A stretch of 64,000 bases of DNA from positions 60,086 through 124,085 of the forward strand of contig CAZJPJ010000001.1 of assembly GCA_964548205.1 (NCBI GenBank). The letters run 5' to 3'. Origin of the DNA: an uncultured Candidatus Saccharibacteria bacterium (GTDB lineage: Bacteria; Patescibacteriota; Minisyncoccia; Phycocordibacterales; WO2-35-19). Each line of letters opens with the position of its first letter. Position 1 is the stretch's first letter. The position numbers and the translations under genes are program-made. Positions 1 through 64,000 of the stretch are shown one piece after another. The notes under the pieces were generated by a model. It made no database searches and was not told the origin of the DNA. It was given only the letters and a program-made list of their open reading frames with translations.

Positions 1-1549
1 CTTCATCTGTCATCTTTTGTGGGTGAACAAAGTCGAAGCGAAGCCTTTCTGGTGTGATGTTGCTACCTTTTTGTTCTACATGAGGACCCAAGACTTCTCG
101 CAAAGCTTGATGAAGCAAGTGTGTGGCGGTGTGGTATTTTACACTCATTTCGCTTGTGTCGCCCAATCCTCCTTTGAACTTCTGCTCGCTACCCGCTCTG
201 CTTAACTCCTGATGTTTTTCCAACTCTTGTCTGAATTTCTCTTCATCTACTTCTATACCCTTTTCTTTTGCTAGCTCTCGTGTCAGTTCAAATGGGAAGC
301 CGTAAGAGGTGAAAAGAATAAATGGGTCAGTACCCTTCTCAAATTCTTTGAGCCCTTTCTCGAGAGTTTTTCTAAATTTTTCTTCTTCTGTTTTTATTTC
401 ACTCTCTATATTGCTTGTTTTGTCGTATGTGGCTCGATAAGCATCTTTGTAATGCTCGAGTAGCGGCAAGACTAGTTTGGAGAGGCCACTCTCGCCGATA
501 CCTATCTTGTCGGCATAGCGGACTGCCCTGCGCAAAAGACGGCGCACGAAGTAGCCTTGGTCGGTGTTGCTAGGTGTCACCCCGTCGCCTATTAGAAATA
601 CTGATGAACGCAAGTGGTCAGCTACTATTCGAAATGCTCCAGTGTATGTTTTGTCAGAATATTTTTTGCCCGACAATCCTTCTAGTTGTGATATTACGTT
701 TTGAAACACATCTATAAGAAACACGTCGCTCTTGTTTTCTGATACTGCAGTGATGCGCTCGAGTCCACCGCCGAAGTCTACATTTCTTTGGGGCAGTTTT
801 TCAAATCCGCTTTCTGTTCGTTTGAATTCCATAAAGACGGAGTTGCCGATCTCGAGGAAGCGACCACAATCGCAGTTGGGGTGGCAGTGCTCGCCAAACT
901 TTTTGTCGTGCTCGACATGCTCGAATTCATAAAATACTTCAGAGTCCGGCCCTCCCGGCTCGCCCACTGGCATGTTTTCTGGTACTCCAGAGCGCGACCA
1001 CCAGTTTTTCTTGGCATCATAATAAAAGATTCTGCCGCCTTGCATGCCTACTTTGGCCCCATTTTCTTCTGTGAGCAGTTCTACATCTTTTGCCTCTATA
1101 CCTTTTTCTCTAAAAAGTTTTTTCCATATTTCCATTGACTCTTGGTCGCGCTCTATATTTGCCTGCTTGTTGCCGGCAAAGACTGTCACAAAGAGCCTCT
1201 GTGGGTCGATACCTATCTCTTCGGTCAGAAACTCAAAAAACCAAGAAAGTTGTTCTTCTTTGAAATAATCACCTAAGGACCAGTTGCCAAGCATCTCAAA
1301 AAAAGTGGTGTGACGGTTGTCGCCGATATCGTCGATGTCGCCAGAGCGAAAAGATTTTTGTGAATTGGTCAGGCGCTTGCCAGCAGGGTGCGGCTCACCC
1401 AGAAGATATGGCACCAGAGGTTGCATGCCGCTCCCTGTAAAAAGTGTGGTCGGATCGTTTTCGGGTACGAGCGAAGCGCTAGGGATAACCTTGTGTCCCC
1501 TTTTCTCAAAAAATTCTAAATATTTCTTGCGTACCTCTCTCAATTGCAT
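1..1549 (-). CDS. alaS: alanine--tRNA ligase, 5' portion of the gene (about 516 codons); the C-terminal part lies beyond the window start
   Basis: Minus-strand translation from the ATG at 1547-1549 reads [29 protein letters not shown]...[18 protein letters not shown]...RLFVTVFAG...[37 protein letters not shown]. These are classic class II AlaRS motifs. The frame stays open to position 1. The ORF track misses it because the edge ORF has no in-window stop. Confidence 0.9.
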
Positions 1550-1689
1550 TCCTCGATATTACAATATTCTATTTGTTTTGAAAAATTGCAAAATGGTGTA
1601 TCTTTGGCGGCCGGCGTTCTTCGTATCCGTTTTATTTTTTTCCTGCTTGTTCATTTGCTTTTGTTTAGATAATAAATTATTCTCTCAGT

Positions 1690-2958
1690 ATGAATTTCAA
1701 AAAGAAAGTTTTAAAAAATGGTCTAAGAATCATTGTGGTGCCTATGAAAAACGCCTCCTCAGTCACTGTTATGAGCCTCATTGAGGCGGGTTCAAAGTAC
1801 GAAACCAAAGACATCAATGGGCTCTCTCACTTTTTGGAGCACATGTGTTTTAAGGGAACACAAAAGCGACCAAAGGCTATAGATATTGCAAAAGAGTTTG
1901 ATGCGATGGGAGCTCAAAATAATGCATTTACGTCGCAAGAATTTACTGGCTATTGGGCTAAAGCTCATCCTAAGCATAGTGAAAAGATGATCGAAATAAT
2001 TGCTGATATGTACTTAAACCCAACATTCCCAGCAAATGATTTGGAAACTGAGAAAGGTGTGATAATCGAAGAAATAAGTATGTATGAAGATCTACCAATG
2101 AGACATGTTCATGATGTTTGGTATGAACTGCTCTACGGCAACCAACCGGCCGGCTGGCCTATCATAGGCCCTCGAGAAAATATTCGTGCCTTTACTCGTG
2201 ATCATTTTGTCGATTATCGCGATAAGCTCTACAAATCTCATTCAACTATTGTACTAATTGCTGGTGATGTAGATACGAACAAAATATTTAAACAAGTCGA
2301 AAAATATTTTAAAGAAATGCCGATTGGTAAAAAAACTAAGAAGCAAAGAGTCATAGAGAAGCAAACCAATCCAGAGGTGAAAATAAAGCATAAAGACACA
2401 GACCAAACACATTTGATTATAGGAGTGAGGGCTTTCGGGGCGAGCGATAAAAGGACCACTGCTCTAAATGTGCTGTCTTCTGTTTTGGGTGGAGGTATGA
2501 GTTCAAGATTGTTTCAAAAAATGAGAGACGAGCTAGGTATTTGTTATTACGTCAAATCCTTTGCTGATCAATTTACTGACCACGGCACCCTAATGATTAC
2601 TGCCGGAGTTGATTCCAAAAGAGTAGAACAAGGCATAAACGGTATCTTGGAAGAGTTAAAGAAAATCCGCGACCAAAAAATAGACGAAAAAGAACTGAGA
2701 AAGGCCAAAGACTATCTTATAGGCAACATGTATCTAGGTCTCGAGTCTTCTGATTCGCTCACAGAGTTTTATGGGATGCAAGAAATTTTGGGCGATAAAA
2801 TAAAAACTCCGAAGGAGCGTGAAAGAGAAATAGAGAAAATAACCGCTTCTGATATTGCTAAAGTTGCCAAATCGATTATTCAAAATAATCGACTAAATAT
2901 GGCTATTGTTGGTAACTACAAAGAAGATAAGATCTTTAAAAAGATTCTTAAAGTCTAA
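1690..2958 (+). CDS. M16 family zinc peptidase (insulinase/pitrilysin-like)
   Basis: 422-aa ORF carrying the inverted zinc-binding motif HFLEHMCFKGT (HxxEH) near the N-terminus. Length is typical of single-chain M16B peptidases. Confidence 0.8.
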   Translation: MNFKKKVLKNGLRIIVVPMKNASSVTVMSLIEAGSKYETKDINGLSHFLEHMCFKGTQKRPKAIDIAKEFDAMGAQNNAFTSQEFTGYWAKAHPKHSEKMIEIIADMYLNPTFPANDLETEKGVIIEEISMYEDLPMRHVHDVWYELLYGNQPAGWPIIGPRENIRAFTRDHFVDYRDKLYKSHSTIVLIAGDVDTNKIFKQVEKYFKEMPIGKKTKKQRVIEKQTNPEVKIKHKDTDQTHLIIGVRAFGASDKRTTALNVLSSVLGGGMSSRLFQKMRDELGICYYVKSFADQFTDHGTLMITAGVDSKRVEQGINGILEELKKIRDQKIDEKELRKAKDYLIGNMYLGLESSDSLTEFYGMQEILGDKIKTPKEREREIEKITASDIAKVAKSIIQNNRLNMAIVGNYKEDKIFKKILKV

Positions 2959-2971
2959 ATCGTTTTAAAAT

Positions 2972-3000
2972 TTGACTCTAACCATACTGCGTGGTATTTT
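2972..3000 (+). promoter_or_regulatory. sigma70-like promoter: TTGACT, 17-nt spacer, TATTTT, followed by SD CTCGGAGGTG
   Basis: Read directly from the sequence. The same TTCTCGGAGGT ribosome-binding motif recurs at 3843-3853 before the next cassette. Confidence 0.45.
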
Positions 3001-3023
3001 CCTCTCGGAGGTGCAAGAAGCAC

Positions 3024-3635
3024 ATGGACGAAAACACACTTATAGGAGCCATCGTCGCTTTGATTGCTTTCGGCGCTGTTGTTGCCGTGGCTGTGGCGAT
3101 CGGGGTGAAGGGGCTAAGGGAAGAGCTTTCAAACGCAAGCTCTCAGGTATCGGACGTTGCTGATGAGACCAAGGGAGTGGCTGATATCTTAAAGGATATC
3201 GCTTACGATTCCAGACAGCGACAAATGCGGGAGACGCTCGATCGGATTGTGGTCATTTTGTCTGGAGTTGTTTTTCAAGCATATGTTACCACATCTGAAT
3301 GGGATGGGTGGGAACTCCAGGTTACCGACGTAGATAAACTTCCGTCTGTGACGTTCGGGGATCAAGGTGGTCATGTTGTGTTTTGGGTCGAGATCGTGGA
3401 CGAAAGAGAGTCCATGCATTTTCAAGTTTGTTGTGGCGAATCATTTCTCGATGATGATTTAAGAAATGAACTTTTCGGCACGGAGCCGTATCGTATCGAA
3501 TGGTACGATGAGCAGGCTCTCAAAGAGCGTGTGAGCGCGATCCTCTCTGCTTATCAAAAACAGGAGGAGAGAAATCGTCGAAACGCGGAGGTTGGGGGTG
3601 AAGATGATGGGGAGAATCCCCCAGTGAGTGATTGA
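3024..3635 (+). CDS. hypothetical membrane-anchored protein (one N-terminal TM helix), encoded in GC-rich segment A
   Basis: The ORF track gives 2991..3635, but the ATG at 3024 sits 12 nt after GGAGG. It starts MDENTLIGAIVALIAFGAVVAVAVAIGV (a TM helix). I recognised no conserved motif. GC content is clearly above the backbone. Confidence 0.5.
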   Translation: MDENTLIGAIVALIAFGAVVAVAVAIGVKGLREELSNASSQVSDVADETKGVADILKDIAYDSRQRQMRETLDRIVVILSGVVFQAYVTTSEWDGWELQVTDVDKLPSVTFGDQGGHVVFWVEIVDERESMHFQVCCGESFLDDDLRNELFGTEPYRIEWYDEQALKERVSAILSAYQKQEERNRRNAEVGGEDDGENPPVSD

Positions 3636-3651
3636 CGGTCTCTGAATTTAC

Positions 3652-3695
3652 GGCCCGCCCTGAGAGAAATCGAAGGGCGGGCCTCCATGTTTTTA
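3652..3695 (+). terminator. rho-independent terminator: GGCCCGCCC, 14-nt loop, GGGCGGGCC, then a T-run
   Basis: Perfect 9-bp GC stem at 3652-3660 and 3675-3683, followed by TCCATGTTTTTATATTTTT. Confidence 0.7.
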
Positions 3696-3790
3696 TATTT
3701 TTCCCTGAGGTAGCCGCGGCGGTGGCCGGTAATAAGCAGATCACATTCACCGACTAATTGAATTTTTCTCGGGTTTTGCTTTCTGGACAC

Positions 3791-3826
3791 AGCTCGCTCT
3801 CAAAAGGGGCGAGCTTGCTTTTTTAT
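3791..3826 (+). terminator. hairpin AGCTCGC...GCGAGCT followed by TTGCTTTTTT
   Basis: 7-bp stem plus a T-run with no CDS directly upstream. It may end a short untranslated transcript. Confidence 0.4.
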
Positions 3827-3863
3827 AAAAAAGTGGTAATTTTTTCTCGGAGGTATAGGTTCC

Positions 3864-4250
3864 ATGGATGATCATATGTTGTTGACTCAGTCGTCGATTT
3901 ATCCGGTACAGGATAGGTTGCGGCTCCTCGATCTAACCCTCATCGACTTCTTCACCAAGGAGAGGTTGAGCGAGACCAATATGCGGGTCAAAATCTATCT
4001 CAAAAAGATTGAGACTTGGATTGGTATTCTTCCTTCGAGGCTTAGAACCATGAGGGATCTTCTCAATGAATTTCCCAAAAGCGAGGTTCTCCGGAGTAAG
4101 AATGTTGGGGTGAAGACTACCGGAGCGATCTTGGGAACGATCGCCCATCACGGGCTCAGGTTTCGGTACGAGAGTCTCTCTGATCGGCCGACTGGTGCAT
4201 TCTCTTCTGACTCTTCAGATTATTGTGATGAACCAGAAAAGTGCTTCTGA
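3864..4250 (+). CDS. hypothetical protein, second gene of GC-rich segment A
   Basis: 128-aa ORF preceded by TTCTCGGAGGT 10 nt before the ATG. No recognisable family; the stretch KNVGVKTTGAILGTIAHHGL vaguely resembles a helix-hairpin-helix. Confidence 0.45.
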   Translation: MDDHMLLTQSSIYPVQDRLRLLDLTLIDFFTKERLSETNMRVKIYLKKIETWIGILPSRLRTMRDLLNEFPKSEVLRSKNVGVKTTGAILGTIAHHGLRFRYESLSDRPTGAFSSDSSDYCDEPEKCF

Positions 4251-4259
4251 GTTCCCAAT

Positions 4260-4297
4260 GGCCCGCCCGAGTAAATCTCGGGCGGGCCATCACTTTT
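4260..4297 (+). terminator. hairpin GGCCCGCCCGAG, loop taaat, CTCGGGCGGGCC
   Basis: Perfect 12-bp stem sharing the GGCCCGCCC core with the hairpin at 3652. A weak U-tract (CACTTTTGT) follows. Confidence 0.55.
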
Positions 4298-4325
4298 GTA
4301 TAGCGTATTTATTTCTATTTTCAGA

Positions 4326-4952
4326 TCAAATTTCTTTCAATACTTCGAAATCTTTTTTCAGTTGGTCAAGAGTGTGAGAGTTGTACACTGCTACAGCTGG
4401 GTGGTAGAGAGGTATTATCTTCACCTTGCTATTTTTCTGATATCCAAATTTCTCTAGCGCTTCTTTTGGAGCGTCAAAAACTTTGCCGTGCATCTTGCCT
4501 ATTGGCTCGAGTTCGAGCGAGAGCTCGAACTTTTGCATGATGTAACTACTCGCATATCTACCCAGAGCGGCGACGACTTTCGGCTGTATTATCTCTATCT
4601 GTCTGTCTAAGAATGGACCATATATTTCTATCTCTTCCAGCAGAGGGTCTCTGTTCTGAGGAGGTCGGTCTTTGACTATGTTTGTGACGTACACATCTTC
4701 TCTTTTTATACCTACAGATTCTAGAAGTTGGTCTAGTATCTGCCCTGCTCTGCCACAGAATGGCCTGCCGGTCTTTGCCTCATTTCTTCCCGGAGCCTCG
4801 CCTACAAACATGATCTTGGCATTATGGCTTCCCTCACCTATGACCGGCAGGTTTTTGCTCTCTACTCTAAATTTATAAAGCGGTGAATTCTTGAGTGCGA
4901 CTACCTCGTCTCTTATGGCTCTCATCTTTTCTTTTCTGTCTTCGGTTTTCAT
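4326..4952 (-). CDS. uracil-DNA glycosylase, family 4
   Basis: Motif GEAPGRNEAKTGRPFCGRAGQILDQLL is typical of family-4 UDG. The ORF track extends to 5105; the internal Met MKTEDRKEKMRAIRDEVVAL at 4952 gives a family-typical product of about 208 aa. Confidence 0.75.
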   Translation of the reverse strand: MKTEDRKEKMRAIRDEVVALKNSPLYKFRVESKNLPVIGEGSHNAKIMFVGEAPGRNEAKTGRPFCGRAGQILDQLLESVGIKREDVYVTNIVKDRPPQNRDPLLEEIEIYGPFLDRQIEIIQPKVVAALGRYASSYIMQKFELSLELEPIGKMHGKVFDAPKEALEKFGYQKNSKVKIIPLYHPAVAVYNSHTLDQLKKDFEVLKEI

Positions 4953-4988
4953 GATGATTTTATCGTTATATTGTGATATAATAACTTT

Positions 4989-5234
4989 ATGGCAAGAAAA
5001 TCTCAAAAAAGTAATAACCAGTTTATGATCGAGTTTGAGCGCGAAAATGATGGACGCTGGATAGCTGAAATATCTAGACTCCCTGGAGTTATGGTGTATG
5101 GTCATACTAAATCAGAAGCAAGGCAAAAAGTACACGCTCTTGCTCTCCGTGCTATCGCAGATAAAATAGAAAATAGTCGAACTACACCTATATCAATTGC
5201 TCAATTATTTACCTATGAAATGGCGGGCAATTAA
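4989..5234 (+). CDS. hicB: HicB-like antitoxin (UPF0150 family)
   Basis: FMIEFERENDGRWIAEISRLPGVMVYGHTKSEA matches the HicB/UPF0150 core pattern (Y.V..E.E.DG.Y.A..P.LPG....G.T.EEA). The start could instead be the Met at 5025. Confidence 0.6.
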   Translation: MARKSQKSNNQFMIEFERENDGRWIAEISRLPGVMVYGHTKSEARQKVHALALRAIADKIENSRTTPISIAQLFTYEMAGN

Positions 5235-5424
5235 AGCCTCATATCTTCTCAAGATATTTCTAAAATCCGGTTGGATTATAAAAAGACAAAGAGGTTCCCA
5301 TAGAATTTTAAGCAAGTTAAACTTCTCTGATTATACCTTTGCTTTTCATGATCGCGAAGAAATAGGTCCAAAAATGCTTGCACGAATATCAAAACATACG
5401 GGGTTAAAGCCAGAAGATTTATAA
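5215..5424 (+). CDS. hicA: HicA-like mRNA interferase toxin
   Basis: GWIIKRQRGSHRIL...ISKHTGL matches the HicA (YcfA) pattern G...vRq.GSHh.........IlkqaGl. It overlaps the hicB 3' end, which suggests an operon. The ORF track start is 5197. Confidence 0.65.
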   Translation: MKWRAIKASYLLKIFLKSGWIIKRQRGSHRILSKLNFSDYTFAFHDREEIGPKMLARISKHTGLKPEDL

Positions 5425-5426
5425 AG

Positions 5427-5684
5427 TTATTTCAAGGCGCCTTCCGCTTTTAGTTTTCTTATTTTCTCACTCCTTCCCCTGTTGTACTCCCCCGATACCC
5501 CATCGCTTCTTATCACCCTGTGGCAAGGAATTTGGGGATCATAATTTTTCTTCAATATACTCCCTACGGCTCTAGAAGCGTTTGGACTCCCCGCTTTCTT
5601 TGCTACTTCTTTGTATGTCATAGTTTTCCCTTTCGGGATTTTTCTCACTACTTCAAAAACTTTATCTTTAAACGATCTTGTCAT
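5427..5684 (-). CDS. MGMT-family DNA-binding domain protein (O6-alkylguanine-DNA alkyltransferase C-terminal domain only)
   Basis: 85 aa with the PCHRVI active-site motif and a helix-turn-helix stretch KTMTYKEVAKKAGSPNASRAVGSIL. It lacks the N-terminal domain of full-length Ogt. Confidence 0.65.
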   Translation of the reverse strand: MTRSFKDKVFEVVRKIPKGKTMTYKEVAKKAGSPNASRAVGSILKKNYDPQIPCHRVIRSDGVSGEYNRGRSEKIRKLKAEGALK

Positions 5685-6016
5685 GTTTTATGCTGAAGTT
5701 CGTCTATATCTTCTGATATCTCGTCCACATCTTCCTGTATCTCATCGACATCGTGCTGTATCTCGTCCACATCTTTCTGTATCTCTCCCACATCTTCCTC
5801 GACTTCTTTCAGACTTTCTGCCTGCTCGTTGACACTCATTTGGATGAAGATGGCTAGGTATATAGCTTCGAGCGAGACCACTGTAGTGAGAAAAAGTAGC
5901 ACAGTATCAAACCTGTAGCCAAAGAGAGGCAAAGCAAACATCAGCATGAAAAAAAGTGTATGAAGTATGAGAGAACTTCTAGAGCCGATCCATTTTGTAA
6001 ACTTTTTCTCGAGCAT
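5681..6016 (-). CDS. small membrane protein with a C-terminal acidic heptad repeat
   Basis: N-terminal hydrophobic segments, then EEDVGEIQKDVDEIQHDVDEIQEDVDEISEDIDELQ. The repeat is encoded by a 21-bp tandem DNA repeat. Confidence 0.5.
   Translation of the reverse strand: MLEKKFTKWIGSRSSLILHTLFFMLMFALPLFGYRFDTVLLFLTTVVSLEAIYLAIFIQMSVNEQAESLKEVEEDVGEIQKDVDEIQHDVDEIQEDVDEISEDIDELQHKT
5710..5806. repeat. tandem approximately 21-bp coding repeat (CTGTATCTCGTCCACATCTTC-like), 4-5 units
   Basis: Visible directly in the sequence. It encodes the DVDEIQ repeats of the 5681..6016 protein. Confidence 0.7.
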
Positions 6017-6020
6017 TTAT

Positions 6021-6779
6021 TTATTCTACTTTATTTCTATATTCTATATAATTGCAATACTCACACTCAGCACTTTTCTCCGGTAGTTCACTTTTATCCA
6101 ACGCATTTTTGATATCTTTTATTACTCCCTCTACCCAATCACTCTTACCGGTATGAGGTATCAGTGTCACATCAAACTCTAGTTTGCCGTCAAAGGCCTC
6201 CGCGTCTTTCTTGCCGTTTACATATACAAAATATCCTGTGTCACTCACATCAAAACTATTTTTGCGCAAGAGCCACTGGTAAATCTCCATCTGTCTTTTA
6301 TATTGGTTTTCCCATTTGGTGTCACTAAGTGCATCGAGCTTGCCTTCTTTGGCTGTAGCTTTGTAGTCTACTATCACAAGCTTGCCGTCTTTGTCTTGCC
6401 AGATGTCGTCGACTGCTCCAGAGATGGTCATACCGGTTTCTGTGTCGAAATATTCTACTCCTACAAAGTTGTCCCTCCACTTCTCCATATCTTTGTGAGC
6501 GAAGGGTATGGCCTCGACTCCATAACTTTCCATCAGTGGGTGCGATGTCTTTTGGGCTCGGTGCAGGTCGAACTCTTTTTTTAGAAGTGCGTCCACTGCT
6601 ACGTTCAAGGTGAAGGCTGGACCGCGCGGTCGAGATATCCCAAGTTTGTTGTCTATAAAAAAGCACCGAGGACACTCGACAAATAAGTCGATCTTGGAAC
6701 GAGAGAGCCGCCACTTCTTTCCACCATAATTCCAATCGCTACTGCGTGGACCAGTCCTTTTTGTATAAAAATCAGCCAT
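6021..6779 (-). CDS. PD-(D/E)xK nuclease, Cas4/RecB-like, with four Cys that could ligate an Fe-S or Zn centre
   Basis: N-terminal ECPRCFF and C-terminal CEYCNY give a CxxC...CxxC arrangement. Nuclease core GAVDDIWQDKDGKLVIVDYKATAKEG carries the D...D/ExK motifs. Its start overlaps the stop of the upstream gene at 6779. Confidence 0.65.
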   Translation of the reverse strand: MADFYTKRTGPRSSDWNYGGKKWRLSRSKIDLFVECPRCFFIDNKLGISRPRGPAFTLNVAVDALLKKEFDLHRAQKTSHPLMESYGVEAIPFAHKDMEKWRDNFVGVEYFDTETGMTISGAVDDIWQDKDGKLVIVDYKATAKEGKLDALSDTKWENQYKRQMEIYQWLLRKNSFDVSDTGYFVYVNGKKDAEAFDGKLEFDVTLIPHTGKSDWVEGVIKDIKNALDKSELPEKSAECEYCNYIEYRNKVE

Positions 6780-7612
6780 TAGTTTTGGATTAGGTTTATC
6801 TCGTTTATAACCCTCTTTATTTTGGCATCGTTGAGACCGGATTGTAGCAATATATCTTGGTTATCAAGGGCTTGGGTGCAGAGTACGACCCCGCTTTCCA
6901 TAAGCAGTTTCTTCTCTCTACCGGTGAGGCTTTGCAAACTTGTGATTGGATGCAAACCCATATCCTCTATCAGGTCCTGAAGGTTGCCTTCGCTTGGATA
7001 GTTCCAACCTATAAGTTTCATATTTCTGCACTTTGCGTACTGTATAGCTTGGGAAGAAAACTTGGTATTTGTCACGAGCCAACCCTCGTCTAGTTTTCTT
7101 GGTGAGCCAAAGTTGAACTGCTCTTTGGACAGATCGTCCCACCTAGCTTTGACGTATAGGGCCGCTTTCAAATCAGATTTTATACCGAACTGATTGTGGA
7201 ACTTGGCTTCGACCATCACGAGCTTGTTTTCATTCCATGCTACTACATCGATCTCATGGTCTACACACTGACCTTTGGCAATAAAGTCAGTCCTTACTTC
7301 AAAACCTTTTGCTCTAAAGATCTCTGAAACAAGTTGCTCGAAAGGAAAGCCAGTCGGGCCCATCTCCATAACTGCATTGCGAAGAGAATATCGTATAGCG
7401 GCTGGTTTGTGTTCTTTCTTTAGAAGTTCGAAAGCATGTTTGTAGATCTCCTTGGTGGTCATGCCCTCGCGGAGCTCGAGTTCGATGTGGGACATTATCT
7501 TTTCTATCGTGTTGTCGTTGTGTTCGACTCTACGCAAAGAGTTACGCAACTTGCTAGGTTCAAAAGGCTCTCTCTCGCCAGTGGCTTTGGTGATGAGTAT
7601 TTTGTCGTACAT
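6779..7612 (-). CDS. ATP-cone domain fused to an Mrr-like (PD-(D/E)xK) restriction endonuclease domain
   Basis: N-terminus KILITKATGEREPFEPSKLRNSLRR has an ATP-cone signature. The middle FEQLVSEIFRAKGFEV...DHEIDVVAWNENKLVMVEAK has an Mrr_cat-like nuclease core. Confidence 0.65.
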   Translation of the reverse strand: MYDKILITKATGEREPFEPSKLRNSLRRVEHNDNTIEKIMSHIELELREGMTTKEIYKHAFELLKKEHKPAAIRYSLRNAVMEMGPTGFPFEQLVSEIFRAKGFEVRTDFIAKGQCVDHEIDVVAWNENKLVMVEAKFHNQFGIKSDLKAALYVKARWDDLSKEQFNFGSPRKLDEGWLVTNTKFSSQAIQYAKCRNMKLIGWNYPSEGNLQDLIEDMGLHPITSLQSLTGREKKLLMESGVVLCTQALDNQDILLQSGLNDAKIKRVINEINLIQN

Positions 7613-7619
7613 GAGAGCA

Positions 7620-8777
7620 TTATAGCACCTTCTCTACCACTCCTCCTCCGAGGCATCTTTCGCCAGAATAAAATACCACTGATTGACCGCTTGCGAGGTC
7701 GCTCGCCTCGCTCTCGAACACGACGGTATCACCCGACAAGGTGCAAGGTATTTTATTCTGGCGATACCTGTATCTACATTCTATCTTTTTGTTCTCAATA
7801 TCTTTATCAAGCAGATTTATTTTTTCTAGTCTCGCAGAGTAATTTCCCAAAAAAAGTCCTCGGTTCTCCTCACTTGCTTCATGCGAGCTCGGAGTGACTT
7901 TCTTTTGAAAATTACTCTGCTCGCTGACTGTGATAGTATTTTTTTTGATATCTTTGTCTACTACATACATTGGAGTGCTCTGAGTATTTTTGTTTTCAAT
8001 CCGAAATCCGTGTCTTTCTCCTAGCGTGTAAAGTATTGCTCCATCGTGATCACCTATCACTTCCCCATCAGTGTTCAAAACTTGTCCTTTCTTGGGATTC
8101 AAATAATCCTTCAAAAATTCTTTCATATCGATCTGGCCTAGGAAACATAGGCCCTGACTATCTTTGCGAGTAGCTTGGGGTAAGCCAAACTTTGCTGCTA
8201 GTTTGCGCACTTCTTCTTTTTGTAAATGACCGATAGGAAAAAGAATATGGGAGAGTTGGTTTTGTGTGAGTGTCCAGAGGAAGTATGATTGGTCTTTGTT
8301 CTTATCTTTACTTTCCCATAATTCATAATTCATACTTCGTGATTCTGCACGAAGTGCATAGTGCCCCGTAGCTACGAAGTCAGCGCCATTCTCTAGTGCC
8401 CACTTCAAAAAGTGGCCGAACTTGATAGCCTTGTTGCACATGACGTCCGGATTTGGTGTCCGACCCGCTTTGTATTCGTCGAGCATGTAGTCGACCACTT
8501 CTTGTTTGTATTCCTTCTCTAGATCGAGTGACTTAAATGGTATGTCTAAGGTTGCCGCGGCGCGCATAGCGCTACGCCTGTCTTCTCTCCACGTGCATGT
8601 GTACCCAGGAGGATTCCACGCCTTTATAAAAACTCCTGTCACGTCAAAGCCCTCTTTCTTCAAAAGTGCCGCGCTGACTGCGCTATCTACTCCGCCCGAG
8701 AGTCCGACGAAAACCTTTTTAGCTTTTAGCTTCTGGCTTTTAGCTTCTAGGGTATTGATTACGGGTTGACTTTTCAT
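7620..8777 (-). CDS. mnmA: tRNA-specific 2-thiouridylase MnmA
   Basis: PP-loop SGGVDSAVSA plus the conserved C...C catalytic region and C-terminal barrel. Full length at 385 aa. Confidence 0.9.
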   Translation of the reverse strand: MKSQPVINTLEAKSQKLKAKKVFVGLSGGVDSAVSAALLKKEGFDVTGVFIKAWNPPGYTCTWREDRRSAMRAAATLDIPFKSLDLEKEYKQEVVDYMLDEYKAGRTPNPDVMCNKAIKFGHFLKWALENGADFVATGHYALRAESRSMNYELWESKDKNKDQSYFLWTLTQNQLSHILFPIGHLQKEEVRKLAAKFGLPQATRKDSQGLCFLGQIDMKEFLKDYLNPKKGQVLNTDGEVIGDHDGAILYTLGERHGFRIENKNTQSTPMYVVDKDIKKNTITVSEQSNFQKKVTPSSHEASEENRGLFLGNYSARLEKINLLDKDIENKKIECRYRYRQNKIPCTLSGDTVVFESEASDLASGQSVVFYSGERCLGGGVVEKVL

Positions 8778-8860
8778 ATATAAGTATTATAATACACTAG
8801 GAAGCCCAAGAGGGCAAATCGATCGATTCTAAATTGAAAGCGGAGAAGGAGAAGGAAATA

Positions 8861-9226
8861 ATGGAAGTCTCAACAAGGGTTGTTTTTGTTGCAAATCATG
8901 ATGCGAATCTTGCTGCCATATCTGTGGCCAGTGAGGTCGCAAAAGTGATCGCGAAGGCCCACCTAGAAATCGGGGTAGCCCTTGGTGGTGTGGTCGTGAT
9001 TAGAACTCATGACAATTTTACTTTTGCCTTTGAGAACATGTTGGCGCGGAGTGTAAGGGTGATCGTTAATGTAGAGCTATCCCCAGGATGCTCTACCGAA
9101 ACGGTTACGATCTGGGGGTACTATTCGGAAAGGGGCGTTTCTCTGGTCTACGAGGGTGGAGACGTTGTTTGTGGTTCTGGCCCATTCACCAACGCTGTTT
9201 TCAATCTTTTCAACATCCCAGCCTAA
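8861..9226 (+). CDS. hypothetical protein in GC-rich segment B; possibly GlcG/DUF336-like
   Basis: The ORF track gives 8834..9226; the ATG at 8861 follows GGAGAAGGAGAAGG. GVALGGVVVIRTHDNFTFAFENM and GGDVVCGSGP loosely resemble DUF336 (HbpS/GlcG) motifs. This is a weak call. Confidence 0.35.
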   Translation: MEVSTRVVFVANHDANLAAISVASEVAKVIAKAHLEIGVALGGVVVIRTHDNFTFAFENMLARSVRVIVNVELSPGCSTETVTIWGYYSERGVSLVYEGGDVVCGSGPFTNAVFNLFNIPA

Positions 9227-9240
9227 CCACGACCGACACC

Positions 9241-9275
9241 AAGCGGGCCCTCCTCCGTCGGGCCCGCTTTTTGAT
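9241..9275 (+). terminator. hairpin AAGCGGGCCC, 9-nt loop, GGGCCCGCTT, then TTTT
   Basis: 10-bp stem followed by TTTTGATATT. Confidence 0.65.
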
Positions 9276-9289
9276 ATTCACATTTTATC

Positions 9290-9387
9290 TTGACTTTTTT
9301 TTCCACCAAGTTATATTAGAGGAGAACGGTACTTTTAACACTCCTCCTAGGGGGCCACGATTCGCATCCGTGGCCCTCCATTTTTTT
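9290..9387 (+). ncRNA. candidate small RNA: promoter TTGACT, 16-nt spacer, TATATT, then about 65 nt with two hairpins and a T7 run
   Basis: After the -10 element come GAGGAG...CTCCTC (6-bp stem), then GGGGCCACG, loop attcgcatc, CGTGGCCC, then TCCATTTTTTT. There is no credible ORF. It converges on the mltG 3' end. Confidence 0.3.
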
Positions 9388-10516
9388 ATCTCAAATAATT
9401 CTCCCTATTGCTCTGATGACCGTCGAAGTTTTTGGCATAGTATGTATTGCCATATTTGTCTGACATAAAAAATAAGTATTCAGAGTTGGTCGGAGCGATA
9501 GCTGCTCGAAGAGAGTCGATCCCAGGGTTTGTGATGGCGGTGGGCGGTAGCCCTTTGTTTACATAAGTGTTGTAAGGGTGGTCTTCTCCCAAATCTTCTT
9601 TAGTCAAAGTATAAGAGTGTTTGCCGTTGTAGTAGCGGAAAGGGGCATCTACTTGTAGAGGCATATCTATCTTCATACGCTTCCATAGTATTCCAGATAT
9701 CAGTCTCTTCGATTCCAGAGTATTACCTTCTCCTTCTATTATTGAAGCCATGATGACGAGCTCTTCGAGTGGTCGCCCTGATTTCAAAATATCTTCTTCA
9801 TATGTCTTTATCTGCCGCGCAAAGTTTTCTCTCATAGCCAGTATCACATCGTCTGGTTTTGTATTCGGCATGAAGAAGTATGTATCAGGAAAAAGATATC
9901 CTTCATGGTTTCCATTTTCTACATCCCGAATAAATTCATTTGCATCAAAGGCTGGCAATGTTTCTTGAAGTAGTTTGGCAATGTCGATAGAAGAAGAACC
10001 TTCAAATATAGTCACTCTTATGGGTATGAGCCCGAATTCTCCCTTGTGTAGTGTTCTCACTACTTTGAATATCGAAACTTTGTTTGGGAAAAAATAATCC
10101 CCCGCTATCACCCTCCTCTCTCCTCCGGTTAAAAGTATGAAGAATTTTAACCAAAAACTTGATCTGACGATTTTTTGGTTTTGAAAATGATCTGCAATCT
10201 GCGACAATGTTTCACCTCGGTCTACCTCTACAAGTGCTTGGTCTGGAAAGTCTCTTGGGGCACTCCAAGAAAAGATATAGAAGCTTATGAAAAAGGATAA
10301 AATTAGTACAAAGCTCCCTATTATCCTCAGAAAGTATCTGCTTAGTAGTGGGCTGTAGCGCATTATTGATACGCGCCAGATAATGATGCGAGGGTGTATA
10401 ACTAACGCATCTCTCAGATAAGATATTTCAAATCTAATAAATTTCAAAAATTCTACTGATCTATAAAATATAAATCTGAGAAAAGTAATAATTTTTGCTA
10501 AAAAATTTCTAAGCAT
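9386..10516 (-). CDS. mltG: endolytic murein transglycosylase MltG (YceG family)
   Basis: N-terminal TM segment; YLFPDTYFF, LVIMASIIEGE and LQVDAPFRY are YceG signatures. An alternative start Met at 10363 (MRYSPLLS) would give about 325 aa. Confidence 0.8.
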   Translation of the reverse strand: MLRNFLAKIITFLRFIFYRSVEFLKFIRFEISYLRDALVIHPRIIIWRVSIMRYSPLLSRYFLRIIGSFVLILSFFISFYIFSWSAPRDFPDQALVEVDRGETLSQIADHFQNQKIVRSSFWLKFFILLTGGERRVIAGDYFFPNKVSIFKVVRTLHKGEFGLIPIRVTIFEGSSSIDIAKLLQETLPAFDANEFIRDVENGNHEGYLFPDTYFFMPNTKPDDVILAMRENFARQIKTYEEDILKSGRPLEELVIMASIIEGEGNTLESKRLISGILWKRMKIDMPLQVDAPFRYYNGKHSYTLTKEDLGEDHPYNTYVNKGLPPTAITNPGIDSLRAAIAPTNSEYLFFMSDKYGNTYYAKNFDGHQSNRENYLR

Positions 10517-10517
10517 C

Positions 10518-11744
10518 TTATGTAGGTAAGTTTGAAGGAGCCTCCACTTTTCTGGAAGGTACTCTATCTAGGGTAGGAGTGGTAGCTACAGCACCCGGTA
10601 GGTGGAAGATCGTAGCAAGCTCCTCACTGTTTAGTACAAATGGTTTGCTATAGAACCATTTACCCATATAAGGTGAGAAGAAAAACCTACGAAGCTTATA
10701 CTCTTGCATAATCATTTTCGAGAGCTCTCCCTTATCTGTTTTCCACCAATCTTTCCATGGGTTGCTGAAAGTGGAGTGCCACCCAGCAGATTTGAAGCCA
10801 TTGTATCCAAGGGCAGCATATTGTTTGAAACTCCCCAACAGTCCTCCTAGGTATACAGAATCAAATATTTCTTTTGGCGCAAAATACAAAGAACGTATGG
10901 ATACATCAAACGGAATTTTGCCTATACTTCTCTCGAGGGCAGAGATCCTATTCTTTTCCCCTTCTGTGGGTTGTCGTACAGAGCCTTCTTCCGGTCTGAA
11001 TTCCTTTATGATTTTGGTTATTTGTTCTCTGGCCTCATCTTCCCATGCGTCAGTAGTTTCAAACCAAGTCCCTGGTTTCCTCTGTTCTTTCTTGTGTGCT
11101 CTGACGATGATCTGGATCCATACATTGTGACCTTTGGTCAATGAACCCAAGAACTCTAGTTGGCTAGTCATCGGGTCGATCTTAAACTCTTCGTCTGGGT
11201 CTTTGTCCAAGCCATAGTCTACATATGTACTAATCGGCCACGGATCTGCTTGGTCCAGTTTCCACTGACACCCAAACATCTCATGTTGATTTGGGTCAAA
11301 ATAAAAATCTTTCGTATAGTCTTCTACTTGGTGTATCTCTATGCCTGGATACTGAGAATACAGATGGGCTTCTATACCATTTTTGTACTTTTTTCTAGCC
11401 CAAATATAAAACTTTATCTCCCCTCCGATAGATACTATCTCGAGTGAAAACCATGACCGTGTCTGGCCTCTCCAATATTTCCAGTACCAGTTGCCTTCAT
11501 CAGCAGTTTGGTGTAGTTGGTTTAGGACTAACTCCATTGCCAAGGGCGACTTGCTTACGTTTTGTGGAAGTTTTATCTCAAGTAAAACAGAGCCAAGTTT
11601 GTTCCAGTAAGCTTCTCTACGAAACCTAAGCCAAGCCTTAAATGCTGTGGTGAGAAAGAGTATTGGTAAGAAAATCGGTAAAGCATCTACCACATAACCC
11701 AGTGATTTGATGATGTTTTGCAAGAGGTCAGTATTTCCGAACAT
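10518..11744 (-). CDS. hypothetical protein with an N-terminal TM anchor and Trp-rich sequence (408 aa)
   Basis: No recognised motif. It abuts mltG with a 1-bp gap. Confidence 0.5.
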   Translation of the reverse strand: MFGNTDLLQNIIKSLGYVVDALPIFLPILFLTTAFKAWLRFRREAYWNKLGSVLLEIKLPQNVSKSPLAMELVLNQLHQTADEGNWYWKYWRGQTRSWFSLEIVSIGGEIKFYIWARKKYKNGIEAHLYSQYPGIEIHQVEDYTKDFYFDPNQHEMFGCQWKLDQADPWPISTYVDYGLDKDPDEEFKIDPMTSQLEFLGSLTKGHNVWIQIIVRAHKKEQRKPGTWFETTDAWEDEAREQITKIIKEFRPEEGSVRQPTEGEKNRISALERSIGKIPFDVSIRSLYFAPKEIFDSVYLGGLLGSFKQYAALGYNGFKSAGWHSTFSNPWKDWWKTDKGELSKMIMQEYKLRRFFFSPYMGKWFYSKPFVLNSEELATIFHLPGAVATTPTLDRVPSRKVEAPSNLPT

Positions 11745-11826
11745 GGCAGAATTATATCATAAGAAAAATACCGACGTTAATCTTTGGATTCAAAAATTAG
11801 GTGCCGGTGCTTTTCTTAGAAACAAA

Positions 11827-12900
11827 TTAGACCACTGTATATAATCCTTGCTTATTTTTCTTGAAGTATTTTGGATTTTGCAGGTTTACTAGTATGGTGT
11901 TTTCTTTTACATAGCGTTCTTTGAGCACGTTTTTCATGATGTCTTCCTTAGAAAGTGGTCCGTGTTTCTTTATTATATCCGCTATCACTTCTCGTACTAC
12001 ACCAGTCTTATAACCCCATTCTTTCAGAGCATAAAGACCTCGTCCTACAAGTACAAATCTAGAATCTTTGATAAGTTCGTTGTGAGTAGTAGCTACATGA
12101 GCCTTCTTTTTAAATATTTGAGTTATTAGTTTGGCTACTTCTCTGAAATGTATCGGAGAACCATGTTGTCTTAGTATCAAGTAAGCATAATCCCTAACTC
12201 CTTTTGTTTTGATATTTGAGGACTTGGATTTGCCCCATTCGCCCAGAGGATTTTTGGCTATGTTTTTAGAAATAGAAAGCCAACGTGTTAGTATTTCGTC
12301 TTGTTTATAATCTTCAGATACGTCCTTCAAGTGGTCTAGAAAATTCGACACCATATCAGACTCTGGGATAATTTCATCGTCATCTAGTTTTGAGTACATG
12401 TTTTTGAGAGCGTCATGTATTCTGTCTGAGAGCTCTTTGTCTATATGCCATCTATGGTGGTAGTCGGTGTCCTCTTTTAGCTTGTGAAATTCGTCTCCTA
12501 CTACAAGGATAAAGTGGATATATTTCTTTGTAGTTTTTTCTTTGGAGAGTAAGTTTAAAAGCTCTTCTTCAGATACTATACTACCCATCTCCTTAATCAC
12601 TCCTTTCAATTCAGCAAAAACTCCCTCTTCTTTTTTATAGTTTTCAGACTTTCTTATGTGATTTATGGCATAATTTTCTATCTGTCTAACTCGCTCTCTT
12701 GTTATGCCGTATTTTTTGCCGATAGCTTCAAGGGTCATATCTTCTCCAGTCTGATTTAGGCCAAAACGTCCGGAAATAACATCCTGAGCCCTAGCAGGCA
12801 ATGATGCCAAAAGGCGCTTTACAACCTGCTTTGGATTGAAGCTCAGAGTATATACTTTTGCTTTGTTTTCGCTCTTCTTCATAATTAAATTAGACCACAA
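11827..12900 (-). CDS. sigma-70 region-4 domain protein with a C-terminal HARE-HTH-like winged helix
   Basis: N-terminus LEAIGKKYGITRERVRQIENYAINHIRK is sigma70 region 4. C-terminus DYAYLILRQHGSPIHFREVAKLI...GRGLYALKEW resembles HARE-HTH (RpoE-delta/Mrr N-terminal type). Confidence 0.5.
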   Translation of the reverse strand: MWSNLIMKKSENKAKVYTLSFNPKQVVKRLLASLPARAQDVISGRFGLNQTGEDMTLEAIGKKYGITRERVRQIENYAINHIRKSENYKKEEGVFAELKGVIKEMGSIVSEEELLNLLSKEKTTKKYIHFILVVGDEFHKLKEDTDYHHRWHIDKELSDRIHDALKNMYSKLDDDEIIPESDMVSNFLDHLKDVSEDYKQDEILTRWLSISKNIAKNPLGEWGKSKSSNIKTKGVRDYAYLILRQHGSPIHFREVAKLITQIFKKKAHVATTHNELIKDSRFVLVGRGLYALKEWGYKTGVVREVIADIIKKHGPLSKEDIMKNVLKERYVKENTILVNLQNPKYFKKNKQGLYTVV

Positions 12901-12962
12901 TATTATACCATATTTAATAGTCTACACAATATCATAGTCCCAAATATTGTCAAATTTAGATA

Positions 12963-15900
12963 TTAAGCCACTATATTTAGGAGCTTGTTTGGGACAAAGA
13001 TAACTTTTTTTATATCCCTGTCCCCTATCCACTTTTGGATTTCGGGCAGAGATAGAGCTTTTTCTTTTGCTGTACTTTCGTCGATATTTGCTTCTGCTTC
13101 GAAGCTGGCTCTAACTTTGCTGTTGACTTGTACGACGATAGTTACTTTTTCTTCTTTGATTTTATTTTCATCATACTCTGGCCACTTTTCTAAATGTATG
13201 GACGTCTTATTTCCTATGTCGGATTTATCCCGCGAAGCCTCGGCGAAGTGGGACCAAAGCTCTTCTGTGATATGAGGGGCAAAGGGGCCTAAAATTTTTA
13301 AGAATTTTTCAAAATCTTCTCTTTCAACTTGCGTCTTTCCACTTTCCAACTCATTTACATATATCATCATTGCTGATATGGCAGTATTGAATTTGTAGTT
13401 TTCTATATCCTCAGTAACTTTCTTGATAGTTTTGTGAAGCAAGGTTTCAAGTTTGGTGTTTTTTTCATCAGAGTTTATTTGTGATTTAGAGTTTGGTTCT
13501 TGTAAATTGATTCCAATTCTCCACACTCTCTCCAAAAACCTCCTAACTCCTGCTATGCCTCCAAGGTCCCAAGGGTATTGCCCCACTTCGTTGTATGGAC
13601 CTATGAAAGCAAGATAAAGTCTGACTGTATCTGCTCCTACTTTTGAAACCCATTCATCCGGATCGATGACATTGCCTTTGCTCTTACTCATCTTTTGCCC
13701 ATCTGGTCCGAGTATCAAGCCTCTGTTCATCCTGATTTTGTATGGCTCGCTTTCTTGTACCAAACCCATGTCGAAAAGGGCTTTGTGGAAAAATCTTGAA
13801 TAAAGCAAGTGCATAGTAGTATGCTCGGCTCCGCCTGAGTATCTATCTACAGGCATCCAAGATTTGATTTTGTTTTCTATTTCTCTATTTTCAAATTGTT
13901 TGGAAATCGGAGCTTGAGACTTGAGATTTTCGCGTATGCAATAAGCGAGAAAATACCAAGACGAGTCGACAAACGTATCCATAGTATCGAGTTCGGGTTT
14001 CCAACCTTTACCAAATATTTTTTCAGTTTTTTCTACCAACTCTTTCGAGCTACCAAGTGGTGAAGTCCCCTTAGGTAAAAAGTCTATATTGTCCTCTGGT
14101 AAGAGCCAAGGCAGATGCTCTTCTGGTATCGGGTGTGGCTGGCCTTCTGTATCATAGACCATAGGTATAGGGCAGCCCCAATATCTCTGTCTGCTTAGTA
14201 ACCAGTCTCTCAGTTTGTATTTGGTCACTTTTTGTCCGTACTTTTCTGCGATTTTATCTCGGGCTTGTACTGACGTCATTCTTGTAAATTCTTTGGAATC
14301 AAACAGCACCCCTTCTTCTACAAAAGCTTTTTCTTCAGAATTTAGATTTTCCAAAATCAGAGACATCTCGCTATGAGTCATGTCCTTCTGTTTTATACCT
14401 GTCAGATCTCTCCATTCCAATTCATGTATTTCTGATTCTTCGGCTGAAAGTTCGTCTTGTTCTTCGTCTGTTAGTTCAAAAAGTAAGTTTCTTGTGTGAG
14501 CGATCCTGTTTACATCCTTATGAGCGGCAAAAAATTCAGATTGTGCAATACCGAGTTTTTTTACAAATCTAAAATTTTTGTAACCGGTCTCTTCTTTTAT
14601 TTCTCTCTCAGCCGCTTCTATTTCTGTTTCGCCTTCTTCTATGCCCCCCATCACAAAGGTGACCCAAGGATGCTTTTTCCATTTCAAACACAAGTATTTG
14701 TCAGTTTTTGGATTTCTCACTACCACTATCACTGCATCCCTAAAGATAGTTTCCTTGCCTTCTCTGTGAGGGTTCCTTGGGTCGGGCATTTTTTGGATAA
14801 CCACGCTTTTTGTTGGTAAGTTGTATTTCTTTGCAAAAGTAAAATCACGCTCATCGTGGGCTGGTACGGCCATGACAGCTCCAGTGCCGTAGTTGCCTAG
14901 GACATAATCTGCTACCCATACTGGCAACTCTTCTCCTGTGGCAGGGTGGATGGCCTTGATACCCTTTAGTTCCACTCCAGTCTTTTGCTTTTTGGCATCA
15001 GTTCTTTCTATTTCTGTTTTACTTTTTGTCTCGTTTAAATAATTTTGGATTTCTTGCTTATTTGTAATTTGCGATTTGGAATTTGTGATTTCTTGTTGCA
15101 GCCATTCATTTTCTGGCGCAATCACAATATATGTAACTCCAAAGAGAGTATCGGCTCGTGTTGTGAAGACCTTGACTTCCCCCTGAAAGCTAGAAGCTAG
15201 AAGCTTAAAGCTAATTTCTGCTCCGCTACTTTTCCCTATCCAATTTCTCTGGGTGTCTTTGATCGGTTCAGGCCAGTCTAGGTTTTCCAAGTCGGAAAGA
15301 AGCCTCTCGGCATAATCAGTGATTTTGAAAAACCATTGCTCCAGATCTTTTTGGACCACTTCGCTTCCGCACCTTTCGCACTCACCACTTACCACCTGTT
15401 CGTTTGCAAGTACAGTCTGATCATTCGGGCACCAGTTGACCTTGGCTTTCTTTTTATAAACCAGACCTCTTTTATAAAACTCCAAGAAGAGCCATTGGGT
15501 CCACCGGTAATATTCTGGATCAGAAGTGACAACTTTGCGTGACCAGTCGAAGGAGTTGCCCATGCTCATGAGCTGCTTCTCCATATGAGCAATGTTTTCG
15601 TAAGTCCATTTTTTAGGATCGATGTTTCTCTTTATGGCGGCATTTTCTGCTGGTAGGCCGAACGCGTCGAAACCTATGGGGAATAAGACATTGTGCCCCT
15701 GCATCCTTTTTGCTCGTGCAAAAATATCTGGCACTGCAAAGGCGTACCAGTGGCCTATGTGCAAATTGCCGGATGGGTATGGGAATTCTACAAGAGTATA
15801 AAAATTGTCCCTACCCTTCACTTCATCAGCGACTTCGTAAAGATTGTTTTTTTTCCAGATTTCTTGCCACTTCGCTTCTATCGTTCTATGATCATAAATT

Positions 15901-15980
15901 TCTTTTGCTTGCCCGTCCGAAGCTTTAGCGGAGGCGGGCCACTTCCCCTCTATCTCTTTGTGATCATAATTTTTTTCCAT
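12963..15980 (-). CDS. leuS: leucine--tRNA ligase with an inserted NUDIX-box domain
   Basis: HIGH motif (NLHIGHWYAF), editing-domain motif TTRADTLFGVT, KMSKS motif (QKMSKSKGNVIDP), and 1005 aa in total. Residues around 395-550 carry the NUDIX box GGIEEGETEIEAAEREIKEETGY. Confidence 0.9.
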   Translation of the reverse strand: MEKNYDHKEIEGKWPASAKASDGQAKEIYDHRTIEAKWQEIWKKNNLYEVADEVKGRDNFYTLVEFPYPSGNLHIGHWYAFAVPDIFARAKRMQGHNVLFPIGFDAFGLPAENAAIKRNIDPKKWTYENIAHMEKQLMSMGNSFDWSRKVVTSDPEYYRWTQWLFLEFYKRGLVYKKKAKVNWCPNDQTVLANEQVVSGECERCGSEVVQKDLEQWFFKITDYAERLLSDLENLDWPEPIKDTQRNWIGKSSGAEISFKLLASSFQGEVKVFTTRADTLFGVTYIVIAPENEWLQQEITNSKSQITNKQEIQNYLNETKSKTEIERTDAKKQKTGVELKGIKAIHPATGEELPVWVADYVLGNYGTGAVMAVPAHDERDFTFAKKYNLPTKSVVIQKMPDPRNPHREGKETIFRDAVIVVVRNPKTDKYLCLKWKKHPWVTFVMGGIEEGETEIEAAEREIKEETGYKNFRFVKKLGIAQSEFFAAHKDVNRIAHTRNLLFELTDEEQDELSAEESEIHELEWRDLTGIKQKDMTHSEMSLILENLNSEEKAFVEEGVLFDSKEFTRMTSVQARDKIAEKYGQKVTKYKLRDWLLSRQRYWGCPIPMVYDTEGQPHPIPEEHLPWLLPEDNIDFLPKGTSPLGSSKELVEKTEKIFGKGWKPELDTMDTFVDSSWYFLAYCIRENLKSQAPISKQFENREIENKIKSWMPVDRYSGGAEHTTMHLLYSRFFHKALFDMGLVQESEPYKIRMNRGLILGPDGQKMSKSKGNVIDPDEWVSKVGADTVRLYLAFIGPYNEVGQYPWDLGGIAGVRRFLERVWRIGINLQEPNSKSQINSDEKNTKLETLLHKTIKKVTEDIENYKFNTAISAMMIYVNELESGKTQVEREDFEKFLKILGPFAPHITEELWSHFAEASRDKSDIGNKTSIHLEKWPEYDENKIKEEKVTIVVQVNSKVRASFEAEANIDESTAKEKALSLPEIQKWIGDRDIKKVIFVPNKLLNIVA

Positions 15981-16035
15981 TGATCAAAATATACAATAAA
16001 AAATGATTTTTTCATAACCACCAGAATGCTTTTTG

Positions 16036-16085
16036 ACAGAAAAAAGCCCAACGGCTCAAATACCTGTATTTGAGCCGTTGGGCTA
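16036..16085 (-). terminator. 19-bp perfect stem AGCCCAACGGCTCAAATAC, loop ctg, GTATTTGAGCCGTTGGGCT, with a T6 run on the minus strand; lies in the leuS 5' leader
   Basis: It sits 55 nt upstream of the leuS start. Further upstream, GAACGGCTCA repeats part of the 5' stem half and could form an alternative antiterminator pairing. Confidence 0.5.
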
Positions 16086-16145
16086 GAGGCTGTGAGCCGT
16101 TCGATAGACTCACGATAAACCGCTAAATTTGACTCATGATTAAGC

Positions 16146-16174
16146 AATATTGTGAAGTACGGCACAATATTGAC
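16146..16174. promoter_or_regulatory. 10-bp perfect inverted repeat CAATATTGTG, 9-nt spacer, CACAATATTG, overlapping the -35 of the NfeD operon promoter
   Basis: Read directly. It lies in the divergent region between the leuS leader and the nfeD promoter. Confidence 0.4.
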
Positions 16175-16198
16175 AAAAAACCTATATGTACTATAATT
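16171..16198 (+). promoter_or_regulatory. consensus sigma70 promoter: TTGACA, 16-nt spacer, TATAAT; SD AAGGAG 6 nt before the ATG at 16245
   Basis: Exact hexamers read from the sequence. Confidence 0.55.
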
Positions 16199-16244
16199 GT
16201 GACCAGACCTGGAAACAGGAATTGTAGTTTAACAAGGAGTAAGA

Positions 16245-16814
16245 ATGTCGAGCTTATATCAGCTTGCGAACTCAATGCATTTTGCGTGGATCGCGTTGTT
16301 CGGTACAGCAATGCTGTGTCTATCTCTCTTTTTCGGTGGTGATCATGACCACGAGGTCGATCATGGTGCCGATGGGGGCGGAGAACACGATGCTGACCAC
16401 GGCGGCGATGGAAACATGTCTATCTTGTCGTTCAAAGTGTTGTGGATGTTCATGGTTGGCTTCGGTGCTGGAGGCTACTTCGGTGCTCAAGCTAAAGCGA
16501 CTGTTCTCGGTGCTTCCATGTCCGGGCTCTTAGCGGGTCTCATAATGGGCGCGCTTGGATATGTCGCTATGAACTATCTGTACCGACACCAAGGCAACAG
16601 CGTCACGAAGACGAGTTCTGTCGTTGGGTCCACTGCTGTAGTGGACACGGCAATTTTGCCTGGCCAACTTGGTGAGGTGAAGTGCATCACTGACGGTCGC
16701 ACGGAATACTTTTCGGCACAATCAAATGTCGGGACACCGATTCCGGTGGCGTCGAGAGTTAAAGTGGTAGACTCAACGGGCAGCGTGCTCGTAGTAGAGC
16801 CATACAACAACTGA
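16245..16814 (+). CDS. NfeD-like membrane protein (short form, C-terminal OB-fold), partner of SPFH/flotillin proteins
   Basis: His/Asp-rich N-terminus and TM helices, then C-terminal GEVKCITDGRTEYFSAQSNVGTPIPVASRVKVVDSTGSVLVVEP (NfeD beta-barrel). It immediately precedes the flotillin gene. Strongly GC-rich. Confidence 0.7.
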   Translation: MSSLYQLANSMHFAWIALFGTAMLCLSLFFGGDHDHEVDHGADGGGEHDADHGGDGNMSILSFKVLWMFMVGFGAGGYFGAQAKATVLGASMSGLLAGLIMGALGYVAMNYLYRHQGNSVTKTSSVVGSTAVVDTAILPGQLGEVKCITDGRTEYFSAQSNVGTPIPVASRVKVVDSTGSVLVVEPYNN

Positions 16815-16834
16815 TCAACAAAAAGGAGAAAAAC

Positions 16835-18598
16835 ATGCAGATTACAAACGACCTCTGGTCTATCATTGCAACCCCAATCATAATCTTGCTCGTAGTGGCA
16901 GCAATCGGTGGGCTCTTACACACACTGAGCAATCGCTACGTCAAGGTTCCTCCGCAGAAGGCACTCATCGTCTATGGCGGCGGGAAAACTCGCGTTGTGT
17001 CTGGTGGTGCCAAGTTCGTAATGCCGTTCGTCGAGAACTTTTTCTTTCTCGACCTGTCGCTGTTCCAGTTCAACGTCTCATTGGAAAATGTGCCAAACAA
17101 GGACAGTGTGCCGGTCAACGTGAAGGCAAGTGTTTCGGCGAAGATTAGCAACAAGGAGGAGATGCTCCCTGTTGCGGCTGGCATTTTCGGCGAGGGCTCG
17201 CTCAAAGAGATTTCGGATAAGGTTCGCGGCATTGTCGACGGCCACGTCCGAGCACTCATCGGCCAGTCCGACATGGAAACCATCCTGCGTGACCAGGATA
17301 CCTTCAAGCAGCAGATCAGCAACCTCGTTTCAACCGAGATGGCTAAAATCGGCTGCGAGATTATCGTCCTGAACATTCAGGAAGTCAGCGATCCTCACGG
17401 GGTCATCGAATCTTTGGGCAAACCGAAGATCGCTGAGGTGAAAGCCGAAGCGGCCATTCGAGAAGCCGAGCAGACTCGACGCCAGACCATCGATACCACC
17501 AACGCTCAGCGCGAAGCTGAGAAGGTGGCTGCTGCCAACAAGGCGCAGATCGCCGAGGCCCAGCGTGATCTAAACACCAAGCAGGCCGGTTACGACGCGG
17601 AAGTGGCCAGGCAGCGAGCAATCGCTGCTCAAGCTGGTCCGCTCGCCGAAGCCGAAGCCCGCAGGGGTGTGGTTGTGGCGGAGGTGGCGGTCGAAGAGGC
17701 TGACACCGAGGCTCGGACCAAACTGCAAGGCAAGGTCAAGGAGCTGAAGAAAGCCGAACTCGACGCTAACCTCATAACCGAGGCTAATGCCAAGGCGGAA
17801 CAATCCGTCATTGTGGCGGAGGGTGCTAAGAAAGCGGCGGTTATCACCGCAGAAGCGGCACGCACCAAACTCACCATCGAGGCTGAAGCTGCGGCGTCTG
17901 CTCGCGAAAAGAAGGCCGAGGGTGATCGTAAGGCTCTCGAACTCGAGGGTCAGGGCGAAGCGGCTAAGGCCAAGCTGGTCGGCGAAGCTGCGGCGGAAGT
18001 CGCTCGCAAAACCGGTGAAGGCGAAGCGGCGGCGAAGAAGGCGAACCTTCTAGCTGAAGCTGAAGGTCGTGAAGCCAATGCCAAAGCGACGCAAGCTCAA
18101 CTTTTGGCTGAAGCCGAAGGTCAGAAGGCCAAGGCAGCTGCAACCAAGGAAGAATTGCTTGCACGCGCGGCTGGTACGGAAGCCGAACTGCTTGCTCAGG
18201 CAATGGGTGTGGCTAAAATGTTGGAAAACTTCCAAGATCTCACTCCGGAGCAGATGAGAATGCTCCAGACCAAGTGGGTTCTGGAAATCCTTCCTTCAGC
18301 CATCGAGAAACTCGGTGGTGCCGGCGAAAAGATCATGGCTGAAGTAGCTAAGCCAATTGCGGCAGCTCTTGGGTCCATCGATAACATCACTGTGTACGAT
18401 TCTGGCTCCGGTACCAATGGTGCTGGTGGCCTAGAACGCTACGCGAAGATCGCTCCGCAGGCACTCATGCAGGCCTTCATGTCATTGAAGGAAACTGGCA
18501 TGTTGCCGATGGTCGCGACGGCTTTGAAGAAGGCTGGTGTGGATGTGTCCTCTCTTATGCCAATGGGCACTGAAGACGACACGGCCAAGCTGTCGTAG
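16835..18598 (+). CDS. floT: flotillin-like SPFH (band 7) protein (FloT/YuaG-like)
   Basis: N-terminal TM, SPFH domain (KALIVYGGGKTRVVSGG...ILRDQDTFKQQISNLV), then a long Ala/Glu-rich coiled-coil (EA repeats) and a C-terminal flotillin tail. About 60% GC by eye against an AT-rich backbone. Confidence 0.85.
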   Translation: MQITNDLWSIIATPIIILLVVAAIGGLLHTLSNRYVKVPPQKALIVYGGGKTRVVSGGAKFVMPFVENFFFLDLSLFQFNVSLENVPNKDSVPVNVKASVSAKISNKEEMLPVAAGIFGEGSLKEISDKVRGIVDGHVRALIGQSDMETILRDQDTFKQQISNLVSTEMAKIGCEIIVLNIQEVSDPHGVIESLGKPKIAEVKAEAAIREAEQTRRQTIDTTNAQREAEKVAAANKAQIAEAQRDLNTKQAGYDAEVARQRAIAAQAGPLAEAEARRGVVVAEVAVEEADTEARTKLQGKVKELKKAELDANLITEANAKAEQSVIVAEGAKKAAVITAEAARTKLTIEAEAAASAREKKAEGDRKALELEGQGEAAKAKLVGEAAAEVARKTGEGEAAAKKANLLAEAEGREANAKATQAQLLAEAEGQKAKAAATKEELLARAAGTEAELLAQAMGVAKMLENFQDLTPEQMRMLQTKWVLEILPSAIEKLGGAGEKIMAEVAKPIAAALGSIDNITVYDSGSGTNGAGGLERYAKIAPQALMQAFMSLKETGMLPMVATALKKAGVDVSSLMPMGTEDDTAKLS

Positions 18599-18600
18599 AC

Positions 18601-18640
18601 ATGTAGGGCCGAGCAAGCAGCTCGGCCCTACATTTTAAGG
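18601..18640 (+). terminator. hairpin ATGTAGGGCCGAGC, loop aagca, GCTCGGCCCTACAT, then TTTAAGG
   Basis: 14-bp perfect stem immediately after the floT stop. Confidence 0.6.
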
Positions 18641-18653
18641 AGAAAGGAAAAAG

Positions 18654-19109
18654 ATGAGAACTTATACTTCAAGTAGTGTCTGGAACGACAAACGGCCAAG
18701 TGCCTTAGTTGTATACTGTAGCGATGGAAGGTTCCATCAACACATCCAAGAATTTGTTGACATGGGGCTCGGTATACCTGAGAGCGATCTCTTGGCTATC
18801 CCTGGTGGGCCGCATGCGCTACAACATGTCTCTGCTTATCCTAAGGCACGGTGGGCAAGCAAGTTTTTTCTTGAGTTCTTAGCCAAGCATCACCAGATTT
18901 CTCGGATTGTTCTAATCGGGCACGAGGGGTGCGCGTGGTATCGATCGGTGGTTTTTCAGGAGGTCGAGCTCAATGTGCTTAGAGATCGACAAAGTAAAGA
19001 TCTGAAGAACGTGCTGGGTCTAGTGAAGGAGACGCACCCAGGAGCCACAGTCGAGTTGTACTTCGCTAGACCAAAAGGAGATTCGGTGGAGTTCACTTTG
19101 ATTAAGTAG
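18654..19109 (+). CDS. hypothetical protein with beta-carbonic-anhydrase-like Cys/Asp/His motifs
   Basis: VVYCSDGRF and LIGHEGCAW resemble the beta-CA zinc-site motifs C(S)D(S)R and HxxC. The product is only 151 aa, so the assignment is tentative. GC-rich. Confidence 0.35.
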   Translation: MRTYTSSSVWNDKRPSALVVYCSDGRFHQHIQEFVDMGLGIPESDLLAIPGGPHALQHVSAYPKARWASKFFLEFLAKHHQISRIVLIGHEGCAWYRSVVFQEVELNVLRDRQSKDLKNVLGLVKETHPGATVELYFARPKGDSVEFTLIK

Positions 19110-19128
19110 CGACTTCTTACCCCATGGT

Positions 19129-19170
19129 CCGGCGTTTCCCTAGGGGGAGCGCCGGGCTATTTCTTTTGAC
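19129..19170 (+). terminator. hairpin CCGGCG, 15-nt loop, CGCCGG, then CTATTTCTTTT
   Basis: Read directly after the stop of the 18654..19109 ORF. Confidence 0.5.
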
Positions 19171-19221
19171 AATTTTTAGTTTTTACTTGCCCCCTGCTTT
19201 GTATGGGGGTATATTTTTTAT

Positions 19222-19758
19222 ATGGACGATGAAGAAGAAAAACAAGAGGATAAGAAGATAGGTGCAGAATCAGAATCAAAAGCTAAGACAGAAGAATCTA
19301 TAGAAAGTGCTGACCAAGCTCTCGATCAGCCGGACGCATCTGAAAATATAGAGGTGAAGAAGGAAGAAGAACCGGAAGAGCATATTGTAGTAGAAAAGAT
19401 AGGTAATAAGACGGTTGAAAGAAGAGGGGGTGATGTCACTATCACAGAAGTGATGCAAGAAGAGCCCGCCCCGCCAAGGGCGGGGCGGGCCTCAGAATCA
19501 GTCGCCTTCCCTGCCCCGTTCACACAAAAAGGTCTTTGGCAACAGTATTTGCAAAAAACTAACGAAAGAAAAAGAAAGAAGCTCGATAAGATAGTGGAGT
19601 ATTTGAACAAAAATCAAAAAATATCGAACGATCAAGTAGAAAAACTTTTGCGTGTCTCTGATGCTACGGCTACACGGTATCTAGACCAGCTCGAGAAAGA
19701 AAACAAAATAAAACAAGTAGGAACGACCGGAAGACATACTCATTATGTTTTGTCCTAA
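19222..19758 (+). CDS. acidic protein with a C-terminal winged-helix DNA-binding domain
   Basis: N-terminus is Glu/Asp/Lys-rich low complexity. C-terminus ISNDQVEKLLRVSDATATRYLDQLEKENKIKQVGTTGRHTHYVL is DeoR/FaeA-like wHTH. A GC-rich palindrome (19471-19497) is embedded in-frame. Confidence 0.5.
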   Translation: MDDEEEKQEDKKIGAESESKAKTEESIESADQALDQPDASENIEVKKEEEPEEHIVVEKIGNKTVERRGGDVTITEVMQEEPAPPRAGRASESVAFPAPFTQKGLWQQYLQKTNERKRKKLDKIVEYLNKNQKISNDQVEKLLRVSDATATRYLDQLEKENKIKQVGTTGRHTHYVLS

Positions 19759-19958
19759 TAGGACATTTATTTGCAAGGGTTGACACACTCTCTCACTTTG
19801 TTAGACTTCTTCTATTACCAGCTAATCTTTTTTGAAATGAATCCAGACGAAACAACAAATGGTGACGCAACAATGCCAGAAGGTGAAATGATGCCTGAAG
19901 GCGCAGAAGGAGAAGCTCTAGCTGATAAAGAATAATTTCGCAAGAAATATTCAAGCAC

Positions 19959-19990
19959 AAAAAAATCGCGAGTCTTCGCGATTTTTTTGT
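19959..19990. terminator. bidirectional intrinsic terminator: A7, TCGCGA, loop gtct, TCGCGA, T7
   Basis: Perfect hairpin flanked by an A-run and a T-run. Confidence 0.6.
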
Positions 19991-20018
19991 GAGGATTATT
20001 TATTTTACTCCTTCACTG

Positions 20019-20963
20019 TCATCTTGTGTGTGATGGATATATTTGCGTATCAATACGTCTGATAAAACAATACTCCCCCTCCGGGTGAAACCAGTTGTAA
20101 TTATCGGAGGTCGGTGCATATTGAGGCGCATTGCCCTGATTGTTCGAATTAAAGCTTGCGCATAGCTCAAAATTAATTTCTCCAGTTTTGTTGTAGATTA
20201 TAGAACTTGTATTGTCGCTGTATTTAATGTTCATTTCTTCTAGAGATTCTCCGATCATACCGTTTGTTTGCCAATAATTTATTATTTGCCATTGCATGTT
20301 TTGCATCGATAATATTGTTTGCTCGTCCTCTCTTGCCAGCCTCTGGTTTTTTGGTGAGCCAATTATAGCAAAACCTAGGATTATGGAAGCGATAACAAGT
20401 ACCACCGATATGTAGGTGTAGACCCTCCGAGCTTTGATAGTTACATGATCTCTTATTTCAGATATATAGTAGCCAAATACTACTCCGCTTACTCCGAGTA
20501 CTGTCAGAGCTTTTAGTATGAACGCCCAAGTGATATCTTGACCATCCAAAAATTTGTACAGAATCCAAATAAGGTCTCCAGTAAAGATAATACCTGCTAT
20601 GAACAAGGTTATATAAGTCAGCCATTTTCTGACACTTAGATTTTTCTTGTTCTGGTCTTCGTTGTAACTTTTATTTACCAAATATGAGATCAAGATGAAT
20701 AGTGGAAATACGATGATAAGTACCGCTACAGGGAAGCTGATCTCTGAGCTATTGGCCCAGTAGTAATATTTGTTTACCTCTGGGTAGGATTTGTTTATTA
20801 TCCGAAAAAGTAAATTGACGAAACTTATACACACAGCATAAAGGCTGATCATTGAGCCAAGATGTAAGAAAAAATCTCTGGCATGAGAGGTCGTTTTCAG
20901 TTCTGAGCTGTTATAAACGATTGTGTTATTTTCCATTGAATAATTTTTATCTAATAAAATCAA
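20019..20963 (-). CDS. polytopic membrane protein with a C-terminal extracytoplasmic domain (hypothetical)
   Basis: Several hydrophobic helices. Its start overlaps the stop of the upstream gene at 20947-20963. Confidence 0.5.
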   Translation of the reverse strand: MILLDKNYSMENNTIVYNSSELKTTSHARDFFLHLGSMISLYAVCISFVNLLFRIINKSYPEVNKYYYWANSSEISFPVAVLIIVFPLFILISYLVNKSYNEDQNKKNLSVRKWLTYITLFIAGIIFTGDLIWILYKFLDGQDITWAFILKALTVLGVSGVVFGYYISEIRDHVTIKARRVYTYISVVLVIASIILGFAIIGSPKNQRLAREDEQTILSMQNMQWQIINYWQTNGMIGESLEEMNIKYSDNTSSIIYNKTGEINFELCASFNSNNQGNAPQYAPTSDNYNWFHPEGEYCFIRRIDTQIYPSHTR

Positions 20964-21459
20964 AAGTGTCTATGATGATGTCTCTGTATTCAGCTCTGTC
21001 GAAATGTATCTCTACGACCTGTTGATTGTCAGACAGTAAACCAAAAAACTTGATCATGATATTTTTATCTTGTTCATTCATATTATACTCTACCCCATTT
21101 TTGTTTGTAGCCACTCTTATATGCTCTTCGCCATTCTTTTTTAGTATCACATTGATTTCGGATACACTTTTGGTTTGTCCCGAGTCTTTGTTTTTATAAT
21201 CATGATTTATTCTCACTATAAAGTTTTCTTCGCTTACCTTCTCTATACTCGAGGCTTCGTTTGTGGCAAGTGGGTAGTTGAAGACAAACGGGGCTCCAAG
21301 AAAACTAAACTCTCCCAAAGTTCTGTTTGGATATAAGACTGGAGAATCTTTTTGTTCTTGTAGGGTTTTATTATTAATCCGATCTTTCTGAAAGGTAAAG
21401 AGGTAGACTAAGTAGACAAGTGCTAAGGCCACCAAAACTAATATCGTTATTTTCAACAT
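20947..21459 (-). CDS. hypothetical signal-anchored protein
   Basis: N-terminus MLKITILVLVALALVYLVYLF; no recognised motif. Confidence 0.45.
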   Translation of the reverse strand: MLKITILVLVALALVYLVYLFTFQKDRINNKTLQEQKDSPVLYPNRTLGEFSFLGAPFVFNYPLATNEASSIEKVSEENFIVRINHDYKNKDSGQTKSVSEINVILKKNGEEHIRVATNKNGVEYNMNEQDKNIMIKFFGLLSDNQQVVEIHFDRAEYRDIIIDTFDFIR

Positions 21460-21514
21460 GCTTATATTATACCATTTTTTGCCATTCCAATATTCTTAAG
21501 AAAAGCAGAATAGT

Positions 21515-22615
21515 TTAGATTCTAAACTCGATCACATCACCATCTTTCACAATGTATTCCTTGCCTTCAGTACGCAAAAGGCCCTTTTCGCGGGCGGCGG
21601 CGTATGAGCCTGCTTCAAGAAGTTTGTCCCACTCTATGACCTCGGCTCGGATAAACTTATCGCGAAAATCAGTGTGTATGGCAGTGCCTGCTATAGGTGC
21701 CGTACTCCCCTTCTTTATCGTCCAAGCTCTTGTCTCATCTTCGCCTGTAGTAAAGAAAGATTGGAGGCCGAGCAATTCGTAGCTTTGTATCACGAGCTCC
21801 GATAATCCATCGTCATTAGAACCCATTTCTTTTCTGAACACCTCTTTTTCCTCACCCTCAAAATCTTTTAGTTCATTCTCGATATTGGCATCTATTATGG
21901 TGTATTTTGATCCGGTCTTCTGCATAAAATCTATGAGCTTATCAAATCGTTCGTCGCCTACTTCATCAAGATTTTTGCCGCCAGCTTTTTTGTTCAGTGC
22001 ATACATCAAGGGCTTCATGGTGAGAAGTTGGAGCTGCTTTATTAGTGGTTGTTCTTCTTTTTCCAACTCTACAGTACTGGCTAGTTGTCCGGCCTCAAAA
22101 GTGGCAAGCATTTTCTTTATTATTTTTTCTAGAAATAGGGCTTCATTGTCGCCTCTCTTGATATCTTTCTCAAGAGATTTCAATCGATTTGACACTGTCT
22201 CCATATCTTTGAGTATGAGCTCAAGGTTTATTGTCTCTATATCTCTCAGTGGGTCTATGCCTCCATCTACGTGTATTACCCTTTCGTCATCAAATATACG
22301 TACCACTTCTAGTATAGCGTCGCATCCACTTATGTATTGCAAAAATTCATTTCCTCTTCCCTCGTCCTTAGAAGCACCTCTTACTAGCCCAGCTATATCG
22401 ACAAATTCTATGACGGCTGGAATCTTTTTTTTCGATTTTGAAAAGTCGTTCAATTTTTCAAGTCTATGATCTGGTACTGGCAAAACTCCATATGAAGGGT
22501 CGATAGTACAAAAAGGATAATTTTCGGCCGCCACACTCTTTTTGGTAAGCGCATTAAAAAGTGTGGACTTCCCCACGTTTGGCAGACCCACTATTCCTAC
22601 TGAAATATTCGCCAT
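21515..22615 (-). CDS. ychF: ribosome-binding ATPase YchF (Obg-family GTPase) with C-terminal TGS domain
   Basis: P-loop GIVGLPNVGKSTLFNALT, the YchF-specific NYPFCTIDP, and a C-terminal TGS end EYIVKDGDVIEFRI. Confidence 0.9.
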   Translation of the reverse strand: MANISVGIVGLPNVGKSTLFNALTKKSVAAENYPFCTIDPSYGVLPVPDHRLEKLNDFSKSKKKIPAVIEFVDIAGLVRGASKDEGRGNEFLQYISGCDAILEVVRIFDDERVIHVDGGIDPLRDIETINLELILKDMETVSNRLKSLEKDIKRGDNEALFLEKIIKKMLATFEAGQLASTVELEKEEQPLIKQLQLLTMKPLMYALNKKAGGKNLDEVGDERFDKLIDFMQKTGSKYTIIDANIENELKDFEGEEKEVFRKEMGSNDDGLSELVIQSYELLGLQSFFTTGEDETRAWTIKKGSTAPIAGTAIHTDFRDKFIRAEVIEWDKLLEAGSYAAAREKGLLRTEGKEYIVKDGDVIEFRI

Positions 22616-22651
22616 AGTCGTTTAAATATAATGAAAAATTGGGTAAAAAGA

Positions 22652-22695
22652 AAGCCCGCGCTAGGCCAAAGGGCCTAGCGCGGGCGATGATCTGA
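22652..22695 (-). terminator. hairpin GCCCGCGCTAGGCC, loop aaag, GGCCTAGCGCGGGC, with TTTCTTTTT on the minus strand
   Basis: 14-bp perfect stem downstream of the 22749..23450 gene. Confidence 0.6.
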
Positions 22696-22748
22696 TTCTT
22701 GGGCAGCACGAGGTGTTTCGTTATGATAATTCCGAAAGTGGCATGTCT

Positions 22749-23450
22749 CTACAAAGCTACAAACGACTGCGGCCACGATACGCTTACATTACCAGCTTGA
22801 TCGATTGATTCGATCATATAGTAGTAAGTGCTGCCGGGTATCAGATTTACAAGTCCGAGTGAGTGAAAGTTCGACTGATAAGCTGTATTGTCGTTGACAA
22901 CCTGACCTAGTATCAGAGGAGCTGTCTTTGGTGTATTTGTCTCAAAGAATGTCAGTGGTTGTGTACTGTAATAGACTTTGTTTCTCGTCAGTTCGTTTGT
23001 GTTCCATTGTATCGATGCAGTGTTGGATGTTCTGTTTATCACTACTCCAGATATGATGGGTGCATTGATATCGCCTGAAACACTGCCAGTAGTTCCAGTA
23101 CCAAAGGCCAAGTTGTTGAGTTGGTTTATAGTGATCGGTCCTATTCTGCCGACTGGAGATATGCCATATGCAGATTGAAATCTAGTAACCGCTGCTCTGG
23201 TAAGCGGTCCGAAATATCCTGTCACCAAACCTTCTGGATATATTGCGCTATTGCCAGCAAGAAAAGTTTGTAACTTTGTAACTTCAGAACCACTGTCGCC
23301 TTCATCCATCTGTATCGAGAACGGTGCACTTATGGGGCCAAACCCACCCGACTGTGCCTGTGTCGTAGTACTCCAAAAGACTAGTCCGGATACAAGCAGA
23401 CTCACTACCAAAGCAAAAGATATTTTGTTGTTTTTGTTTAATTTTTTCAT
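22749..23450 (-). CDS. secreted protein with a peptidoglycan-binding-like domain and an Fn3-like domain
   Basis: Signal peptide; VTKLQTFLAGNSAIYPEGLVTGYFGPLTRAAVTRFQSAYGI is a PG_binding_1-like motif. C-terminus SIQWNTNELTRNKVYYST...STYYYMIESIDQAGN is paralogous to 56112..56795. Confidence 0.55.
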   Translation of the reverse strand: MKKLNKNNKISFALVVSLLVSGLVFWSTTTQAQSGGFGPISAPFSIQMDEGDSGSEVTKLQTFLAGNSAIYPEGLVTGYFGPLTRAAVTRFQSAYGISPVGRIGPITINQLNNLAFGTGTTGSVSGDINAPIISGVVINRTSNTASIQWNTNELTRNKVYYSTQPLTFFETNTPKTAPLILGQVVNDNTAYQSNFHSLGLVNLIPGSTYYYMIESIDQAGNVSVSWPQSFVAL

Positions 23451-23588
23451 ATTTTTCGTCTATTTTTGTAGATTTAAGGCTAGTAATGACGACCTATACT
23501 TATATAGACGATTTGAGCGACCTATTCTTTTGTTTACATAGCACTTTATGTGTCCCCTGCTTTGTTTTGGAGTATGTCTAAGTTGGGC

Positions 23589-23617
23589 TTGACAAATATT
23601 CTATACTATATTAGTAT
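23589..23617 (+). promoter_or_regulatory. sigma70-like promoter: TTGACA, 17-nt spacer, TAGTAT; SD GAGGAG at about 23665
   Basis: Read directly. Confidence 0.45.
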
Positions 23618-23682
23618 ACCCCCCGGACCCCGAGGTAGCGATACCGAGGGGCCGAACTCTCAAAACTGAGGAGAAAGAAACT

Positions 23683-24297
23683 TTGAAAATCAAGACAATG
23701 TTGTTGGCGGTGTTAGCCGTCTTTCTGATGCTCGTCTCGCCCGCCGCGGCGGGGCTGATCGATGGTTTCGACGTATCTCAAGCCGAACTGACCACGACTG
23801 GTTGCAACGGACCTGTGGCGATCGGCGGAGGTGTGACTCGGGGGATGTGTCTCACGTCAAACGGTGGCGTCCCGCCGGTGGATCACCGGTCTGTCATCGA
23901 CTTTGGTGTCCTTGAGATCAACAATGGCACCGGCGATGACAGCGATGTTGTATTGACCTATTCCGGGCTATCCCTGCCGTCGGGTGGTTACTTCTACATC
24001 CAAGCCTCGCTGGATGGGAATCCGGCAATGATCACCTTTGGAGGTACGGCGTCGGGGGTCATCAACTTGGCTCCCAATACCACCATGGCGTGGTATCAAA
24101 CCACGGCTCAGGGGGCGATTACCAGCGATGTGACACTAACCTTCACTGGTGCGCGAGGGTACGATTTGCAGGCTGATAATTTCGGCCATCAGGCCGTCCC
24201 CGAGCCGGGGACGACCGCACTACTCGGCCTCGGCCTTGCAGGCCTCGGCCTCGCGCGGCGGCGCGATCGGATCGTCGCCGCAATCAAACGGGAGTGA
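23683..24297 (+). CDS. PEP-CTERM sorting-domain secreted protein
   Basis: Signal peptide MKIKTMLLAVLAVFLMLVSPAAA. C-terminus VPEPGTTALLGLGLAGLGLARRRDR is the PEP motif, a hydrophobic helix and an Arg cluster. TTG start at 23683 per the ORF track, or ATG at 23698. Very GC-rich. Confidence 0.7.
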   Translation: MKIKTMLLAVLAVFLMLVSPAAAGLIDGFDVSQAELTTTGCNGPVAIGGGVTRGMCLTSNGGVPPVDHRSVIDFGVLEINNGTGDDSDVVLTYSGLSLPSGGYFYIQASLDGNPAMITFGGTASGVINLAPNTTMAWYQTTAQGAITSDVTLTFTGARGYDLQADNFGHQAVPEPGTTALLGLGLAGLGLARRRDRIVAAIKRE

Positions 24298-24309
24298 ACC
24301 TCCCACAAC

Positions 24310-24350
24310 CTGCCCGCACACCCAACGGTGTGCGGGCAGTATTCGTTTTA
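24310..24350 (+). terminator. hairpin CTGCCCGCACAC, loop ccaacg, GTGTGCGGGCAG, then TATTCGTTTT
   Basis: 12-bp perfect stem plus a U-tract. Confidence 0.6.
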
Positions 24351-24418
24351 CATTTTCGTATTTATAATTTTTTGCTACAATTAACCTTTAATCGCAATAA
24401 TTTCTCAAATATTTTTTA

Positions 24419-24946
24419 ATGCAAAGTATCAAATCAAAGTTTTGGAATTATTTGCCAGAGTTTGTTTATGGCTCTATCGACGGTACTGTCACTACTTTTG
24501 CGATCATAGCTGGCATCGCAGGGGCAGAGCTCAATTCAGGCATTGTGCTTATCCTAGGATTTTCAAATGTTTTGGCAGATGGTTTTTCCATGGCTTCTTC
24601 GAACTTTCTGTCCGAAGAGTCGCACAAAGATCAGTTGGCAAATAATGGTGAAGTCCACGAGAGCAACCCATGGAAGACAGCTCTTGCTACTTTTTTCTCT
24701 TTTATCATAGTCGGGTCTGTGCCTCTTGTTTCTTATGTACTGAGCTACTTATCTCCCGGTCTTATCACAGATGAATTCAAAGTTGCCTCTATTCTGACTC
24801 TCCTAACCTTTTTCTTTATAGGTTTGATTCGCGGCGCAGTCTCTCATAAGTCTTCGCTAAAGACAGCCCTTCAGACTTGTCTTATCGGTATCATTGCCGC
24901 CCTTGTCGCCTACTTTGTCGGCGCTGCTCTCAAAAACCTAGCCTAA
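24419..24946 (+). CDS. VIT1/CCC1-family membrane protein (putative Fe/Mn transporter)
   Basis: YGSIDGTVTTFAIIAGIAGAELN...ILGFSNVLADGFSMA matches the VIT family signature. Confidence 0.65.
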   Translation: MQSIKSKFWNYLPEFVYGSIDGTVTTFAIIAGIAGAELNSGIVLILGFSNVLADGFSMASSNFLSEESHKDQLANNGEVHESNPWKTALATFFSFIIVGSVPLVSYVLSYLSPGLITDEFKVASILTLLTFFFIGLIRGAVSHKSSLKTALQTCLIGIIAALVAYFVGAALKNLA

Positions 24947-24968
24947 ACCCGACTCCCTTTTGACATAA

Positions 24969-24994
24969 TAGTACTCTTATATATAATTAACCCC
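24969..24994 (+). promoter_or_regulatory. candidate promoter of the atp operon: TTGACA, 17-nt spacer, TATATA/TATAAT
   Basis: TTGACATAATAGTACTCTTATATATAATT read directly. Confidence 0.4.
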
Positions 24995-25004
24995 TTGTTT
25001 TGCT

Positions 25005-25358
25005 GTGGTCGGCTTTTTGAGGTCTAGATCTGTGGCGGACAGGGATAAAATGGAGAGTGATAACCAAGACAAAGAGCTCGGTCGGCTTATTCTTTTGCGA
25101 GAATCATATAGGCACAAGGCTTTTCTTATGATGTTTGAAATACTGGTGATCTTTGGTCTCCCAGCCCTACTCGGGTTTTTCTTGGCCGACTATCTTGCTG
25201 CAAGATATGCTTTGCCAAAGATAGTAGAAGTTTTGATACTCTTGCCATTTTTTATACTCTCTTGGGTCATACTTATATTCAGGTACAAGATAGTAGACAG
25301 AGAACTCAAAGATGTGAACAAAAAGATACAAGAAATAAAAAACAAACAAACAAGTTAA
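25005..25358 (+). CDS. atpI: AtpI/AtpZ-like small membrane protein preceding atpB
   Basis: Two hydrophobic helices, located before atpB. A Met at 25050 is an alternative start. Confidence 0.4.
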   Translation: MVGFLRSRSVADRDKMESDNQDKELGRLILLRESYRHKAFLMMFEILVIFGLPALLGFFLADYLAARYALPKIVEVLILLPFFILSWVILIFRYKIVDRELKDVNKKIQEIKNKQTS

Positions 25359-25367
25359 AACTAAAAT

Positions 25368-26159
25368 ATGAATCCCCTTTCAATACAATCAGAAATACCA
25401 GATGTGGCTCCAGATATACTTTTTGATTTGTATTCTTGGCCTATAAGCAATTCTTTTCTTCTTTCTGTTTTGATAACTATATGCTTCTTAGTATTTGGTA
25501 TTTTGATAAAAAAAATATTGACCGAGAGAGCTGGCAAAGTACAGACATTTATAGAGATAGTCTACGAATGGATTGTTGGCCTCATCGTCCAAATCACGGG
25601 CGATAGAGAGAGGGCTGAGACAATTCTTCCGCTTGTCTCCTCTATATTTTTGTTTATAGCTGTGTCAAACGTCATAGGGGTAGTCCCCGGACTTTCTAGT
25701 TTTACTTATGAAGGCACTCCCCTCTTTCGTACTCCTACTACTGACTTCAACACTACTTTTGGTCTGGCTTTGGGCATGATAGTTATCATAAACATCATAA
25801 GTATCAAAGACTATGGATTATTTGGTTTTATCGGCAAGTTTGTCCAACTCGGAGAAGTGTGGAAAGGTTTCAGAGGTGGTTTGGGTAGTGGGCTGATGTC
25901 GCTTGTAAATTTTGGTATTGGTCTTCTAGATATCATTTCTGAACTTGCAAAGATAGTGTCACTTTCTTTGCGTCTTTTTGGCAATGTCTACGCTGGTGAA
26001 GTGCTAGTGGTAGTTATCTTCGGAGCTATAGCCTACGGTGCTCCAGGATTGTGGCTTGCAGTCTCTATGTTTTTTGGGCTAGTGCAAGCCGTAGTATTTA
26101 GCGCTTTGGTTACTGCTTATTATTCACAATCTAGAAAACCGAAAGAGATGATTGTATAG
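25368..26159 (+). CDS. atpB: F0F1 ATP synthase subunit a
   Basis: LSLRLFGNVYAGEVLVVVIF carries the conserved Arg of subunit a. Confidence 0.85.
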   Translation: MNPLSIQSEIPDVAPDILFDLYSWPISNSFLLSVLITICFLVFGILIKKILTERAGKVQTFIEIVYEWIVGLIVQITGDRERAETILPLVSSIFLFIAVSNVIGVVPGLSSFTYEGTPLFRTPTTDFNTTFGLALGMIVIINIISIKDYGLFGFIGKFVQLGEVWKGFRGGLGSGLMSLVNFGIGLLDIISELAKIVSLSLRLFGNVYAGEVLVVVIFGAIAYGAPGLWLAVSMFFGLVQAVVFSALVTAYYSQSRKPKEMIV

Positions 26160-26242
26160 CAGATAGAAAACAGGAAGTACCTAGGGTATCGCCTGTTCAC
26201 TGTCAGTTATTAAAAGTATTAAAAGAAATTAATTACAAAAAA

Positions 26243-26473
26243 ATGGAACAAGCTTTTCTAAGTCCGGAAGCAGCAAAGTATATCGCAAAAGGTATCATAG
26301 CTATATCGATGCTAGGTACAGCTATCGGTGAAGGTCTAGTGGTAGCCAAGGCTCTCGAGTCTATGGGTAGAAACCCTGAGCAAACTGACTCTCTCTTTAG
26401 CAAGATGATCATCGGTGTTGCTATGTGTGAGTCGACCGCTATCTACGCTCTCGTTATGTTCTTCGTTATCTAG
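26243..26473 (+). CDS. atpE: F0F1 ATP synthase subunit c
   Basis: 76-aa hairpin protein; GEGLVVAKALESMGRNPEQ is the loop motif and a conserved acidic residue sits in helix 2 (MCESTAIYALV). Confidence 0.85.
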   Translation: MEQAFLSPEAAKYIAKGIIAISMLGTAIGEGLVVAKALESMGRNPEQTDSLFSKMIIGVAMCESTAIYALVMFFVI

Positions 26474-26510
26474 CACTTTAAATGTCTGCATTTAATTTTT
26501 AAAAAATATT

Positions 26511-27002
26511 ATGCTTGAGATCTTGGGTAAAATCGGCTTTGACACCAAACTGGCCATTGCCAACATGGTGAACTTCATCGTGGTTTTTCTTGTCTTGCGT
26601 AGTCTTGTTTTTAAACCGATAAGGGAAGCTATAGAAGAAAGACAGAAAAAAATAAACGAAGGGTTGTCTTTTGCTGATGACGCCAAAGAGCGTATGGCAG
26701 AGGCTATGGCAGAAAAAGAATCTATATTGCAGTCTGCAAGAGGTGAGGCGGATACGCTGATCAAGTCTTCAACACAGAAAGCTAAGAACATCGAAGATAG
26801 CGCGGTCCAAAAATCACAAGAGTCTATCGAGAAGATGAAGCAAGAGGCTATACAAGAGATAGAAAGGAAAGAGAGTGATTCTATGAACAAACTCAGAAGT
26901 AAGGCTGGTGAATTGGCTCTAGATATGGCAGAGAAGATCATCAAGAGCGATGACTTCTCTAAAGACCGAAAGCAATTCTCAGAAAATATGTCAGCAAGAT
27001 AA
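26511..27002 (+). CDS. atpF: F0F1 ATP synthase subunit b
   Basis: N-terminal TM then a long charged helix; correct position in the operon. Confidence 0.75.
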   Translation: MLEILGKIGFDTKLAIANMVNFIVVFLVLRSLVFKPIREAIEERQKKINEGLSFADDAKERMAEAMAEKESILQSARGEADTLIKSSTQKAKNIEDSAVQKSQESIEKMKQEAIQEIERKESDSMNKLRSKAGELALDMAEKIIKSDDFSKDRKQFSENMSAR

Positions 27003-27015
27003 ATTTCCAAGTATT

Positions 27016-27405
27016 ATGTTGAATTCTAAGAACATAAAAAAAGCCATTGCTGAGTTGTCTAGTAGAGGTGTTTCTGACAAAGAGATTTCGAGCTCTGTTA
27101 TTTCTTTTCTTTCGAAACATCACATGCAGAGCATGCTACCTAGGGTACTATCTCTTTTGGATCATGATAATGCAAAAGAAAAAAAAGATAGCACACTGAA
27201 AATAAAAGTTTCTGCTAATAGCGAAGTCAGCACCAAGACGATCGATGCTATAAAGGTGAGAATGGACGCAATGAAAGCAGAGACTGAAATAGAAGAGGAC
27301 CCCTTCTTGGGTGCCGGATTCTTGGCAGAGTATAGAGGTATGGTTCTTGATGGTAGCGCAAGTAACCAGTTGAAGAAAATGAAGGAAACATTTAATAGAA
27401 AATAA
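27016..27405 (+). CDS. atpH: F0F1 ATP synthase subunit delta (short OSCP-like)
   Basis: C-terminus [26 protein letters not shown] matches the delta-subunit end. The ORF track start at 26950 overlaps atpF; the Met at 27016 avoids the overlap. Confidence 0.6.
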
Positions 27406-27412
27406 AAAAATT

Positions 27413-28903
27413 ATGAGTACCGAAAAAATAATCAGCGAACTAGAGAAATCAATAAAAGACTTCATAGTCTCTGCAGATTTTGTATCTGTAGGTAAAGTAG
27501 TAGAAGCCAATGATTCTATCGTCAAAGTATCTGGTCTTTCTGGATGTGGTGCCGCAGAAATGCTTGAACTGCCAAACGGAGTCAAGGCTCTAGCTCTCAA
27601 CCTTGAAGAAGATTTTGTCGGAGCTGTTGTTTTCGATGCAAATGCGGAAGTGAAAGAAGGTGATGAAGTTCGACGCACAGGGAAGATTCTTTCGGTACCT
27701 GTAGGAAAGGCTTTTCTCGGTAGAGTGGTAGACCCTCTACTCAGACCAGTCGATGATAAGGGTGATATAAAATCTGACGCCGAATATTTGGTAGAAAAGA
27801 AAGCTCCTGGGGTGATGGAAAGACAAGCTGTCAGCGTACCTATGCAGACTGGTATAAAGTCTATCGACGCTATGATCCCGATCGGTCGTGGTCAGAGAGA
27901 GCTTATTATCGGCGATAGGCAGACCGGCAAGACTACTATTGCTATAGATACGATCCTAAACCAAAAAGGTAAAGATGTTGTCTGTATCTATGTTGCTATA
28001 GGTCAAAAGAAATCAAAGGTAGCACGCGTAGTAGAAACTCTACATGCAAATGGTGCCCTAGACTATACCACTGTGGTCCTTGCTGGAAGTTCCGATGGAG
28101 CTGCATTTTCCTACATTGCTCCTTATTCTGGGGCAGCTCTGGCGGAGTATTTTATGGATCAGGGCAAAGATGTGCTGATAGTTTATGACGATCTTTCGAA
28201 ACACGCAGTTGCTTACAGAGAGATTTCGTTGCTCTTGCGCCGCCCGCCCGGACGCGAAGCTTATCCGGGAGATGTTTTTTATCTACACTCTCGCCTACTA
28301 GAACGTGCAGCTAGGAGAAATAAGGAAGCAGGAGGCGGTTCTATCACAGCCTTGCCGATCATAGAGACACAAGCCAATGATATCAGTGCTTATATTCCTA
28401 CAAATGTCATTTCGATCACTGATGGGCAGATATTCCTAGAGTCTGCACTGTTCAACAAAGGTCTAAGACCTGCGATAAATGTCGGTCTTTCTGTGTCTCG
28501 AGTTGGGGGTGCTGCTCAGATAAAGTCAGTAAAATCAGCGGCTGGAAAGGTAAAACTCGATCTTGCTCAGTACAGAGAACTCGAAGCTTTTGCCCAGTTT
28601 GCAAGTGACCTAGATCCAGATACTAAGAAAGTTATTGAACGCGGTAGAAGAGTGACTGAGCTTATGAAGCAACCGCCGGGTAAACCAGTAAGAGTGGGTG
28701 TGCAAGTGGTACTCTTCTATGCAGCCAAGGATGGTAGATTGGACGCTTTGAACGTGGAAGATATCGGTGCTTGGGAAAGGCAAATAACAGAAAGATTGAT
28801 CAGTTCGGAAGAATCTATGCTCAAGGAGATCGAATCAGGTTGGAGTGAAGAGATAGAAGGAAATATAAAGAAGTTTCTAGATAATTTTGTATTTTCTAAA
28901 TAA
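27413..28903 (+). CDS. atpA: F0F1 ATP synthase subunit alpha
   Basis: Walker [19 protein letters not shown] and other alpha-subunit signatures. Confidence 0.95.
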
Positions 28904-28912
28904 TCAGGAAAT

Positions 28913-29836
28913 ATGGCTGAAAACATCAAAGAATTAAAACAGAAGATACGCTCAGTAGAGTCCATAGGTAAGATAACTAAAGCTATGGAGATGATCGCTC
29001 GTTCCAAGATGAAACAAGCGGTAGACAACGCTCTTGCTACTCGTACATATGCTACCCTAGCCTTGGAGCTTTTGGTCAACATATCAAGCAAAAACGGAGA
29101 TGAACCGCATGTTCTTCTGTCCAGACCTAAATCACCCAAGACTCTTATTATCCACATCGCATCAAACAAAGGGCTTTGTGGCAGCTTCAATGCCCAGATG
29201 AACAAGGTTTTGCATTTGGTAATAAGTGGAGGTGGTTTGGAAGAGGTAGATTTTATAACTATCGGCAAGAAAGCAAGAGAACAAGTAGTGAGACTCGGTA
29301 AATACCCCATTCTTACATTTGACGAAACAAACGATTCTCCAAAGTTCGAGGATTATAGGATGCTTTACGATGAAGTCATATCTAGTTTTATGCAAGAAAA
29401 GTATAAAAGTGTAGTTATGCTATACTCTAACTTCTTGAATGTCTTTAGTCGAGAACAAATCGGCCGAGAGATTTTGCCTGTATCTGCTCAAAACGTAAAA
29501 AACCTTATCGAGCATTTGGGAAGAATAGAAGATGATATAGAAATAATAAACCTAGAAAAACAGCAACAATTTTCTGAATATGTTTATGAACCGAATGTAA
29601 ATGTTATTCTTGAAACGGTCTTGCCAAAATTGGTAGCTGTGCAGATATTTCAAGGACTTCTAGAATCTAGAGCTAGTGAAGAATCTGCTCGTATGGTTGC
29701 TATGAAGAGTGCTACTGACAATAGCAATAAGTTCAAAAATGATCTGAGTGTTCGCTATAACCGTGCTCGTCAGGCTAGTATCACCAATGAAATCATAGAG
29801 ATATCGAGTGGGGCTAGTGCGGTAGCAACCGGATAA
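28913..29836 (+). CDS. atpG: F0F1 ATP synthase subunit gamma
   Basis: Position in operon and the conserved C-terminus ITNEIIEI...GA.A. Confidence 0.85.
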   Translation: MAENIKELKQKIRSVESIGKITKAMEMIARSKMKQAVDNALATRTYATLALELLVNISSKNGDEPHVLLSRPKSPKTLIIHIASNKGLCGSFNAQMNKVLHLVISGGGLEEVDFITIGKKAREQVVRLGKYPILTFDETNDSPKFEDYRMLYDEVISSFMQEKYKSVVMLYSNFLNVFSREQIGREILPVSAQNVKNLIEHLGRIEDDIEIINLEKQQQFSEYVYEPNVNVILETVLPKLVAVQIFQGLLESRASEESARMVAMKSATDNSNKFKNDLSVRYNRARQASITNEIIEISSGASAVATG

Positions 29837-29852
29837 TTATAAATTTTATTAA

Positions 29853-31235
<1,383 letters not shown>

Positions 31236-31258
31236 AAATAAAAAGAGTAATAAAACAA

Positions 31259-31519
31259 GTGAGCAAGAATACTCTAAAACTAAAGATCGCTACTCCCGAT
31301 GGTATCGCCTACAACGACACAGTTTTCAGTGTAAACCTAAAGACAGAGATGGGAGAAATAACTATTTTGCCAAACCACATTCCCCTAGTCTCTGCTCTTG
31401 CGGCCGGACCGATAAGGATCATGGCGGAAAAGGAAAACAAAGCTTTTCTATCTGGTAGTGGTGTCATCGAAGTCAAACGTGGTAGCGAAGTCACTATCCT
31501 TGCCGACCACATCGGGTAG
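31259..31519 (+). CDS. atpC: F0F1 ATP synthase subunit epsilon (beta-sandwich domain only)
   Basis: LKIATPDGIAYNDTVFSVNLKTEMGEITILPNHIPLVSAL matches the epsilon N-terminal domain. Confidence 0.75.
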   Translation: MSKNTLKLKIATPDGIAYNDTVFSVNLKTEMGEITILPNHIPLVSALAAGPIRIMAEKENKAFLSGSGVIEVKRGSEVTILADHIG

Positions 31520-31600
31520 GTGAAGAGAGGGGTCTGGTGTTTGATTCCCGTATTTGCCCAAGTAGTTTTCATGTAGCAGGAAAGGTGATGGCTACCAAGT

Positions 31601-32611
31601 CTATTTTATCGTTAGAGTGTTTATTATCTGATGGAATGAATTCACACAACTTGAGGATATAGCACTCCCTCCGATTGGGGATATCTCAAGGGTGTTTCCA
31701 AGTGTGGGAAAATCAAAGATACCAGCCCAGACAAGATTTATACCTGAATATATGTATCTAGATTGAAATTTATTACCACTTAAATCAATGATTTTATTCT
31801 CTGCACGGTATTCTGCTCCCTCAAAGTCCCTACCTGTGCCGTCATGGGAAAATGTCACCACACATTTTTCTCCTCGAAATTGAGTTAGGTCATCACTGTA
31901 TTCAGGGCTTTCACCTAAAGGAGGACCTCCCAATTTCCAATTAGAAGGATATTTGATTGCGAAATTGTGCTTATTGTTGGTGTAAGTATTCCAGTCCGAA
32001 ATACTTGTCAATGTTTCTAGATTATCCAATTCTGTATTTTCTGGGGCCAACCTATTATCGTATAAAAATTGGACTTCGACATACATACCATTGGCCACTG
32101 CATCGCGAGAGCCTACTCTCAAGATCAATGGTCGGTTATCCTTTTTATAAATATAATCATTGTAATAGCTAATATCATCAGGTTTTGCTATAACCGACCA
32201 ATCATTATTTGTGAGAGCTTCCTTTATTAAATCAACATCGCTATTTAGTCTTTCATGCGCTCCATCTACTTGAGATCCCCCCTCATTAAAAATTTTTAAC
32301 AGACGGAGTATTCTTCCTTTTTGTAGTTTATCCAACACACTCATATTGGCGCTATTTATCTGGTTTACTTGCCAATCGGAAATATATTCACTAGATTGCC
32401 AATCTATGGCTCTACTCAATAAATTGTAATCTTCCTGATATGGGTTGCTTATGTATTCAGCTGTAGAAGGTAGATTATTATTCCTCTGTGTCAGGCCTAG
32501 ATTTTTCTGGGTTATTTCTTTATTTGTGATAAGAAAATATACCAGTACACAAAATGCCAGTATTGCCATAAATACTAATGTTGCATTCCTAACATTTTTG
32601 TTTTGATCCAT
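31601..32611 (-). CDS. hypothetical exported protein (N-terminal TM anchor)
   Basis: MDQNKNVRNATLVFMAILAFCVLVYFLI; Trp/Tyr/Asn-rich; no recognised motif. Confidence 0.5.
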   Translation of the reverse strand: MDQNKNVRNATLVFMAILAFCVLVYFLITNKEITQKNLGLTQRNNNLPSTAEYISNPYQEDYNLLSRAIDWQSSEYISDWQVNQINSANMSVLDKLQKGRILRLLKIFNEGGSQVDGAHERLNSDVDLIKEALTNNDWSVIAKPDDISYYNDYIYKKDNRPLILRVGSRDAVANGMYVEVQFLYDNRLAPENTELDNLETLTSISDWNTYTNNKHNFAIKYPSNWKLGGPPLGESPEYSDDLTQFRGEKCVVTFSHDGTGRDFEGAEYRAENKIIDLSGNKFQSRYIYSGINLVWAGIFDFPTLGNTLEISPIGGSAISSSCVNSFHQIINTLTIK

Positions 32612-32677
32612 TTAATTTTAATTACTCATTATTAAATTTAGGTATAGTTTATTTTTTAATCGTAACAAAGTTGATTA

Positions 32678-32715
32678 CCCAAATCAACAACCACCGCGGC
32701 ACACAAGGTGCCGCG
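32678..32715 (-). terminator. hairpin CCACCGCGGCAC, loop acaag, GTGCCGCGGTGG
   Basis: 12-bp GC stem downstream of the 32726..32932 ORF. Confidence 0.45.
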
Positions 32716-32725
32716 GTGGTTTGGG

Positions 32726-32932
32726 TCAGATTCGATCCAGCCTCCTTCCTCTCACTGCCTTATCACGGAGTTTCTGAACTTCCTCCGTTGTTATTTGGCA
32801 ATACGTTGCGACTCCCTTGAGAAATTGGAAGTCGTCTATTAGTCTATGGTGCACTCGGTTCATTTTATGGGGGTGCACCACACTACCCTCCGAGACTAAT
32901 TTTATCAATTCACCAACTTCGTGTACGTGCAT
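32726..32932 (-). CDS. small hypothetical protein (68 aa), moderately GC-rich
   Basis: ORF followed by the terminator hairpin; no SD seen; weak call. Confidence 0.3.
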   Translation of the reverse strand: MHVHEVGELIKLVSEGSVVHPHKMNRVHHRLIDDFQFLKGVATYCQITTEEVQKLRDKAVRGRRLDRI

Positions 32933-33058
32933 ATCTACTGAATATTACACAACAATCCCAAAAAAAGTATATATAAATATGGCACTTTATTCTACATTAC
33001 AAAACCAAACTACCTATCTATTTCGCTATACGAAATGTTATAATAAGACCAAGTTATT

Positions 33059-33733
33059 ATGAACGAAGATACCAAATACCCAGAAGTTATAGCCCTTTCT
33101 TGCTCTCCTTCTCGAGGGAGAAATTCTGACACTATGCTCGATAGCTTTATCGAAGGTTTCAAAGAAAAAAGTAATCATAGTGTAGAAAAGATATATCTCT
33201 ATGATATACCGATAGATGATTTTTGTTTTGAAAATAGATTAGGGGCTTGCGGTCATGAAGAAAAATTTAAAGAATTGTGCGACAAAATTTTACACGCCAA
33301 AGCTCTTGTCATAGCTACCCCTACATACAACTTCAGTGTCCCTGCTAGGCTCAAAAATTTTATAGATAGAATAAGGTTTTTTGCTCTCGATTTTGAAAAC
33401 AAGAGCCGACTCGGTCAGCCCGGTGGCAAGCTCGAACACCTGAGGGTCTACTTTATTGTTTCAGGTGGTACTCCTAGTTGGGCTCAAAAAATGTTGTTTT
33501 TTGCCTTCCCTCCTTTTTGGCTCAGGGGTGTTTTTCTTTACTATGGCGCGCATTGTTTGGGTGCTATATATAGTGGTGATATCAATACTTTTCAAAACCA
33601 GAAGATATTAAACTCTTGTAAAAGGAGGGGGGCTCGCTTTGCAGTAAGACTATACAAAGGTCATGAAAATGCTTTTCTTGAGAGGTTGTTCTTCAGACCT
33701 CCAGATCATTCAGAACATTTTACAAAACAATAA
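33059..33733 (+). CDS. flavodoxin-like NAD(P)H-dependent FMN reductase family protein
   Basis: VIALSCSPSRGRNSDTMLDSF...ALVIATPTYNFSVPARLKNFIDR is the FMN_red / iron-sulfur flavoprotein pattern. Confidence 0.6.
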   Translation: MNEDTKYPEVIALSCSPSRGRNSDTMLDSFIEGFKEKSNHSVEKIYLYDIPIDDFCFENRLGACGHEEKFKELCDKILHAKALVIATPTYNFSVPARLKNFIDRIRFFALDFENKSRLGQPGGKLEHLRVYFIVSGGTPSWAQKMLFFAFPPFWLRGVFLYYGAHCLGAIYSGDINTFQNQKILNSCKRRGARFAVRLYKGHENAFLERLFFRPPDHSEHFTKQ

Positions 33734-33751
33734 TTTTTTAGTTTTTTGATA

Positions 33752-33976
33752 CTAAGCCAGTTTTTGGAGCTCGTCTTTGTACTTTTGCATTACACTCATA
33801 GCTGCATCCATCTCGCTTTTACCTTTTTTCATCTCTTCTTGAGTTTCTAGAGCTATTTTTTGAAATAGTTCTGGGTTTTTCTCTACCATATTCAAAACCA
33901 TTTCTTGTTGGTCTTTGGGTATGTCTTTCATCTTAGACTCAAGCATCTTCCTCATTAAAAAGTTTTTTATGCCCAT
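33752..33976 (-). CDS. small helical hypothetical protein (74 aa)
   Basis: Charged helical sequence; no motif. Confidence 0.35.
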   Translation of the reverse strand: MGIKNFLMRKMLESKMKDIPKDQQEMVLNMVEKNPELFQKIALETQEEMKKGKSEMDAAMSVMQKYKDELQKLA

Positions 33977-33986
33977 ATTTTTATGT

Positions 33987-34814
33987 TTATTGTGTTATGT
34001 TTCTCATAAAAGCCAGCGCCCCATACAATCCTCCGACATCATTCAGTTCTGATTTCTTGAGTATTGGTATTTCCGGAAATATTTTTAGAGTTTCCTTTAG
34101 GTATTCTCTGGTTTTATCTACCGATATAGCCGGATCTCCAGTGATCATGGATCCGCCCAGGACTATACAATCAGGCGACCAAAATATACAAACATTACAG
34201 AGTCCAAAGGCTAGCTTCTTGGCATAGTCGTCCCAAAAGCTTGGGTCTGTTATCTCCCTCGGTTTTTTACCAAGTCTATTTTCTAGTTCTCGCCCACCTA
34301 TCAGTTGTTGTAGGGTCTCATTTTTTTCAATATTTAGCAATTGGTGACCGGGTTCGAAGCCAATGAGCTTTTCATCCACCTTTCCATCTACAAGGCGAGC
34401 TCCTCCTACACCAGTAGATACTGTGATGTAAGCTACTATTCTGTTCCCTCTGCCAGCACCGAAGACAGTTTCGCCCAGGCCCACCATAGCCGCATCATTT
34501 TCTATATATATATTTACACCAAGCTCTCTCTCAATATCAGCTTTTAGGGGCCTGCCTATCCAGCCTTGAAGATTTGGGCTGCCTACTAAGCTCCTTTTTT
34601 TCTCGTCAAATGGTCCTGCAATGCCACCAACTACCATGTCTATTTTTTCATTGCCGGCCACCTTCTTGGCTGTTTCGACAAATTTTGCCACCCCGACATT
34701 GTAGTCTTGTGGCGTTTCTATTATTTCTGGTTGCTCGAAAGATATGCCATCTTTGCTGAAGGCCAGACGCATCTTACTTCCACCTATATCAAAAAGTATG
34801 GCGCTTTTACTCAT
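33987..34814 (-). CDS. glk: ROK-family sugar kinase (glucokinase-like)
   Basis: ILFDIGGSKMRLAF...ENDAAMVGLGE...YITVSTGVGGARL are ROK/glucokinase signatures. Confidence 0.75.
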   Translation of the reverse strand: MSKSAILFDIGGSKMRLAFSKDGISFEQPEIIETPQDYNVGVAKFVETAKKVAGNEKIDMVVGGIAGPFDEKKRSLVGSPNLQGWIGRPLKADIERELGVNIYIENDAAMVGLGETVFGAGRGNRIVAYITVSTGVGGARLVDGKVDEKLIGFEPGHQLLNIEKNETLQQLIGGRELENRLGKKPREITDPSFWDDYAKKLAFGLCNVCIFWSPDCIVLGGSMITGDPAISVDKTREYLKETLKIFPEIPILKKSELNDVGGLYGALAFMRNITQ

Positions 34815-34832
34815 ATTACGTATTTATGTATT

Positions 34833-35924
34833 CTACCTCAAATTAGCCTTATATTCTTCCACAGCTGGTTGGTTGTACGGATCGACCTTAAGCAGTCTAC
34901 ATACAGATACCGTAAGCAGCATCATAAAAGCAAAATACCTACCTATATTATATTCGTCTACTTTTTCAAATATAAACTCATAGTAAGGTATATTTTTCTC
35001 CATGTATGCTGTAAGGATCTCTTGGTAGGAACTTGCTTCTATGCTGCCTACAGCTTCTTCTTGTGTGTACAAGAAAATAGTAAAGCGCTTTTTCTTGCCC
35101 CCCAAATCGAGCTGCAACATAGAGTGCAAATCTCTAGGGCCTATGGAGACTATGGGCGTCAGGTCTATCTTCTCCCCTTCTTCTGATGTTTTACCTATAC
35201 TTTCTGCTATCAGTTGTCGAGTCCAATCACCCAATGCTTCGAGTTGGGAATTGAATGTAAAAAGGTCGATAATGTCGGTGCCGCTTTCATATAAGTGTCT
35301 TATTTTTGATGCCAAAACTTCTACCTTATCTAGTAGCTCACTGTCGTTGACTACACTTTGCCCTCCTTCTTTTAACTGTTTTGTTTTGGTGCCTAGTATC
35401 TCAAGAGGTAAAGTGTGAGCGACGCTAAATGCACTGTATCTACCACCTATTTCTCCATCCCAATCAAGTATTTTAAAGCCGTATCTTAGGGCAATTTCTC
35501 TGAGTGCTCCATTTTTACCTGTTATCACAAGAGTCCTTTGGTTTATCTTGTCTCCAAATTTTTCTGAGAGTAATACTTCAACTTTCTTATATGTGTCCAA
35601 TGTCTCTCTTGTATTTCCAGACTTGCTAGACACTATTAGGCAAAAATCCTTTGGATCAGATATTTTATTTATAACCTCTTTTATTTTTTGTTGTTCGCGG
35701 CCGTCTAAAGATTCTAAAAAGAATACTTCTTTATCTTCTTTCCACAAAGCTTCCCAGACTGCTTTCGTGGCCAAATTTGATCCACCTATACCAACAAGAA
35801 AGACAGTGCTAGTACCAGCAAACTGTGAAGCAACTTCTTTTATTTGGTCTATCTTACTATTATCAAAAAGGGGGGACAGGAATCCAGAAGGCTTGGTTTT
35901 ATCTCTAAATTGAGCTATGTCCAT
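34833..35924 (-). CDS. pgi: glucose-6-phosphate isomerase (short SIS-type PGI)
   Basis: VFLVGIGGSNLATKAVWEAL and GGRYSAFSVAHTLPLEILG are PGI signatures. Confidence 0.8.
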   Translation of the reverse strand: MDIAQFRDKTKPSGFLSPLFDNSKIDQIKEVASQFAGTSTVFLVGIGGSNLATKAVWEALWKEDKEVFFLESLDGREQQKIKEVINKISDPKDFCLIVSSKSGNTRETLDTYKKVEVLLSEKFGDKINQRTLVITGKNGALREIALRYGFKILDWDGEIGGRYSAFSVAHTLPLEILGTKTKQLKEGGQSVVNDSELLDKVEVLASKIRHLYESGTDIIDLFTFNSQLEALGDWTRQLIAESIGKTSEEGEKIDLTPIVSIGPRDLHSMLQLDLGGKKKRFTIFLYTQEEAVGSIEASSYQEILTAYMEKNIPYYEFIFEKVDEYNIGRYFAFMMLLTVSVCRLLKVDPYNQPAVEEYKANLR

Positions 35925-35982
35925 ATGTCTCCATTATATCAAATTGTAGTATAATGCCTCTAGTTCTAATCTGACACAAAGC

Positions 35983-37647
35983 ATGTCAAAAATATTGGAC
36001 AAAATATTTAGTATCAGGTCTTATTTTGAGGGCTTACCCCTCAGTGTCGGGTCTTGGTTTGTGGGTGTCTCGGCTGTTTTTATGGTCCGCTTTTTCCTAG
36101 AAGCTATGACTAGCCCATCCTCTACTCGTATCCTAGCTACAGACGCTTCCTCACTACTACACTACTATGTATTTTTCATGGCTTTTGCTTTTGTTTTTAT
36201 GATCTTTCTTTTTTATGCTCTACCAAGTTGGCGCAAAGCAATACCAGGGTTTACCGTAGCTGCTCTTGCTAGTATCTTTATCGCTCCCATTATCCATTTT
36301 GTCATGAGTCCTAGTTATGGAGTGGCTATTGCCTATGTATTTGAGCCACCGCTTGAGACTCTTATTTCCCTCCTAACTTTTTTTGGGCCACTCTCAGGTA
36401 GTGGTATATCGCTTGGTATACGTATCGAAGTGGTTATTATCTTGCTTAGTATCTTTGGTCTTGTGTATGTAGAAAGCAGGAAAATATCAAGAAGCCTTCT
36501 TTATACAGCGCTTCTTTATCTCATCATTTTCTTTTTCTTGGCGTTGCCCAGTATTATCAATATAGTTGCAGTAGGTTTCGGGGTTGGAGGATATTTCGGT
36601 GTACCACTAGACTTTTTTGCTAGCAGTGTGAACAAGTCACTCACTGTGACAAACCACATACACCAGACACTTTCCTATGCTAGCGAGACAAGGTTTTTGG
36701 AAGTCGGGTTTAATTATCTTATAGGCAAATTTTTCTTTATTATTCTTGTTGGAGCTGTGTTTGTTTGGTTTTATAAGAATAGTAAAGAGAAGCTTTTTAC
36801 TGTTCTCAAAAATTCTCGGCTTGAGAGGGTGGCTCACTACATACTGATGATACTTATCGGAGTCTTTGTGGCCTACAGATTGTTTCTAGCAAAGTATGCT
36901 AGCCTCTCTGTACTTTTCGGGCTCAACGATACTCTTTCTACCCTGATGCTTATACTCTCTTTCTATTTTTCTTGGATGTTTGCTGTGGCTATAAATGATA
37001 TTGTGGATGTGGAGATCGATAAAGTGACCAATGCCGAGCGACCTCTTTGCAAGGGGTCGCTCGGCCCCTCCGACATGAAAGACTCGGCTCTCATCTTTGC
37101 GCTCCTCGCTCTTCTTTCTGGCTTTCTTGCTGGTTTGGTCCCCTTCTTTATGCTCCTTGCCTTCAGTGCTCTCTACTACATATACAGTGCTCCTCCTACC
37201 CGCTTCAAACTGGTCCCTTTTTTCTCTTCTTTTCTTATCGGTCTTTGTTGTCTTACTGCTGTTCTTGCCGGATTTTTCCTTTTTGCTCCGGTCAAAGATT
37301 TTTCTCTCATCCCGACAAATCTCACTATCGGCATAGTAGTTTTCTTCTTCCTTTGGTCACATATCAGAGATATGAAAGATATCGAAGGGGACAAAAAGGA
37401 AGGTGTCATGACCGTGCCCGTACTTTTCGGAGACGCTTGGGGACCGAGAACAGTAGCTATACTCTCTTCCCTCGCATATCTCCTCGTGCCTATTTTTACC
37501 AACAACTCTGCTCTCTTTTTGCCGGCCGCTGTAGCGGCTTATGCCAATGCCCGCTTCATATTACGCAAGCCATATCTCGAAAAATACATCTTCCGCACTT
37601 ACTTTGTTTTTGTCATAGTCTCTCTCCTCTTTATCTTTCTGCTTTAG
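35983..37647 (+). CDS. UbiA-family prenyltransferase with an N-terminal polytopic membrane extension of about 300 aa
   Basis: C-terminal half carries NDIVDVEIDKV (NDxxDxxxD) and RDMKDIEGDKKEG, the two Asp-rich UbiA motifs. The N-terminal half is an additional multi-TM region. Confidence 0.7.
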   Translation: MSKILDKIFSIRSYFEGLPLSVGSWFVGVSAVFMVRFFLEAMTSPSSTRILATDASSLLHYYVFFMAFAFVFMIFLFYALPSWRKAIPGFTVAALASIFIAPIIHFVMSPSYGVAIAYVFEPPLETLISLLTFFGPLSGSGISLGIRIEVVIILLSIFGLVYVESRKISRSLLYTALLYLIIFFFLALPSIINIVAVGFGVGGYFGVPLDFFASSVNKSLTVTNHIHQTLSYASETRFLEVGFNYLIGKFFFIILVGAVFVWFYKNSKEKLFTVLKNSRLERVAHYILMILIGVFVAYRLFLAKYASLSVLFGLNDTLSTLMLILSFYFSWMFAVAINDIVDVEIDKVTNAERPLCKGSLGPSDMKDSALIFALLALLSGFLAGLVPFFMLLAFSALYYIYSAPPTRFKLVPFFSSFLIGLCCLTAVLAGFFLFAPVKDFSLIPTNLTIGIVVFFFLWSHIRDMKDIEGDKKEGVMTVPVLFGDAWGPRTVAILSSLAYLLVPIFTNNSALFLPAAVAAYANARFILRKPYLEKYIFRTYFVFVIVSLLFIFLL

Positions 37648-37715
37648 ACTTCTAACTTTATAAACTTTCTACTTTCTAACTTTGTACTTTTTACTTTATT
37701 TTTTACACGTAAAAA

Positions 37716-37790
37716 GGACTTACGGGAACCAGCGCATCTGGGTGCGCATTGCTCTCGTAAGTCCTTACGGCCACTACGGGCCGCTCAATG
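37716..37790. terminator. nested hairpin: outer GGACTTACGGGA...TCTCGTAAGTCC, inner GCGCA tctgg TGCGC, with TTTTTAC on the minus strand
   Basis: Lies between the convergent UbiA gene (+) and the Zn-ribbon gene (-). Confidence 0.5.
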
Positions 37791-37838
37791 TCTTCTTGTC
37801 CCTTTTCCGTCTTCGCGGCTTTTGGGGACGTATCATGC

Positions 37839-38054
37839 CTAAGCGAACACCTGCAACGGTTTCCTTGAGGCGACTCCTGTCCTCTTTCTTTGGGCGGTTA
37901 CGATGTAACCGCCTTCTTTGTTTTTTCGCCACGTCAGCTCGTGGCCGCAACCATGCTCGCACATTTGGATCGTTGTTTTTCCTTCCTGTGCGAGTGCCGG
38001 AGCCACATGGTAGATGTGGCAATTGGGGCAGTGAGCCCCATTGTCTCGAAACAT
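37839..38054 (-). CDS. small zinc-ribbon protein with a basic tail (about 71 aa), GC-rich
   Basis: MFRDNGAHCPNCHIYHV...QMCEHGCGHELTW gives a CxxC...CxxC arrangement. The ORF track extends to 38153; the Met at 38054 was chosen. Confidence 0.4.
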   Translation of the reverse strand: MFRDNGAHCPNCHIYHVAPALAQEGKTTIQMCEHGCGHELTWRKNKEGGYIVTAQRKRTGVASRKPLQVFA

Positions 38055-38132
38055 TTTCTTCTTCTTTCTGTCGTGAAATAGGACTCGGGAGGGTGTGACC
38101 CCTCTCTTACTGCGTCCGGTTATCTTTATACT

Positions 38133-38171
38133 CCTCATTTGACAAAAATGCAAGTCAAAGGCCCCTGGGGA
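38133..38171. repeat. left copy of a roughly 30-bp direct repeat (CAAAAATGcaagTCAAAGGCCCCTGGGGATAA)
   Basis: Second copy at 38587-38618 (CAAAAATGTCAAAGGCCCCTGGGGATAAC). Together they bracket a roughly 450-bp AT-rich gene cassette. Confidence 0.6.
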
Positions 38172-38243
38172 TAAGTGAGGTGTACTCTTCCCTATTCTAC
38201 TCTATATATTGTTGATAAAATTGAATTATTGATTACAAAAAAT

Positions 38244-38513
38244 ATGCAAAAAGATTTTGATAGTTGGAACAAGCTTAAGCAAACGCTAGATAATAAGAAA
38301 GAAGAAGAAAGATTGTATTTCAAAGACGCCGAAGTGCGGTGGGTCAATTTAGGTATAAACGTGGGTTTTGAAATGGATGGCAAAGACTCGTACGCCAATC
38401 TTTCACAAATCAGAAATTTGGATAGTAAAAGATTGATAAATAAAGTCGGTCATATAGAAGAAGGCTTATTTAAGGAGGTAAAGAAAAAAGTCAGTGAAGC
38501 AAACTTGCACTGA
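38244..38513 (+). CDS. small hypothetical protein (90 aa) encoded between the direct repeats
   Basis: MQKDFDSWNKLKQTLDNKKEEERLYFKDAEVRWVNLGINVGFEMDGK...; an intrinsic terminator (AGTCAGTG...CACTGACT then TTTTTT) overlaps its stop codon. Confidence 0.4.
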   Translation: MQKDFDSWNKLKQTLDNKKEEERLYFKDAEVRWVNLGINVGFEMDGKDSYANLSQIRNLDSKRLINKVGHIEEGLFKEVKKKVSEANLH

Positions 38514-38586
38514 CTTTTTTCTTTTATTCTCCCCACTATGTGGGGCGAGCCCGAAGGCCATCTATACTACCATTATACACCCTCTA

Positions 38587-38618
38587 GCCAAAAATGTCAA
38601 AGGCCCCTGGGGATAACG
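38587..38618. repeat. right copy of the roughly 30-bp direct repeat
   Basis: See 38133..38171. Confidence 0.6.
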
Positions 38619-39032
38619 CTCTATGGCGTTTCTCCTTCAGGGGCCGGATATGATGGCCGTCTGCCACGTCTACTTTTTCTTTGATTGGGAACGACGCTTG
38701 ATCTGCCTTGCGGCCGCGGAACAACAGCGCGGTGCCAGACGTGTAATAACTTTTCTCTTTTTCGTGAAATTTGTGCGCGTTTTTCTCGCCTCTCTCTTTT
38801 GGGGATTCCTGTTGGGAGAAAAACCGAATTGGGTCATATGCTTCTTTCCTTCTTTCTATTTTTATCACTGCGTCGTGCATCAGCTGGTGCACGATCTGAT
38901 GAGAATAATAACTCCAAAAATAAAAAATGCAAGAAAGAGAGTTAAAAGTAGAAAGTCTATAAAGCTAAAAGTCGAAAGGTCTATAAAGTGAAAAGCAGAA
39001 AGTCAAAATTTTTGTAAACAAAAACCCCGCTA

Positions 39033-39095
39033 AGCGAGTCTGCTAGGCTCAGGTAAGAGCTTTGCAGACTGCTAGCGGAGTGTTTCCCCAAAGGA
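39033..39095 (-). terminator. imperfect long hairpin CCGCTA(AGC)GAGTCTGC...GCAGACTGCTAGCGG, with GGGGTTTTTGTTTAC on the minus strand
   Basis: Downstream of the PEP-CTERM gene 39121..39855. Confidence 0.45.
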
Positions 39096-39120
39096 CGCCT
39101 CCTCTGGGGTGCTGGAGAAA

Positions 39121-39855
39121 TTATTCGCGGAGCTGTCGCCGCCGCCGGCGTCTGGCTATGCCAAGACCGAGCAGTCCAGCGCCGGCAAGGAAAAATGTTG
39201 TCGGCTCTGGCACTTCTCCGCCGGGTGGCGGACAGTGTCCCCCGCGACACTCGTACGTGGCACTTAGTGCCACAGAGATCGCGAGGGGGTAGGCCTCAAA
39301 CCCGTCGTTTTTGTAGACGTCGAAGTTGAAGCTCTCGAAGCCGTCCTTCAACCACTTGGTGACATCGAAGGTCGATATGGTTCCCTGTGGGACCAAACTC
39401 CCGACTCCTCCGATGTTGAACCATGTGCTCGATCCCGTCGGAGAGTCGACGATCAGTGAGGCGCTGAGGATTCTGCAATCCTCAGGTACTTCATAATCGA
39501 GGTATCCCCAGAACACTTTTTCTTGGACGACGCCGTTAAATACAGCACTGACGAAGTCGGCCCCGTACGGGCCGCCTCCGCCTTGGTTGAGTATATCGGC
39601 CTCGACCATCAGATGTTCCTCTGGCATCACGAACAGTAAAGTGTTGCATCTCGGGTCAGTTTGACCCGTTCCGCAAAGCTCCAAGAATGTCGAGTCGTGA
39701 CGCGGCGCAGGGCCGAGGTGTGGCCCATCGGGCGGATGCCCGATGACACCGGCGGAGACGGTGGCTGGCGCGACGGCCAGCGCGAGCAACAAAACGGCCA
39801 ACAGCGTGGTCAGAAGATGGGGGCCGAAGCCCCAGACTAGACCTTTTGCGGTCAT
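39121..39855 (-). CDS. PEP-CTERM sorting-domain secreted protein (second copy, not a close paralogue of the first)
   Basis: Signal peptide; C-terminus GGEVPEPTTFFLAGAGLLGLGIARRRRRRQLRE. SD AAGGAG 6 nt before the ATG. Very GC-rich. Confidence 0.7.
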   Translation of the reverse strand: MTAKGLVWGFGPHLLTTLLAVLLLALAVAPATVSAGVIGHPPDGPHLGPAPRHDSTFLELCGTGQTDPRCNTLLFVMPEEHLMVEADILNQGGGGPYGADFVSAVFNGVVQEKVFWGYLDYEVPEDCRILSASLIVDSPTGSSTWFNIGGVGSLVPQGTISTFDVTKWLKDGFESFNFDVYKNDGFEAYPLAISVALSATYECRGGHCPPPGGEVPEPTTFFLAGAGLLGLGIARRRRRRQLRE

Positions 39856-39880
39856 GTTTTTCTCCTTGTATTGTCTAGAA

Positions 39881-39954
39881 CTTCTCTCGTTTGCCCCGAC
39901 TGATCGGGAACGAGAAAGCCGTTTTCAACCTAGCACGAAAAAAGCTCTGTGTCA
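39881..39954 (-). promoter_or_regulatory. promoter (TTGACA, 16-nt spacer, TAGGTT on the minus strand) plus a nested 5'-UTR hairpin (TTCTCTCGTT tg CCCGA ctga TCGGG a ACGAGAAAG)
   Basis: Read from the reverse complement of 39856-39960. Confidence 0.4.
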
Positions 39955-40013
39955 ATCACAATTTATGTATGGCTAAGAAAAAACTTTAGACAGTCGTGTG
40001 GAGAGTCCGAGTA

Positions 40014-40559
40014 CTACAAATCTAGAAAATTAATACCACTTGGAAGTTCAAATATCGTGAGGTTCTGGTTCCAAGGCTTGCACTCGTAGTCTTGTTTGTC
40101 GTTTATGCCTACTATCTGAGCCTGTTCTTCCTGAGAAGCGTTTTTGCTCGCACTCTTTGCTACTCCTGCTTTATAACCTACAGGTTGAAGCGAGGTCCAA
40201 GTATAAGAAGTGTCATCTTTTATTATGAAGTGAGTAGCAAAACTTCTGGGCGTTTCTTGGTTTGGCGCATCTTCCGGTATCACAAGTTCTACATCAAAAT
40301 CCCCCCGCAAGTCCCCCTCGTCTGATAGTCGTATCTCACCTATTACTCTAGAAGTTTCTCCTATTTTTATGAAAGTACAAGAAAATGGTTTCTTCTGATC
40401 GAGCACGTCTTTCAAGCTATATGTACCGACTATCGCCCCTTCGTTGTTTGGCAAAGGTAAATCACTTGAGAACACGTTTATCTCTTCTTTAGTCTTATTT
40501 AGAGCAAAATATGCTCCTATCGCCACTATCACTATGATCAAAAACAATACTTTCTTCAT
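40014..40559 (-). CDS. hypothetical exported protein (N-terminal TM anchor)
   Basis: MKKVLFLIIVIVAIGAYFAL; no motif recognised. Confidence 0.5.
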   Translation of the reverse strand: MKKVLFLIIVIVAIGAYFALNKTKEEINVFSSDLPLPNNEGAIVGTYSLKDVLDQKKPFSCTFIKIGETSRVIGEIRLSDEGDLRGDFDVELVIPEDAPNQETPRSFATHFIIKDDTSYTWTSLQPVGYKAGVAKSASKNASQEEQAQIVGINDKQDYECKPWNQNLTIFELPSGINFLDL

Positions 40560-40603
40560 TTTGAGTTGTTAATTTCTAACAATATTCCCTATTCCCCATG
40601 ATA

Positions 40604-41251
40604 TTACCTATTTTGGTACTCTGCAAGGATGGCTGCATTGCGTTCCATCTTTCCTGCTTTGCGTAGGTATCTAGATGTTTCTTTGGGAACGATCTCTGTA
40701 TGTTCGTACTTATCTAGCGCTAGGGCTATATCGTCCAAATCTTCTTCTTGTGCTATCCAACTGTAGCCAAAATTTTTCCATACATTGTACGGTTTTGAAA
40801 AAGATTTAAGTGTCTTTTCTCCGCTATCTATAAAGTATTCGTGGTAGTAACTGATAGCGAGTTCACGCGCACTTTTATAAATTGGATCACGATAACGCAG
40901 GACTGCATGATTGGTTTTGCTTATCGCTCCCCAATGTTTTCCGATTTTGAATGCGCAAAGCGTATGATCGTCATCTTTTTTCAGGTCTTTTACTTTTAAA
41001 TCCATGAGAAAGTTTGGGTAGCCGTGGTACTCAAGACACAAAAGTCCGAATAAAGCTCCTTCAAAGCAGTGCATTTTGTTTGCTTTCAGGGCTCGACTTG
41101 GCGACATATAAGTCTCACCACTGTTTTCGAAATTGAAAGGCACACTATCCAAAAAGTCTTGGACTTTGCTTGGAGTATTTAATTTCCTGATTATATTTAT
41201 CTGCTCTCTGGGCAGAAACTTCTCAATTGTTTTCTTGCTGTTTTTTTTCAT
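40604..41251 (-). CDS. hypothetical protein, possibly a papain/transglutaminase-like Cys-His fold
   Basis: NKMHCFEGALFGL then ...H...D downstream; weak. Confidence 0.4.
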   Translation of the reverse strand: MKKNSKKTIEKFLPREQINIIRKLNTPSKVQDFLDSVPFNFENSGETYMSPSRALKANKMHCFEGALFGLLCLEYHGYPNFLMDLKVKDLKKDDDHTLCAFKIGKHWGAISKTNHAVLRYRDPIYKSARELAISYYHEYFIDSGEKTLKSFSKPYNVWKNFGYSWIAQEEDLDDIALALDKYEHTEIVPKETSRYLRKAGKMERNAAILAEYQNR

Positions 41252-41370
41252 ATCGTATTTTCGTCTGGCAAAATAATTGTTCCGCTAGATACGGAAATTT
41301 TGTTGAAGAAAATTTCCTTGTCCTCGGCCCGTCGGCCTGCGGAATCTCGCTACACAATTATTTTGCCAGA

Positions 41371-43782
41371 CTAGGTTATCGAATGCCCTCCAAACTGATT
41401 GCGCAGAGCGCTAAGGACTTTACCAGTGAAAGAAGGCATATCTCCCGAATGGATACGAAACTCAAGCGAGCCTTCTATGATCTTGGCTTCGAGCCCCATC
41501 TCCTTGGCCGCTTCGATTGTCCACTTACCCTCTCCTGTGTGAGCGACAGTGCTCGATATTTGCTCTAAATCATTGCCGTACAGTACTAGAGCTTTTTTGA
41601 GCCAACCGACAAGCCGCGACTCGATGACGCTGCCGTGGTTATAAATATCAGCTACTTCAGTCAGGTCTAGTTTGTACTCTGAATTTTTCATTATATTAAA
41701 CCCCTCGGCTATAGCCTGCATCATGCCGTACTCGATACCATTGTGGACCATTTTTACAAAGTGTCCAGCTCCGGCTCCATCGAAAAATTTATAGCCGTTT
41801 GGTATGCTTATGTCTCTAAATACTTTTTCTACTTTTTCAAACACTTCTCTTTCTCCTCCGATCATGATCGAAGCTCCGTTTCTAGCACCGCTTGGACCAC
41901 CAGAGACTCCTGCGTCTACAAAATATATACCCCCCTCTTTCAACTTCTGAAATCTTCTCTTGCTATCGTTGAAGTTTGAATTGCCTCCGTCTATTACGAT
42001 GTCTCCTTTTTCCAAGCTATCCGAAAGTCCTTCTTCGAACAATACTTTATCTATGGTCTCTCCGGCAGTGAGCATCAACCATATAATTGTGGGAGATTTT
42101 TTTTCTGCTTTTATTTTTTCTACCATATCTTTCACACCTATCGTCTTTAGCATGCCTTCTCTTGATAACTCTTCCACTATTTCTTGTGATCTGTTGTGGC
42201 CGTATATCCTATAACCTTTCTCTAGTAATTGTCTAACAAGTCCAGCTCCCATTTTGCCTAGACCGACAATACCTATGGTATTTGTTTTTTCTACTTCTAT
42301 AATATTTTTTTCTATGTGTGCTGATTTGTCACTTGCTTCGAATGTATCTGGTTTGTAGCTATCGAGGGTTACTAGATCATTCTTCCAGGCAGATACTATG
42401 GGGTCCACAAATCTCCACATGGCCGCCACTTCTTTGCTCGATACGAAGAGGGTCTGGTTGCCAGCTATACAGTCTAGAAGCAGTTTCTCGTATTCTTCGG
42501 TATACTGACTTCTCTCGGTCAATTCTCGGTATGGCAATATGACCTCTCTTTTTTCTGTCTCATAAGTCAACCCAGGCTTTTTTGACCAAAGTTCTATCAC
42601 TATTTCTTCTTTTGGTTCTAGTTTTATGATTACTTTATTTTTGTGGTGACCACTATTGTTGCCGCAAAGACACGGACTCGGATGTTTAAATGTGACCACG
42701 ATTTCTTTTATCTGTTCTTTCATCCTTTTTCCAAACTCCATGGTTATGGGCACTCCTACCCATTTATCATGTCTCAGTTCTGCCTTTACCTTGAAGTAGG
42801 TTTCGGTCTTAGAATCTTCTCGTACCCCTTCTATTTGTCTGAAGCCTATATATTGAGACCTGTATGTATTTGAGACTATAAAATCTTTTTCCGGTGTCAC
42901 CAAAGTTTCTAGTATCTCCTCTCTTTTTTTTATTATCGAAGACGCTTCGAAACTCTTTGGGTGTTCCATGGTAAGTAACGCAAGGATTTGAATCAGGTGG
43001 TTTTGACCTACGTCTCGGAAGGCTCCTATTTTGTCATAGAAGGCGCCGCGTTTTTCTACCCCCAGTGTTTCCCAAAGTTTTATTTCTATCTTCTCGATAA
43101 ATCTGTTGTTCCAATTTTCTTCAAAAATATTGTTTGAAAATCTAAAAGAAAGAATGTTTTGCAGCATTTCTTTTGCTAGATAGTGATCTATCCTATATAT
43201 CTGTTCCTCCTTAAACAATTCTCCGAGTTGGGTATCCAATTTTTCTGCTGTTTTCATATCTTCACCGAATGGTTTTTCTACTATGATGCGAGTCCAACCT
43301 TCGAGCGGCCCACAGCCGTCGGCAAGACCAGATTTTTTTAGATGGGTGAATATGTTTACATACAATTCTGGGGGCACGCTAAGGTAGAAAAGCTTGTTAG
43401 TGCATATACCGACTTTCTGATCGAAAGACGAAAGTAATTTTTTAAGTTCTAGGTAAGAAGCATCTTCATTCAAATCACCTCTATGGTACTCAAACAGTTC
43501 CAAGAAATCATGAAGATTATTAGAATCTTTGATTTTTTGACTATGTCTTATAAGTGCTTCTCTTGCAAATTCTCTGTAGCCTTGGTTGCCTAGATCTTTT
43601 CTAGCAAAGGCTACTATTTTGAAATAATCAGGCAGATTACCTTTGTTATATAAGTGAAAAAGTGAGGGTATTATCTTTCTTTGAGTTAGGTCTCCAGTAG
43701 CTCCGAATATAGTCAGAGTCGTAGGTATATTTGAGCGAGCTTCCATATTGTGCAGCATTATAGCATAACCAAAAGCACCCAC
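41371..43782 (-). CDS. zwf-gnd: bifunctional fusion: glucose-6-phosphate dehydrogenase (N-terminal) and 6-phosphogluconate dehydrogenase, decarboxylating (C-terminal)
   Basis: N-terminal half has TIFGATGDLTQRKIIPSLFHLY, EKPFGEDMKTAEKLD and RIDHYLAKEM (G6PD). C-terminal half has IGIVGLGKMGAGLVRQLLEKGY and VKMVHNGIEYGMMQAIAEGF (6PGDH). A single 803-aa ORF. Confidence 0.8.
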   Translation of the reverse strand: MGAFGYAIMLHNMEARSNIPTTLTIFGATGDLTQRKIIPSLFHLYNKGNLPDYFKIVAFARKDLGNQGYREFAREALIRHSQKIKDSNNLHDFLELFEYHRGDLNEDASYLELKKLLSSFDQKVGICTNKLFYLSVPPELYVNIFTHLKKSGLADGCGPLEGWTRIIVEKPFGEDMKTAEKLDTQLGELFKEEQIYRIDHYLAKEMLQNILSFRFSNNIFEENWNNRFIEKIEIKLWETLGVEKRGAFYDKIGAFRDVGQNHLIQILALLTMEHPKSFEASSIIKKREEILETLVTPEKDFIVSNTYRSQYIGFRQIEGVREDSKTETYFKVKAELRHDKWVGVPITMEFGKRMKEQIKEIVVTFKHPSPCLCGNNSGHHKNKVIIKLEPKEEIVIELWSKKPGLTYETEKREVILPYRELTERSQYTEEYEKLLLDCIAGNQTLFVSSKEVAAMWRFVDPIVSAWKNDLVTLDSYKPDTFEASDKSAHIEKNIIEVEKTNTIGIVGLGKMGAGLVRQLLEKGYRIYGHNRSQEIVEELSREGMLKTIGVKDMVEKIKAEKKSPTIIWLMLTAGETIDKVLFEEGLSDSLEKGDIVIDGGNSNFNDSKRRFQKLKEGGIYFVDAGVSGGPSGARNGASIMIGGEREVFEKVEKVFRDISIPNGYKFFDGAGAGHFVKMVHNGIEYGMMQAIAEGFNIMKNSEYKLDLTEVADIYNHGSVIESRLVGWLKKALVLYGNDLEQISSTVAHTGEGKWTIEAAKEMGLEAKIIEGSLEFRIHSGDMPSFTGKVLSALRNQFGGHSIT

Positions 43783-43817
43783 TAAAGGGTGCTTTTGGTT
43801 AGACGGAAAGACTCTAT

Positions 43818-44078
43818 CTATTTAGTCAGGTGGGCTGACACAAGCTTTGTCATCTTGAACATATCGACAGATGACTGACCACCGAAAACCACTTTAAGCT
43901 TTTCATCAGCGTTGATGACTCGCTTATTTTTCTGGTCTTGCAGGTCATGCTTCTTAATGTACTCCCAGAGCTTTTTTACTACCTGAGATCGAGGCATAGG
44001 TCCTTTGCCCACTACTTCTGCAAGTTCGTCACTTACATTGAGTGGTTGCAATAATGCAGGATTTGCTTTTCTTGGCAT
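43818..44078 (-). CDS. SWIB/MDM2-domain protein
   Basis: LSDELAEVVGKGPMPRSQVVKKLWEYIKKHDLQDQKNKRVINADEKLKVVFG matches the SWIB domain. Confidence 0.7.
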   Translation of the reverse strand: MPRKANPALLQPLNVSDELAEVVGKGPMPRSQVVKKLWEYIKKHDLQDQKNKRVINADEKLKVVFGGQSSVDMFKMTKLVSAHLTK

Positions 44079-44164
44079 TTTTACAAAATTAAATACTAAA
44101 AACCTCCACGTCTCTGATTATACCTTATTGTGTATAGTAAAGTCCAGTCGAACAGTCTTGTCGA

Positions 44165-45469
44165 TTATTTGACAGTACCAAGAAACGGTATACCCAAATG
44201 CTTCCGTCTAGTTTCTCCTTTCAGTAAATTTCCAACTCTTTGTGTATTTTGCCCCCGTGCACCAGTGTGTTGGGGTTTCCTTATAGCTCCAAAACTCGAG
44301 CACAAAAATACAGTGTGTTTACCAAACTTATCTGCGAGCAAATCTACTTTTTTGTATATATGAGCAATTCTCTCTATTTTGTCGCCTAGATCAAATAGGC
44401 TCTTAGTTATAGCTTTTTCTTCCACAAGATTTAGAAGGGTTACCCCCGTGGCTCTGTACAGCTTTTTTTCTTTGAAAATACTGTCAAAGTACTTGTCTAC
44501 CGTGCTTATTATTTCTTCTGGGGTACAAACTGATTGAGATAGCTCTAGCTCTATTCCATGATAATCAAACTCCTGAGTCTTAATAAAGAAGTGAAAGCGT
44601 TGAGTCCAAAGCTCATGTCGGCGTAGCTTGATACAGGCGTTCTCTATGTTTTTGGAAAGCTGCGAGAATATAAAGGCCCTATCTCTACTTGGGGGAGTGA
44701 AGGTTTTAGTCTTGCTTATCGAAGCATAGCTCCTTTTTTTCTCCAAATTTAGGGGCAAGACAAATTTGCCATTGAGTTCAAGCCAAGTTTCTATTGTAGG
44801 TTTGGTAAAATTTTTTAAGACCCAGTTTTCATCTTTGTTTGCAAATTCAAATGCAGTTGGCACTCCAAGTTTTCTTAGTTTTGCACCTATGTTTGTACCT
44901 ATGCCCCATATTTTTTCGACCTCTGTGTCTTTCAAAAAGTATTCTCGTCTTGTTTTTGGTATACAGGTGAGACCGGAGGGTTTTTCCCACTTCGATCCTA
45001 CTTTTGCTAGAGTTTTATTTATAGATAATCCCACCGAAAAGGATAGCCCGAGCTCACTTTCAAGAGTTTGCTTTATTTTCTCGGAAATCTCTTCGTAGTT
45101 CATTCTTAAAATTCGTCGAGAAGCAGTTATATCTGCAAAACATTCATCTATGCCGTACTCGTCTACTTCGTCTGTAAAACGCCGTACGATGTTATACATG
45201 CGCTGTGAGTACAAACTATATGTCTCATAATCAGAGGGCAATATTATAAGCTCTGGACAAAGTTTTTTTATCTCGCTTATTTTCATTCCCCTTTTTGCAC
45301 CACGAGCTTTGGCCTCGTAACTCAAAGCAGAAGCGATACCTCTCTCTGCTCCAGTGATAACACACTTGCCACGAAGTGCTGGGTTCTTGGCCACTTCACA
45401 AGCTACGAAAAAAGCATCCCCATCGACGTGCATTATAGCTTGTGGGAATTGTTTGTTTTCTCCCCACAT
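44165..45469 (-). CDS. dinB: Y-family DNA polymerase (DinB/UmuC-like)
   Basis: IMHVDGDAFFVACE near the N-terminus, the catalytic Asp/Glu motif GIDECFADIT, and a little-finger region. Confidence 0.85.
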   Translation of the reverse strand: MWGENKQFPQAIMHVDGDAFFVACEVAKNPALRGKCVITGAERGIASALSYEAKARGAKRGMKISEIKKLCPELIILPSDYETYSLYSQRMYNIVRRFTDEVDEYGIDECFADITASRRILRMNYEEISEKIKQTLESELGLSFSVGLSINKTLAKVGSKWEKPSGLTCIPKTRREYFLKDTEVEKIWGIGTNIGAKLRKLGVPTAFEFANKDENWVLKNFTKPTIETWLELNGKFVLPLNLEKKRSYASISKTKTFTPPSRDRAFIFSQLSKNIENACIKLRRHELWTQRFHFFIKTQEFDYHGIELELSQSVCTPEEIISTVDKYFDSIFKEKKLYRATGVTLLNLVEEKAITKSLFDLGDKIERIAHIYKKVDLLADKFGKHTVFLCSSFGAIRKPQHTGARGQNTQRVGNLLKGETRRKHLGIPFLGTVK

Positions 45470-45490
45470 GATGTTAATGATATTTAGGAA

Positions 45491-46057
45491 TCAATATTTG
45501 CGTATCACCCCCTTCACTACCGCTGCTATCTTTAGATCGTATTCAGGGTATATCGGTTTGTATTTTTTGTTGGCTGGTTCGAGATATGTTTTGCCATTTT
45601 TCTTTCGCAGGTATTTCATCGTCCACCCTCCATCTACTTCTGCTATCACTATCTCCCCTTCTTTGGCTTCGGTTCTTCTTTCTACTATGACCAAGTCTCC
45701 TTCTTTGATCCCCTCCTCGATCATGGAGTCACCTTTTACTTCTAGTATATATGTAGATTCTTTGTTTTTGATCATGTACTCATCGAGGCTCATGGTGTCA
45801 GAAAGCTCTTCTTCTGCTGGGCTGGGGAACCCCGCTTCTACTAAGCCGAGCACTGGTACCTCACCTACAAGTTGTTTTGGAAGTATTTTGCCACTTCTGT
45901 CTTTCTCTACTACTCCAGCTTCTACAAGTTTATTTATAAGCTTATAAACAGCATTTTTGGATTTGAAACCAAGTAGTGCCATCATCTCTTTGTAGCCGGG
46001 CATCCGTTTGTGATCTTTGTAGAATTTTATGATTTTGTTTTTCTGATTTTCAAACAT
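45491..46057 (-). CDS. lexA: LexA repressor (S24 peptidase)
   Basis: N-terminal wHTH; cleavage-site region VEAGFPSP; GDSMIEEGI (Ser nucleophile) and TMKYLRKK (Lys). It lies directly upstream of, and on the same strand as, the Y-family polymerase. Confidence 0.85.
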   Translation of the reverse strand: MFENQKNKIIKFYKDHKRMPGYKEMMALLGFKSKNAVYKLINKLVEAGVVEKDRSGKILPKQLVGEVPVLGLVEAGFPSPAEEELSDTMSLDEYMIKNKESTYILEVKGDSMIEEGIKEGDLVIVERRTEAKEGEIVIAEVDGGWTMKYLRKKNGKTYLEPANKKYKPIYPEYDLKIAAVVKGVIRKY

Positions 46058-46060
46058 GTT
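46046..46060. promoter_or_regulatory. 10-bp perfect palindrome AAACATGTTT overlapping the lexA start codon (candidate SOS/LexA operator)
   Basis: Read directly (ttttcAAACATGTTTctag). Confidence 0.3.
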
Positions 46061-46076
46061 TCTAGAGTATCAGATC

Positions 46077-46295
46077 TTAGGCTCTTGCAAACTTGCTTAT
46101 ACTGAACACTGATGAGATACGAGAGAGGAAGTTTTGTGAACTGTGTCGATTTAGGCTGACCAGTCGAGCAATGAGCGCCTTGTGTCGTTTGGCCTCTGTG
46201 GCATAGGAAAGGCCGCGCAGGATCTTTTCATCAATACGCTTGTTTAGCATATCGAGTTCTTTTTGTATCGCTTTTACTATTTGATTCTTGCTCAT
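46077..46295 (-). CDS. small hypothetical protein (72 aa)
   Basis: ORF only. Confidence 0.3.
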   Translation of the reverse strand: MSKNQIVKAIQKELDMLNKRIDEKILRGLSYATEAKRHKALIARLVSLNRHSSQNFLSRISSVFSISKFARA

Positions 46296-46511
46296 GGTGT
46301 TTGTAGTTAGTTATTAATGCGCTCTACTAATATCTTCTTTTGATACAAAGAATTATAGGTGAACCACAGTTCACCTTGCAACTCCTAGTTGTGGATAACT
46401 GATAACAAGCCAATAAAATGTACACAAAATTTGCAATTGATTTTACATTATGTTATAATAATCTTTGGAAAAGAGACCTAAGAAGGTCTCAAATACCGAA
46501 GGGAGATAACC

Positions 46512-46802
46512 GTGACAGCACCGTATGATGGAAAAGTTTTGGTTGTCGATGGAGGAGATGAAGTCTCTTCTCACGTGGTGAAATGGATTGAAGGGGCGAA
46601 GATTGGAGGCACAATGCCTCTCGGTACCCTTCTCGAATCGTTGCTCGTGGAATTCGGGCATATCAACTGCCATATCTTGCCGATGGATGAGTTCTTGCCG
46701 CTCTATGAGGCTAATCAGTTCTATCTGGCCAACCTCTTCTTCTTTGTGGGCAACAAGATCCTCACTCACGAAGAGCGGTCCATGACCACTCAAACCCTGT
46801 AA
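46512..46802 (+). CDS. small hypothetical protein (96 aa) in a GC-richer cassette; GTG start
   Basis: Preceded by hairpin GAGACC taagaa GGTCTC and SD GGGAG. Followed by a terminator hairpin at 46804-46860 (CCCGCTCC...GGAAGCGGG then TTTTGTCG). Confidence 0.4.
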   Translation: MTAPYDGKVLVVDGGDEVSSHVVKWIEGAKIGGTMPLGTLLESLLVEFGHINCHILPMDEFLPLYEANQFYLANLFFFVGNKILTHEERSMTTQTL

Positions 46803-46803
46803 C

Positions 46804-46860
46804 AACCCGCTCCTAGGCGGCAGGCAGAGCCTGCAGTCGGAGGAAGCGGGTTTTGTCGTA
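46804..46860 (+). terminator. nested GC hairpin followed by a T-run
   Basis: AACCCGCTCC taggc GGCAGGC aga GCCTGC agtcggaGGAAGCGGGTTTTGTCG. Confidence 0.45.
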
Positions 46861-46884
46861 TTGAAATTTGTAAAACAAATCCGC

Positions 46885-48693
46885 CTAAGCTTCTTTCTCT
46901 TTCTTACTCTTTGATTTTGCACGCTCGGATTCTGTAAGTAGCTTCTTACGCAAGCGTACGCTCGAAGGTGTTATCTCCAAGTATTCATCGCTCGACATTA
47001 TCTCGAGCCCACTCTCTATTGAGAGTCTTTTTGGTGGAGTAAGGTAGATGTTCTCATCGCTCCCCGATGCTCTCATGTTGGTCAGCTGTTTGCCTTTTGT
47101 AGGGTTGACCGCTAGTTCGTCTCCTCTCGATGTGTTGCCTATGACCATGCCTTCATACACTTCCTCGCTCGCTCCGATATAGAGCTCACCTCTGTCTTGT
47201 AGGTTGGCCAAGGAAAAGCCAAGAGCTTTGCCGCTCATCATGCTAGTCATCGAGCCGACGGCTCTCTTTTCTATCTCTCCTGCATAGGCCTTGAAGTCTA
47301 TGACTCTCGATGCAAATATACCTTCACCTTTTGTATCTATAACAAACTGGTTGCGATAGCCCAGAAGCCCCCTTGTCGGTCCTTCAAATATCATGCGCAC
47401 TCTATCGCCATCTTGCTTCATGTTCATCATGATACTGCCGCGTTTTGAAAGCTTTTCGATCACTGCACCTTGAAATTCGCTTGGTATGTCGACAGTTACT
47501 TCTTCAAATGGTTCACTTTTTACCCCATCTATTTCTTTTATGATGACTTGTGGTTCTGATACCTGTACCTCATAACCCTCTCGTCGCATATTTTCTAGAA
47601 GTATAGCTATATGAAGTTCTCCTCTACCTGCAACTCTCATGTCATCTCCGTCGAAGCGCACTTTCAAACCGACATTCACCTCAAGTTCCCTCTCAAGTCT
47701 TTCTCTTATTTGTCTACCTGTTACAAACTTTCCTTCTCTGCCAGCAAATGGCGAATTGTTAACTAGGAAATTGAGTTCAATAGTGGGTTCATCTACTTCT
47801 ATAGATGGCAAAAGTTCACTGTCTTCTTTTTCACATACTGTATCTCCTATATAAATATTAGGAAGGCCGGCAAACATCACTATATCTCCTGCTTGTGCCT
47901 CGGCTACTTCTACTCTCCTCGTACCTTCAAATGTAAATAGTTTGGTGATGCGACCCTTTTCTACTTTCCCGTCTTTGTTTTTTGCAAAAATACTAGCTCC
48001 GTTTTTCATCACTCCTTTATAAATACGAGCGATACCTGCTCTACCCATGAAGCTGTCATAGCCGAGGTTGAAGGTCTGAGCAATAAGATCCTCAGAAGCC
48101 GCGTCACTATGTGACGCGGCCGGCACCTTCTCCAATATCGTATCCAAAAGCGGATCTAGATTTTTCCTCTCATCGTTTAGATTTCTCATAGCCACTCCCT
48201 CTTTGCCTATGGCATATATAGTGGTGAAGTCGAGTTGATCGTCTGTCGCTCCAAGTTCCAAGAAAAGTTCCAAAAGCTCCTCATGGACTCTTTCTGGATC
48301 TGCTGCTGGCTTGTCTATTTTGTTTAAAACTACTATCGGGTGATGTCCGAGTTCTAGAGATTTTTTGAGTACAAAACGTGTCTGAGGCATTGGACCTTCT
48401 TGGGCGTCAACGACGAGAAGTACACAATCGATTGATCGCAATACTCTCTCTACTTCACTTCCGAAGTCTGCGTGGCCGGGGGTGTCTACTATGTTTATTT
48501 TAGTGTCTCGATATCTAACGCTAGTATTTTTGGCATAAATAGTAATACCGCGCTCTTTTTCTAGCGCGTTGTTGTCCATACTTGTGCTCTCGTCTGCCAT
48601 ACCTGTCTGTCGCATCAGGGCGTCGGTTAGTGTAGTCTTACCGTGGTCGACGTGAGCTATTATTGCTATGTTTCGTATTTCCATATTTGGCAT
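46885..48693 (-). CDS. typA: translational GTPase TypA/BipA
   Basis: [36 protein letters not shown] and a BipA-type C-terminal domain. An alternative start Met lies 3 codons in. Confidence 0.9.
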
Positions 48694-48807
48694 GTCGCAA
48701 AATAGCTTTTTTCACTCGAGAACTATTTTGCTTACTTTGTATTTAGAATAAAAAAGGCCTCCTTCCGGCCGCAAACACTATAACATAAAAAGTATAAAAG
48801 TTAAAAG

Positions 48808-49677
48808 TTACCCCAAACACGTCCTAAGCTCATTTTTGTGAGAAAGGTAGCAAGAGTTGCAGCAGATCACTTTGCGCGAAGGTTTGTAAGTATCGTTGCT
48901 GTAGTATGTCTCGCACTTGTTGCCACAATATATACACTCTCCCACTACCTCTTTCTCGGGGGTATCTACAACATCAGTGACCATCCTATTGTCAAAGACG
49001 AAGAGCGTACCTTTGAAATGCTCCCCAGGGTATTTGGCCATATAAGTATGTATGCCATCTTTGAGTTGGTATAGGTTTTCGAAGCCTTCTCGTTTGAGCA
49101 GACATGTGGCCTTCTCGCATCTTATCCCTCCGGTGCAGACTGATACTATTTTCTTGTCTTTGATATTTTTCAACTCTGCTATTTTGGCACTCAAATCACG
49201 GAAGTTTTCAAGTTTTGGATCGACGGTTTTTTCAAAATATCCAGACTGTATCTCATAGTCGTTGCGCAGATCTAAGACTACAAAATCTTCACCACTCTCA
49301 TACATCTTGTGAAGTTCTTCGACACTCACTTCTGGGGCAGTTTCTTTTTTGACATCAAACCTTCCGGCCCGCAGTGTCACTATCTCTGGCCTTACTTTTA
49401 CCTTCAGTTTTGTAAAGGCTTCGCCGGTACCTTCGCTTTGTTTGAAAGGCATGTCAGCAAAAAGCTTGTGTCGGCCCATTGCCTCTATATACTTGTCTGT
49501 AGCTTCTAGTGTGCCCTCGAGTGTGCCGTTTATACCCTCTTCGGCTAGGAGTATCCGCCCGAGTAGCCCAAGGCTCTTGCAGAGCTCTCTCTGTTCTTCC
49601 ATCACTGCTTTTGGATCTGCTATGTCTACAAATTTGTAGAAAAGTAGCACTTTGTATTTTTGCTGATCATTTTTCAC
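48808..49677 (-). CDS. trhO: rhodanese-domain protein of the TrhO/YceA (UPF0176) family
   Basis: N-terminal YceA-like domain, a rhodanese domain with an active Cys (SVCTGGIRCEKA), and a C-terminal Cys-rich tail (CIYCGNKCE...ICCNSC). Confidence 0.7.
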   Translation of the reverse strand: MKNDQQKYKVLLFYKFVDIADPKAVMEEQRELCKSLGLLGRILLAEEGINGTLEGTLEATDKYIEAMGRHKLFADMPFKQSEGTGEAFTKLKVKVRPEIVTLRAGRFDVKKETAPEVSVEELHKMYESGEDFVVLDLRNDYEIQSGYFEKTVDPKLENFRDLSAKIAELKNIKDKKIVSVCTGGIRCEKATCLLKREGFENLYQLKDGIHTYMAKYPGEHFKGTLFVFDNRMVTDVVDTPEKEVVGECIYCGNKCETYYSNDTYKPSRKVICCNSCYLSHKNELRTCLG

Positions 49678-49711
49678 AGCTATTTTATAGCATATTTAGG
49701 AACTTTGTTCT

Positions 49712-50287
49712 ATGGTACAATCTTTATTTATGGAACAATTTGATATCAAAACCATAGCCACTATCATACACGTCTTTGGTGCTGTGCTCGGTGCCGGAGG
49801 CGCCTATCTCAGCGACGCTATGTTTTTCAGCTCAGTCAAAGACGAAAAGATAAGCCGGACTGAGCTAAGGTTTTTGCGCATCGGTTCGCGCTTTGTCTGG
49901 ATTGGGCTTTTGATTCTTGTTTTGTCCGGCTTTGTGCTTTTCTTTCTCGATACTCAGAAGTATCTGGCCTCAAGCAAATTCCTTGCTAAAGCTACTATAG
50001 TGCTCATTATCATAATAAACGGTATTATTTTCCACCGAGTACATCTGCCTCGCATACACCGCCATGCGGGGCACCATTTTCCGTCTTCAGATGAATTCAT
50101 GCGTCACCGCCCACTCCTCCTCGCAAGTGGTGCTATATCTTTCTTGTCTTGGACCACCGTACTTATCCTAGGCAAACTCAAATCAGTGCCGCTCTCATAT
50201 AGCACCATCATGCTCGCCTATCTTATTCTCATCATCGGCGCATCATTTACGAGCCAAGTTTTGTTTAAACACAAATCAAAAAGATAA
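49712..50287 (+). CDS. hypothetical polytopic membrane protein
   Basis: Four or five hydrophobic helices; no motif. Confidence 0.45.
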   Translation: MVQSLFMEQFDIKTIATIIHVFGAVLGAGGAYLSDAMFFSSVKDEKISRTELRFLRIGSRFVWIGLLILVLSGFVLFFLDTQKYLASSKFLAKATIVLIIIINGIIFHRVHLPRIHRHAGHHFPSSDEFMRHRPLLLASGAISFLSWTTVLILGKLKSVPLSYSTIMLAYLILIIGASFTSQVLFKHKSKR

Positions 50288-50302
50288 CTAAGATCTCCAT
50301 TC

Positions 50303-51139
50303 CTACCACCCCATCATTCCACGGCCAAACCAACCATCACTACGACTTCTATTACCTCTACCAGTGTTCGATCCTATGATTGCTGTATACTCTTCTTCGC
50401 TTATGTATTGTGGTGTGTAGCTACCTCCTTTAGCTTCTAGTTGCGCTACAAAGGCTCTCATGTGGTTTTCTGACCCTCTTTTCAAGTTGTTATATACAAG
50501 ATTAATATCCTGATTGTCTGTATCTTTTATATAATTATTCAAGTCTTTTATATCTAAGTCTTCGATCGTAGCGCCCACTTTCAGAGCTTCCTCTAGAGAT
50601 ACGGAACCCTGATCGGTCAGTTGTTTGTATAAGTCAGCAAGTTCTCGGTTTTTGAATACCCCGATCTCATCGTTTGTCACTGGGTCAGCTATCTTATATT
50701 TTGACAACAGACTCTTTACTGCATTTGTATGAACCTCTTCACTTCTCGATATATTTGAGAATATCTGTGTTCCCCACTTTTTGTATAAGGTTATGTATAC
50801 GTCGCGGGCCAGCTTTTCTTCTTCTCTCATATATAAGAGCCCGGCTGATTCAGCACTTGATATACTTTCTGTCGGGAGCGATTCTACTTCTGGGCGCATC
50901 GATACAAAGTCGCTCATCACTGTGTATCCACTACTTCCATATTTTTCACTATATCCTCCCATCATGTATCCGTTCTTGTCTCCGTCGTATCTGTGTAAGA
51001 AATCCTTACCTCTATTATTGTCTCCGCTTAGGAACATGCCAAGAGCCAAGCCGACCACCACAAACGTTATAGCAAATAATGTCTTGTTTTCTTTCCACTT
51101 CTCCATTTTATTGTTATTAGATATTGATAAACAGATCAA
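50303..51139 (-). CDS. exported ferritin-like (DUF2202-type) hypothetical protein
   Basis: Signal anchor; helical pairs with E..H spacing (SRSEEVHTNAV, GSENHMRAFVAQLE). Confidence 0.4.
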   Translation of the reverse strand: MICLSISNNNKMEKWKENKTLFAITFVVVGLALGMFLSGDNNRGKDFLHRYDGDKNGYMMGGYSEKYGSSGYTVMSDFVSMRPEVESLPTESISSAESAGLLYMREEEKLARDVYITLYKKWGTQIFSNISRSEEVHTNAVKSLLSKYKIADPVTNDEIGVFKNRELADLYKQLTDQGSVSLEEALKVGATIEDLDIKDLNNYIKDTDNQDINLVYNNLKRGSENHMRAFVAQLEAKGGSYTPQYISEEEYTAIIGSNTGRGNRSRSDGWFGRGMMGW

Positions 51140-51220
51140 AATGAGTGCTTTATTGAGCGTATTTACTCCTAATATCGACCAAGTTTGCCCTTCTCTTGAA
51201 GGGCATTTTCTCTTATTATA

Positions 51221-52972
51221 TCACTTTATACTCTTTTCAGCAGATTGCTCGCGCCAGAGAGCGGCGTATAGGTTGTTGTTGTCCAGCAGTTCTTCGTGTG
51301 TGCCGCTCTCTATTATCCGTCCTTTTTCAAACACAAATATTCTATCAGCGTGCACAATAGTCGATAGTCTATGAGCTACAAGTATTTGTGTCAGATTTTT
51401 GTTGGTTTTTTTGAGATTTTTGATCGTATTTGTTATGTGCGACTCTGTTATCGAATCAAGGCTTGAGGTAGCTTCGTCGAAGATGATAAGGTCAGGGTTA
51501 CGCAGTAGCGCTCTTGCTATGGCGAGGCGCTGCTTTTCTCCGCCAGAAAGCTTCAACCCTCCTTCACCTATCTTAGTTTCCAGTCCCATGTTTGTACGCT
51601 CAAGTATGGTATAAGCTTGAGCAAGTTTTAGAGCTTCTATACATTCGCCGTCTGTCGCTTTCGGCTTTACGAAGAGCAAGTTTTCTCTTACTGTCCCAGC
51701 GAAGAGCTGGGTGTCCTGAGCTACTAGCCCCACTTTTTTTCTAAGAGTGTTGGGGTCGATGTCTTTGATATCTACATCATTTATGAGTACCGATCCTTTC
51801 GTTGGTGTGTACAATCCAAGCAAGATTTTTATCATTGTACTTTTGCCAGATCCACTTGGTCCGACTAGAGCCACCGACTTACCAGCGCTTATCTCTATAC
51901 TTATATCCCTCAAAGCTTCCTTGGCTCCAGAATCATATGAATGGCTAATCCCCTTGTATTCTATTTTATCTACCCTCTCTACTTTCTTAGCATTTTCTGG
52001 TACTTTTATCGGATCAAGTCTGAAAAGCCCTTCAAGTTGTTCGAGGCTAGCTCTGGCTTCTTGGTAAGAAGAGACCAGTTGTCCAATCGAAGCCAGTGGA
52101 GCGAAGATGAAAAACTGGTATATCCATAGTGTCAAAAATTGACCTATAGATATTGTTCCCTCAAATATAAACCAGAGCATCACAAACAAAAGTGTACTGC
52201 GAAGCGCGTTGATCAATGTGCCCTGAGTAAAATCTAGTTTCCGTACAATCTTTACTTTGTGTATCTCGAGCCCAAGTATTTTTTCGTTTACTTTGTTGAG
52301 CCTCTTTATCTCTTGCTCATCTAGTCCAAGACTTTTGACCAGCTCTACGTTGCGCAGGGTTTCAGTCGTAGATCCAGAGAGAGCCGCAGTCTCCTTTACT
52401 ATAGCCTGTTGAGCTTGCTTTATCTTTTTGCTCAATATAAAGATGGCTGTGCCTATGGTCGGTATGATGAGTACATAAGAGAGTCCGATAAACCAATGTA
52501 TCGATACCGCATACCCGACTGCAAAAAGTATGCCGATCAGAGAAAAGAAAAGTATGTTTATAGTGTTGCTTATGAGTGCTTGTGAGTCAGTCCTAGCTTT
52601 CTGCAACTTATTAAGTATCTCACCACTTCTTTCGTCTTCGAAAATAGAAAAAGGCAAAGAAAAAGCATGATCGACACTTTTAGAGTACAGATTTGTGCCT
52701 ACTCTTTGGGTGATGACGTTTACATAGTAGTCCTGAAAAGCTTTTGCCACTCTCGATACAAGTGCTACTCCGACTGAGCCAAGGAGTAAGATAAGGATAC
52801 CCGAAATAAATACACTCTTATCCAATTGATCTGCTTTTGTGGCGAAGTTGTCGATGATGAGGCGAAATAGCTGCGGATCGAGCATGCTAAATATCTGGTT
52901 TATGCTCGCGAGTATTAGAGCTATTATTACCAAACTTTTGTATCGTAAGAGTTCTCTGAATAGTAGTTGCAT
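51221..52972 (-). CDS. ABC transporter, fused permease/ATPase (MsbA-like exporter)
   Basis: Six-TM N-terminal domain; Walker A GPSGSGKST, signature LSGGEKQRLAIARAL, Walker B LIIFDEATSSLD. Confidence 0.85.
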   Translation of the reverse strand: MQLLFRELLRYKSLVIIALILASINQIFSMLDPQLFRLIIDNFATKADQLDKSVFISGILILLLGSVGVALVSRVAKAFQDYYVNVITQRVGTNLYSKSVDHAFSLPFSIFEDERSGEILNKLQKARTDSQALISNTINILFFSLIGILFAVGYAVSIHWFIGLSYVLIIPTIGTAIFILSKKIKQAQQAIVKETAALSGSTTETLRNVELVKSLGLDEQEIKRLNKVNEKILGLEIHKVKIVRKLDFTQGTLINALRSTLLFVMLWFIFEGTISIGQFLTLWIYQFFIFAPLASIGQLVSSYQEARASLEQLEGLFRLDPIKVPENAKKVERVDKIEYKGISHSYDSGAKEALRDISIEISAGKSVALVGPSGSGKSTMIKILLGLYTPTKGSVLINDVDIKDIDPNTLRKKVGLVAQDTQLFAGTVRENLLFVKPKATDGECIEALKLAQAYTILERTNMGLETKIGEGGLKLSGGEKQRLAIARALLRNPDLIIFDEATSSLDSITESHITNTIKNLKKTNKNLTQILVAHRLSTIVHADRIFVFEKGRIIESGTHEELLDNNNLYAALWREQSAEKSIK

Positions 52973-52996
52973 TTCTATTATTTTTTAGATTTTGTA

Positions 52997-53290
52997 TCAT
53001 CGACCCCCCCACTGCCAACGAGGCTTCTCGCCCTTTTTGTAGCAGATAAATATGAGTATAAAAGTGAGCGCTGCAAATGGTGCGACTATGCCGATAAGTG
53101 TGTCGCTTACAGAGTGTGAGGTGTTGTCAACATCTTTGAAAATCTGGATCAAAGCAAGCATATAGAGTAGTATCACAAGTACCCCTTGCCAACGCACTGG
53201 TGTCCAGCCCCACCCGAAAACTTTGCGCTTAAACCAGTATCCTTCTGGGTTGTCTTTGAGATAATCGATGTATTTTTTCACGAAGCTCAT
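52997..53290 (-). CDS. small membrane protein (97 aa)
   Basis: Two hydrophobic helices. Confidence 0.4.
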   Translation of the reverse strand: MSFVKKYIDYLKDNPEGYWFKRKVFGWGWTPVRWQGVLVILLYMLALIQIFKDVDNTSHSVSDTLIGIVAPFAALTFILIFICYKKGEKPRWQWGGR

Positions 53291-53370
53291 CCTTTGATTT
53301 TATCACAAAATAGCTTCGAACAGTCTTGGTCACCCTCCGAGAGTCTCTTGTGTCTCCAGTGTGCTCTACA

Positions 53371-53595
53371 TTATTCTACTACGATCGTAGCAAAATAATG
53401 GGAAGAGATTTTTAAAAAATCAAAAGCCCGGTTCGCCAAGAGGCGAACCGGGCTCGGGGGCGGGGGTGGCGCGGCTTGTTCTGCCGGACACGGCGCGGGC
53501 CGTTTTTCCCACAGATGAACTGTCCCTCCGCCCAGCATGGCCCCGGTGGCTAGCAACATAGCCACCACGAGCCACGCCTTTGTTTTCGGATGCAT
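53371..53595 (-). CDS. small single-TM protein in a very GC-rich cassette; the 3' boundary is uncertain
   Basis: MHPKTKAWLVVAMLLATGAMLGGG... is preceded on the minus strand by TTGCAT, a 17-nt spacer, TATAAT and SD GGAGG. A terminator hairpin (AGCCCGGTTCGCC aagag GCGAACCGGGCT then T-run) lies inside the 3' part of the called ORF, so the true stop or frame may differ. Confidence 0.3.
   Translation of the reverse strand: MHPKTKAWLVVAMLLATGAMLGGGTVHLWEKRPAPCPAEQAAPPPPPSPVRLLANRAFDFLKISSHYFATIVVE
53411..53454 (-). terminator. hairpin AGCCCGGTTCGCC, loop aagag, GCGAACCGGGCT, then TTTTGATTTTTT on the minus strand
   Basis: Read directly. Confidence 0.55.
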
Positions 53596-53600
53596 GGGAC

Positions 53601-53641
53601 CTCCTACCCTATATTATAGCACGTTTCGTACCAAAATGCAA
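53601..53641 (-). promoter_or_regulatory. near-perfect sigma70 promoter (TTGCAT, 17-nt spacer, TATAAT) and SD GGAGG on the minus strand
   Basis: Reverse complement of 53596-53641 is TTGCATTTTGGTACGAAACGTGCTATAATATAGGGTAGGAGGTCCC, then ATG. Confidence 0.5.
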
Positions 53642-53664
53642 GTAGGTTATAAACTTACTGCAGG

Positions 53665-54498
53665 CTATGCTTGTGGGTCAGGTTTCTTTATATTGAGAAC
53701 CAAAACAATGATGAAGAGCAAGAGCTTATATACAAAACTCAAGGCTTGTATGCCGAAAAAAGAAAGTACGGTCTCAATCACCAATGCGGGAGCTAGGGCA
53801 AACATCGATATTGTGTAGCTATCGCTAAATGTCTCTGGCCTGCTCTTAATGCGCAGCATGATCAATGTTATTATTGCAAAAACAATCAAGCCAACCATCG
53901 TCCAGAGCATCGTTGCTGCCGATACAAATATAGATGCAGCTAGCACAAAAGGTATCACAAGTATTTTGAGCCACCCGAATAGTTTGGTTGCCCACTCAGT
54001 CACCTCTTGTTCGTTTATTATAAGATCTTCGATGTCGTTCAATTGGAAAATTCTCTGCTCGTTTTTCTGATTTAGTACCAGCCCGCTCTTGGTGAGTATC
54101 AGAGCAGAGTCGAAGTTTGCTATGTCAGAAAGGGAGAGTTCTCGGCTATTGTCGATGACTAGTATGTTCGATGGGTCGCTATTTGTTTTTATTTCATTAG
54201 GATAAGGTATCGTATAAGGCACTTCTACGTTTGTCTCTACCTCACCTTTGGAGATATGTATCACTAGGTCGTCTGGATAATATTTTTCTACCGTACTTTC
54301 TATAGAAAAATCCCTCACACTCTTTAGGCTTTTTATGGCGCTTGGAAAAAATGTCAAAGCTACATCTATAATGACGATTACAAACAAGAACCAAAAACCA
54401 TTCCAAAAAGTTCTGCTCTTTGGTAATGAGGCATAGAACGATGGGTTATAAAACGAAGATCTCAAATTTTGCCAGAAGCTTCTAATGATACTATTCAT
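53665..54498 (-). CDS. hypothetical membrane protein (277 aa)
   Basis: Several TM helices flanking a soluble middle region. Confidence 0.5.
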   Translation of the reverse strand: MNSIIRSFWQNLRSSFYNPSFYASLPKSRTFWNGFWFLFVIVIIDVALTFFPSAIKSLKSVRDFSIESTVEKYYPDDLVIHISKGEVETNVEVPYTIPYPNEIKTNSDPSNILVIDNSRELSLSDIANFDSALILTKSGLVLNQKNEQRIFQLNDIEDLIINEQEVTEWATKLFGWLKILVIPFVLAASIFVSAATMLWTMVGLIVFAIITLIMLRIKSRPETFSDSYTISMFALAPALVIETVLSFFGIQALSFVYKLLLFIIVLVLNIKKPDPQA

Positions 54499-54554
54499 AT
54501 TACCTACTATTATACCATATCTGGCTTGTTTAGTACATTTTTTACTCTCTTTGC

Positions 54555-55391
54555 CTAATCATCTTTGCTTTTTTCGCTAGATTCACTCTTAGATTTTTCA
54601 GATTTTTTGTAAGCCTTCTCTTTATTTTCTTTCAATGTTCGGATGCGCTTGTCTATGTCTTCTCTAGCCTTCTCGATTCTTTCTTTTACCTCCTTCTCTA
54701 TCTCACTCCTTCTCTTTTCATTTTCTTCTGCTATCTTCTTCTGCTCTTTAGCAATTTCTTCATTTTGTTTTTCTATTTTACTCCAGACTTCGGTATTTAT
54801 TTTTTCTGCCTGCATATCTGTGCTAGTAGCGTTACTGCCATGTGATTTGTTTCCTATATCTGATTTTTTCCTAGTCTTGGTTTCGAAAGCGTCCTCTTCG
54901 CTTACACTTTTCTTTGCTTCTTTTTCTATTTCTTTCTCTGCATTTCTTACAAATCTTTCTGTGTGCTTTGTAAACAATATTTCTACTTTTTGTTTTTTAT
55001 CTTCATCAAATTTTTCTTTCGATATAAGGGCTTCCACCTCTTCGATACGTCGATTGGCTTTTTGTGCTTCCCACTCTACTTTTTGTTCGGGCAATATCTG
55101 GACAATATCCCTAATAGGTTCTGTTATGTCTACCTTCAGAGGGTAAAGTAGGTCTCCAGGCAAAGAACTTTCTGCTGCATAAGACACTCCTCCAGTGGCG
55201 AGGACCAAAAGGGCTACTAAAGTGACAAAAGCATGCGTTCTTACAGCTACAAATGATCTTGTGAATATATTTGAAGGTATGCTTGCATATGGCGATCTGG
55301 TCAAAATACGCTGTAGCAAAAAACTCTTCTCTTCTCTGCTGAGATTTATTTTCTTCAGATCTTCTATTCCTTTTTGCCACTTCTCATTCAC
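54555..55391 (-). CDS. putative anti-sigma factor (cytoplasmic N-terminal domain, one TM, Lys/Glu-rich C-terminus)
   Basis: Overlaps the ECF sigma gene stop by 4 nt. Has a TM helix FVTLVALLVLATGGVSYAA. Confidence 0.5.
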   Translation of the reverse strand: MNEKWQKGIEDLKKINLSREEKSFLLQRILTRSPYASIPSNIFTRSFVAVRTHAFVTLVALLVLATGGVSYAAESSLPGDLLYPLKVDITEPIRDIVQILPEQKVEWEAQKANRRIEEVEALISKEKFDEDKKQKVEILFTKHTERFVRNAEKEIEKEAKKSVSEEDAFETKTRKKSDIGNKSHGSNATSTDMQAEKINTEVWSKIEKQNEEIAKEQKKIAEENEKRRSEIEKEVKERIEKAREDIDKRIRTLKENKEKAYKKSEKSKSESSEKSKDD

Positions 55392-55927
55392 TTTGTATCG
55401 ACTTCTTTTCTTTCTATTATTATCTCTCTCAATTTTTGTAAAGCGTGGTTGATCCTTAGGGAGGCTGCGTTTGCTGATATCTCAAGTATCTCTGAGATTT
55501 CCTTTGGCGACAGATCATCCATATATCTCATCCTTATTATATCTCTATATTGCTTAGGTAGTTCTTCGATCTTTTCTAAAACATATGAAGCTTCTACCGA
55601 TATCTCTAGTTTGTGGTGCGCATCAGGGTCGGCAATATCTGTGCTGTACTCATCTTCCTCGTTGTAAGTCATTTCCTCAAGAGAGACCGCCTTCCTTTTT
55701 TTATAGGTGTCTATTACCCTATTTCTTGCTACTCTGAGCAACCATGCACGAGGGTTTTCTATGGCCTCACCTTCTACTATTTTTTGCCACAATTTGTAAA
55801 ATGATTCCTCTACTATATCTAGAACTTCCTCTCTATCAGAGAGTCTAAACATAATGTACCTGAAGACCCTATCAGATTCTTGATGATATATTTTTTCGAA
55901 AATATTTCTTTTTTCATCTTGGTCCAT
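55388..55927 (-). CDS. ECF-type RNA polymerase sigma factor (sigma-70 regions 2 and 4)
   Basis: Region 2 FRYIMFRLSDREEVLDIVEESFYKLW and region 4 LPKQYRDIIRMRYMDDLSPKEISEILEISANAASLRINHALQKLR. Confidence 0.85.
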   Translation of the reverse strand: MDQDEKRNIFEKIYHQESDRVFRYIMFRLSDREEVLDIVEESFYKLWQKIVEGEAIENPRAWLLRVARNRVIDTYKKRKAVSLEEMTYNEEDEYSTDIADPDAHHKLEISVEASYVLEKIEELPKQYRDIIRMRYMDDLSPKEISEILEISANAASLRINHALQKLREIIIERKEVDTK

Positions 55928-55930
55928 ATA

Positions 55931-55975
55931 TGTAGACGATGTAAAGTATCAACTCTTTCATCAGCGAAAAAACAC
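55931..55975 (-). promoter_or_regulatory. candidate ECF-type promoter TGAAAG, 16-nt spacer, CGTC, ending about 6 nt before the sigma start codon
   Basis: Reverse complement reads TGAAAGAGTTGATACTTTACATCGTCTACATA then ATG. Confidence 0.3.
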
Positions 55976-56111
55976 TGATATTTCTTACAAAAAATACAAC
56001 ATAACCATGAAAAAGTCTATGAAAGAGGGTCTCACTGCTCTCGTCTATCATACTATCAGTCTTGGTTACTTCATACTTTAGCCTAGACTGACATTATAAA
56101 GAACATACTAT

Positions 56112-56795
56112 ATGAAAAACCTAAAAAACATTTTATTTGCAAGCTTTATTATCGGTTCACTTGTACTTTCTCCTGTCTTTGTTGGGGCCCATAAGGACGA
56201 TGATGATTCTGATTCAAGAAAAGAAGACAGGATCGAAAGGCGTATCGCGAAGCAAACAGAAAAATTTGAAAAGAAACAACAGAACCTTGCTGAAAAGTTT
56301 GAGAAAAAACAACAGAAATTAGAAGAAAAGTTTGAAAAGAAATTTGGCAGAGTGAGCGATGATGATGGAGAAAAGTGCTTCACAAGCTGGGGTCACCTCA
56401 TAGCTTTCGGTTGGCTCAAGAAAAATTCTTCTTCTGAGGTTGAGCTCAAAGATTGCCGTTTCCCATTTGGCATCTGGAAAAAGTTTGGTCACCACAAAGC
56501 TACCACTACTCCCCCTCTTATCTCTGCTACTAGCACTACTGTAGGTACTTCTACTATCAATGTCAGCTGGACTACAAACGAAGCGGCTACATCCAAGGTT
56601 TACTACTCTACTACTACTCCGATAAATCTCTCTCTAAGCAATTTTGTACAGAGTGGATCGTTCGTCACATCTCACTCACTCGATATTACGAACCTTGCTA
56701 CCAGTACCCTATACTACATGCTTATCGAGTCCAAGGACGCTGCTACCAACACTGCCACTTCATCTGAGTTTGCTACTACTACATTATCCGAATGA
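56112..56795 (+). CDS. secreted protein with EKFEKKQQ(N/K)L tandem repeats and a C-terminal Fn3-like domain
   Basis: Signal peptide; three 10-aa repeats; C-terminus NVSWTTNEAATSKVYYST...STLYYMLIESKDAATN is paralogous to the C-terminus of 22749..23450. Confidence 0.55.
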   Translation: MKNLKNILFASFIIGSLVLSPVFVGAHKDDDDSDSRKEDRIERRIAKQTEKFEKKQQNLAEKFEKKQQKLEEKFEKKFGRVSDDDGEKCFTSWGHLIAFGWLKKNSSSEVELKDCRFPFGIWKKFGHHKATTTPPLISATSTTVGTSTINVSWTTNEAATSKVYYSTTTPINLSLSNFVQSGSFVTSHSLDITNLATSTLYYMLIESKDAATNTATSSEFATTTLSE

Positions 56796-56939
56796 TCCAA
56801 AGTGTCTGCCTGATCTTTAGTGTATAGTCGCTAAAACAAGTGAAAGTGGAATAAGTGTAAAATCGATTGCTACGATTTGCCAAAAACTGCCCATCGACTT
56901 CGCTCAGGGCAGTTTTTGGTATATATTATTCTTTGCTCA

Positions 56940-57824
56940 TTATTTCAACTTGTCGATCTCAATCTTTTTCATCTCAAGCATTGCTTTCATCGCGCTTTCT
57001 CTTTTTTCTTTGTCTTCTGAGTTTAGTATCTCTTCCATCCCCTTTGGTACGATTTGCCAAGAGACTCCATGCTTATCTTTGAGCCAGCCACATTGTTCTG
57101 CCTCTGGTACTGCAGAAAGGGCCTCCCAATATTTGTCTATCTCATTCTGGTCTTCGCACTCTACTATCAAAGAAAAGGCCTCATTGAAAGTAAACTTGTG
57201 CGGGCCGCTGCTGTCCATGGCCATAAAGCTGTTGCCGCAAAGGGTAAATCTAGCGTGTTTCAAGTTGTCTTCGCTATCATCATCGTCTGGGTCATAGGGT
57301 AACAACAGATCGATTTTTGAGTTATCAAATATTTTTGTATATGTCTCTATGGCTTCTCTTGCCTTACCTGTTACATCCTGAGTAAACATAAACAAAGGCG
57401 TTATTTTTTGCCCTTCCTTCACTGGCAGACCCCAAGATAATTGCCAAGAAAGACCATATTTGTCATTTAGCCAGCCGTACTTTAAAGCCCATGGATAATC
57501 TCTAAATTCCATCAACACTTCACCTCCTTCTACCAACTTGTTCCATGCATTAGTTATCTCTTCTTCGTTTTCAAATTGTACAAACAAAGATATCGAAGGG
57601 TTTATCTTGAACACTGGGCCGCCGTTTAGTGCGAGCATCCTTAGACCTTCGAGCTCAAACGACACTGTCATAGTACTGCCCGGGGTTTGTCCGTGTATTT
57701 CATTTCCAGCTTCTGGGTATTTTGTTGTACTGAGTATTTTGCTGTTTTTGAATACAGAAGAGTAAAACTTTGCAGCATCTTCTGCTTCTCTGTCGAACCA
57801 AATATTCGGTATGATTTTTTGCAT
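56940..57824 (-). CDS. VOC/glyoxalase-fold protein (PhnB-like), tandem duplicated domain
   Basis: Two repeats of the IWFD...A..FY...F...Y.WA/Y.W. pattern (MQKIIPNIWFDREAEDAAKFYSSVF, then ...GWLKDKHGVSWQIVP). The ORF track start is 57848. Confidence 0.6.
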   Translation of the reverse strand: MQKIIPNIWFDREAEDAAKFYSSVFKNSKILSTTKYPEAGNEIHGQTPGSTMTVSFELEGLRMLALNGGPVFKINPSISLFVQFENEEEITNAWNKLVEGGEVLMEFRDYPWALKYGWLNDKYGLSWQLSWGLPVKEGQKITPLFMFTQDVTGKAREAIETYTKIFDNSKIDLLLPYDPDDDDSEDNLKHARFTLCGNSFMAMDSSGPHKFTFNEAFSLIVECEDQNEIDKYWEALSAVPEAEQCGWLKDKHGVSWQIVPKGMEEILNSEDKEKRESAMKAMLEMKKIEIDKLK

Positions 57825-57825
57825 C

Positions 57826-58566
57826 TTATTGTTTTTTAAATCCTTCAAATGCCTTCAATATCTCAAGTGGGATTGTAAATATTACTGTATTAGACTGATC
57901 TGAAGAAAGATCGTTTATGGATTGTAGAGTGCGCAAATGTAGTGCTCCCTCGGTGGTAGTAAGGATCCTGGCAGCTTCTGCCATGTTTTGCGCAGCAGCA
58001 AGTTCTCCTTCAGAGTTTATGATCACAGCCCTCTTTTCTCTTTCTGCTTCTGCTTGCTTTGCTATAGTACGCTCCATGTCTGACGGCAGGCTTATGTCTT
58101 TGAGCTCTACGTTGCTCACCTTTAGGCCCCAAGCGTCTGTCTCTTTGTCTACTATCTGCAATATACGATCAGCCAGCTTTTCTCTGTTGGCCAGAAGTTC
58201 GTCGAGTGTCACTTCGCCGACTATGTTGCGCATAGTTGTTTGAGCGTATTGCGATATGGCGTATTTGAAATCTTCTACTTCTAGTATGGCTTTTTCTGCG
58301 GACTCTACTTTGTAATATATAACTGCGTTTACTTTGACCGACACGTTGTCTCTTGTTATTCCTTTCTGGTCGGGCACATCTACTGCCTTTACACGCATGT
58401 CTACTTTGCTTGCACTCTGAAATATCGGCAACACCAAGCGCCACCCGGGGTCCATAATTCCCGAAAATCTACCCATAGTAAATCTTACCCCCCTTTCATA
58501 TTCGTTGACCTGCCTCAGGCTGGAGAGGAAGATCATGAGTAGCACAAAAAACAATAGGTAAGACAT
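57826..58566 (-). CDS. SPFH/band-7 protein (stomatin/prohibitin-like, QmcA-type)
   Basis: N-terminal TM; SPFH core YERGVRFTMGRF...AVIYYKVESAEKAI...AEREKRAVIINSEGE. Confidence 0.8.
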   Translation of the reverse strand: MSYLLFFVLLMIFLSSLRQVNEYERGVRFTMGRFSGIMDPGWRLVLPIFQSASKVDMRVKAVDVPDQKGITRDNVSVKVNAVIYYKVESAEKAILEVEDFKYAISQYAQTTMRNIVGEVTLDELLANREKLADRILQIVDKETDAWGLKVSNVELKDISLPSDMERTIAKQAEAEREKRAVIINSEGELAAAQNMAEAARILTTTEGALHLRTLQSINDLSSDQSNTVIFTIPLEILKAFEGFKKQ

Positions 58567-58599
58567 GGCTTTAGCGTTAGCTTCTAATTTCCCCTATTA

Positions 58600-58636
58600 T
58601 ACCACAAAATGAAATGGCCGCCCCTCCGGGGCGGCC
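58600..58636 (-). terminator. hairpin GGCCGCCCC, 3-nt loop tcc, GGGGCGGCC
   Basis: Downstream of the 58655..58942 ORF; an A/T-rich run follows on the minus strand. Confidence 0.45.
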
Positions 58637-58654
58637 GTCTCTGCGTGCTGAAGT

Positions 58655-58942
58655 TCAGATAAGATCGTGCGTGAACGGCAACGCAATGAATACCGATCCG
58701 CACTTACACCGAAAATCGGTTACCGCCTTCGCCACGTCTCGAGTTTCTTTGTTACAATCAGGGCAACGGATATCGCCCCATATGTTGAACGCGTAGAGCT
58801 TTCTCGTCTCTGTTGGCTTGACTGGCTCCGGCTTCTGAAACATCCCCGCTAGTGAAGCGGGAACGACCGATGAACCAGTTGGTGCTACTGCTAGGTAGCA
58901 CATCATGACTCCTGGTCTACTTTCCACTCTAATTATTGGCAT
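58655..58942 (-). CDS. small zinc-ribbon protein (CPDC...CKC), moderately GC-rich
   Basis: CPDCNKETRDVAKAVTDFRCKCGS; the start is uncertain. Confidence 0.35.
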   Translation of the reverse strand: MPIIRVESRPGVMMCYLAVAPTGSSVVPASLAGMFQKPEPVKPTETRKLYAFNIWGDIRCPDCNKETRDVAKAVTDFRCKCGSVFIALPFTHDLI

Positions 58943-59133
58943 TCATGCCTCCTTTTGGTTTCTAATCCAACCCCTAAGATATAACTATCACCCAAAAAGT
59001 CAACGAAAACTGCCCGCGAAAGCGAGGAGCTTTCGCGGGTAGTTTTCGATTGTTTGTTTCTTAAATAATATCACTTAGCTCATTATTTTATTGTTTCTTG
59101 TCAGACTTTACTTTTCTCCCGCTTTAGTTTATT

Positions 59134-59150
59134 ATGCAAGTTACTTGCAT
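59134..59150. promoter_or_regulatory. 17-bp perfect palindrome ATGCAAGT-T-ACTTGCAT at the fur start
   Basis: Read directly. A Fur-box-like AT-rich segment (AATAATATCAC...TCATTATTTTATTG) lies about 70 nt upstream. Confidence 0.35.
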
Positions 59151-59481
59151 TATGAGAACAAACGTATACAAAGAACATATACTGAAACTGCTCAAGAAAA
59201 AGCATCTTTTAACCATTGCCAAAATCCACAAGGCCATACCCGATGCCGACTATTCGACCGTTTTTCGTAATGTCGAACAACTTCTTAAGGACAAGGAGAT
59301 TAAGAAAGTGATGATAGACAACAAATCTATTGCCTACGAGGCCTCAAAAGACAGCCACGATCACTTCATCTGTAATGACTGCGGTACGGTTGAATCTATT
59401 CATATTCCTCATAAATCCATCAAAGGTAGAAAGGTTGATGATATTACGGTACGAGGTTCATGTAATAAATGTGCTGATTAA
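59134..59481 (+). CDS. fur: Fur-family metalloregulator
   Basis: The HTH region and HDHFICNDCGTVESIH...CNKCAD (HHDH/CxxC metal sites) are typical of Fur. The Met at 59152 is an alternative start. Confidence 0.75.
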   Translation: MQVTCIMRTNVYKEHILKLLKKKHLLTIAKIHKAIPDADYSTVFRNVEQLLKDKEIKKVMIDNKSIAYEASKDSHDHFICNDCGTVESIHIPHKSIKGRKVDDITVRGSCNKCAD

Positions 59482-59484
59482 TAT

Positions 59485-60435
59485 ATGAGAATTGCCTTTG
59501 TTGGAAAAGGCGGATCAGGTAAAAGCACCCTTTCAGCCTCATTCGCCTCATATGTAGCACAACAAATAACTAAACCAGTTGTTGTTTTCGATGCGGATCT
59601 CAATATTCACACACCGGAGCTACTCGGTTTTGAACCTATTCCCTTTGAAAAACATCTCTCAAGCCCTCAGACAACAAAGACCATTCAGAAGTGGCTCATT
59701 GGTGAAAATGATATACAAAATCTCGGCGCTTTTCGTAAATCTACACCACCAACCAGAAAATCTAATATCATAAAGATTGAATCAATCAAAGATACTCCTG
59801 TCGGATCATTTGGATTACACAGATACAATCTCTCCGTCTTCGCCGTCGGGACCTATCAAGAAGAAGATATCGGTGCAAGTTGTTACCACAACAACCTTGC
59901 AATCTTTGAAAGCATTTTGAACCATACCGACGACAAAAAAGGATATCTCATTGCCGACATGGTGGCGGGTGTGGACTCATTTGCCGGAACACTTCATGCA
60001 CAATTCGATCTGACGTATCTCATCGTCGAGCCAACAATGCGAAGTATTGATGTATACACCAAGTATATCGAGCTTGCTACTGAGGCTGGTGTTGCTGATG
60101 GTGTAAGAGTTATCGGCAATAAAGTGCGAAATCAGAAAGATATCGATTTCGTCAAGAAACACATCCCATCTGGAAAAATAATCGGATTTTTTACAGATGA
60201 CGAGCATATTCGAGATATTGATCAGAACGGCGCAACACTCTCTGTCTCAAAAATTCATCCTGATAATCAAGAACTTTTGAAAATAATACTAGAGTTTACT
60301 AACACACTACCTGACACTCGTAATGTACGACTCAAGAAAATTTGGGAATTACATAAAAAATATGTTAACAGACCCCTTATAACAGAAAGATTTGGGGACC
60401 TGACCGGTCAAATCGACGAAGAATTTAGATTTTAA
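59485..60435 (+). CDS. MinD/ParA/CooC-superfamily P-loop ATPase (deviant Walker A KGGSGKST)
   Basis: IAFVGKGGSGKSTLSASFASYVA...VVFDADLN...; 4-nt gap from fur and 3-nt gap to the next gene. Confidence 0.6.
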   Translation: MRIAFVGKGGSGKSTLSASFASYVAQQITKPVVVFDADLNIHTPELLGFEPIPFEKHLSSPQTTKTIQKWLIGENDIQNLGAFRKSTPPTRKSNIIKIESIKDTPVGSFGLHRYNLSVFAVGTYQEEDIGASCYHNNLAIFESILNHTDDKKGYLIADMVAGVDSFAGTLHAQFDLTYLIVEPTMRSIDVYTKYIELATEAGVADGVRVIGNKVRNQKDIDFVKKHIPSGKIIGFFTDDEHIRDIDQNGATLSVSKIHPDNQELLKIILEFTNTLPDTRNVRLKKIWELHKKYVNRPLITERFGDLTGQIDEEFRF

Positions 60436-60437
60436 CT

Positions 60438-61919
60438 ATGAAAACTGTTTATAATAAAAAAGTATTTGCTGGCGAAAATTCAATGCTTGATTTTGTAAAT
60501 CCAGCAAATTCCATAACTCCCTTAGTCGAGATACATAAGAACATAAACCCATTTTATACAGATGGGGTCAGATTTTACGCAAAGCTGTTGCAGTTTTCCC
60601 CGCTTGCTCAAGTCAAATCAATACCTGCCTACGAGATGCTCATCCAAGCAAATGCACGCAATGAGATCAATGGAAAAGATACCATTATCGAAGCATCATC
60701 TGGGAACACTTCTTACGGCCTTTCCGTGATAAGCAGACTTCTTTCAATAAATAACATAGAAGCCTATGTATCTCACGAAATAAGTGACAAGAAAATTAGC
60801 CTGCTCCGTCTTTTTGGAATCAAAGCAAAAGTATTTGAAGATCCTCTTTGTGCGGACGCTACTGATCCAGAAAGTAGAATATATAAAGCAAGAGACGCCG
60901 GAAAAATAAAAAATATCTATAACCCAGGACAATATTCAAACATAGACAATCCTTCCTCACATTACAAATATACCGCAAAACAAATATGGGAGCAGACGAA
61001 TGGCGAAATTGCTATATTCTGTTGCGGATTAGGAACTAGTGGCACCTTCTCAGGATGTAGCATGTTCTTGAAAGAAAAAAATGAAAAAATACACTGCATT
61101 GCTGGTTTACGAAGTGAAAATAATATGGTCCCCGGGCTTAGAACCGAAAATCAAATGAGAGAAATAGACTTTCCATGGAAGGAATACTTGGACGCATCAA
61201 TAAAAATCAGTTCGATAGATTCATATGCTAACAGTCTTGATCTGATACGCTACGGAATTATTGCTGGACCTAGTTCAGGCTTGGCATTTGCTACCGCAAA
61301 AGAATATATAGGGATCCTAAAAAAAGATAATAAATTGGAAAAACTAAAAAATCAGGAAGGCTATATAAATGTCATCTTTATATGTTGTGATTTTCCCTAT
61401 TTATATTTGAATGAATACTTCCAATACCTCGATCCATCGAGTTTCCCCAATATAGAGAATGAGCAGTTGCTTAGAGAAAGAGGAGAACACAATACTCCTC
61501 AAACGATTCCAACAGTAAAAGAATTATCTTCTCATGAAGTGTTTGATCTTGCATTCAATGAAAGTCCTGAGAAGGTTTGGGGACAAATAAAGCACAAGGA
61601 GAAAATTGAGCTAAAGAAAGATGTTTCGATAATCGATGTTCGTAATGAGAGCGAATATGAAGATCGCCATGTTCCTGAATCAGTACATGTTCCATTTCAT
61701 GATCTGGATACATTCCTACAGAAAAATAAAAAGGAGCTCAGTAAAAATAATGCTGTGATATTCGTATGTAGGCGTGGAAACACCAGCCGTTTGGCGGCGC
61801 ACAAAGCCGAACAACTAGGTATCAAGTCTATCAGCCTCAAGGGCGGTGATGCCGAGTGGAGTAGACTCAATCTTCCACGTATTCGTCCAGAGAAATGTAT
61901 TTTAAGGTTTGATCTATAA
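60438..61919 (+). CDS. PLP-dependent cysteine-synthase-family (Trp-synthase-beta fold) enzyme fused to a C-terminal rhodanese domain
   Basis: N-terminal ITPLVEI...QVKSIPAYEM (PLP Lys), EASSGNTSYGLS and GLGTSGTFSGCSMFLKE (Gly-rich phosphate loop). C-terminal IIDVRNESEYEDRHVPESVHVP...VIFVCRRGNTSRLAA has the rhodanese active-site Cys. Confidence 0.7.
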   Translation: MKTVYNKKVFAGENSMLDFVNPANSITPLVEIHKNINPFYTDGVRFYAKLLQFSPLAQVKSIPAYEMLIQANARNEINGKDTIIEASSGNTSYGLSVISRLLSINNIEAYVSHEISDKKISLLRLFGIKAKVFEDPLCADATDPESRIYKARDAGKIKNIYNPGQYSNIDNPSSHYKYTAKQIWEQTNGEIAIFCCGLGTSGTFSGCSMFLKEKNEKIHCIAGLRSENNMVPGLRTENQMREIDFPWKEYLDASIKISSIDSYANSLDLIRYGIIAGPSSGLAFATAKEYIGILKKDNKLEKLKNQEGYINVIFICCDFPYLYLNEYFQYLDPSSFPNIENEQLLRERGEHNTPQTIPTVKELSSHEVFDLAFNESPEKVWGQIKHKEKIELKKDVSIIDVRNESEYEDRHVPESVHVPFHDLDTFLQKNKKELSKNNAVIFVCRRGNTSRLAAHKAEQLGIKSISLKGGDAEWSRLNLPRIRPEKCILRFDL

Positions 61920-62167
61920 AAAAACCATTTAGGACTCGAACCATAGAAATGGCTTAAATTAAGAATATTTTGATATCGACAAAAATAGCAAAAGTTCGAG
62001 TCCATGACTCGTTTTTAAAATATGTTGCAAAATATAGCTATTTTACCCCTCTCGGTAGGGGTCACATGACTGCTGGCCGTCTGGGACGGTATTAGAACAA
62101 GTATAATCCTAAAGACATGAAAATAGAACCGCCGGACTCGAAAGCCCGGCGGGTGTTGGTCCTGCTG

Positions 62168-62515
62168 TTAGGCAGGAGTTGATGTGTCAGCGAGTTCTTG
62201 TTCGCCTTTCTCTTCTTTCTTCGACTTCTCCTTGGGGTTGTCCCTAAGGACATCACCCATGTTAAAGACGATCAGAGCCAAGGCTACAAGTCCCGCCAAG
62301 CGGAGAGAGCTTTGAAACTCAGGGGTCCGAATCGGTTGAACCCACCCAAATTCCACAGCGCCGTTCCACAGTAGAGGAACAACTACGTAGAGAACCAGTC
62401 CGACGACGAACAACAGCATCCGCGTACGCTTACGACGCTGGTGCTCCTCTGCTCGAAGCCGGCTCTGTTCCGCACGTTCTTCTTTAGTCAAGGTACACCT
62501 CTTTCTACCTACCAC
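62168..62515 (-). CDS. small basic membrane protein (115 aa)
   Basis: One or two TM helices; a hairpin terminator lies at about 62125-62160 on the minus strand. Confidence 0.4.
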   Translation of the reverse strand: MVGRKRCTLTKEERAEQSRLRAEEHQRRKRTRMLLFVVGLVLYVVVPLLWNGAVEFGWVQPIRTPEFQSSLRLAGLVALALIVFNMGDVLRDNPKEKSKKEEKGEQELADTSTPA

Positions 62516-62579
62516 AGGTGCGAATCGCTACTAAGGGCAGGCTTAAGTATTATATATTATATAGATGGATATGTAAATA

Positions 62580-62867
62580 TCACCCGTTTGTCCACCAAGA
62601 ACCAATACTAGAAATCATGAGTTTTCCGAAACCTAAAATTATTAAGAGTACTCCAAAACCTCTTAAATCCCCTCCAAGCATCATCACCCCAATTATTATA
62701 AAGGCAACACCCCAAAGACTCTTCTTTTTCCATTTTTTGCTAGTCCTTTCAACTTCTACCACCTCCACTTTTTGAGAATTTGTATTTATAGGGTTGCCAC
62801 AATGAGGACAGGATTCAGCCTTGTCTGATATTTCTTTTTGGCACTCACTACACTTTACTAGAGCCAT
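62580..62867 (-). CDS. zinc-ribbon (CSEC...CPHC) plus TM small protein
   Basis: MALVKCSECQKEISDKAESCPHCGNPI followed by a hydrophobic helix. Confidence 0.4.
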   Translation of the reverse strand: MALVKCSECQKEISDKAESCPHCGNPINTNSQKVEVVEVERTSKKWKKKSLWGVAFIIIGVMMLGGDLRGFGVLLIILGFGKLMISSIGSWWTNG

Positions 62868-62918
62868 ATTTGTTAAAGATAGCTAATAAACATATGCTAA
62901 CTATAGTATGTAGAACCA

Positions 62919-63161
62919 TTGTTAGCAAGTTTCTATGCTTTTAGTATTGTGAACAAGCAAATACTAAAACAATTTGGCAAAAGGGTGCGAGAAGAAAGAG
63001 AAAAACAAGGTATTTCTCAAGAAAGATTGGGAGAACTAGCCAAAGTCCATAGAACTTACATAGGCATGATTGAGCGTGCCGAGAAAAATATTACTCTTAC
63101 CAATATGGAGAAAATCGCTAGAGCTTTGGGTAAAAAGGTGAATAATTTGGTAGACTTTTAG
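62919..63161 (+). CDS. XRE-family helix-turn-helix transcriptional regulator
   Basis: QISQERLGELAKVHRTYIGMIERAEKNITLTNMEKIARALG is a Cro/C1-type HTH. Confidence 0.7.
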   Translation: MLASFYAFSIVNKQILKQFGKRVREEREKQGISQERLGELAKVHRTYIGMIERAEKNITLTNMEKIARALGKKVNNLVDF

Positions 63162-63387
63162 ACTCCTCTTATTGCTTTTATAATATCTGTTATTTCTCCG
63201 AGACTCATCTGTTTTTTTGTCTGTCGATAGATACCCGTTATCTTGGTTTGCATAAATCGTCTGTGCCAATTCTTTTATTACGTGATCTCGCGTGTCTTTG
63301 TGATCAGTATTAGATATCAATATATCAAAAGATTGCAAAGCATTTTGTCTGTGTAGGTTTAAGTTATATAAATGCATATTAGGGGAA

Positions 63388-63660
63388 ATGGGGTCAGGAA
63401 ATGGGGTCACAGGAAATGGGGTCAGCCACCTTTTTTCGTGGAAATGGGGTCAGCCACCTTTTTTCGGGGAAATGGAAATGGGGTCAGCCACCTTTTTTCG
63501 GCCTCCCCACATTATGGAGTACTTGTTCAATATCAAATTTCCTAACTATTCTATCAATCCATGTGGAAATGGGGTCAGCCACCTTTTTTCGGCCTCCCCA
63601 CATTATGGAGTACTTGTTCAATATCAAATTTCCTAACTATTCTATCAATCCATGCATCCT
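63388..63660. repeat. nested tandem duplication: about 95-bp unit x2 plus 5 partial copies (13-27 bp) of its GAAATGGGGTCAGCCACCTTTTTTCG end
   Basis: The units duplicate the last roughly 25 codons and stop of the minus-strand transposase-like gene. There are no unique spacers. Confidence 0.8.
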
Positions 63661-64000
63661 TTCCAAAAGGTATGCTCTTTTCTTCAGATTGTTCCAGTCT
63701 TTCCAACTCTTTTATGGTGATAGGATCATTAACCATTCTTAGATAATTCTTTGGCATGTCAGTTGGCCAAACTGAAAGAAACACCTTCTGCTTTTCTGTA
63801 CCGAATTCCCTCCTCCAAAGGCTCGACCACTTCCAGTTTTCTGCTTTCTTAACCAAATTCGCTGTCTTAGCATTCCTCTCTACATACCGGAGTACTGTAA
63901 GGAGGTGTTGGTCTTGTTCGCAGATGAATGATTTGTATCGACCTTGATACAGGTGCCCTTGCCCGACTGTAGCTTTAGCAACATGCCACCGACGGGTATG
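63575..64000 (-). mobile_element. tnpA: HuH Y1 tyrosine transposase (IS200/IS605-RAYT type), C-terminal part; the N-terminus lies beyond the window end
   Basis: Minus-strand frame open from 64000 reads ...GHLYQGRYKSFICEQDQHLLTVLRYVERNAKTANLVKKAENWKWSSLWRR..., matching the Y1-transposase C-terminal signature W/Y-Q-x-R-Y/F...YI-x-x-N-P/A-V-x-A-x-L-V...(D/N)-W-x-W-S-S. It ends ...GRPKKGG at 63575. Confidence 0.55.

Follow-up and report, generated by a model that had tools for sequence, protein, structure and literature searches.

Scattered GC-rich accessory genes, probably acquired by horizontal transfer, in a 64-kb stretch of a Patescibacteria genome

Backbone and GC-rich segments

The window, which here denotes the whole 64-kb stretch of DNA analysed, carries a backbone of housekeeping genes in strong synteny with those of its relatives, interspersed with short GC-rich segments. 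The backbone is, to judge from its sequence, that of a small, ~40% GC Patescibacteria (CPR; Paceibacteria/Zambryskibacteria-like) genome, and the relatives of its LeuRS are without exception Patescibacteria MAGs (best identity: 72-74%). Nine segments were listed in a preliminary description as GC-rich. Together they comprise 8,140 nt (12.7% of the window) and have a GC content of 53.1%, compared to 40.5% outside them and 42.1% over the 64-kb window. When each is set against same-length windows avoiding all listed segments, at most 0.3% of the background windows reach the observed GC, and this percentile test bears out all nine segments:

2960-4300: GC 48.3%, z 3.3
8830-9275: GC 49.6%, z 2.6
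16140-19170: GC 53.2%, z 7.8
23585-24350: GC 58.0%, z 6.1
37830-38060: GC 51.9%, z 2.6
39030-39960: GC 57.3%, z 6.3
46480-46860: GC 50.9%, z 2.8
53410-53645: GC 58.1%, z 4.0
58600-58945: GC 52.0%, z 3.0

A two-state HMM recovers six of these (called as 3001-3729, 16284-19157, 23619-24339, 37723-38119, 39025-39921 and 53426-53609) and adds a tenth segment, at 62046-62542, that is absent from the preliminary description, while it calls no segment on shuffled sequence. The GC signal of gene B (3864-4250) is too weak for a call by this model. Codon usage, which had been proposed as a check, places candidate and backbone genes on opposite sides: the leave-one-out codon log-likelihood ratio is negative in all thirteen candidate genes, gene C and Zn1 being scored out of frame with their GC3 alone recomputed in frame, and positive in all 60 backbone genes. 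GC3 ranges from 0.48 to 0.68 in the candidates, as against 0.41 +/- 0.05 in the backbone. Furthermore, the RSCU of the flotillin operon and the ORFan genes, compared with that of the 64% and 58% GC genomes, gives r values of 0.57/0.56 and 0.41/0.31, while that of the inserted genes does not correlate with the window's own backbone (r: -0.09). Every GC-rich segment contains a long ORF with an SD ahead of it. Structured RNAs were considered as the source of the GC peaks and rejected, as neither a tRNA nor an Rfam family at gathering score was found in the 64 kb. The units are scattered and each is bounded by intergenic spacer, and they occupy separate intergenic sites rather than one island, as initially described.

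Genes A and B and the NfeD-flotillin operon

The first segment harbors two genes, located between the M16 peptidase and UDG genes:

2972-3000, plus strand: gene A promoter, TTGACT-17-TATTTT with a TG extension (9/12 match)
3024-3635, plus strand: gene A, 203 aa, ORFan, 49% GC, SD GGAGGT
3652-3686, plus strand: gene A terminator, stem GGCCCGCCC/GGGCGGGCC followed by a T-run
3864-4250, plus strand: gene B, 128 aa, ORFan, predicted helical, 47% GC, GC3 0.57
4258-4290, plus strand: gene B terminator, 14-bp perfect stem with the GGCCCGCCC core of the gene A terminator

The gene A promoter starts 14 nt past the M16 peptidase stop codon, and the gene B terminator stops 36 nt short of the UDG stop codon. 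The promoter of gene B is weak or unclear. By 5′ alignment, the 5′ regions of genes B (GTGGTAATTTTTTCTCGGAGGT) and A are paralogous, and the two genes have a common -10-to-SD stretch, GTGGTAwTTTyyTCTCGGAGGT. Among all units, the sharing of both 5′ and 3′ control sequences is restricted to these adjacent genes, the ORFs of which are unrelated to each other. For the gene A protein, a transmembrane helix at the N-terminus is predicted, together with a long helix and a small alpha/beta region; the AF2 models of both proteins (pLDDT: 49 for gene A, 42 for gene B) are too poor for fold searches.

Only self-matches were obtained for gene A in a full HMMER search of 1.84 billion representatives and for gene B among 5.8 billion clustered proteins, and gene A has no match in Pfam, NCBIfam, PHROG, PADLOC or PDB. 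A search of IMG/VR yielded nothing for gene A and PEP1, and for gene B just two 26-residue matches at chance level. The PHROGs, PADLOC and PDB sequences gave no meaningful match, and comparison with GenBank phages and PLSDB plasmids at the DNA level gave zero matches. Gene A, gene B and PEP2 are the three cargo proteins, among those tested, without any homologue.

The third segment contains a three-gene operon, followed by a gene of backbone-like composition within the same inserted block:

16045-16084, minus strand: ancestral terminator preceding the LeuRS promoter, with a perfect stem of 19 bp
16170-16197, plus strand: flotillin operon promoter, TTGACA-16-TATAAT (12/12 consensus)
16245-16814, plus strand: NfeD-like membrane protein gene, 189 aa, GC3 0.56
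16835-18598, plus strand: flotillin (SPFH/Band_7) gene, 587 aa, 56% GC, GC3 0.63
18654-19109, plus strand: Pro_CA_2-like protein gene, 151 aa, third operon gene
19124-19160, plus strand: flotillin operon terminator, 17 pairs
19222-19758, plus strand: HTH (DeoR/wHTH-like) gene, with an in-frame GC palindrome at 19464-19490

The flotillin is recognized by the Pfam Band_7 model (e-value: 1.6e-28; Bitscore: 100.4; cut-off: 23.6), and the NfeD-like protein scores 26.1 bits against Pfam NfeD, under the cut-off of 29.1. An NfeD-like gene directly ahead of a Band_7/SPFH gene is the arrangement that defines the NfeD-flotillin (SPFH2) operon, and it is the arrangement found here. The NfeD-like protein is 54-66% identical to the product of the gene upstream of flotillin in eight compared loci (L081-L086, L169 and L171), while the Pro_CA_2-like protein shares just 31-35% identity with its counterparts elsewhere. 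A separate native stomatin-like SPFH gene is retained in the window at 57826-58566.

Synteny places both blocks. The UDG and M16 peptidase genes are 3-10 nt apart in three relatives (L027, L031 and L025) and 1.37 kb apart in the window, while the DUF5671-LeuRS distance is 56-117 nt in five (L028, L031, L025, L003 and L019) and 4 kb in the window. Syntenic relatives join M16-UDG and DUF5671-LeuRS directly, which identifies 2960-4300 and ~16085-20018 as insertions. The terminator at 16045-16084 corresponds in position to that of L028 and delimits the 3.9-kb insertion on its left side, and the conserved LeuRS -10 element (TGTATATTTTG) is still recognisable at 15990. In the synteny comparison, covering the window up to position 26 kb, the sites were empty in relatives for 2960-4300 and 16085-20018, but not for gene C. 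For the 31-54 kb region, the best relatives of the G6PD-6PGD fusion among JGI metagenomes are just 55% identical and non-collinear.

The closest relatives of the window flotillin lie in diverse contexts. A copy sharing 74% identity (L169; 58.5% GC) has a DDE transposase fragment and a GH43 gene as its neighbours, one sharing 71% (L084; 58% GC) lies in a complex I context, and one sharing 67% (L081; 64% GC) is carried on a 6.2-Mb contig, with exosortase EpsH-EpsI encoded directly after the flotillin operon. In L086 the operon adjoins PheT, while in L171, an independent assembly, it forms a 52-61% GC island within a 39% GC contig. Flotillins on plasmids of assorted phyla share only ~30% identity with that of the window. 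The clade is tight (64-78% identity) and spans both CPR-like and 58-64% GC genomes. At the DNA level the operon is just 66-68% identical to every homologue, and a donor with near-identical DNA was not found. Only for the flotillin operon were the closest homologues located in unrelated genomes. To judge from these comparisons, the operon clearly moves between CPR-like and large 58-64% GC non-CPR-type genomes, at different loci.

In one relative, L083, the operon is situated between the same two genes as in the window. There it has no clear GC excess, its protein identities (60-69%) are similar to those of the core genes, and in a neighbour-joining tree the window flotillin does not group with this syntenic copy. 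A single recent insertion therefore fails to explain the high GC3 in the window; one has to assume either that the allele was later replaced or that the hotspot received a second insertion.

PEP-CTERM genes and other small units

Two further segments encode predicted PEP-CTERM proteins:

23589-23617, plus strand: PEP1 promoter, TTGACA-17-TAGTAT (unit 23589-24339)
23683/23698-24297, plus strand: PEP1, PEP-CTERM protein, 60% GC, GC3 0.68
24310-24339, plus strand: PEP1 terminator
39955-39927, minus strand: PEP2 promoter, TTGACA-17-TAGGTT (unit 39019-39955)
39855-39121, minus strand: PEP2, 244-aa PEP-CTERM protein, 59% GC, ORFan
39078-39019, minus strand: PEP2 terminator

Both proteins exceed the cut-offs of TIGR02595 (16 bits) and PF07589 (20.7 bits), with Bitscores of 26.9 and 29.0, respectively, for PEP1 and 20.1 and 28.7 for PEP2. 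They have an N-terminal signal-like hydrophobic segment and a C-terminal VPEP motif, hydrophobic helix and Arg cluster. PEP1, the 5′UTR of which holds a GC-rich hairpin, also scores 40.6 bits against floc_PepA, under the cut-off of 80. PEP2 has no homologue among either the 1.84 billion representatives or the 5.8 billion clustered proteins searched. No exosortase is encoded within the 64-kb window, neither PEP-CTERM proteins nor an exosortase were found at the other CPR loci compared, and a literature search returned no paper tying exosortase or PEP-CTERM proteins to Patescibacteria genomes.

The remaining units are smaller:

8766-8793, plus strand: gene C promoter, TTGACT-16-TATAAT (unit 8766-9272)
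8861-9226, plus strand: gene C, 121 aa
9245-9272, plus strand: gene C terminator
38054-37839, minus strand: Zn1, 71-aa Cys/His zinc-ribbon-like protein, GC3 0.60 (unit 37714-38054)
37766-37714, minus strand: Zn1 terminator
46431-46459, plus strand: gene D promoter, TTGCAA-17-TATAAT with TG (unit 46431-46856)
46512-46802, plus strand: gene D, 96 aa, GC3 0.60
46806-46856, plus strand: gene D terminator
53641-53613, minus strand: gene E promoter, TTGCAT-17-TATAAT (unit 53371-53641)
53595-53371, minus strand: gene E, 74 aa, transmembrane helix and Pro-rich tail, 57% GC
53455-53424, minus strand: gene E terminator
59003-58976, minus strand: Zn2 promoter, TTGACT-16-TATCTT (unit 58616-59003)
58942-58655, minus strand: Zn2, 95-aa zinc-ribbon protein
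58636-58616, minus strand: Zn2 terminator, 9 G-C pairs
62515-62168, minus strand: gene F, 115-aa membrane protein, 53% GC, GC3 0.54 (unit 62118-62542)
~62150-62118, minus strand: gene F terminator

The promoter of Zn1 (37839-38054, minus strand) is weak or unclear, and the gene F unit is one that had not been listed previously. Gene C is a marginal outlier (in-frame GC3: 0.48; z: 1.6), and since its GC3 is merely 0.48 its GC excess derives mostly from amino-acid composition. Five relatives have weakly related ORFs of equal length and strand at the same site, by which a recent import of gene C (8830-9275) was ruled out, and the GC of this family, present in six related genomes, is above that of the backbone in most of them. 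Gene C is thus an exception among the segments: it belongs to a fast-evolving positional family of longer standing, occupying an intergenic site that is variable.

Origin of the segments and comparison with known systems

We suggest that the GC-rich segments are probably accessory genes that arrived by several independent horizontal transfers from higher-GC genomes at separate intergenic sites. The repeated acquisition of foreign genes, one of the explanations initially put forward, is the one that held up, given the two insertions identified by synteny and the flotillin operon, which is 67-74% identical in 58-64% GC genomes. For genes A and B it is composition and synteny that point to a foreign origin, and for PEP2 it is composition. 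The transfer would have run from high-GC to CPR genomes, a direction read from composition rather than from a rooted, taxon-labelled tree. Uptake of the DNA was probably followed by illegitimate or flank-homologous recombination into intergenic spacers, with survival only of those insertions that spared the compact operons. Each insertion may then have formed its own transcription unit, driven by an AT-rich promoter of the sigma-70 type at the 5′ edge and insulated by means of a GC-rich intrinsic terminator, both presumably ordinary signals of this genome. The cargo appears directed to the cell envelope or surface. The flotillin would be a membrane scaffold and the two PEP-CTERM proteins would be secreted, and the set is completed by three small membrane proteins and two of zinc-ribbon type.

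It is unlikely that the segments as a set are instead native, lineage-specific genes of intrinsically high GC, resulting from secreted or membrane proteins rich in Gly, Ala, Pro and Arg, from selection for mRNA structure or from rapid evolution. Gene C would fit such an origin, with a positional family that is GC-richer than the backbone in most genomes and a GC3 close to that of the backbone; small genes of raised GC occur in other relatives too, several cargo proteins are GARP-rich (0.28-0.38), and ORFan status is compatible with fast-evolving native genes. However, GC3, on which amino-acid content has little influence, lies at 0.54-0.68 in most segment genes against 0.41 in the backbone, and at 0.35-0.40 in the native, highly expressed ATP synthase alpha and beta genes. 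Moreover, at these sites several relatives have neither genes A and B nor the flotillin operon, and the operon is demonstrably common to unrelated high-GC genomes.

The segments had also been described as sharing an architecture of promoter, SD, CDS and terminator. This layout is present, as are the two quoted promoters, TTGACA-16-TATAAT (16170-16197) and TTGCAT-17-TATAAT (53641-53613, minus strand), but it is not special to the segments. Perfect consensus promoters at 24960 and 38600 serve backbone genes, and the terminators of backbone genes (22654-22685, 32689-32721, 16045-16084 and 59004-59048) are likewise perfect or near-perfect GC-rich hairpins of 13-19 bp. The layout is the normal monocistronic unit of this genome.

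The proposal that the segments constitute one family of mobile cassettes (integron-like, REP/RAYT-type or MITE-type), inserted by a dedicated recombinase, draws on several local features and is very improbable. Adjacent genes A and B combine a common -10-to-SD stretch and terminator stem (GGCCCGCCC/GGGCGGGCC) with unrelated ORFs, and a third copy of their palindrome occurs in frame in the HTH gene by the flotillin operon (three found, zero expected). A 22-nt motif is present at 19191 and 23554, beside two segments, and a gene fragment at 63578-64000 bears a putative motif which we take to be that of a RAYT/IS200-like Y1 transposase. This fragment has no Pfam match, however, and the palindrome (GCCCGCCC...GGGCGGGC) occurs in three copies only, the eleven other strong hairpins all being different; a REP element family was rejected on these grounds. 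All terminator stems other than the A/B pair differ in sequence, the eleven units have in common neither a border repeat nor an attC-like site nor a target duplication, and no integrase or transposase adjoins any segment. The units are scattered and have their own promoters, unlike arrayed integron cassettes. An integron gene cassette was rejected, as the 3′ hairpins are simple perfect stems with T-runs and unrelated sequences, and no integrase is encoded in the window. Paralogy among the cargo proteins was likewise rejected, as they are unrelated to one another.

An artefact of chimeric metagenome assembly or an engineered construct, the last of the initial explanations, is scarcely credible, and so is binning contamination by a co-occurring high-GC organism. 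Compositional islands are a classic warning sign, and the contig (163,621 bp) was assembled from a metagenome. However, ten separate segments of 0.2-3 kb have collinear backbone on both flanks, their ends fall inside intergenic spacers and leave the neighbouring genes undamaged, and a chimeric join would produce a single breakpoint rather than a return to the same locus. NCBI and Logan both have the proteins on record, the flotillin operon of L083 is flanked by the same pair of genes, L171 has a similar island in an independent assembly, and the AT-rich promoters of the segments are of the host's own type.

CPR/Patescibacteria have tiny genomes, and most are thought to live attached to other cells. 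Their genomes offer few clues to these partners, acquired genes and their sources being one, and the window is a clean example, with ~13% putatively imported, envelope-related genes in an otherwise strictly syntenic stretch, two insertion sites resolved by synteny (2960-4300 and 16085-20018) and a pair of PEP-CTERM proteins, unexpected in this group. A further and quite speculative thought, which we hold to be improbable, is that the GC-rich genes may trace gene flow out of the physical host of this epibiotic, Paceibacteria-like bacterium, a host that would be a ~58-65% GC, exosortase-bearing, matrix- or floc-forming Gram-negative bacterium. It is prompted by the flotillin operon of L081 (6.2-Mb, 64% GC genome) adjoining exosortase EpsH-EpsI, by the presence of two PEP-CTERM surface proteins in a CPR genome with no visible exosortase, and by the weak resemblance of one of them to the flocculation protein PepA. 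Were it so, the epibiont would display host-type surface proteins, embedding itself in or mimicking the host matrix, and compositional islands could predict the hosts of uncultured CPR bacteria. Under the reading that we prefer, of independent transfers, the window is of value for annotation, in that the segments are not to be taken for contamination or for a cassette element, and as a starting point for predicting hosts.

Integron cassettes are promoterless, attC-ended units, arrayed by intI and expressed from Pc. The window units resemble them in being short, mostly one-gene units with unrelated cargo and a structured GC-rich 3′ element, but differ in being scattered, with their own promoter and a plain intrinsic terminator, and in the absence of intI from the window. 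The palindromes, GC-rich and located 3′ of genes in a genome richer in AT, recall REP/RAYT elements, as does a possible RAYT-like fragment, although only three palindromes of common sequence occur in the window. PEP-CTERM/exosortase sorting (TIGR02595), reportedly described by Haft et al. in 2006, is said to occur in Gram-negative, EPS-producing bacteria that encode exosortase. PEP1 and PEP2 have the tripartite C-terminus of this system, unaccompanied by an exosortase in the window or the compared CPR loci.

The pairing of a small NfeD-like membrane gene directly upstream of a Band_7 flotillin is that of the NfeD2-SPFH2 (YuaF-YuaG / YqiJ-YqiK) operons, and NfeD-SPFH pairs are co-inherited and often laterally transferred together (Hinderhofer et al. 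2009; PMC2636767). The version in the window differs in its conserved third gene (Pro_CA_2-like). In Patescibacteria, transferred genes and islands amount to up to 13% of genome length, with other Patescibacteria and unrelated phyla as donors and most transfers not recent (Gios et al., mSystems 2025; PMC12455944). The text of that study does not mention flotillin, and it was not among the matches of the PEP-CTERM literature search. The acquisitions in the window differ from its cases in being mostly single small ORFan genes with their own promoter and terminator, and in being uniformly GC-richer than the backbone, PEP-CTERM proteins included. They resemble them in that the acquired genes are scattered, with 12.7% of the window in deviant segments, and such scattered acquisition is a known kind of event in Patescibacteria that calls for no new mechanism.

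Composition and expression signals

The window has a GC content of 42.1%, and a 400-nt sliding profile resolves discrete GC peaks at the nine places where the preliminary description had listed GC-rich segments in an AT-rich backbone. All nine rank in the top 0.3% or less for GC against same-length windows free of listed segments, with z-scores from 2.6 (8830-9275 and 37830-38060) to 7.8 (16140-19170), and their pooled GC content is 53.1% versus 40.5% elsewhere. A two-state HMM blind to these coordinates found 3001-3729, 16284-19157, 23619-24339, 37723-38119, 39025-39921 and 53426-53609 and added a further GC-rich stretch (62046-62542); the same model returned zero segments from shuffled sequence. 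GC3 values are 0.48-0.68 in the candidate genes versus 0.41 ± 0.05 in 60 backbone genes, and the leave-one-out codon-usage log-likelihood ratio is negative for all candidates and positive for all 60 backbone genes, with gene C and the zinc-ribbon gene Zn1 scored out of frame and recalculated in frame for GC3 only. The proposed discontinuity in GC and codon usage is thus present by percentile test, HMM, GC3 and log-likelihood ratio. The GC-rich units comprise:

3024-3635: gene A, with an N-terminal transmembrane helix
3864-4250: gene B
8861-9226: gene C, between MnmA and YceG
16245-19109: flotillin operon, encoding an NfeD-like protein, a 587-aa flotillin (Band_7, 1.6e-28) and a Pro_CA_2-like protein
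23683-24297: PEP1, a secreted protein with C-terminal VPEP, hydrophobic helix and Arg cluster
39121-39855: PEP2, a secreted protein with the same three C-terminal features
62515->62168, minus strand: tenth GC-rich unit, a 115-aa membrane protein (53% GC, GC3 0.54)
~62150->62118, minus strand: GC hairpin, terminator of the tenth unit
Remaining units, the tenth among them: five small proteins, two of the zinc-ribbon type and three membrane or unknown ones, without family assignment

The segments had also been described as sharing one promoter-SD-CDS-hairpin architecture. Sequence reading and consensus scans identify a sigma-70-type promoter, a GGAGG-type SD and a GC-rich hairpin followed by a T-run in most units, with promoter matches of 12/12 at 16170, 11/12 at 8766, TTGCAT-17-TATAAT at 53641->53613 and 9-10/12 in the others, but for gene B and the minus-strand gene 37839-38054 the promoter is weak or ambiguous. 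The architecture is not, however, a distinctive trait, since ordinary genes have equal signals, including promoters at 24960 (5' of the ATP synthase operon) and 38600 and perfect or near-perfect GC-rich terminator hairpins of 13-19 bp at 22654-22685, 32689-32721, 16045-16084 and 59004-59048. What makes the units seem self-contained is simply that each is a monocistronic insert among densely packed operons. At 9290-9395 (plus strand) a promoter (TTGACT-16-TATATT) precedes about 70 nt that contain two hairpins and a T-run and no ORF; this candidate small RNA or leader has a bidirectional terminator in common with yceG.

Host backbone and insertion sites

The backbone encodes, among others, AlaRS, an M16 peptidase, UDG, MnmA, YceG, a sigma factor, LeuRS, YchF, an F-type ATP synthase operon, a G6PD-6PGD fusion and BipA. 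Among 185,579 species genomes the relatives of LeuRS are Patescibacteria MAGs only (top identity 72-74%), and the gene order near LeuRS is kept in a dozen relatives. No integrase, transposase or exosortase adjoins any segment, and the 64-kb window contains no tRNA genes and no Rfam families at gathering score.

At the first of three sites, the convergent M16-peptidase and UDG genes lie 3-10 nt apart in three related loci (L027, L031, L025); in the window 1,367 bp separate them, and this spacer contains genes A and B. At the second, the DUF5671 gene is 56-117 nt upstream of LeuRS in five relatives (L028, L031, L025, L003, L019), versus 4 kb in the window. The window retains the ancestral terminator at 16045-16084 as well as the conserved -10 element of LeuRS (TGTATATTTTG), which places the insertion at about 16085-20018. 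In L034, L022 and L002 this spacer is occupied by unrelated inserts of 0.25-0.57 kb, marking it as a recurrent hotspot. These are a GC-rich, structured 250-nt stretch (L034, 9754-10001), an ORF whose translation we take to resemble a DUF559/Vsr-type endonuclease (L022, 9563-10001) and a GC-rich 127-aa ORF (L002, 7457-8030). The third site, between MnmA and YceG, is empty in L031, L025 and L022 and holds a same-strand ORF of 107-130 aa in L083, L027, L001, L034 and L028. These ORFs show weak mutual similarity and have a C-terminal P..F..(V/I)F motif in common with gene C, whose in-frame GC3 of 0.48 is not an outlier, so that gene C belongs to an older, fast-evolving positional family. Related loci (L171, L034, L022, L002) display the same kind of variability as the window.

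Further features of the backbone were observed. LeuRS (12963-15980, minus strand) carries a NUDIX domain (Pfam 7e-16) as an insertion at residues 413-534, past the editing domain; tblastn match lengths suggest a long LeuRS (~960-1005 aa) in L001, L002, L022, L034 and L083 and one of ~800 aa without NUDIX in L025, L027, L028 and L031. A literature search for a LeuRS-NUDIX fusion found no paper. The L083 LeuRS is 48% identical, versus 61-78% for the genes around it, which suggests a xenologous replacement. The G6PD-6PGD fusion is a single 803-aa protein (41371-43782, minus strand; G6PD_N, G6PD_C, NAD_binding_2 and 6PGD) with at least 589 relatives in JGI metagenomes. These relatives are at most 55% identical and not collinear, and the comparison of insertion sites covers the first 26 kb of the window. 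A DUF1003-family gene (5681-6016) has four 21-nt tandem coding repeats at 5691-5799 (minus strand).

The flotillin operon and its homologues

Homologues of the flotillin form a tight family (64-78% identity) in highly varied genomic contexts:

L083: 69% identity, contig GC 45%; CPR relative, same LeuRS-DUF5671 site, little GC excess
L085/L086: 74%, contig GC 46%; adjoins PheT
L171: 68%, contig GC 39%; other neighbours, operon a 52-61% GC island at 4018-6951
L169: 74%, contig GC 58.5%; adjoins a GH43 gene and a fragment of a DDE transposase
L084: 71%, contig GC 58%; complex I, RNase J
L081/L082: 67%, contig GC 64%, up to 6.2 Mb; operon native in composition, with exosortase EpsH and EpsI immediately downstream

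Plasmid flotillins from many phyla share only ~30% identity, against 67-74% between CPR-type and large high-GC genomes, which argues for lateral spread. In a neighbour-joining tree the window flotillin groups with the homologues P0002, P0003 and P0004, and the syntenic L083 copy with L084. Between the window and L083, core proteins share 48-78% identity, and at such divergence synonymous sites are expected to be saturated. The operon GC3 of 0.56-0.63 is therefore not the remnant of one ancient shared insertion, and the window's operon was presumably replaced or re-acquired later. Relative synonymous codon usage (RSCU) of the operon correlates with that of genes from the genomes with 64% and 58% GC (r 0.57 and 0.56), as does that of the pooled ORFan genes (r 0.41 and 0.31); neither is correlated with the window's own backbone (r -0.09). 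Lateral transfer of NfeD-SPFH operons as units is already known (PMC2636767).

Two copies of a 22-nt motif, CCCCTGCTTTGTWTKGRGKTAT, are present against 0 expected, one just 3' of the flotillin operon terminator (19191-19212) and one just upstream of the PEP1 promoter (23554-23575). A native stomatin-like SPFH/Band_7 gene of backbone composition (57826-58566, minus strand; 44% GC) coexists with the acquired operon.

Other cargo and the origin of the GC-rich units

Gene A was its own sole match when 1.84 billion representatives were searched by HMMER without filters, as was gene B among 5.8 billion proteins, and neither has matches in Pfam, NCBIfam, PHROGs, PADLOC, PDB, IMG/VR, phages or plasmids; their AF2 models are unusable. 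The two proteins are unrelated in sequence. The genes nevertheless have in common 20/24 nt between -10 and SD, including TCTCGGAGGT, and a terminator stem (GGCCCGCCC/GGGCGGGCC), so that a joint arrival is probable, or else a duplication of one set of control regions. The core of these terminators also forms the core of a perfect 12-bp GC palindrome (GCCCGCCCCGCC aag GGCGGGGCGGGC; 19464-19490; three copies found, 0 expected), in frame within an otherwise AT-rich HTH gene (19222-19758) and recalling palindromic elements that insert into coding regions.

Both PEP1 and PEP2 score above the cut-off of PEP-CTERM models. PEP1 also matches the flocculation protein PepA, at a score below threshold (40.6 bits; cut-off 80), and a search of 5.8 billion proteins yielded no homologue of PEP2. 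The other fetched CPR loci contain neither PEP-CTERM proteins nor exosortases.

Around one zinc-ribbon gene, 34-nt inverted repeats (88% complementary; 37642-37675 and 38945-38978) bracket a 1.3-kb block that also includes a MazF/PemK-like gene (38175-38513) and an ORF (38623-38991). The block is a possible small module, mobile or regulatory, and the right repeat arm (38940-39004) comprises three ~24-nt tandem units. A perfect 21-nt direct repeat, GTCAAAGGCCCCTGGGGATAA (38154-38174 and 38596-38616), gives on the minus strand a CCCCAGGGG palindrome and then a TTGAC -35 element. Of the two copies, the second is part of a 12/12 consensus promoter (38600->38572, minus strand), which would yield a ~90-nt transcript to a bidirectional terminator (38480-38524), a candidate small RNA by the MazF-like gene.

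Three explanations had been offered for the GC-rich segments. Repeated acquisition of foreign genes is supported by synteny at the first two sites, composition, the flotillin homologues and RSCU, and several independent acquisitions from putative higher-GC donors, kept where they fell between operons, is the best-supported reading. A cassette-type mobile element family finds no such backing: the eleven units have no border repeat, attC-like structure or target duplication in common, the hairpins all differ except for three GCCCGCCC palindromes, and the cargo is mutually unrelated, which excludes an integron-like or REP-like family as a general explanation. An assembly artefact is not supported, since a chimera would give a single breakpoint whereas ten segments each return to collinear backbone within an intergenic spacer, and the independent assemblies L083 and L171 show the flotillin operon as an insertion.

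Separately, a minus-strand gene (63578-64000; region 63380-64000) that runs past the right end of the window has no Pfam match and contains GHLYQGRYKS...RYVERNA, presumably the motif of RAYT/IS200-like Y1 transposases. Its 3' end is duplicated in tandem as a perfect 91-nt repeat (two copies, 63473-63654), with four ~30-nt units, GGAAATGGGGTCAGCCACCTTTTTTCG, ahead of it.

Under repeated acquisition, DNA taken up from the environment or a host would have entered by illegitimate or flank-homologous recombination, and each unit would rely on host-type promoters for transcription and on intrinsic terminators for insulation. The one possible surprise for a specialist is that a CPR genome in which no exosortase is visible combines two PEP-CTERM proteins of high GC with a flotillin operon that has an exosortase-adjoining high-GC homologue. 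This combination hints at an exosortase-bearing partner organism, a link that is far from shown. In Patescibacteria, single genes and islands gained horizontally have been reported to account for up to 13% of a genome (PMC12455944), and the 12.7% of the window in GC-rich segments fits this figure. The GC-rich segments are a new instance of a known phenomenon rather than a new kind of element.

Follow-up and report, generated by a model that had tools for sequence, protein, structure and literature searches.

A leuS gene with a nested NUDIX module

The window, i.e., the whole stretch of 64,000 nucleotides of DNA that was analyzed, contains on its minus strand, at positions 12963..15980, a leuS ORF of 1005 aa, the product of which is a bacterial-type leucyl-tRNA synthetase (LeuRS) with a nested NUDIX module (all features described below lie on this strand). 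NCBIfam TIGR00396 (leuS_bact), a curated equivalog model with a cut-off of 548.4 bits, matches the protein at 945.7 bits in two stretches with a break at aa ~400, and the protein exhibits a full-length colinear match to the LeuRS of Thermus thermophilus (1h3n, 678 bits). The HIGH signature of the class I catalytic site (aa 74-77; 15750..15761), the T-rich editing motif TTRADT (aa 273-278; 15147..15164) and the KMSKS signature (aa 763-767; 13680..13694) are present at verified positions, and an anticodon-binding domain (Pfam PF08264) spans aa 844-968 (13077..13451). The protein begins with an N-terminal extension of 28 residues (15897..15980) which holds a second copy of the YDH(K/R)xIExKW motif, and which is predicted by structure modelling to be disordered (pLDDT <50 for aa 1-25). 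Judging from its sequence, the leuS product is a genuine and most probably functional bacterial-type LeuRS, encoded by a Patescibacteria (Paceibacteria-like) genome, the bacterium being an ultrasmall member of the candidate phyla radiation. No tRNA genes were found within the 64-kb window. The GC content changes sharply, 0.53 versus 0.41, ~270 bp upstream of leuS.

The CP1 editing domain is represented by two separate segments. The first of these, aa 245-395 (14796..15248), covers positions 1-146 of the 185 positions of Pfam profile PF13603, whose match to the protein extends over aa 245-400 with an E-value of 9e-60. It includes the conserved flank AVPAHDERDF (aa 371-380; 14841..14870), which contains the conserved editing-site Asp, D376 of AHDERD, found to be invariant in an alignment of 50 sequences. 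The second segment, aa 554-588 (VEEGVLFDSKEF..., 14217..14321), was delimited by alignment to 1h3n and is followed by the conserved downstream flank KLRDWLLSRQRYWG (aa 589-602; 14175..14216), where the chain returns to the catalytic core.

Between these segments lies the NUDIX module, aa 396-553 (14322..14795), in place of a loop of ~8 residues in T. thermophilus LeuRS. In the alignment, residues 398-550 of the window protein face only residues 365-374 of 1h3n, amounting to a net insertion of ~145-150 aa, while P0199, a relative without the insert, possesses a loop of just seven residues at this location. An earlier note on this DNA had delimited the insert to 14330-14800, in agreement with the present mapping, and the alignment to a reference LeuRS that it called for confirmed the insertion point. 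Its attribution of this site to the leucyl-specific segment was, however, incorrect: by sequence alignment the module is placed in a loop of the C-terminal portion of CP1, while the leucine-specific domain, which precedes KMSKS in T. thermophilus LeuRS (residues 579-637), is absent from the window LeuRS.

The Pfam NUDIX profile PF00293 matches aa 413-534 (14379..14744) over positions 2-123 of its 134 positions, with an E-value of 7e-16 and a score of 58.9 bits, well above the gathering cut-off of 21.1. The NUDIX box, GGIEEGETEIEAAEREIKEETGY (aa 445-467; 14580..14648), conforms to the consensus GX5EX7REUXEEXGU throughout (G445-x5-E451-x7-R459 E460 I K E463 E464 T G466 Y467), and it is followed by the subfamily motif HKDVNR (aa 487-492; 14505..14522), which aligns to the KD..R of the AvrM14 NUDIX domain. 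The earlier claim that an otherwise intact LeuRS harbors a complete NUDIX domain, canonical box included, is thus borne out, and the motifs that it had named, from HIGH, TTRADT and AVPAHDERDF through the NUDIX box to the downstream flank and KMSKS, were each located at verified coordinates. When modelled alone, the insert returned the alpha/beta/alpha NUDIX fold with a pLDDT of 94.5 and a pTM of 0.87; in the model of the full-length protein (pTM 0.78) the blocks of the insert reach pLDDT values of 88-96, and its two junction blocks 94 and 92. The insert is therefore predicted to be an autonomous NUDIX fold, as the earlier note had proposed to verify by structure prediction. The resulting architecture is doubly nested, with NUDIX within CP1 and CP1 within the Rossmann fold. 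No other NUDIX domain of this subfamily was found elsewhere in the 64-kb window.

Authenticity and junctions of the insert

The metagenome-type source of the sequence and the GC shift upstream of leuS could both be taken to indicate an assembly or annotation artefact, i.e., a chimeric join of leuS and a NUDIX gene. However, the ORF is unbroken, the reading frame is kept across both junctions, and the C-terminal CP1 segment picks up again at precisely the expected point. Furthermore, dozens of independent assemblies share this architecture, among them contigs of 0.6-0.97 Mb and a 0.9 Mb record titled 'chromosome: 1'; the leuS product is identical to database protein P0163, the same protein being listed by two sources; and an independent JGI contig has matching downstream synteny. 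The independent assemblies and the synteny rule out an artefact, the probability of which we consider to be practically nil.

The possibility of an intein was also assessed, based on the presence of Cys, Ser or Thr at the N-terminal junction, of a terminal His-Asn followed by Cys, Ser or Thr at the C-terminal junction, and of homology to a Hint domain. The junctions, located between VVIQ and KMPDP and between EEKAF and VEEGV, lack the required nucleophile and His-Asn pattern, and NUDIX is the sole Pfam match of the insert, and an intein was thus rejected. Nothing resembling an intein or a transposon was seen at the insert junctions. A pair of 24-nt direct repeats is present at the junctions (14326-14349 and 14805-14828; 71% identity), yet this pair and other short flanking repeats do not exceed the level expected by chance in AT-rich sequence, and were dismissed as a trace of insertion.

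Distribution of NUDIX modules among LeuRS proteins

The same order as in the window LeuRS was observed in ~75 of the 80 best related loci of species-representative Patescibacteria genomes, and within one unbroken ORF in more than 60 of these 80. NUDIX modules, one to three per protein, are carried by 64-66 of 150 LeuRS cluster representatives, and a module is present in 87 of 118 close homologues; about half of the closest core relatives (66-73% identity) lack the insert. In some insert-less relatives, a larger deletion has also taken ~30 flanking residues. It should be noted that the organism labels of many of the metagenome-assembled genomes in this comparison are unreliable, and that a search with the insert as a single sequence returned just 12 proteins, full-length LeuRS not being among them.

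The module is not confined to the loop that it occupies in the window protein. At least three further positions in or beside CP1 were identified, corresponding to aa ~232-236, ~260-268 and ~296-312 of the window LeuRS, and the same CP1 loops also harbor other guests, namely GNAT, serine-hydrolase, aminoglycoside-nucleotidyltransferase-like, ASCH and DUF559 domains, as well as two further, unknown modules of ~130 aa. For example, P0161, a Patescibacteria LeuRS, carries a GNAT domain at the very CP1 loop which holds the insert in the window protein. Catalytic and editing motifs are retained equally in relatives with and without NUDIX, and no link was found among the relatives compared between the presence of the module and loss of either type of motif.

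The earlier note was not aware of any description of this architecture. This holds insofar as a full-text literature search, the coverage of which excludes most subscription-journal papers, returned no account of a LeuRS-NUDIX architecture; it does not hold in the sense of a rarity of this genome, as the fusion is abundant, though unnamed, in public Patescibacteria sequence, being found again, lost or exchanged among hundreds of related genomes.

Conservation and mosaic evolution

Conservation was determined across 138 embedded NUDIX copies with a mean pairwise identity of ~37%. Within the box, G445, E460 and E464 are conserved in 100% of copies, E463 and G466 in 96%, and E451 and R459 in 88%. 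The subfamily is further marked by a signature consisting of R414, W434, K488, N491, R492 and W523, of which K488 and W523 are retained in 99% of copies, N491 in 93% and R492 in 87%. Since the catalytic NUDIX residues are 88-100% conserved, NUDIX hydrolase activity appears to be under selection.

These observations also bear on the notion that the guests are neutral or selfish passengers of permissive CP1 loops, which persist since their imprecise deletion would kill an essential gene. The patchy distribution, the exchange of modules between leuS genes and the diversity of guest domains, including the endonuclease-like DUF559, would all fit such passengers, as would the ~30 flanking residues missing from some insert-less relatives, which resemble sloppy loss. 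Insertions are, moreover, known to accumulate in genes that are conserved across the candidate phyla radiation, an example being rRNA insertion sequences with homing endonucleases (PMC11270868). Against this, conservation of the catalytic (88-100%) and subfamily residues among 138 copies that are just ~37% identical points to purifying selection on an enzyme activity, and the junctions show neither intein-like or transposon-like features nor repeats above chance level. We regard a passenger as quite improbable.

The modules do not closely follow the phylogeny of their hosts. Identity of the LeuRS core and identity of the NUDIX module are weakly correlated (Spearman 0.33), and mosaic pairs were encountered in both directions, with core versus NUDIX identities of 84% versus 50% in one pair and of 44% versus 69% in another. 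NUDIX copies that share one protein are 19-50% identical, each being closer to a copy in another protein, and recent tandem duplication was on the basis of these low identities rejected as the origin of multi-copy LeuRS. The history of the NUDIX module thus seems to differ from that of the host LeuRS, the inference of exchange being based on a simple neighbor-joining tree and pairwise identities. Taken together, the comparisons depict the module as an accessory, exchangeable cassette that would not be integral to LeuRS catalysis. Conversely, members of the NUDIX subfamily hardly occur outside LeuRS (~75 of the 80 best loci have them within it), and the NUDIX-CP1 junctions are predicted to be rigid in the full-length model, which could reflect a tighter functional coupling than that of an accessory cassette.

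Putative activity and substrate of the NUDIX module

As the module folds on its own in the prediction and retains all catalytic residues of the NUDIX box, it most probably cleaves a small nucleotide pyrophosphate as an active, Mg2+-dependent hydrolase. Conservation of the box and the acidity of the modules, which exhibit a mean net charge of -7.4 and a pI below 6 in 90% of cases, speak against a purely structural or tRNA-binding role devoid of catalysis. This acidity also favors a small-molecule substrate over RNA.

The insert does not reach any of the NCBIfam equivalog cut-offs, its best score being 29 bits against cut-offs of at least 103. For example, the models for MutT 8-oxo-dGTPase, NudB, NudE, ADP-ribose pyrophosphatase and NADH pyrophosphatase all score at or below 29 bits (cut-offs of 103-475), and the best RppH (NudH) model scores 27.5 bits (cut-off of 118). 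The nearest characterized relatives by sequence or fold, at weak similarity, are hydrolases of Ap4A, Ap6A and Ap_nA, RppH and a decapping NUDIX protein. Aromatic residues F483 and F484 are located 16-17 residues after the NUDIX box, position 484 being Tyr in 49% of the embedded copies. Ap_nA hydrolases reportedly carry a Tyr ~16-18 residues downstream of the box (Dunn et al. 1999). Our best guess for the substrate class is dinucleoside polyphosphates, i.e., Ap3A-Ap6A and related 5'-5' linked species; among the proposed substrates, those of the Ap_nA type would seem the most plausible, a guess founded on weak similarity.

Aminoacyl-tRNA synthetases themselves produce dinucleoside polyphosphates, though LeuRS is not known to be a major source of Ap4A. 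The NUDIX domain might, along the lines of the earlier note, perform clean-up or proofreading in cis, acting on products of its own LeuRS, either Ap4A formed from Leu-AMP and ATP or (non-cognate) aminoacyl-adenylates, and would then be a mechanistic component of LeuRS quality control. Such coupling would agree with the near-exclusive occurrence of the subfamily in LeuRS (~75 of the 80 best loci), the short linkers and confidently predicted junctions, the weak similarity to Ap_nA hydrolases, and the aromatic pair near the reported Tyr position of these enzymes. It is less easily reconciled with the fact that the module is missing from about half of the nearest LeuRS relatives, whose catalytic and editing motifs are no different, with the exchange of modules between genes, or with the use of the same sites by unrelated enzymes. 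Because the module occupies three or more positions, its geometry toward the LeuRS active sites is not conserved. In addition, an aminoacyl-AMP is not a pyrophosphate; Leu-AMP, an acyl-phosphate mixed anhydride, is no typical NUDIX substrate. On balance, action in cis on LeuRS products is considered unlikely.

Alternatively, the NUDIX domain, sitting on a domain that binds the CCA end, might be directed at RNA and strip a pyrophosphate-linked group from tRNA(Leu) or a different RNA. Such a group could be a 5'-triphosphate, an NAD or Np4 cap or a 3'-pyrophosphate added by a toxin, although mature tRNAs bear a 5' monophosphate. Weak matches to RppH models recur, and AvrM14, described as an mRNA-decapping Nudix protein (bioRxiv 10.1101/2023.11.14.566975), ranks as one of the top two PDB matches at the sequence level and is the sole one to extend past the NUDIX box. 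Two free-standing homologues provide genomic context that would fit such a role: that at locus L046 overlaps the 3' end of a putative peptidyl-tRNA hydrolase gene (assigned from N-terminal sequence only), and that at L028 adjoins a class I aminoacyl-tRNA synthetase. Yet all of these similarity scores fall far below family cut-offs, the modules are strongly acidic, as described above, and their varying positions speak against a defined geometry to the CCA end, for which reasons we regard a role on RNA as quite unlikely.

A proposed grafted and exchangeable enzyme

The explanation which we favor, and to which we attach a reasonable though by no means overwhelming likelihood, is that of a functional LeuRS with a grafted, exchangeable and active NUDIX domain that would clear a nucleotide by-product. 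A whole small NUDIX pyrophosphohydrolase would have been inserted over its full length into a surface loop of CP1, a proposal based on the end-to-end alignment of free-standing homologues of 158-167 aa with the insert. The module has been gained and lost, duplicated, relocated among the CP1 loops and traded from one leuS gene to another, the last probably by recombination via the strongly conserved flanking sequences AVPAHDERDF and RDWLLSRQRYWG, and the same loops also accommodate other small enzymes. The resulting protein would be bifunctional: LeuRS would aminoacylate and edit as usual, while the NUDIX domain, held on the synthetase at a fixed 1:1 ratio, would clear the by-product. If the module does act on dinucleoside polyphosphates derived from the synthetase, this would represent a direct physical link between the production of Ap4A and its removal.

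Bacterial aminoacyl-tRNA synthetases are usually seen as architecturally conservative, and here an essential synthetase of a huge uncultured bacterial radiation hosts one to three active-looking NUDIX domains, or other small enzymes, in its editing domain. Databases name these fusions only 'leucine--tRNA ligase' or 'class I tRNA ligase family protein', so that metabolic reconstructions of these reduced genomes would miss the second activity. A far more speculative notion, which we would deem a long shot, is that the CP1 domain of Patescibacteria LeuRS serves as a modular docking platform, on which exchangeable enzyme cassettes (NUDIX, GNAT, serine hydrolase, aminoglycoside-nucleotidyltransferase-like, ASCH and the two unknown ~130-aa modules) beside the CCA-end pocket repair or detoxify damaged tRNA 3' ends or toxins that mimic aminoacyl-adenylates. 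If true, a defence or repair system would be embedded in an aminoacyl-tRNA synthetase and spread by recombination through conserved LeuRS flanks, and cassettes with a common theme of tRNA-end repair or toxin defence would form a quality-control or immunity module of a new type. The PADLOC anti-phage defence models returned no meaningful match, with only PDC-S07 at 16.8 bits.

Comparison with known systems

The window LeuRS shares the HIGH and KMSKS signatures, the CP1 domain with its T-rich motif and conserved Asp, and the anticodon-binding and C-terminal domains with the LeuRS of T. thermophilus (1H3N/2BYT) and Escherichia coli (4AQ7). It differs from these bacterial-type references in its 28-aa N-terminal extension, in the absence of the leucine-specific domain which both possess before KMSKS, and in the ~150-aa NUDIX module that replaces loop 365-374 of 1H3N.

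When compared to small single-domain NUDIX hydrolases, i.e., the uncharacterized Enterococcus faecalis 2AZW, the Ap_nA hydrolases lupin 1F3Y, T. thermophilus Ndx1 and Mycobacterium tuberculosis Rv2985, as well as RppH and flax-rust AvrM14, the insert is just 14-25% identical, and its subfamily, unlike these proteins, mostly resides in the domain of another enzyme. Much closer are the free-standing Patescibacteria NUDIX proteins P0003, P0004 and P0005 (158-167 aa), encoded by separate genes, and further homologues at loci L027, L028, L046 and L057, which, depending on the comparison, share 37-53% identity with the insert, align with it colinearly over its whole length, and carry the same subfamily signature. 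These free-standing forms are a small minority (~5 of the 80 best loci) and nest among the embedded copies in the neighbor-joining tree.

The NCBIfam model NF040702, going by its name 'ileS_w_GNAT', likewise combines a class Ia synthetase with an extra small enzyme domain, the host being an isoleucine--tRNA ligase and the guest GNAT, as opposed to LeuRS and NUDIX in the present case. A survey of domain insertions (Protein Sci 2026, PMC13114784) characterized the LeuRS editing domain as an 'insertion-exclusive' module, with PF13603 acting as host in zero of its 213 events. As in the survey, the CP1 domain of the window LeuRS is itself inserted into the class I catalytic fold; whereas CP1 was only ever the inserted partner there, it is here the host of a further domain, resulting in a nested insertion.

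Position of the NUDIX domain within LeuRS

The leuS gene is a single long ORF on the minus strand (12963-15980; 1005 aa), the product of which is identified as a bacterial leucine--tRNA ligase by the NCBIfam model TIGR00396 (945.7 bits in two match stretches; cut-off 548.4 bits). Pfam searches returned a class I catalytic domain, an editing domain (PF13603, aa 245-400, matched over profile positions 1-146 of 185 only), a NUDIX domain (PF00293, aa 413-534; E 7e-16, 58.9 bits; gathering score 21.1) and an anticodon-binding domain (aa 844-968). Alignment with the T. thermophilus LeuRS structure 1h3n (678 bits) breaks at query residue 398/reference residue 365 and restarts at 550/374, and therefore ~150 residues stand in place of a loop of ~8 residues. 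The insert spans aa 396-553 (nt 14322-14795, minus strand) and contains the NUDIX box GGIEEGETEIEAAEREIKEETGY (aa 445-467, nt 14580-14648, minus strand).

The presence of a NUDIX domain inside LeuRS, as proposed in an earlier note, is thus confirmed by the PF00293 match, with the insertion point placed by the 1h3n alignment, and every motif which that note cited was located where it had been placed. The note had, however, assigned the insertion to the leucyl-specific segment, while the module in fact occupies a loop towards the C-terminal end of the CP1 editing domain, between '...KYNLPTKSVVIQ' and 'VEEGVLFDSKEF...'. The leucine-specific domain (T. thermophilus residues 579-637; ~57 aa before KMSKS), which E. 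coli LeuRS possesses, is missing from the KMSKS surroundings of the window protein (13680-13710, minus strand), since query residue 758 joins 763 in the 1h3n alignment.

The protein also carries an N-terminal extension (aa 1-28; 15897-15980), in which the motif YDH(K/R)xIExKW (aa 5-14) occurs in addition to the copy at aa 29-38, and of which aa 1-25 are predicted to be disordered (pLDDT below 50 in the structure model). The extension stems either from a short duplication or from annotation of the start codon too far upstream. Approximately 270 bp upstream of leuS lies a high-GC island (16245-19758; GC ~0.53, up to 0.63, versus ~0.41 elsewhere), probably horizontally acquired, which encodes NfeD-like, SPFH/flotillin (587 aa), putative carbonic-anhydrase-like and winged-helix proteins.

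Distribution of the LeuRS-NUDIX architecture

A protein identical to that of the window (P0163) is on record from both NCBI and Logan, the longest contig being 163.6 kb. On a JGI contig (L001), the same NUDIX domain occurs in a leuS that is frameshifted. Downstream of leuS, the window (9386-12900) and L001 (4102-7519) alike encode a Sigma70_r4/HARE-HTH protein, an uncharacterised ~410-aa protein (a DUF8128 match in L001) and YceG/MltG, synteny thus being kept across independent assemblies. An assembly artefact as the origin of the fusion is ruled out by these independent assemblies and their shared synteny.

When one genome per prokaryotic species was scanned, relatives of the insert were encoded at 293 or more loci. 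Of these, the best 80 are labelled as members of the Patescibacteria group or as unclassified 'uncultured bacterium', apart from a minority with other labels; ~75 of the 80 present the LeuRS N-half, NUDIX and C-half in the order of the window, and in more than 60 the NUDIX domain lies within one unbroken ORF (900-1560 aa), including on contigs of 0.64-0.97 Mb and a 0.9 Mb record titled 'chromosome: 1'. The domain is present in 87 of 118 scored proteins (from the best 120 clusters at 90% identity), and near full-length in 64 of the best 150 cluster representatives at 50% identity (any match in 66), with one copy in 55, two in 7 and three in 2. The architecture is therefore real and widespread. 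Labels such as 'Gammaproteobacteria', 'Woesearchaeota', 'Bacilli' and many of 'Saccharibacteria' sit oddly with Patescibacteria-like LeuRS (L003, L008, L009, L073, L078, L080), and the organism labels of such MAG records look unreliable.

The earlier note knew of no previous description, and full-text literature searches, including CPR, Parcubacteria and Patescibacteria, returned none. The combination is undescribed although hundreds of such sequences are public, with PF00293 flagged by precomputed Pfam hits: full-length entries are named only 'leucine--tRNA ligase', 'leucyl-tRNA synthetase' or 'class I tRNA ligase family protein', and a MutT/NUDIX pyrophosphatase label occurs only on short JGI fragments, with LeuRS unmentioned.

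Fold, conservation and possible function of the module

The insert aligns from first to last residue with free-standing NUDIX proteins (158-167 aa) of the same bacterial group, and an entire small gene has therefore been grafted into leuS. Modelled in isolation with 31 homologues, it yielded a pLDDT of 94.5 and a pTM of 0.87, consistent with an autonomous fold; the model of the entire protein (pLDDT 87.5, pTM 0.78) gives values of 88-96 for blocks of the insert and of 94 and 92 for the two junction blocks.

Across 138 embedded copies, with a mean pairwise identity of only ~37%, the catalytic positions are G445 (100%), G446 (97%), E451 (88%), R459 (88%), E460 (100%), E463 (96%), E464 (100%) and G466 (96%), accompanied by a subfamily signature of R414 (91%), W434 (86%), K488 (99%), N491 (93%), R492 (87%) and W523 (99%). 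We take this conservation to reflect purifying selection on an enzyme activity whose substrate is a defined one; that the module is a neutral passenger seems improbable. With a mean net charge of -7.4, and a pI below 6 in 90% of cases, the modules are acidic, which fits a small-molecule substrate better than RNA, and a function directed at RNA or tRNA ends is accordingly considered improbable.

PDB profile matches of the insert at the sequence level are weak, the top ones being to lupin Ap4A hydrolase and to AvrM14, an effector described as an mRNA-decapping Nudix (bioRxiv 10.1101/2023.11.14.566975). By every computable criterion the window protein belongs to LeuRS and to the NUDIX superfamily; no NCBIfam equivalog model approached its cut-off with the insert, which falls in none of the characterised NUDIX subfamilies.

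The best supported reading is a bifunctional protein, in which LeuRS would operate as normal and an accessory, presumably active NUDIX enzyme would be co-produced with it and stay attached. As its substrate class, we tentatively regard dinucleoside polyphosphates, or similar 5'-5' pyrophosphate species, as the likeliest: the characterised relatives closest to the module are of this kind, and synthetases are the source of cellular Ap4A. The tighter cis-coupling proposed earlier, whereby NUDIX works on the products of its own LeuRS, is rather unlikely. Leu-AMP hydrolysis is chemically improbable for a NUDIX enzyme. One free-standing homologue of the module overlaps the 3' end of a putative peptidyl-tRNA hydrolase gene (assigned from its N-terminal sequence only; L046, 5385-6468), and another lies 300 bp upstream of a class I aaRS of 705 aa (L028, 5926-8855).

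Probable exchange of modules, and other guest domains

Among LeuRS with a core 66-73% identical to that of the window, approximately half contain NUDIX and the other half (773-856 aa) are empty at the site. Of the latter, P0199 retains a short loop, while in others ~30 CP1 residues next to the site are missing as well, as if by secondary deletion. Further NUDIX positions, used alone or with the main site, correspond to window aa ~232-236, ~260-268 and ~296-312; P0058 and P0063 carry three modules per polypeptide, and L013 and L037 two, with an identity of only 34-50% between the copies in each of these. In the wider comparison, identity between copies of a single protein is only 19-50%, and each copy has a closer match in another protein, sometimes at the other site, and in a neighbour-joining tree other-position and free-standing copies are scattered among those from the window's insertion site.

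NUDIX identity correlates weakly with LeuRS-core identity (Spearman 0.33). The window protein is 84% identical to P0261 within the insert and 50% outside, versus 44% and 69% for P0187, a mosaic profile. At the sequence level, the module behaves as an exchangeable cassette in an insertion hot spot. Catalytic and editing motifs are kept equally in LeuRS with and without NUDIX. The insertion point is flanked on both sides by stretches among the most conserved of the protein, and we infer that these may act as homology arms in module exchange.

The same CP1 loops are occupied by serine hydrolase PF06821, GNAT, aminoglycoside-2''-adenylyltransferase-like, ASCH and endonuclease-like DUF559 domains, and by two further guests of ~130 aa without confident Pfam match, one having a sub-threshold DUF3801 match only (guests other than NUDIX and DUF559: P0064, P0077, P0161, P0071, P0083/P0127, P0113/P0143, P0274, P0190). 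The DUF559/REase-like (PF04480, PF18741) endonuclease-type domain is located at the N-terminal CP1 edge of P0177 (aa 292-395), P0184, P0209, P0210 and P0212, and some such LeuRS also contain NUDIX at the window's insertion site.

According to a 2026 survey, the LeuRS editing domain never serves as host (PMC13114784), a statement contradicted by the window LeuRS, whose editing domain hosts NUDIX. Bacteria of the candidate phyla radiation are reported to carry homing-endonuclease insertions in their rRNA genes (PMC11270868), and the DUF559-type guests of LeuRS are reminiscent of these.

Follow-up and report, generated by a model that had tools for sequence, protein, structure and literature searches.

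An nfeD-flotillin operon of a Patescibacteria genome carries a conserved third gene with a predicted beta-carbonic anhydrase fold

Three genes on the plus strand lie between positions 16170 and 19168 of a 64,000-nucleotide stretch of DNA (hereafter the window, meaning the whole stretch that was analysed) from a Patescibacteria (CPR) genome. Together with their flanking signals they form a single transcription unit, composed of a sigma-70 promoter, nfeD, a flotillin gene, a third gene and a terminator. The features are as follows:

16170 to 16197, plus strand: sigma-70-type promoter, TTGACA-16 nt-TATAAT, with 12/12 consensus matches
16245 to 16814, plus strand: nfeD of the short YuaF/YqiJ type, 189 aa, with hydrophobic segments, a His/Asp-rich loop (aa 37-60) and a C-terminal OB-fold (aa ~120-189)
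16835 to 18598, plus strand: gene for a flotillin-type SPFH protein, 587 aa, with a membrane anchor (aa 3-34), an SPFH domain (aa 37-214), an Ala/Glu-rich coiled coil and a C-terminal flotillin region
18600 to 18640, plus strand: GC-rich hairpin followed by UUUU in the interval between the flotillin gene and the third gene, a candidate attenuator or stabiliser of an mRNA end
18654 to 19109, plus strand: gene for a soluble Pro_CA_2 protein, 151 aa, with a predicted beta-carbonic anhydrase fold and the motifs CSDGR (aa 22-26) and HEGC (aa 90-93)
19124 to 19168, plus strand: intrinsic terminator closing the operon, a 17-bp stem with 10 GC pairs, then TTCTTTT

The promoter is the sole perfect sigma-70 site between 15900 and 19400, AAGGAG ribosome-binding sites precede all three start codons, and only 20 nt separate nfeD from the start of the flotillin gene. 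The hairpin of the terminator (19124-19160, followed by the T-run) has a free energy of -30.2 kcal/mol (z = -3.7). That of the intercistronic element, at -28.8 kcal/mol, stands out further from its background (z = -7.85; 0/200 shuffles fold as well), and a homologous hairpin with the same structure is kept at three related loci (L121, L123 and L124), with 11 pairs, two of them showing compensatory changes; analogous elements of a hairpin plus T-run occur at L001 and L003. Nowhere in the window is GC content higher than in the operon, at 0.539 as against 0.416 +/- 0.022 in non-overlapping windows of the same length (maximum 0.482; z = 5.5), and GC3 is raised in nfeD, the flotillin gene and the third gene (0.56, 0.63 and 0.51, respectively) relative to the 38 other ORFs (0.41 +/- 0.08). 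An earlier note, made on reading the DNA, had described a three-gene, GC-rich operon behind a consensus promoter, and all of this holds. All-against-all clustering of neighbouring ORFs returned three recurrent families only, and a fourth conserved gene was accordingly rejected.

The first gene encodes a short NfeD, as had been proposed: its product combines an OB-fold domain with N-terminal membrane segments (hydrophobic stretches at aa 11-32 and 85-109), and the gene lies directly upstream of an SPFH gene. Although the Pfam NfeD model (PF01957) scores the C-terminal domain at 26.1 bits, slightly below its gathering score of 29.1, a profile built from 15 operon NfeDs matches YuaF (2K14) with E = 1.1e-6 over aa 120-186, and also matches 2K5H and a stomatin operon partner structure (3WWV, E = 1.4e-3). 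There is a weak YqiJ_N match, and the protein is 60% identical to the NfeD of L121, a locus syntenic with that of the window. A His/Asp metal loop specific to operons with the third gene was considered and rejected; the loop is only weakly enriched (at least four His, 40% versus 18%) and highly variable, and was therefore dropped as evidence.

The second product begins with a hydrophobic segment (aa 3-34), continues with a Band_7 domain (100 bits, E = 1.6e-28, aa 37-214) and a coil that is 29% Ala and 15% Glu (aa 215-460), and finds its best solved relatives in human flotillin-1/2 (9BQ2, 9L3G; E = 1.4e-32, aa 40-420), with weaker matches to stomatin (1e-4) and QmcA (8e-4). The anchor, the Band_7 domain, the coiled coil and the greater proximity to flotillins than to stomatin or HflK/C place it in the flotillin (SPFH2) subfamily, even though the Flot domain (PF15975) reaches 17.4 bits, under its gathering score of 27. 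The description 'FloT-like' is thus apt at the level of the subfamily only. Against the NCBIfam FloT equivalog (NF058507) the protein scores 165 bits where the cut-off is 700; judged by its sequence, it is a flotillin but no orthologue of Bacillus subtilis FloT. A second SPFH gene of native composition (GC 0.439) does lie at 57826-58566 on the minus strand, where the earlier note had placed it. Its 246-aa product (Band_7, 146 bits) is a stomatin/HflK-like paralogue, 19% identical to the flotillin, and the view of the flotillin system as an accessory duplicate has to be abandoned. Nor does the locus qualify as an anti-phage defence system, a candidate rejected after PADLOC matched the flotillin to LmuB only weakly, through its coiled coil, and recognised neither of the other two proteins.

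The third product had been likened to beta-carbonic anhydrases (beta-CAs) on the strength of its CSDGR and HEGC motifs, and the resemblance is real. It is a member of Pfam PF20393 (Pro_CA_2, 'putative carbonic anhydrase'; 32.0 bits over aa 17-138, the gathering score being 30), a family for which an exhaustive profile search yielded 810 cluster representatives at E <= 1e-3. Membership in the canonical family is another matter, since PF00484 (Pro_CA) gives 16.6 bits where 25.7 are required. Of the three Pfam models that the earlier note had named, Band_7 finds its protein outright, NfeD falls just short and Pro_CA fails, its place being taken by Pro_CA_2. The AF2 model (pLDDT 94.5) was compared with the PDB by Foldseek, and every one of the 50 matches listed is a beta-CA (TM 0.43-0.59, E from 8e-6, probability 1.00). 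The family profile matches the yeast enzyme 3EYX (E = 6.3e-5) with both zinc motifs in register, and C22, H90 and C93 fall on the corresponding motifs of 3EYX and 1EKJ. No hydrophobic segment is present (maximum KD 0.86).

Among 70 flotillin-linked family members Cys22, His90 and Cys93 are invariant (70/70), and further positions are conserved in this family specifically (PGG at aa 50-52, Tyr96, Gln113, Asp116). Matters differ for the Asp-Arg dyad, which is considered indispensable to beta-CAs: Asp24 and Arg26, both present in the window protein, are each kept in 47/70, and 23/70 lack the dyad, among them entire sub-clades from Bipolaricaulota and Dehalococcoidia. Hydration of CO2 cannot, therefore, be a function common to the whole family. 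In the window protein the complete Cys/His/Cys and Asp-Arg set is retained, which makes the hydration of CO2 or some comparable small molecule its likeliest chemistry; that it is an active carbonic anhydrase we put forward only tentatively. No canonical beta-CA that could serve as a reference was found in the retrieved DNA.

The association of this gene with nfeD and flotillin genes is widespread. Loci were sampled through the third gene from contigs of one genome per species, under record titles that include Acidobacteriota, Bipolaricaulota/Acetothermia, Fraserbacteria, Thermotogae-labelled MAGs, Armatimonadia and Dehalococcoidia; at 27 of the 33 evaluable loci nfeD and flotillin lie directly upstream on the same strand. 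Of the 71 evaluable metagenome loci reached from the flotillin side, 40 carry the third gene at a distance of -4 to 273 nt and three more carry it nearby (43/71 in total), a fraction that is inflated because the search was seeded with flotillins from operons having the third gene. All seven close flotillin relatives looked up singly, including one from a Taylorbacteria MAG, are accompanied by it. The recurrent families of the all-against-all clustering comprise flotillin at 108 loci, NfeD at 93 and the third gene at 79. In sum, the trio recurs in the same order, on the same strand and with short spacing at about 85 loci, drawn from no fewer than seven differently labelled lineages of bacteria, and at several of these loci the flotillin stop and the third-gene start overlap by 4 nt. 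Pairwise identities of the flotillins and the third proteins are correlated (r = 0.80, Mantel 0/999), as they also would be under a shared species history. Nevertheless, about 40% of related flotillin operons are without the third gene, and at six loci the third gene is found without flotillin in unrelated contexts (helicase, glycosyl hydrolase, hydantoinase, unknowns); the pairing is therefore frequent and not obligatory. Recurrent partners of these flotillin-less members were sought and rejected, the contexts being heterogeneous. The expectation of a conserved third partner is well met by these counts. Its novelty, also claimed, stands as far as the literature was searched: queries on PF20393, on Pro_CA_2 and on flotillin/SPFH plus carbonic anhydrase returned nothing relevant, and the link of nfeD-flotillin with the third gene appears so far undescribed.

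In our favoured interpretation, the locus would encode a three-gene membrane-scaffold module. NfeD would be a membrane protein with a cytoplasmic OB-fold. Comparison with SPFH assemblies of solved structure, such as the 22+22 barrel of flotillin-1/2 (bioRxiv 10.1101/2024.05.09.593390) and the SPFH-NfeD cage of Escherichia coli YbbK-YbbJ (PMC13086221), suggests that the flotillin would build a large ring or dome against the membrane on its cytoplasmic side. The third product, a small soluble protein predicted to bind zinc, may be read as a dedicated cytoplasmic partner of this scaffold, and we consider a functional partnership with NfeD-flotillin likely. One consensus promoter would drive all three genes; owing to the conserved hairpin and U-tract after the flotillin gene, probably only some transcripts would reach the third gene, and such partial read-through would provide many scaffold subunits and few enzyme subunits. 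Any hydration chemistry would then be sited at or inside the flotillin microdomain. Taken as a whole, with scaffold module, zinc-enzyme partner and the evolutionary course discussed below, this is the explanation we believe to be probably correct. A more specific version, in which flotillin domes and NfeD recruit or enclose a beta-CA-like zinc enzyme and so form a micro-reactor on the membrane that serves CO2/bicarbonate or local pH chemistry, is speculative and rather unlikely. Were it true, the first enzyme identified as a conserved client of prokaryotic flotillins would be a relative of carbonic anhydrase, and the sub-clades without the dyad would be derived, non-catalytic versions.

A possible, if on balance unlikely, alternative is that the third protein is a true partner of NfeD-flotillin and not a carbonic anhydrase, but a zinc-thiolate sensor, switch or adaptor on a beta-CA-derived fold; one option is a regulator that controls scaffold assembly in response to redox state or zinc, another an enzyme that acts on a different substrate. 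The invariance of the zinc ligands (70/70) beside a less constant Asp24/Arg26 pair (each 47/70, with sub-clades lacking both) speaks for this reading, and the score under the Pro_CA gathering threshold, the moderate structural match to beta-CAs (TM about 0.5) and the positions peculiar to the family (PGG, Tyr96, Gln113 and Asp116) point the same way. So do the peroxiredoxin that adjoins the gene for the closest homologue (P0002) and the reported role of the FloA-NfeD pair of Staphylococcus aureus in stress protection (PMC11222466). On the other hand, the protein has no redox or regulatory domain, and it is difficult to see why the window protein and two thirds of its family should retain the full CxDxR/HxxC set, in register with true beta-CAs, if they catalysed nothing.

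With regard to its origin, the operon is clearly foreign to its host in composition. The flotillins most similar to that of the window (63-79% identity; L119 and L121-L126) belong to hosts of 0.44-0.64 GC, one of them represented by a 6.2 Mb contig, and this distribution demands horizontal transfer. It is improbable that the operon is instead native and owes its high G+C to an Ala/Glu-rich flotillin and chance. Ala and Glu codons do inflate GC1, L121, the syntenic relative, carries the operon in the same interval between leuS and a DUF5671 gene, and in two other CPR genomes (L121 and L127) the composition of the operon is host-like; yet GC3, on which amino-acid content has little influence, reaches 0.56-0.63 in nfeD and the flotillin gene against 0.41 in the host, the operon marks the GC peak of the window (z = 5.5), and flotillins of such high identity span hosts of widely different GC when the LeuRS of the host is only 48% identical even to that of L121. 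The third gene, moreover, belongs to a different clade from the partners of these flotillins. Its product is 26-32% identical to the third proteins of L119 and L121-L126 and 60-68% identical to those of L001 and P0002.

Horizontal acquisition, as stated in the earlier note, is thus upheld by the foreign composition and by the distribution of the flotillin, but not as a simple recent insertion, because L121 carries the operon at the same position and the third gene makes it a mosaic. Apart from composition, the hallmarks of a recent genomic island are missing: the operon is present in the relative, the window has no tRNA, and no integrase or transposase adjoins the operon, which is flanked by leuS upstream and by genes for an HTH protein and a DUF5671 protein downstream. 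The HTH gene (19222-19758) is not homologous to the gene at the equivalent place in L121. The acquisition appears to be old and mosaic, with a third gene from a clade other than that of the flotillin's usual partner. The module probably reached the lineage by horizontal transfer before the split from the syntenic relative, and in the line of the window the original third gene, to judge by the low identity of the present one to the partners of the closest flotillins, seems afterwards to have given way in situ to a distant homologue that came from a different operon clade. A tblastn search of the window for a remnant of the displaced clade-B third gene found the present gene only. The clade mismatch means that a distant member of the same family fills the same slot, and this refilling after loss, together with the start/stop overlaps and the constant order, strand and short spacing of the trio at about 85 loci in at least seven labelled lineages, makes it highly improbable that the third gene is a hitch-hiking neighbour of a mobile nfeD-flotillin pair with no functional link, in spite of the roughly 40% of related operons that do without it and its occurrence alone in other contexts.

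Several known systems resemble parts of this module. Akin to the window operon, yuaF-floT(yuaG)-yuaI of B. subtilis consists of a short NfeD gene, a flotillin gene and then a third gene for a small, cytoplasmic, enzyme-like protein, but YuaI is a GNAT acetyltransferase unrelated to the predicted beta-CA-fold zinc protein of the window, which is conserved across many lineages. According to Hinderhofer et al. 2009 (PMC2636767), YuaI also shows no similarity to NfeD, and B. subtilis alone has it in the operon. In E. coli yqiJ-yqiK and the other nfeD-SPFH2 operons, whose operon logic was set out in the same study (PMC2636767), a membrane NfeD with an acidic/His-rich loop likewise precedes a flotillin-type SPFH protein; these have two genes only, whereas the window module adds the conserved third gene and the internal hairpin. 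The third protein shares with beta-class CAs (PF00484; pea 1EKJ, yeast Nce103 3EYX, archaeal Cab 1G5C) the predicted fold and the Cys-x-Asp-x-Arg and His-x-x-Cys motifs in register, and departs from them in its length of only 151 aa, its score below PF00484 gathering, its TM of about 0.5, its own motifs and the loss of the dyad in a third of the family. The CO2-hydrating DAB complex (DabA/DabB) offers a parallel in general organisation: its beta-CA-like zinc protein requires, for activity, a membrane partner specified by the same operon, but DabA is much larger and pairs with a membrane subunit that translocates cations instead of an SPFH scaffold. Finally, in flotillin-associated rhodopsin clusters (PMC10308929) a specific family always adjoins, and is co-transcribed with, a bacterial flotillin; there, the partner is a membrane rhodopsin in a 26-kb cluster of streamlined marine and freshwater bacteria and not a soluble zinc protein.

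These associations give biological context to PF20393, an uncharacterised Pfam family. The role of bacterial flotillins is debated, with proposals of a raft scaffold, a membrane-fluidity factor or a holder of unfolded proteins, and most work has dealt with two-gene nfeD-flotillin operons in few model species. A trio kept at about 85 loci, from Acidobacteriota to CPR bacteria, provides a handle on this role, and its third gene, predicted to encode a small, soluble and easily purified zinc protein, supplies a concrete and testable partner. Exchange of a membrane-organisation module between CPR bacteria and bacteria with large genomes is documented as well.

Two minor observations concern the third-gene family itself. 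Its domain fusions, of which one involves a PP-binding domain and several add N-termini of unknown kind, are uninformative. Public gene calls can truncate the first zinc motif of PF20393 proteins: the start at 18654 is backed by homologue alignment and a ribosome-binding site, while the public call P0001 (115 aa) begins at M37 and loses that motif.

Pairs of NfeD and flotillin genes are textbook knowledge. In the window, such a pair makes up the first two genes of an operon whose last gene encodes a beta-carbonic-anhydrase-like protein, and gene order across diverse genomes indicates that this third gene is a conserved partner of the pair. The components are as follows:

16170-16197 (+), promoter, TTGACA-16 nt-TATAAT, a perfect match
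16245-16814 (+), nfeD ORF, 189 aa
16835-18598 (+), flotillin ORF, 587 aa
18654-19109 (+), third-gene ORF (Pro_CA_2), 151 aa
19124-19168, terminator, a 17-bp hairpin plus T-run that closes the operon

The three ORFs run head to tail on the same strand, each behind an AAGGAG-type ribosome-binding site, and the upstream neighbour, leuS, lies on the opposite strand and has its own terminator. The flotillin and the third gene are separated by a hairpin followed by a U-tract (-28.8 kcal/mol, z = -7.9), an element that recurs in relatives. Nowhere in the window is G+C higher than in the operon (0.539, versus 0.416 +/- 0.022 in non-overlapping segments of the same length, z = 5.5). Composition at third codon positions agrees, with GC3 values of 0.56, 0.63 and 0.51 for nfeD, flotillin and the third gene, against 0.41 +/- 0.08 in 38 other ORFs. 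Promoter, ORFs and composition thus uphold the GC-rich three-gene operon described in the earlier note, whose sequence observations were right in all checkable details, including a second SPFH gene on the minus strand at 57826-58566.

HMM searches confirmed the proposed protein assignments in part: Band_7 was found in the flotillin and the third protein exceeded the gathering score of PF20393 'Pro_CA_2', while the C-terminal domain of the NfeD protein fell slightly below the Pfam NfeD threshold and the third protein fell below the canonical Pro_CA gathering score. The NfeD protein consists of hydrophobic segments, a His/Asp-rich loop and this C-terminal domain, and its family profile matches the solved YuaF domain (E = 1.1e-6). 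It is a short NfeD, as had been proposed, of the kind that partners flotillins. The loop, DHDHEVDHGADGGGEHDADHGGDG (aa 37-60, window 16353-16424), separates the first two hydrophobic segments. The closest relatives have a strongly His-rich version, but the loop varies across the family, and its association with the third gene is only weak.

The flotillin combines an N-terminal anchor with the Band_7 domain and a long coil of Ala and Glu. Among solved structures it matches human flotillin-1 and -2 best (E = 1.4e-32), with stomatin and QmcA far weaker. Because it scores far under the FloT equivalog cut-off, the earlier label 'FloT-like' holds at the level of the flotillin subfamily but not as FloT orthology. 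Nor is it a duplicate of the second SPFH gene, as had been suggested: that gene exists and has native composition, but its product shares only 19% identity with the flotillin. The second gene encodes a stomatin/HflK-like protein of 246 aa, and its start and the end of a VOC-family gene (56940-57848) have 23 nt in common. The interval to the next gene upstream contains no ORF of at least 100 aa, so it has no obvious NfeD partner.

The third protein lacks a hydrophobic segment. Its AlphaFold2 model, built from a 60-sequence alignment, has a pLDDT of 94.5, and all 50 PDB matches listed by Foldseek are beta-carbonic anhydrases (E from 8e-6, TM 0.43-0.59). In the family profile, both the CSDxR and the HxxC motif fall on the zinc motifs of yeast Nce103 (E = 6.3e-5); with a smaller profile, the second motif aligns with pea carbonic anhydrase. 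Gathering score, predicted fold and motifs therefore all bear out the proposed resemblance to beta-carbonic anhydrases; the PF20393 catalogue entry itself says 'putative carbonic anhydrase' and nothing more. The public gene call, P0001, is 115 aa long and starts at Met37, leaving out window positions 18654-18761, so that the first zinc motif, CSDGR, is missing from it; the start at 18654 is backed by the homologue alignment and a ribosome-binding site. In one close relative (L122), the third gene is called at 11887-12213, 113 nt from the flotillin, as a 108-aa protein that begins past the first Cys motif, and is either truncated or miscalled at its start.

With the third-protein profile, an exhaustive search matched 810 cluster representatives, 301 of them at E <= 1e-10; most stand alone and are about 150 aa long. 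When one genome per species was scanned, 35 loci came up, of which 33 can be judged, and in 27 of these nfeD and flotillin lie directly upstream of the third gene in the same order and on the same strand. The record titles of these loci mention Acidobacteriota, Bipolaricaulota/Acetothermia, Fraserbacteria, Thermotogae-labelled MAGs, Armatimonadia and Dehalococcoidia. A metagenome scan that started from the flotillin gave 80 loci, a sample biased by search patterns drawn from flotillins of operons having the third gene; 40 have that gene -4 to 273 nt downstream, three have it nearby and 28 evaluable loci lack it. Individual look-ups placed a Pro_CA_2 gene downstream in all seven close relatives of the window flotillin. 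Clustering of all neighbouring ORFs yielded three recurrent families and no fourth, and the neighbours of family members without a flotillin are mutually unrelated. Pairwise identities of flotillins and third proteins correlate (r = 0.80, Mantel 0/999), to which shared species history could contribute. A conserved carbonic-anhydrase-like partner, which the earlier note had put forward, is thus borne out more strongly than could be known from the sequence alone.

The window operon is itself a mosaic. Against six relatives (L119, L121-L124 and L126), its flotillin shows 66-79% identity and its third protein 26-32%. The third protein shares 68% identity with its closest homologue, P0002, 60% with that of locus L001 and 45% with that of L003; flotillin identity to the window is only about 36% for both L001 and L003. 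When 70 loci were cross-tabulated, the window was the sole member of flotillin cluster 1 with a third gene of cluster 2, the other six having cluster 4. Since the hairpin ahead of the third gene is homologous to those of L121, L123 and L124, the replacement junction lies between the hairpin and the third-gene start codon. No remnant of the displaced gene was found in the window. That a remote homologue from the same family refilled this slot is, in our view, the best argument for a need of the scaffold for such a protein; it also suggests that the link is either functional, with no tight interface specific to one clade, or made via a conserved surface.

The host is a CPR bacterium of about 42% GC: its LeuRS has its best named homologues in Patescibacteria, Zambryskibacteria and Pacebacteria, and the DUF5671 gene nearby agrees with this placement. 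Locus L121 (GCA_034680565.1) shares synteny with the window (identities: sigma-70 r4 protein 78%, DUF8128 73%, YceG 63%, YchF 61%, LeuRS 48% with the same NUDIX insertion, DUF5671 48%) and carries nfeD-flotillin-Pro_CA_2 at the same site, so the site was already filled when the two lineages diverged. The flotillin clade (63-79% identity) also takes in L119 (0.64 GC), where the module adjoins exosortase genes (EpsH/EpsI) and whose flotillin occurs also on a 6.2 Mb contig, and L122 (0.58 GC), where it adjoins complex I genes; vertical descent cannot account for such a spread of hosts. Horizontal acquisition, as claimed earlier, accordingly stands, but as an old and mosaic event rather than a recent simple insertion. 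Operon GC3 is host-like in L121 and in the Taylorbacteria MAG L127, so that the contrast is confined to the window, reflecting either slow amelioration or a later replacement of the nfeD-flotillin alleles by those of a relative with higher GC.

The gene after the operon (19222-19758, +) encodes an acidic N-terminal region and a DeoR-like winged helix; it has native composition, its own weak promoter-like site and no counterpart at that place in L121, where a different gene comes next. In the window LeuRS (12963-15980, -), the NUDIX hydrolase domain is inserted at aa 413-534, past the editing domain. This insertion is common to most of the 120 best LeuRS homologues listed, the few named ones being from Patescibacteria, Zambryskibacteria and Pacebacteria; some have other inserts instead or additionally (PF04480/PF18741, alpha/beta hydrolase).

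Flotillin and NfeD would form a large membrane-attached ring or dome, as may be expected from solved SPFH assemblies such as the flotillin 22+22 barrel (bioRxiv 10.1101/2024.05.09.593390) and the YbbK-YbbJ cage (PMC13086221). The third protein, probably made in smaller amounts than the scaffold owing to the attenuating hairpin, would work at or inside the flotillin domain. Its zinc ligands (Cys22, His90 and Cys93 in the window) are invariant in 70 of 70 flotillin-linked members, and Asp and Arg of the catalytic dyad are each present in just 47 of the 70, which makes the zinc site, not the beta-carbonic-anhydrase dyad, the common denominator of the family. These counts make a sensor or adaptor role a serious rival to catalysis. 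Whole sub-clades of flotillin-linked members from Bipolaricaulota, Fraserbacteria and Dehalococcoidia (L012, L013, L019, L022, L023, L029, L032-L034, L037, L038 and others) have Asp-x-Arg replaced, for example by CSSNAF or CSEPGV, and keep Cys/His/Cys. Since Cys/His/Cys and Asp-Arg are all kept in the window protein, hydration of the CO2 type is the simplest interpretation, and our hypothesis is that this member may act as a carbonic anhydrase.

The B. subtilis operon also has a third gene, yuaI, reported in that species only (PMC2636767) and unrelated to the one described here; a dedicated neighbour of a flotillin has its precedent in the flotillin-associated rhodopsins (PMC10308929). Outside subscription journals, we found no paper joining flotillin, NfeD or SPFH operons to a carbonic-anhydrase-like gene.

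Elsewhere in the window, a PEP-CTERM sorting motif forms the end of two further compositionally foreign ORFs (23683-24297, +, and 39121-39855, -; GC 0.59, GC3 0.67), and no exosortase was seen among the window ORFs scanned. An 803-aa ORF (41371-43782, -) with glucose-6-phosphate dehydrogenase domains and the NAD-binding and C-terminal domains of 6-phosphogluconate dehydrogenase looks like a fusion of the two oxidative pentose-phosphate dehydrogenases.
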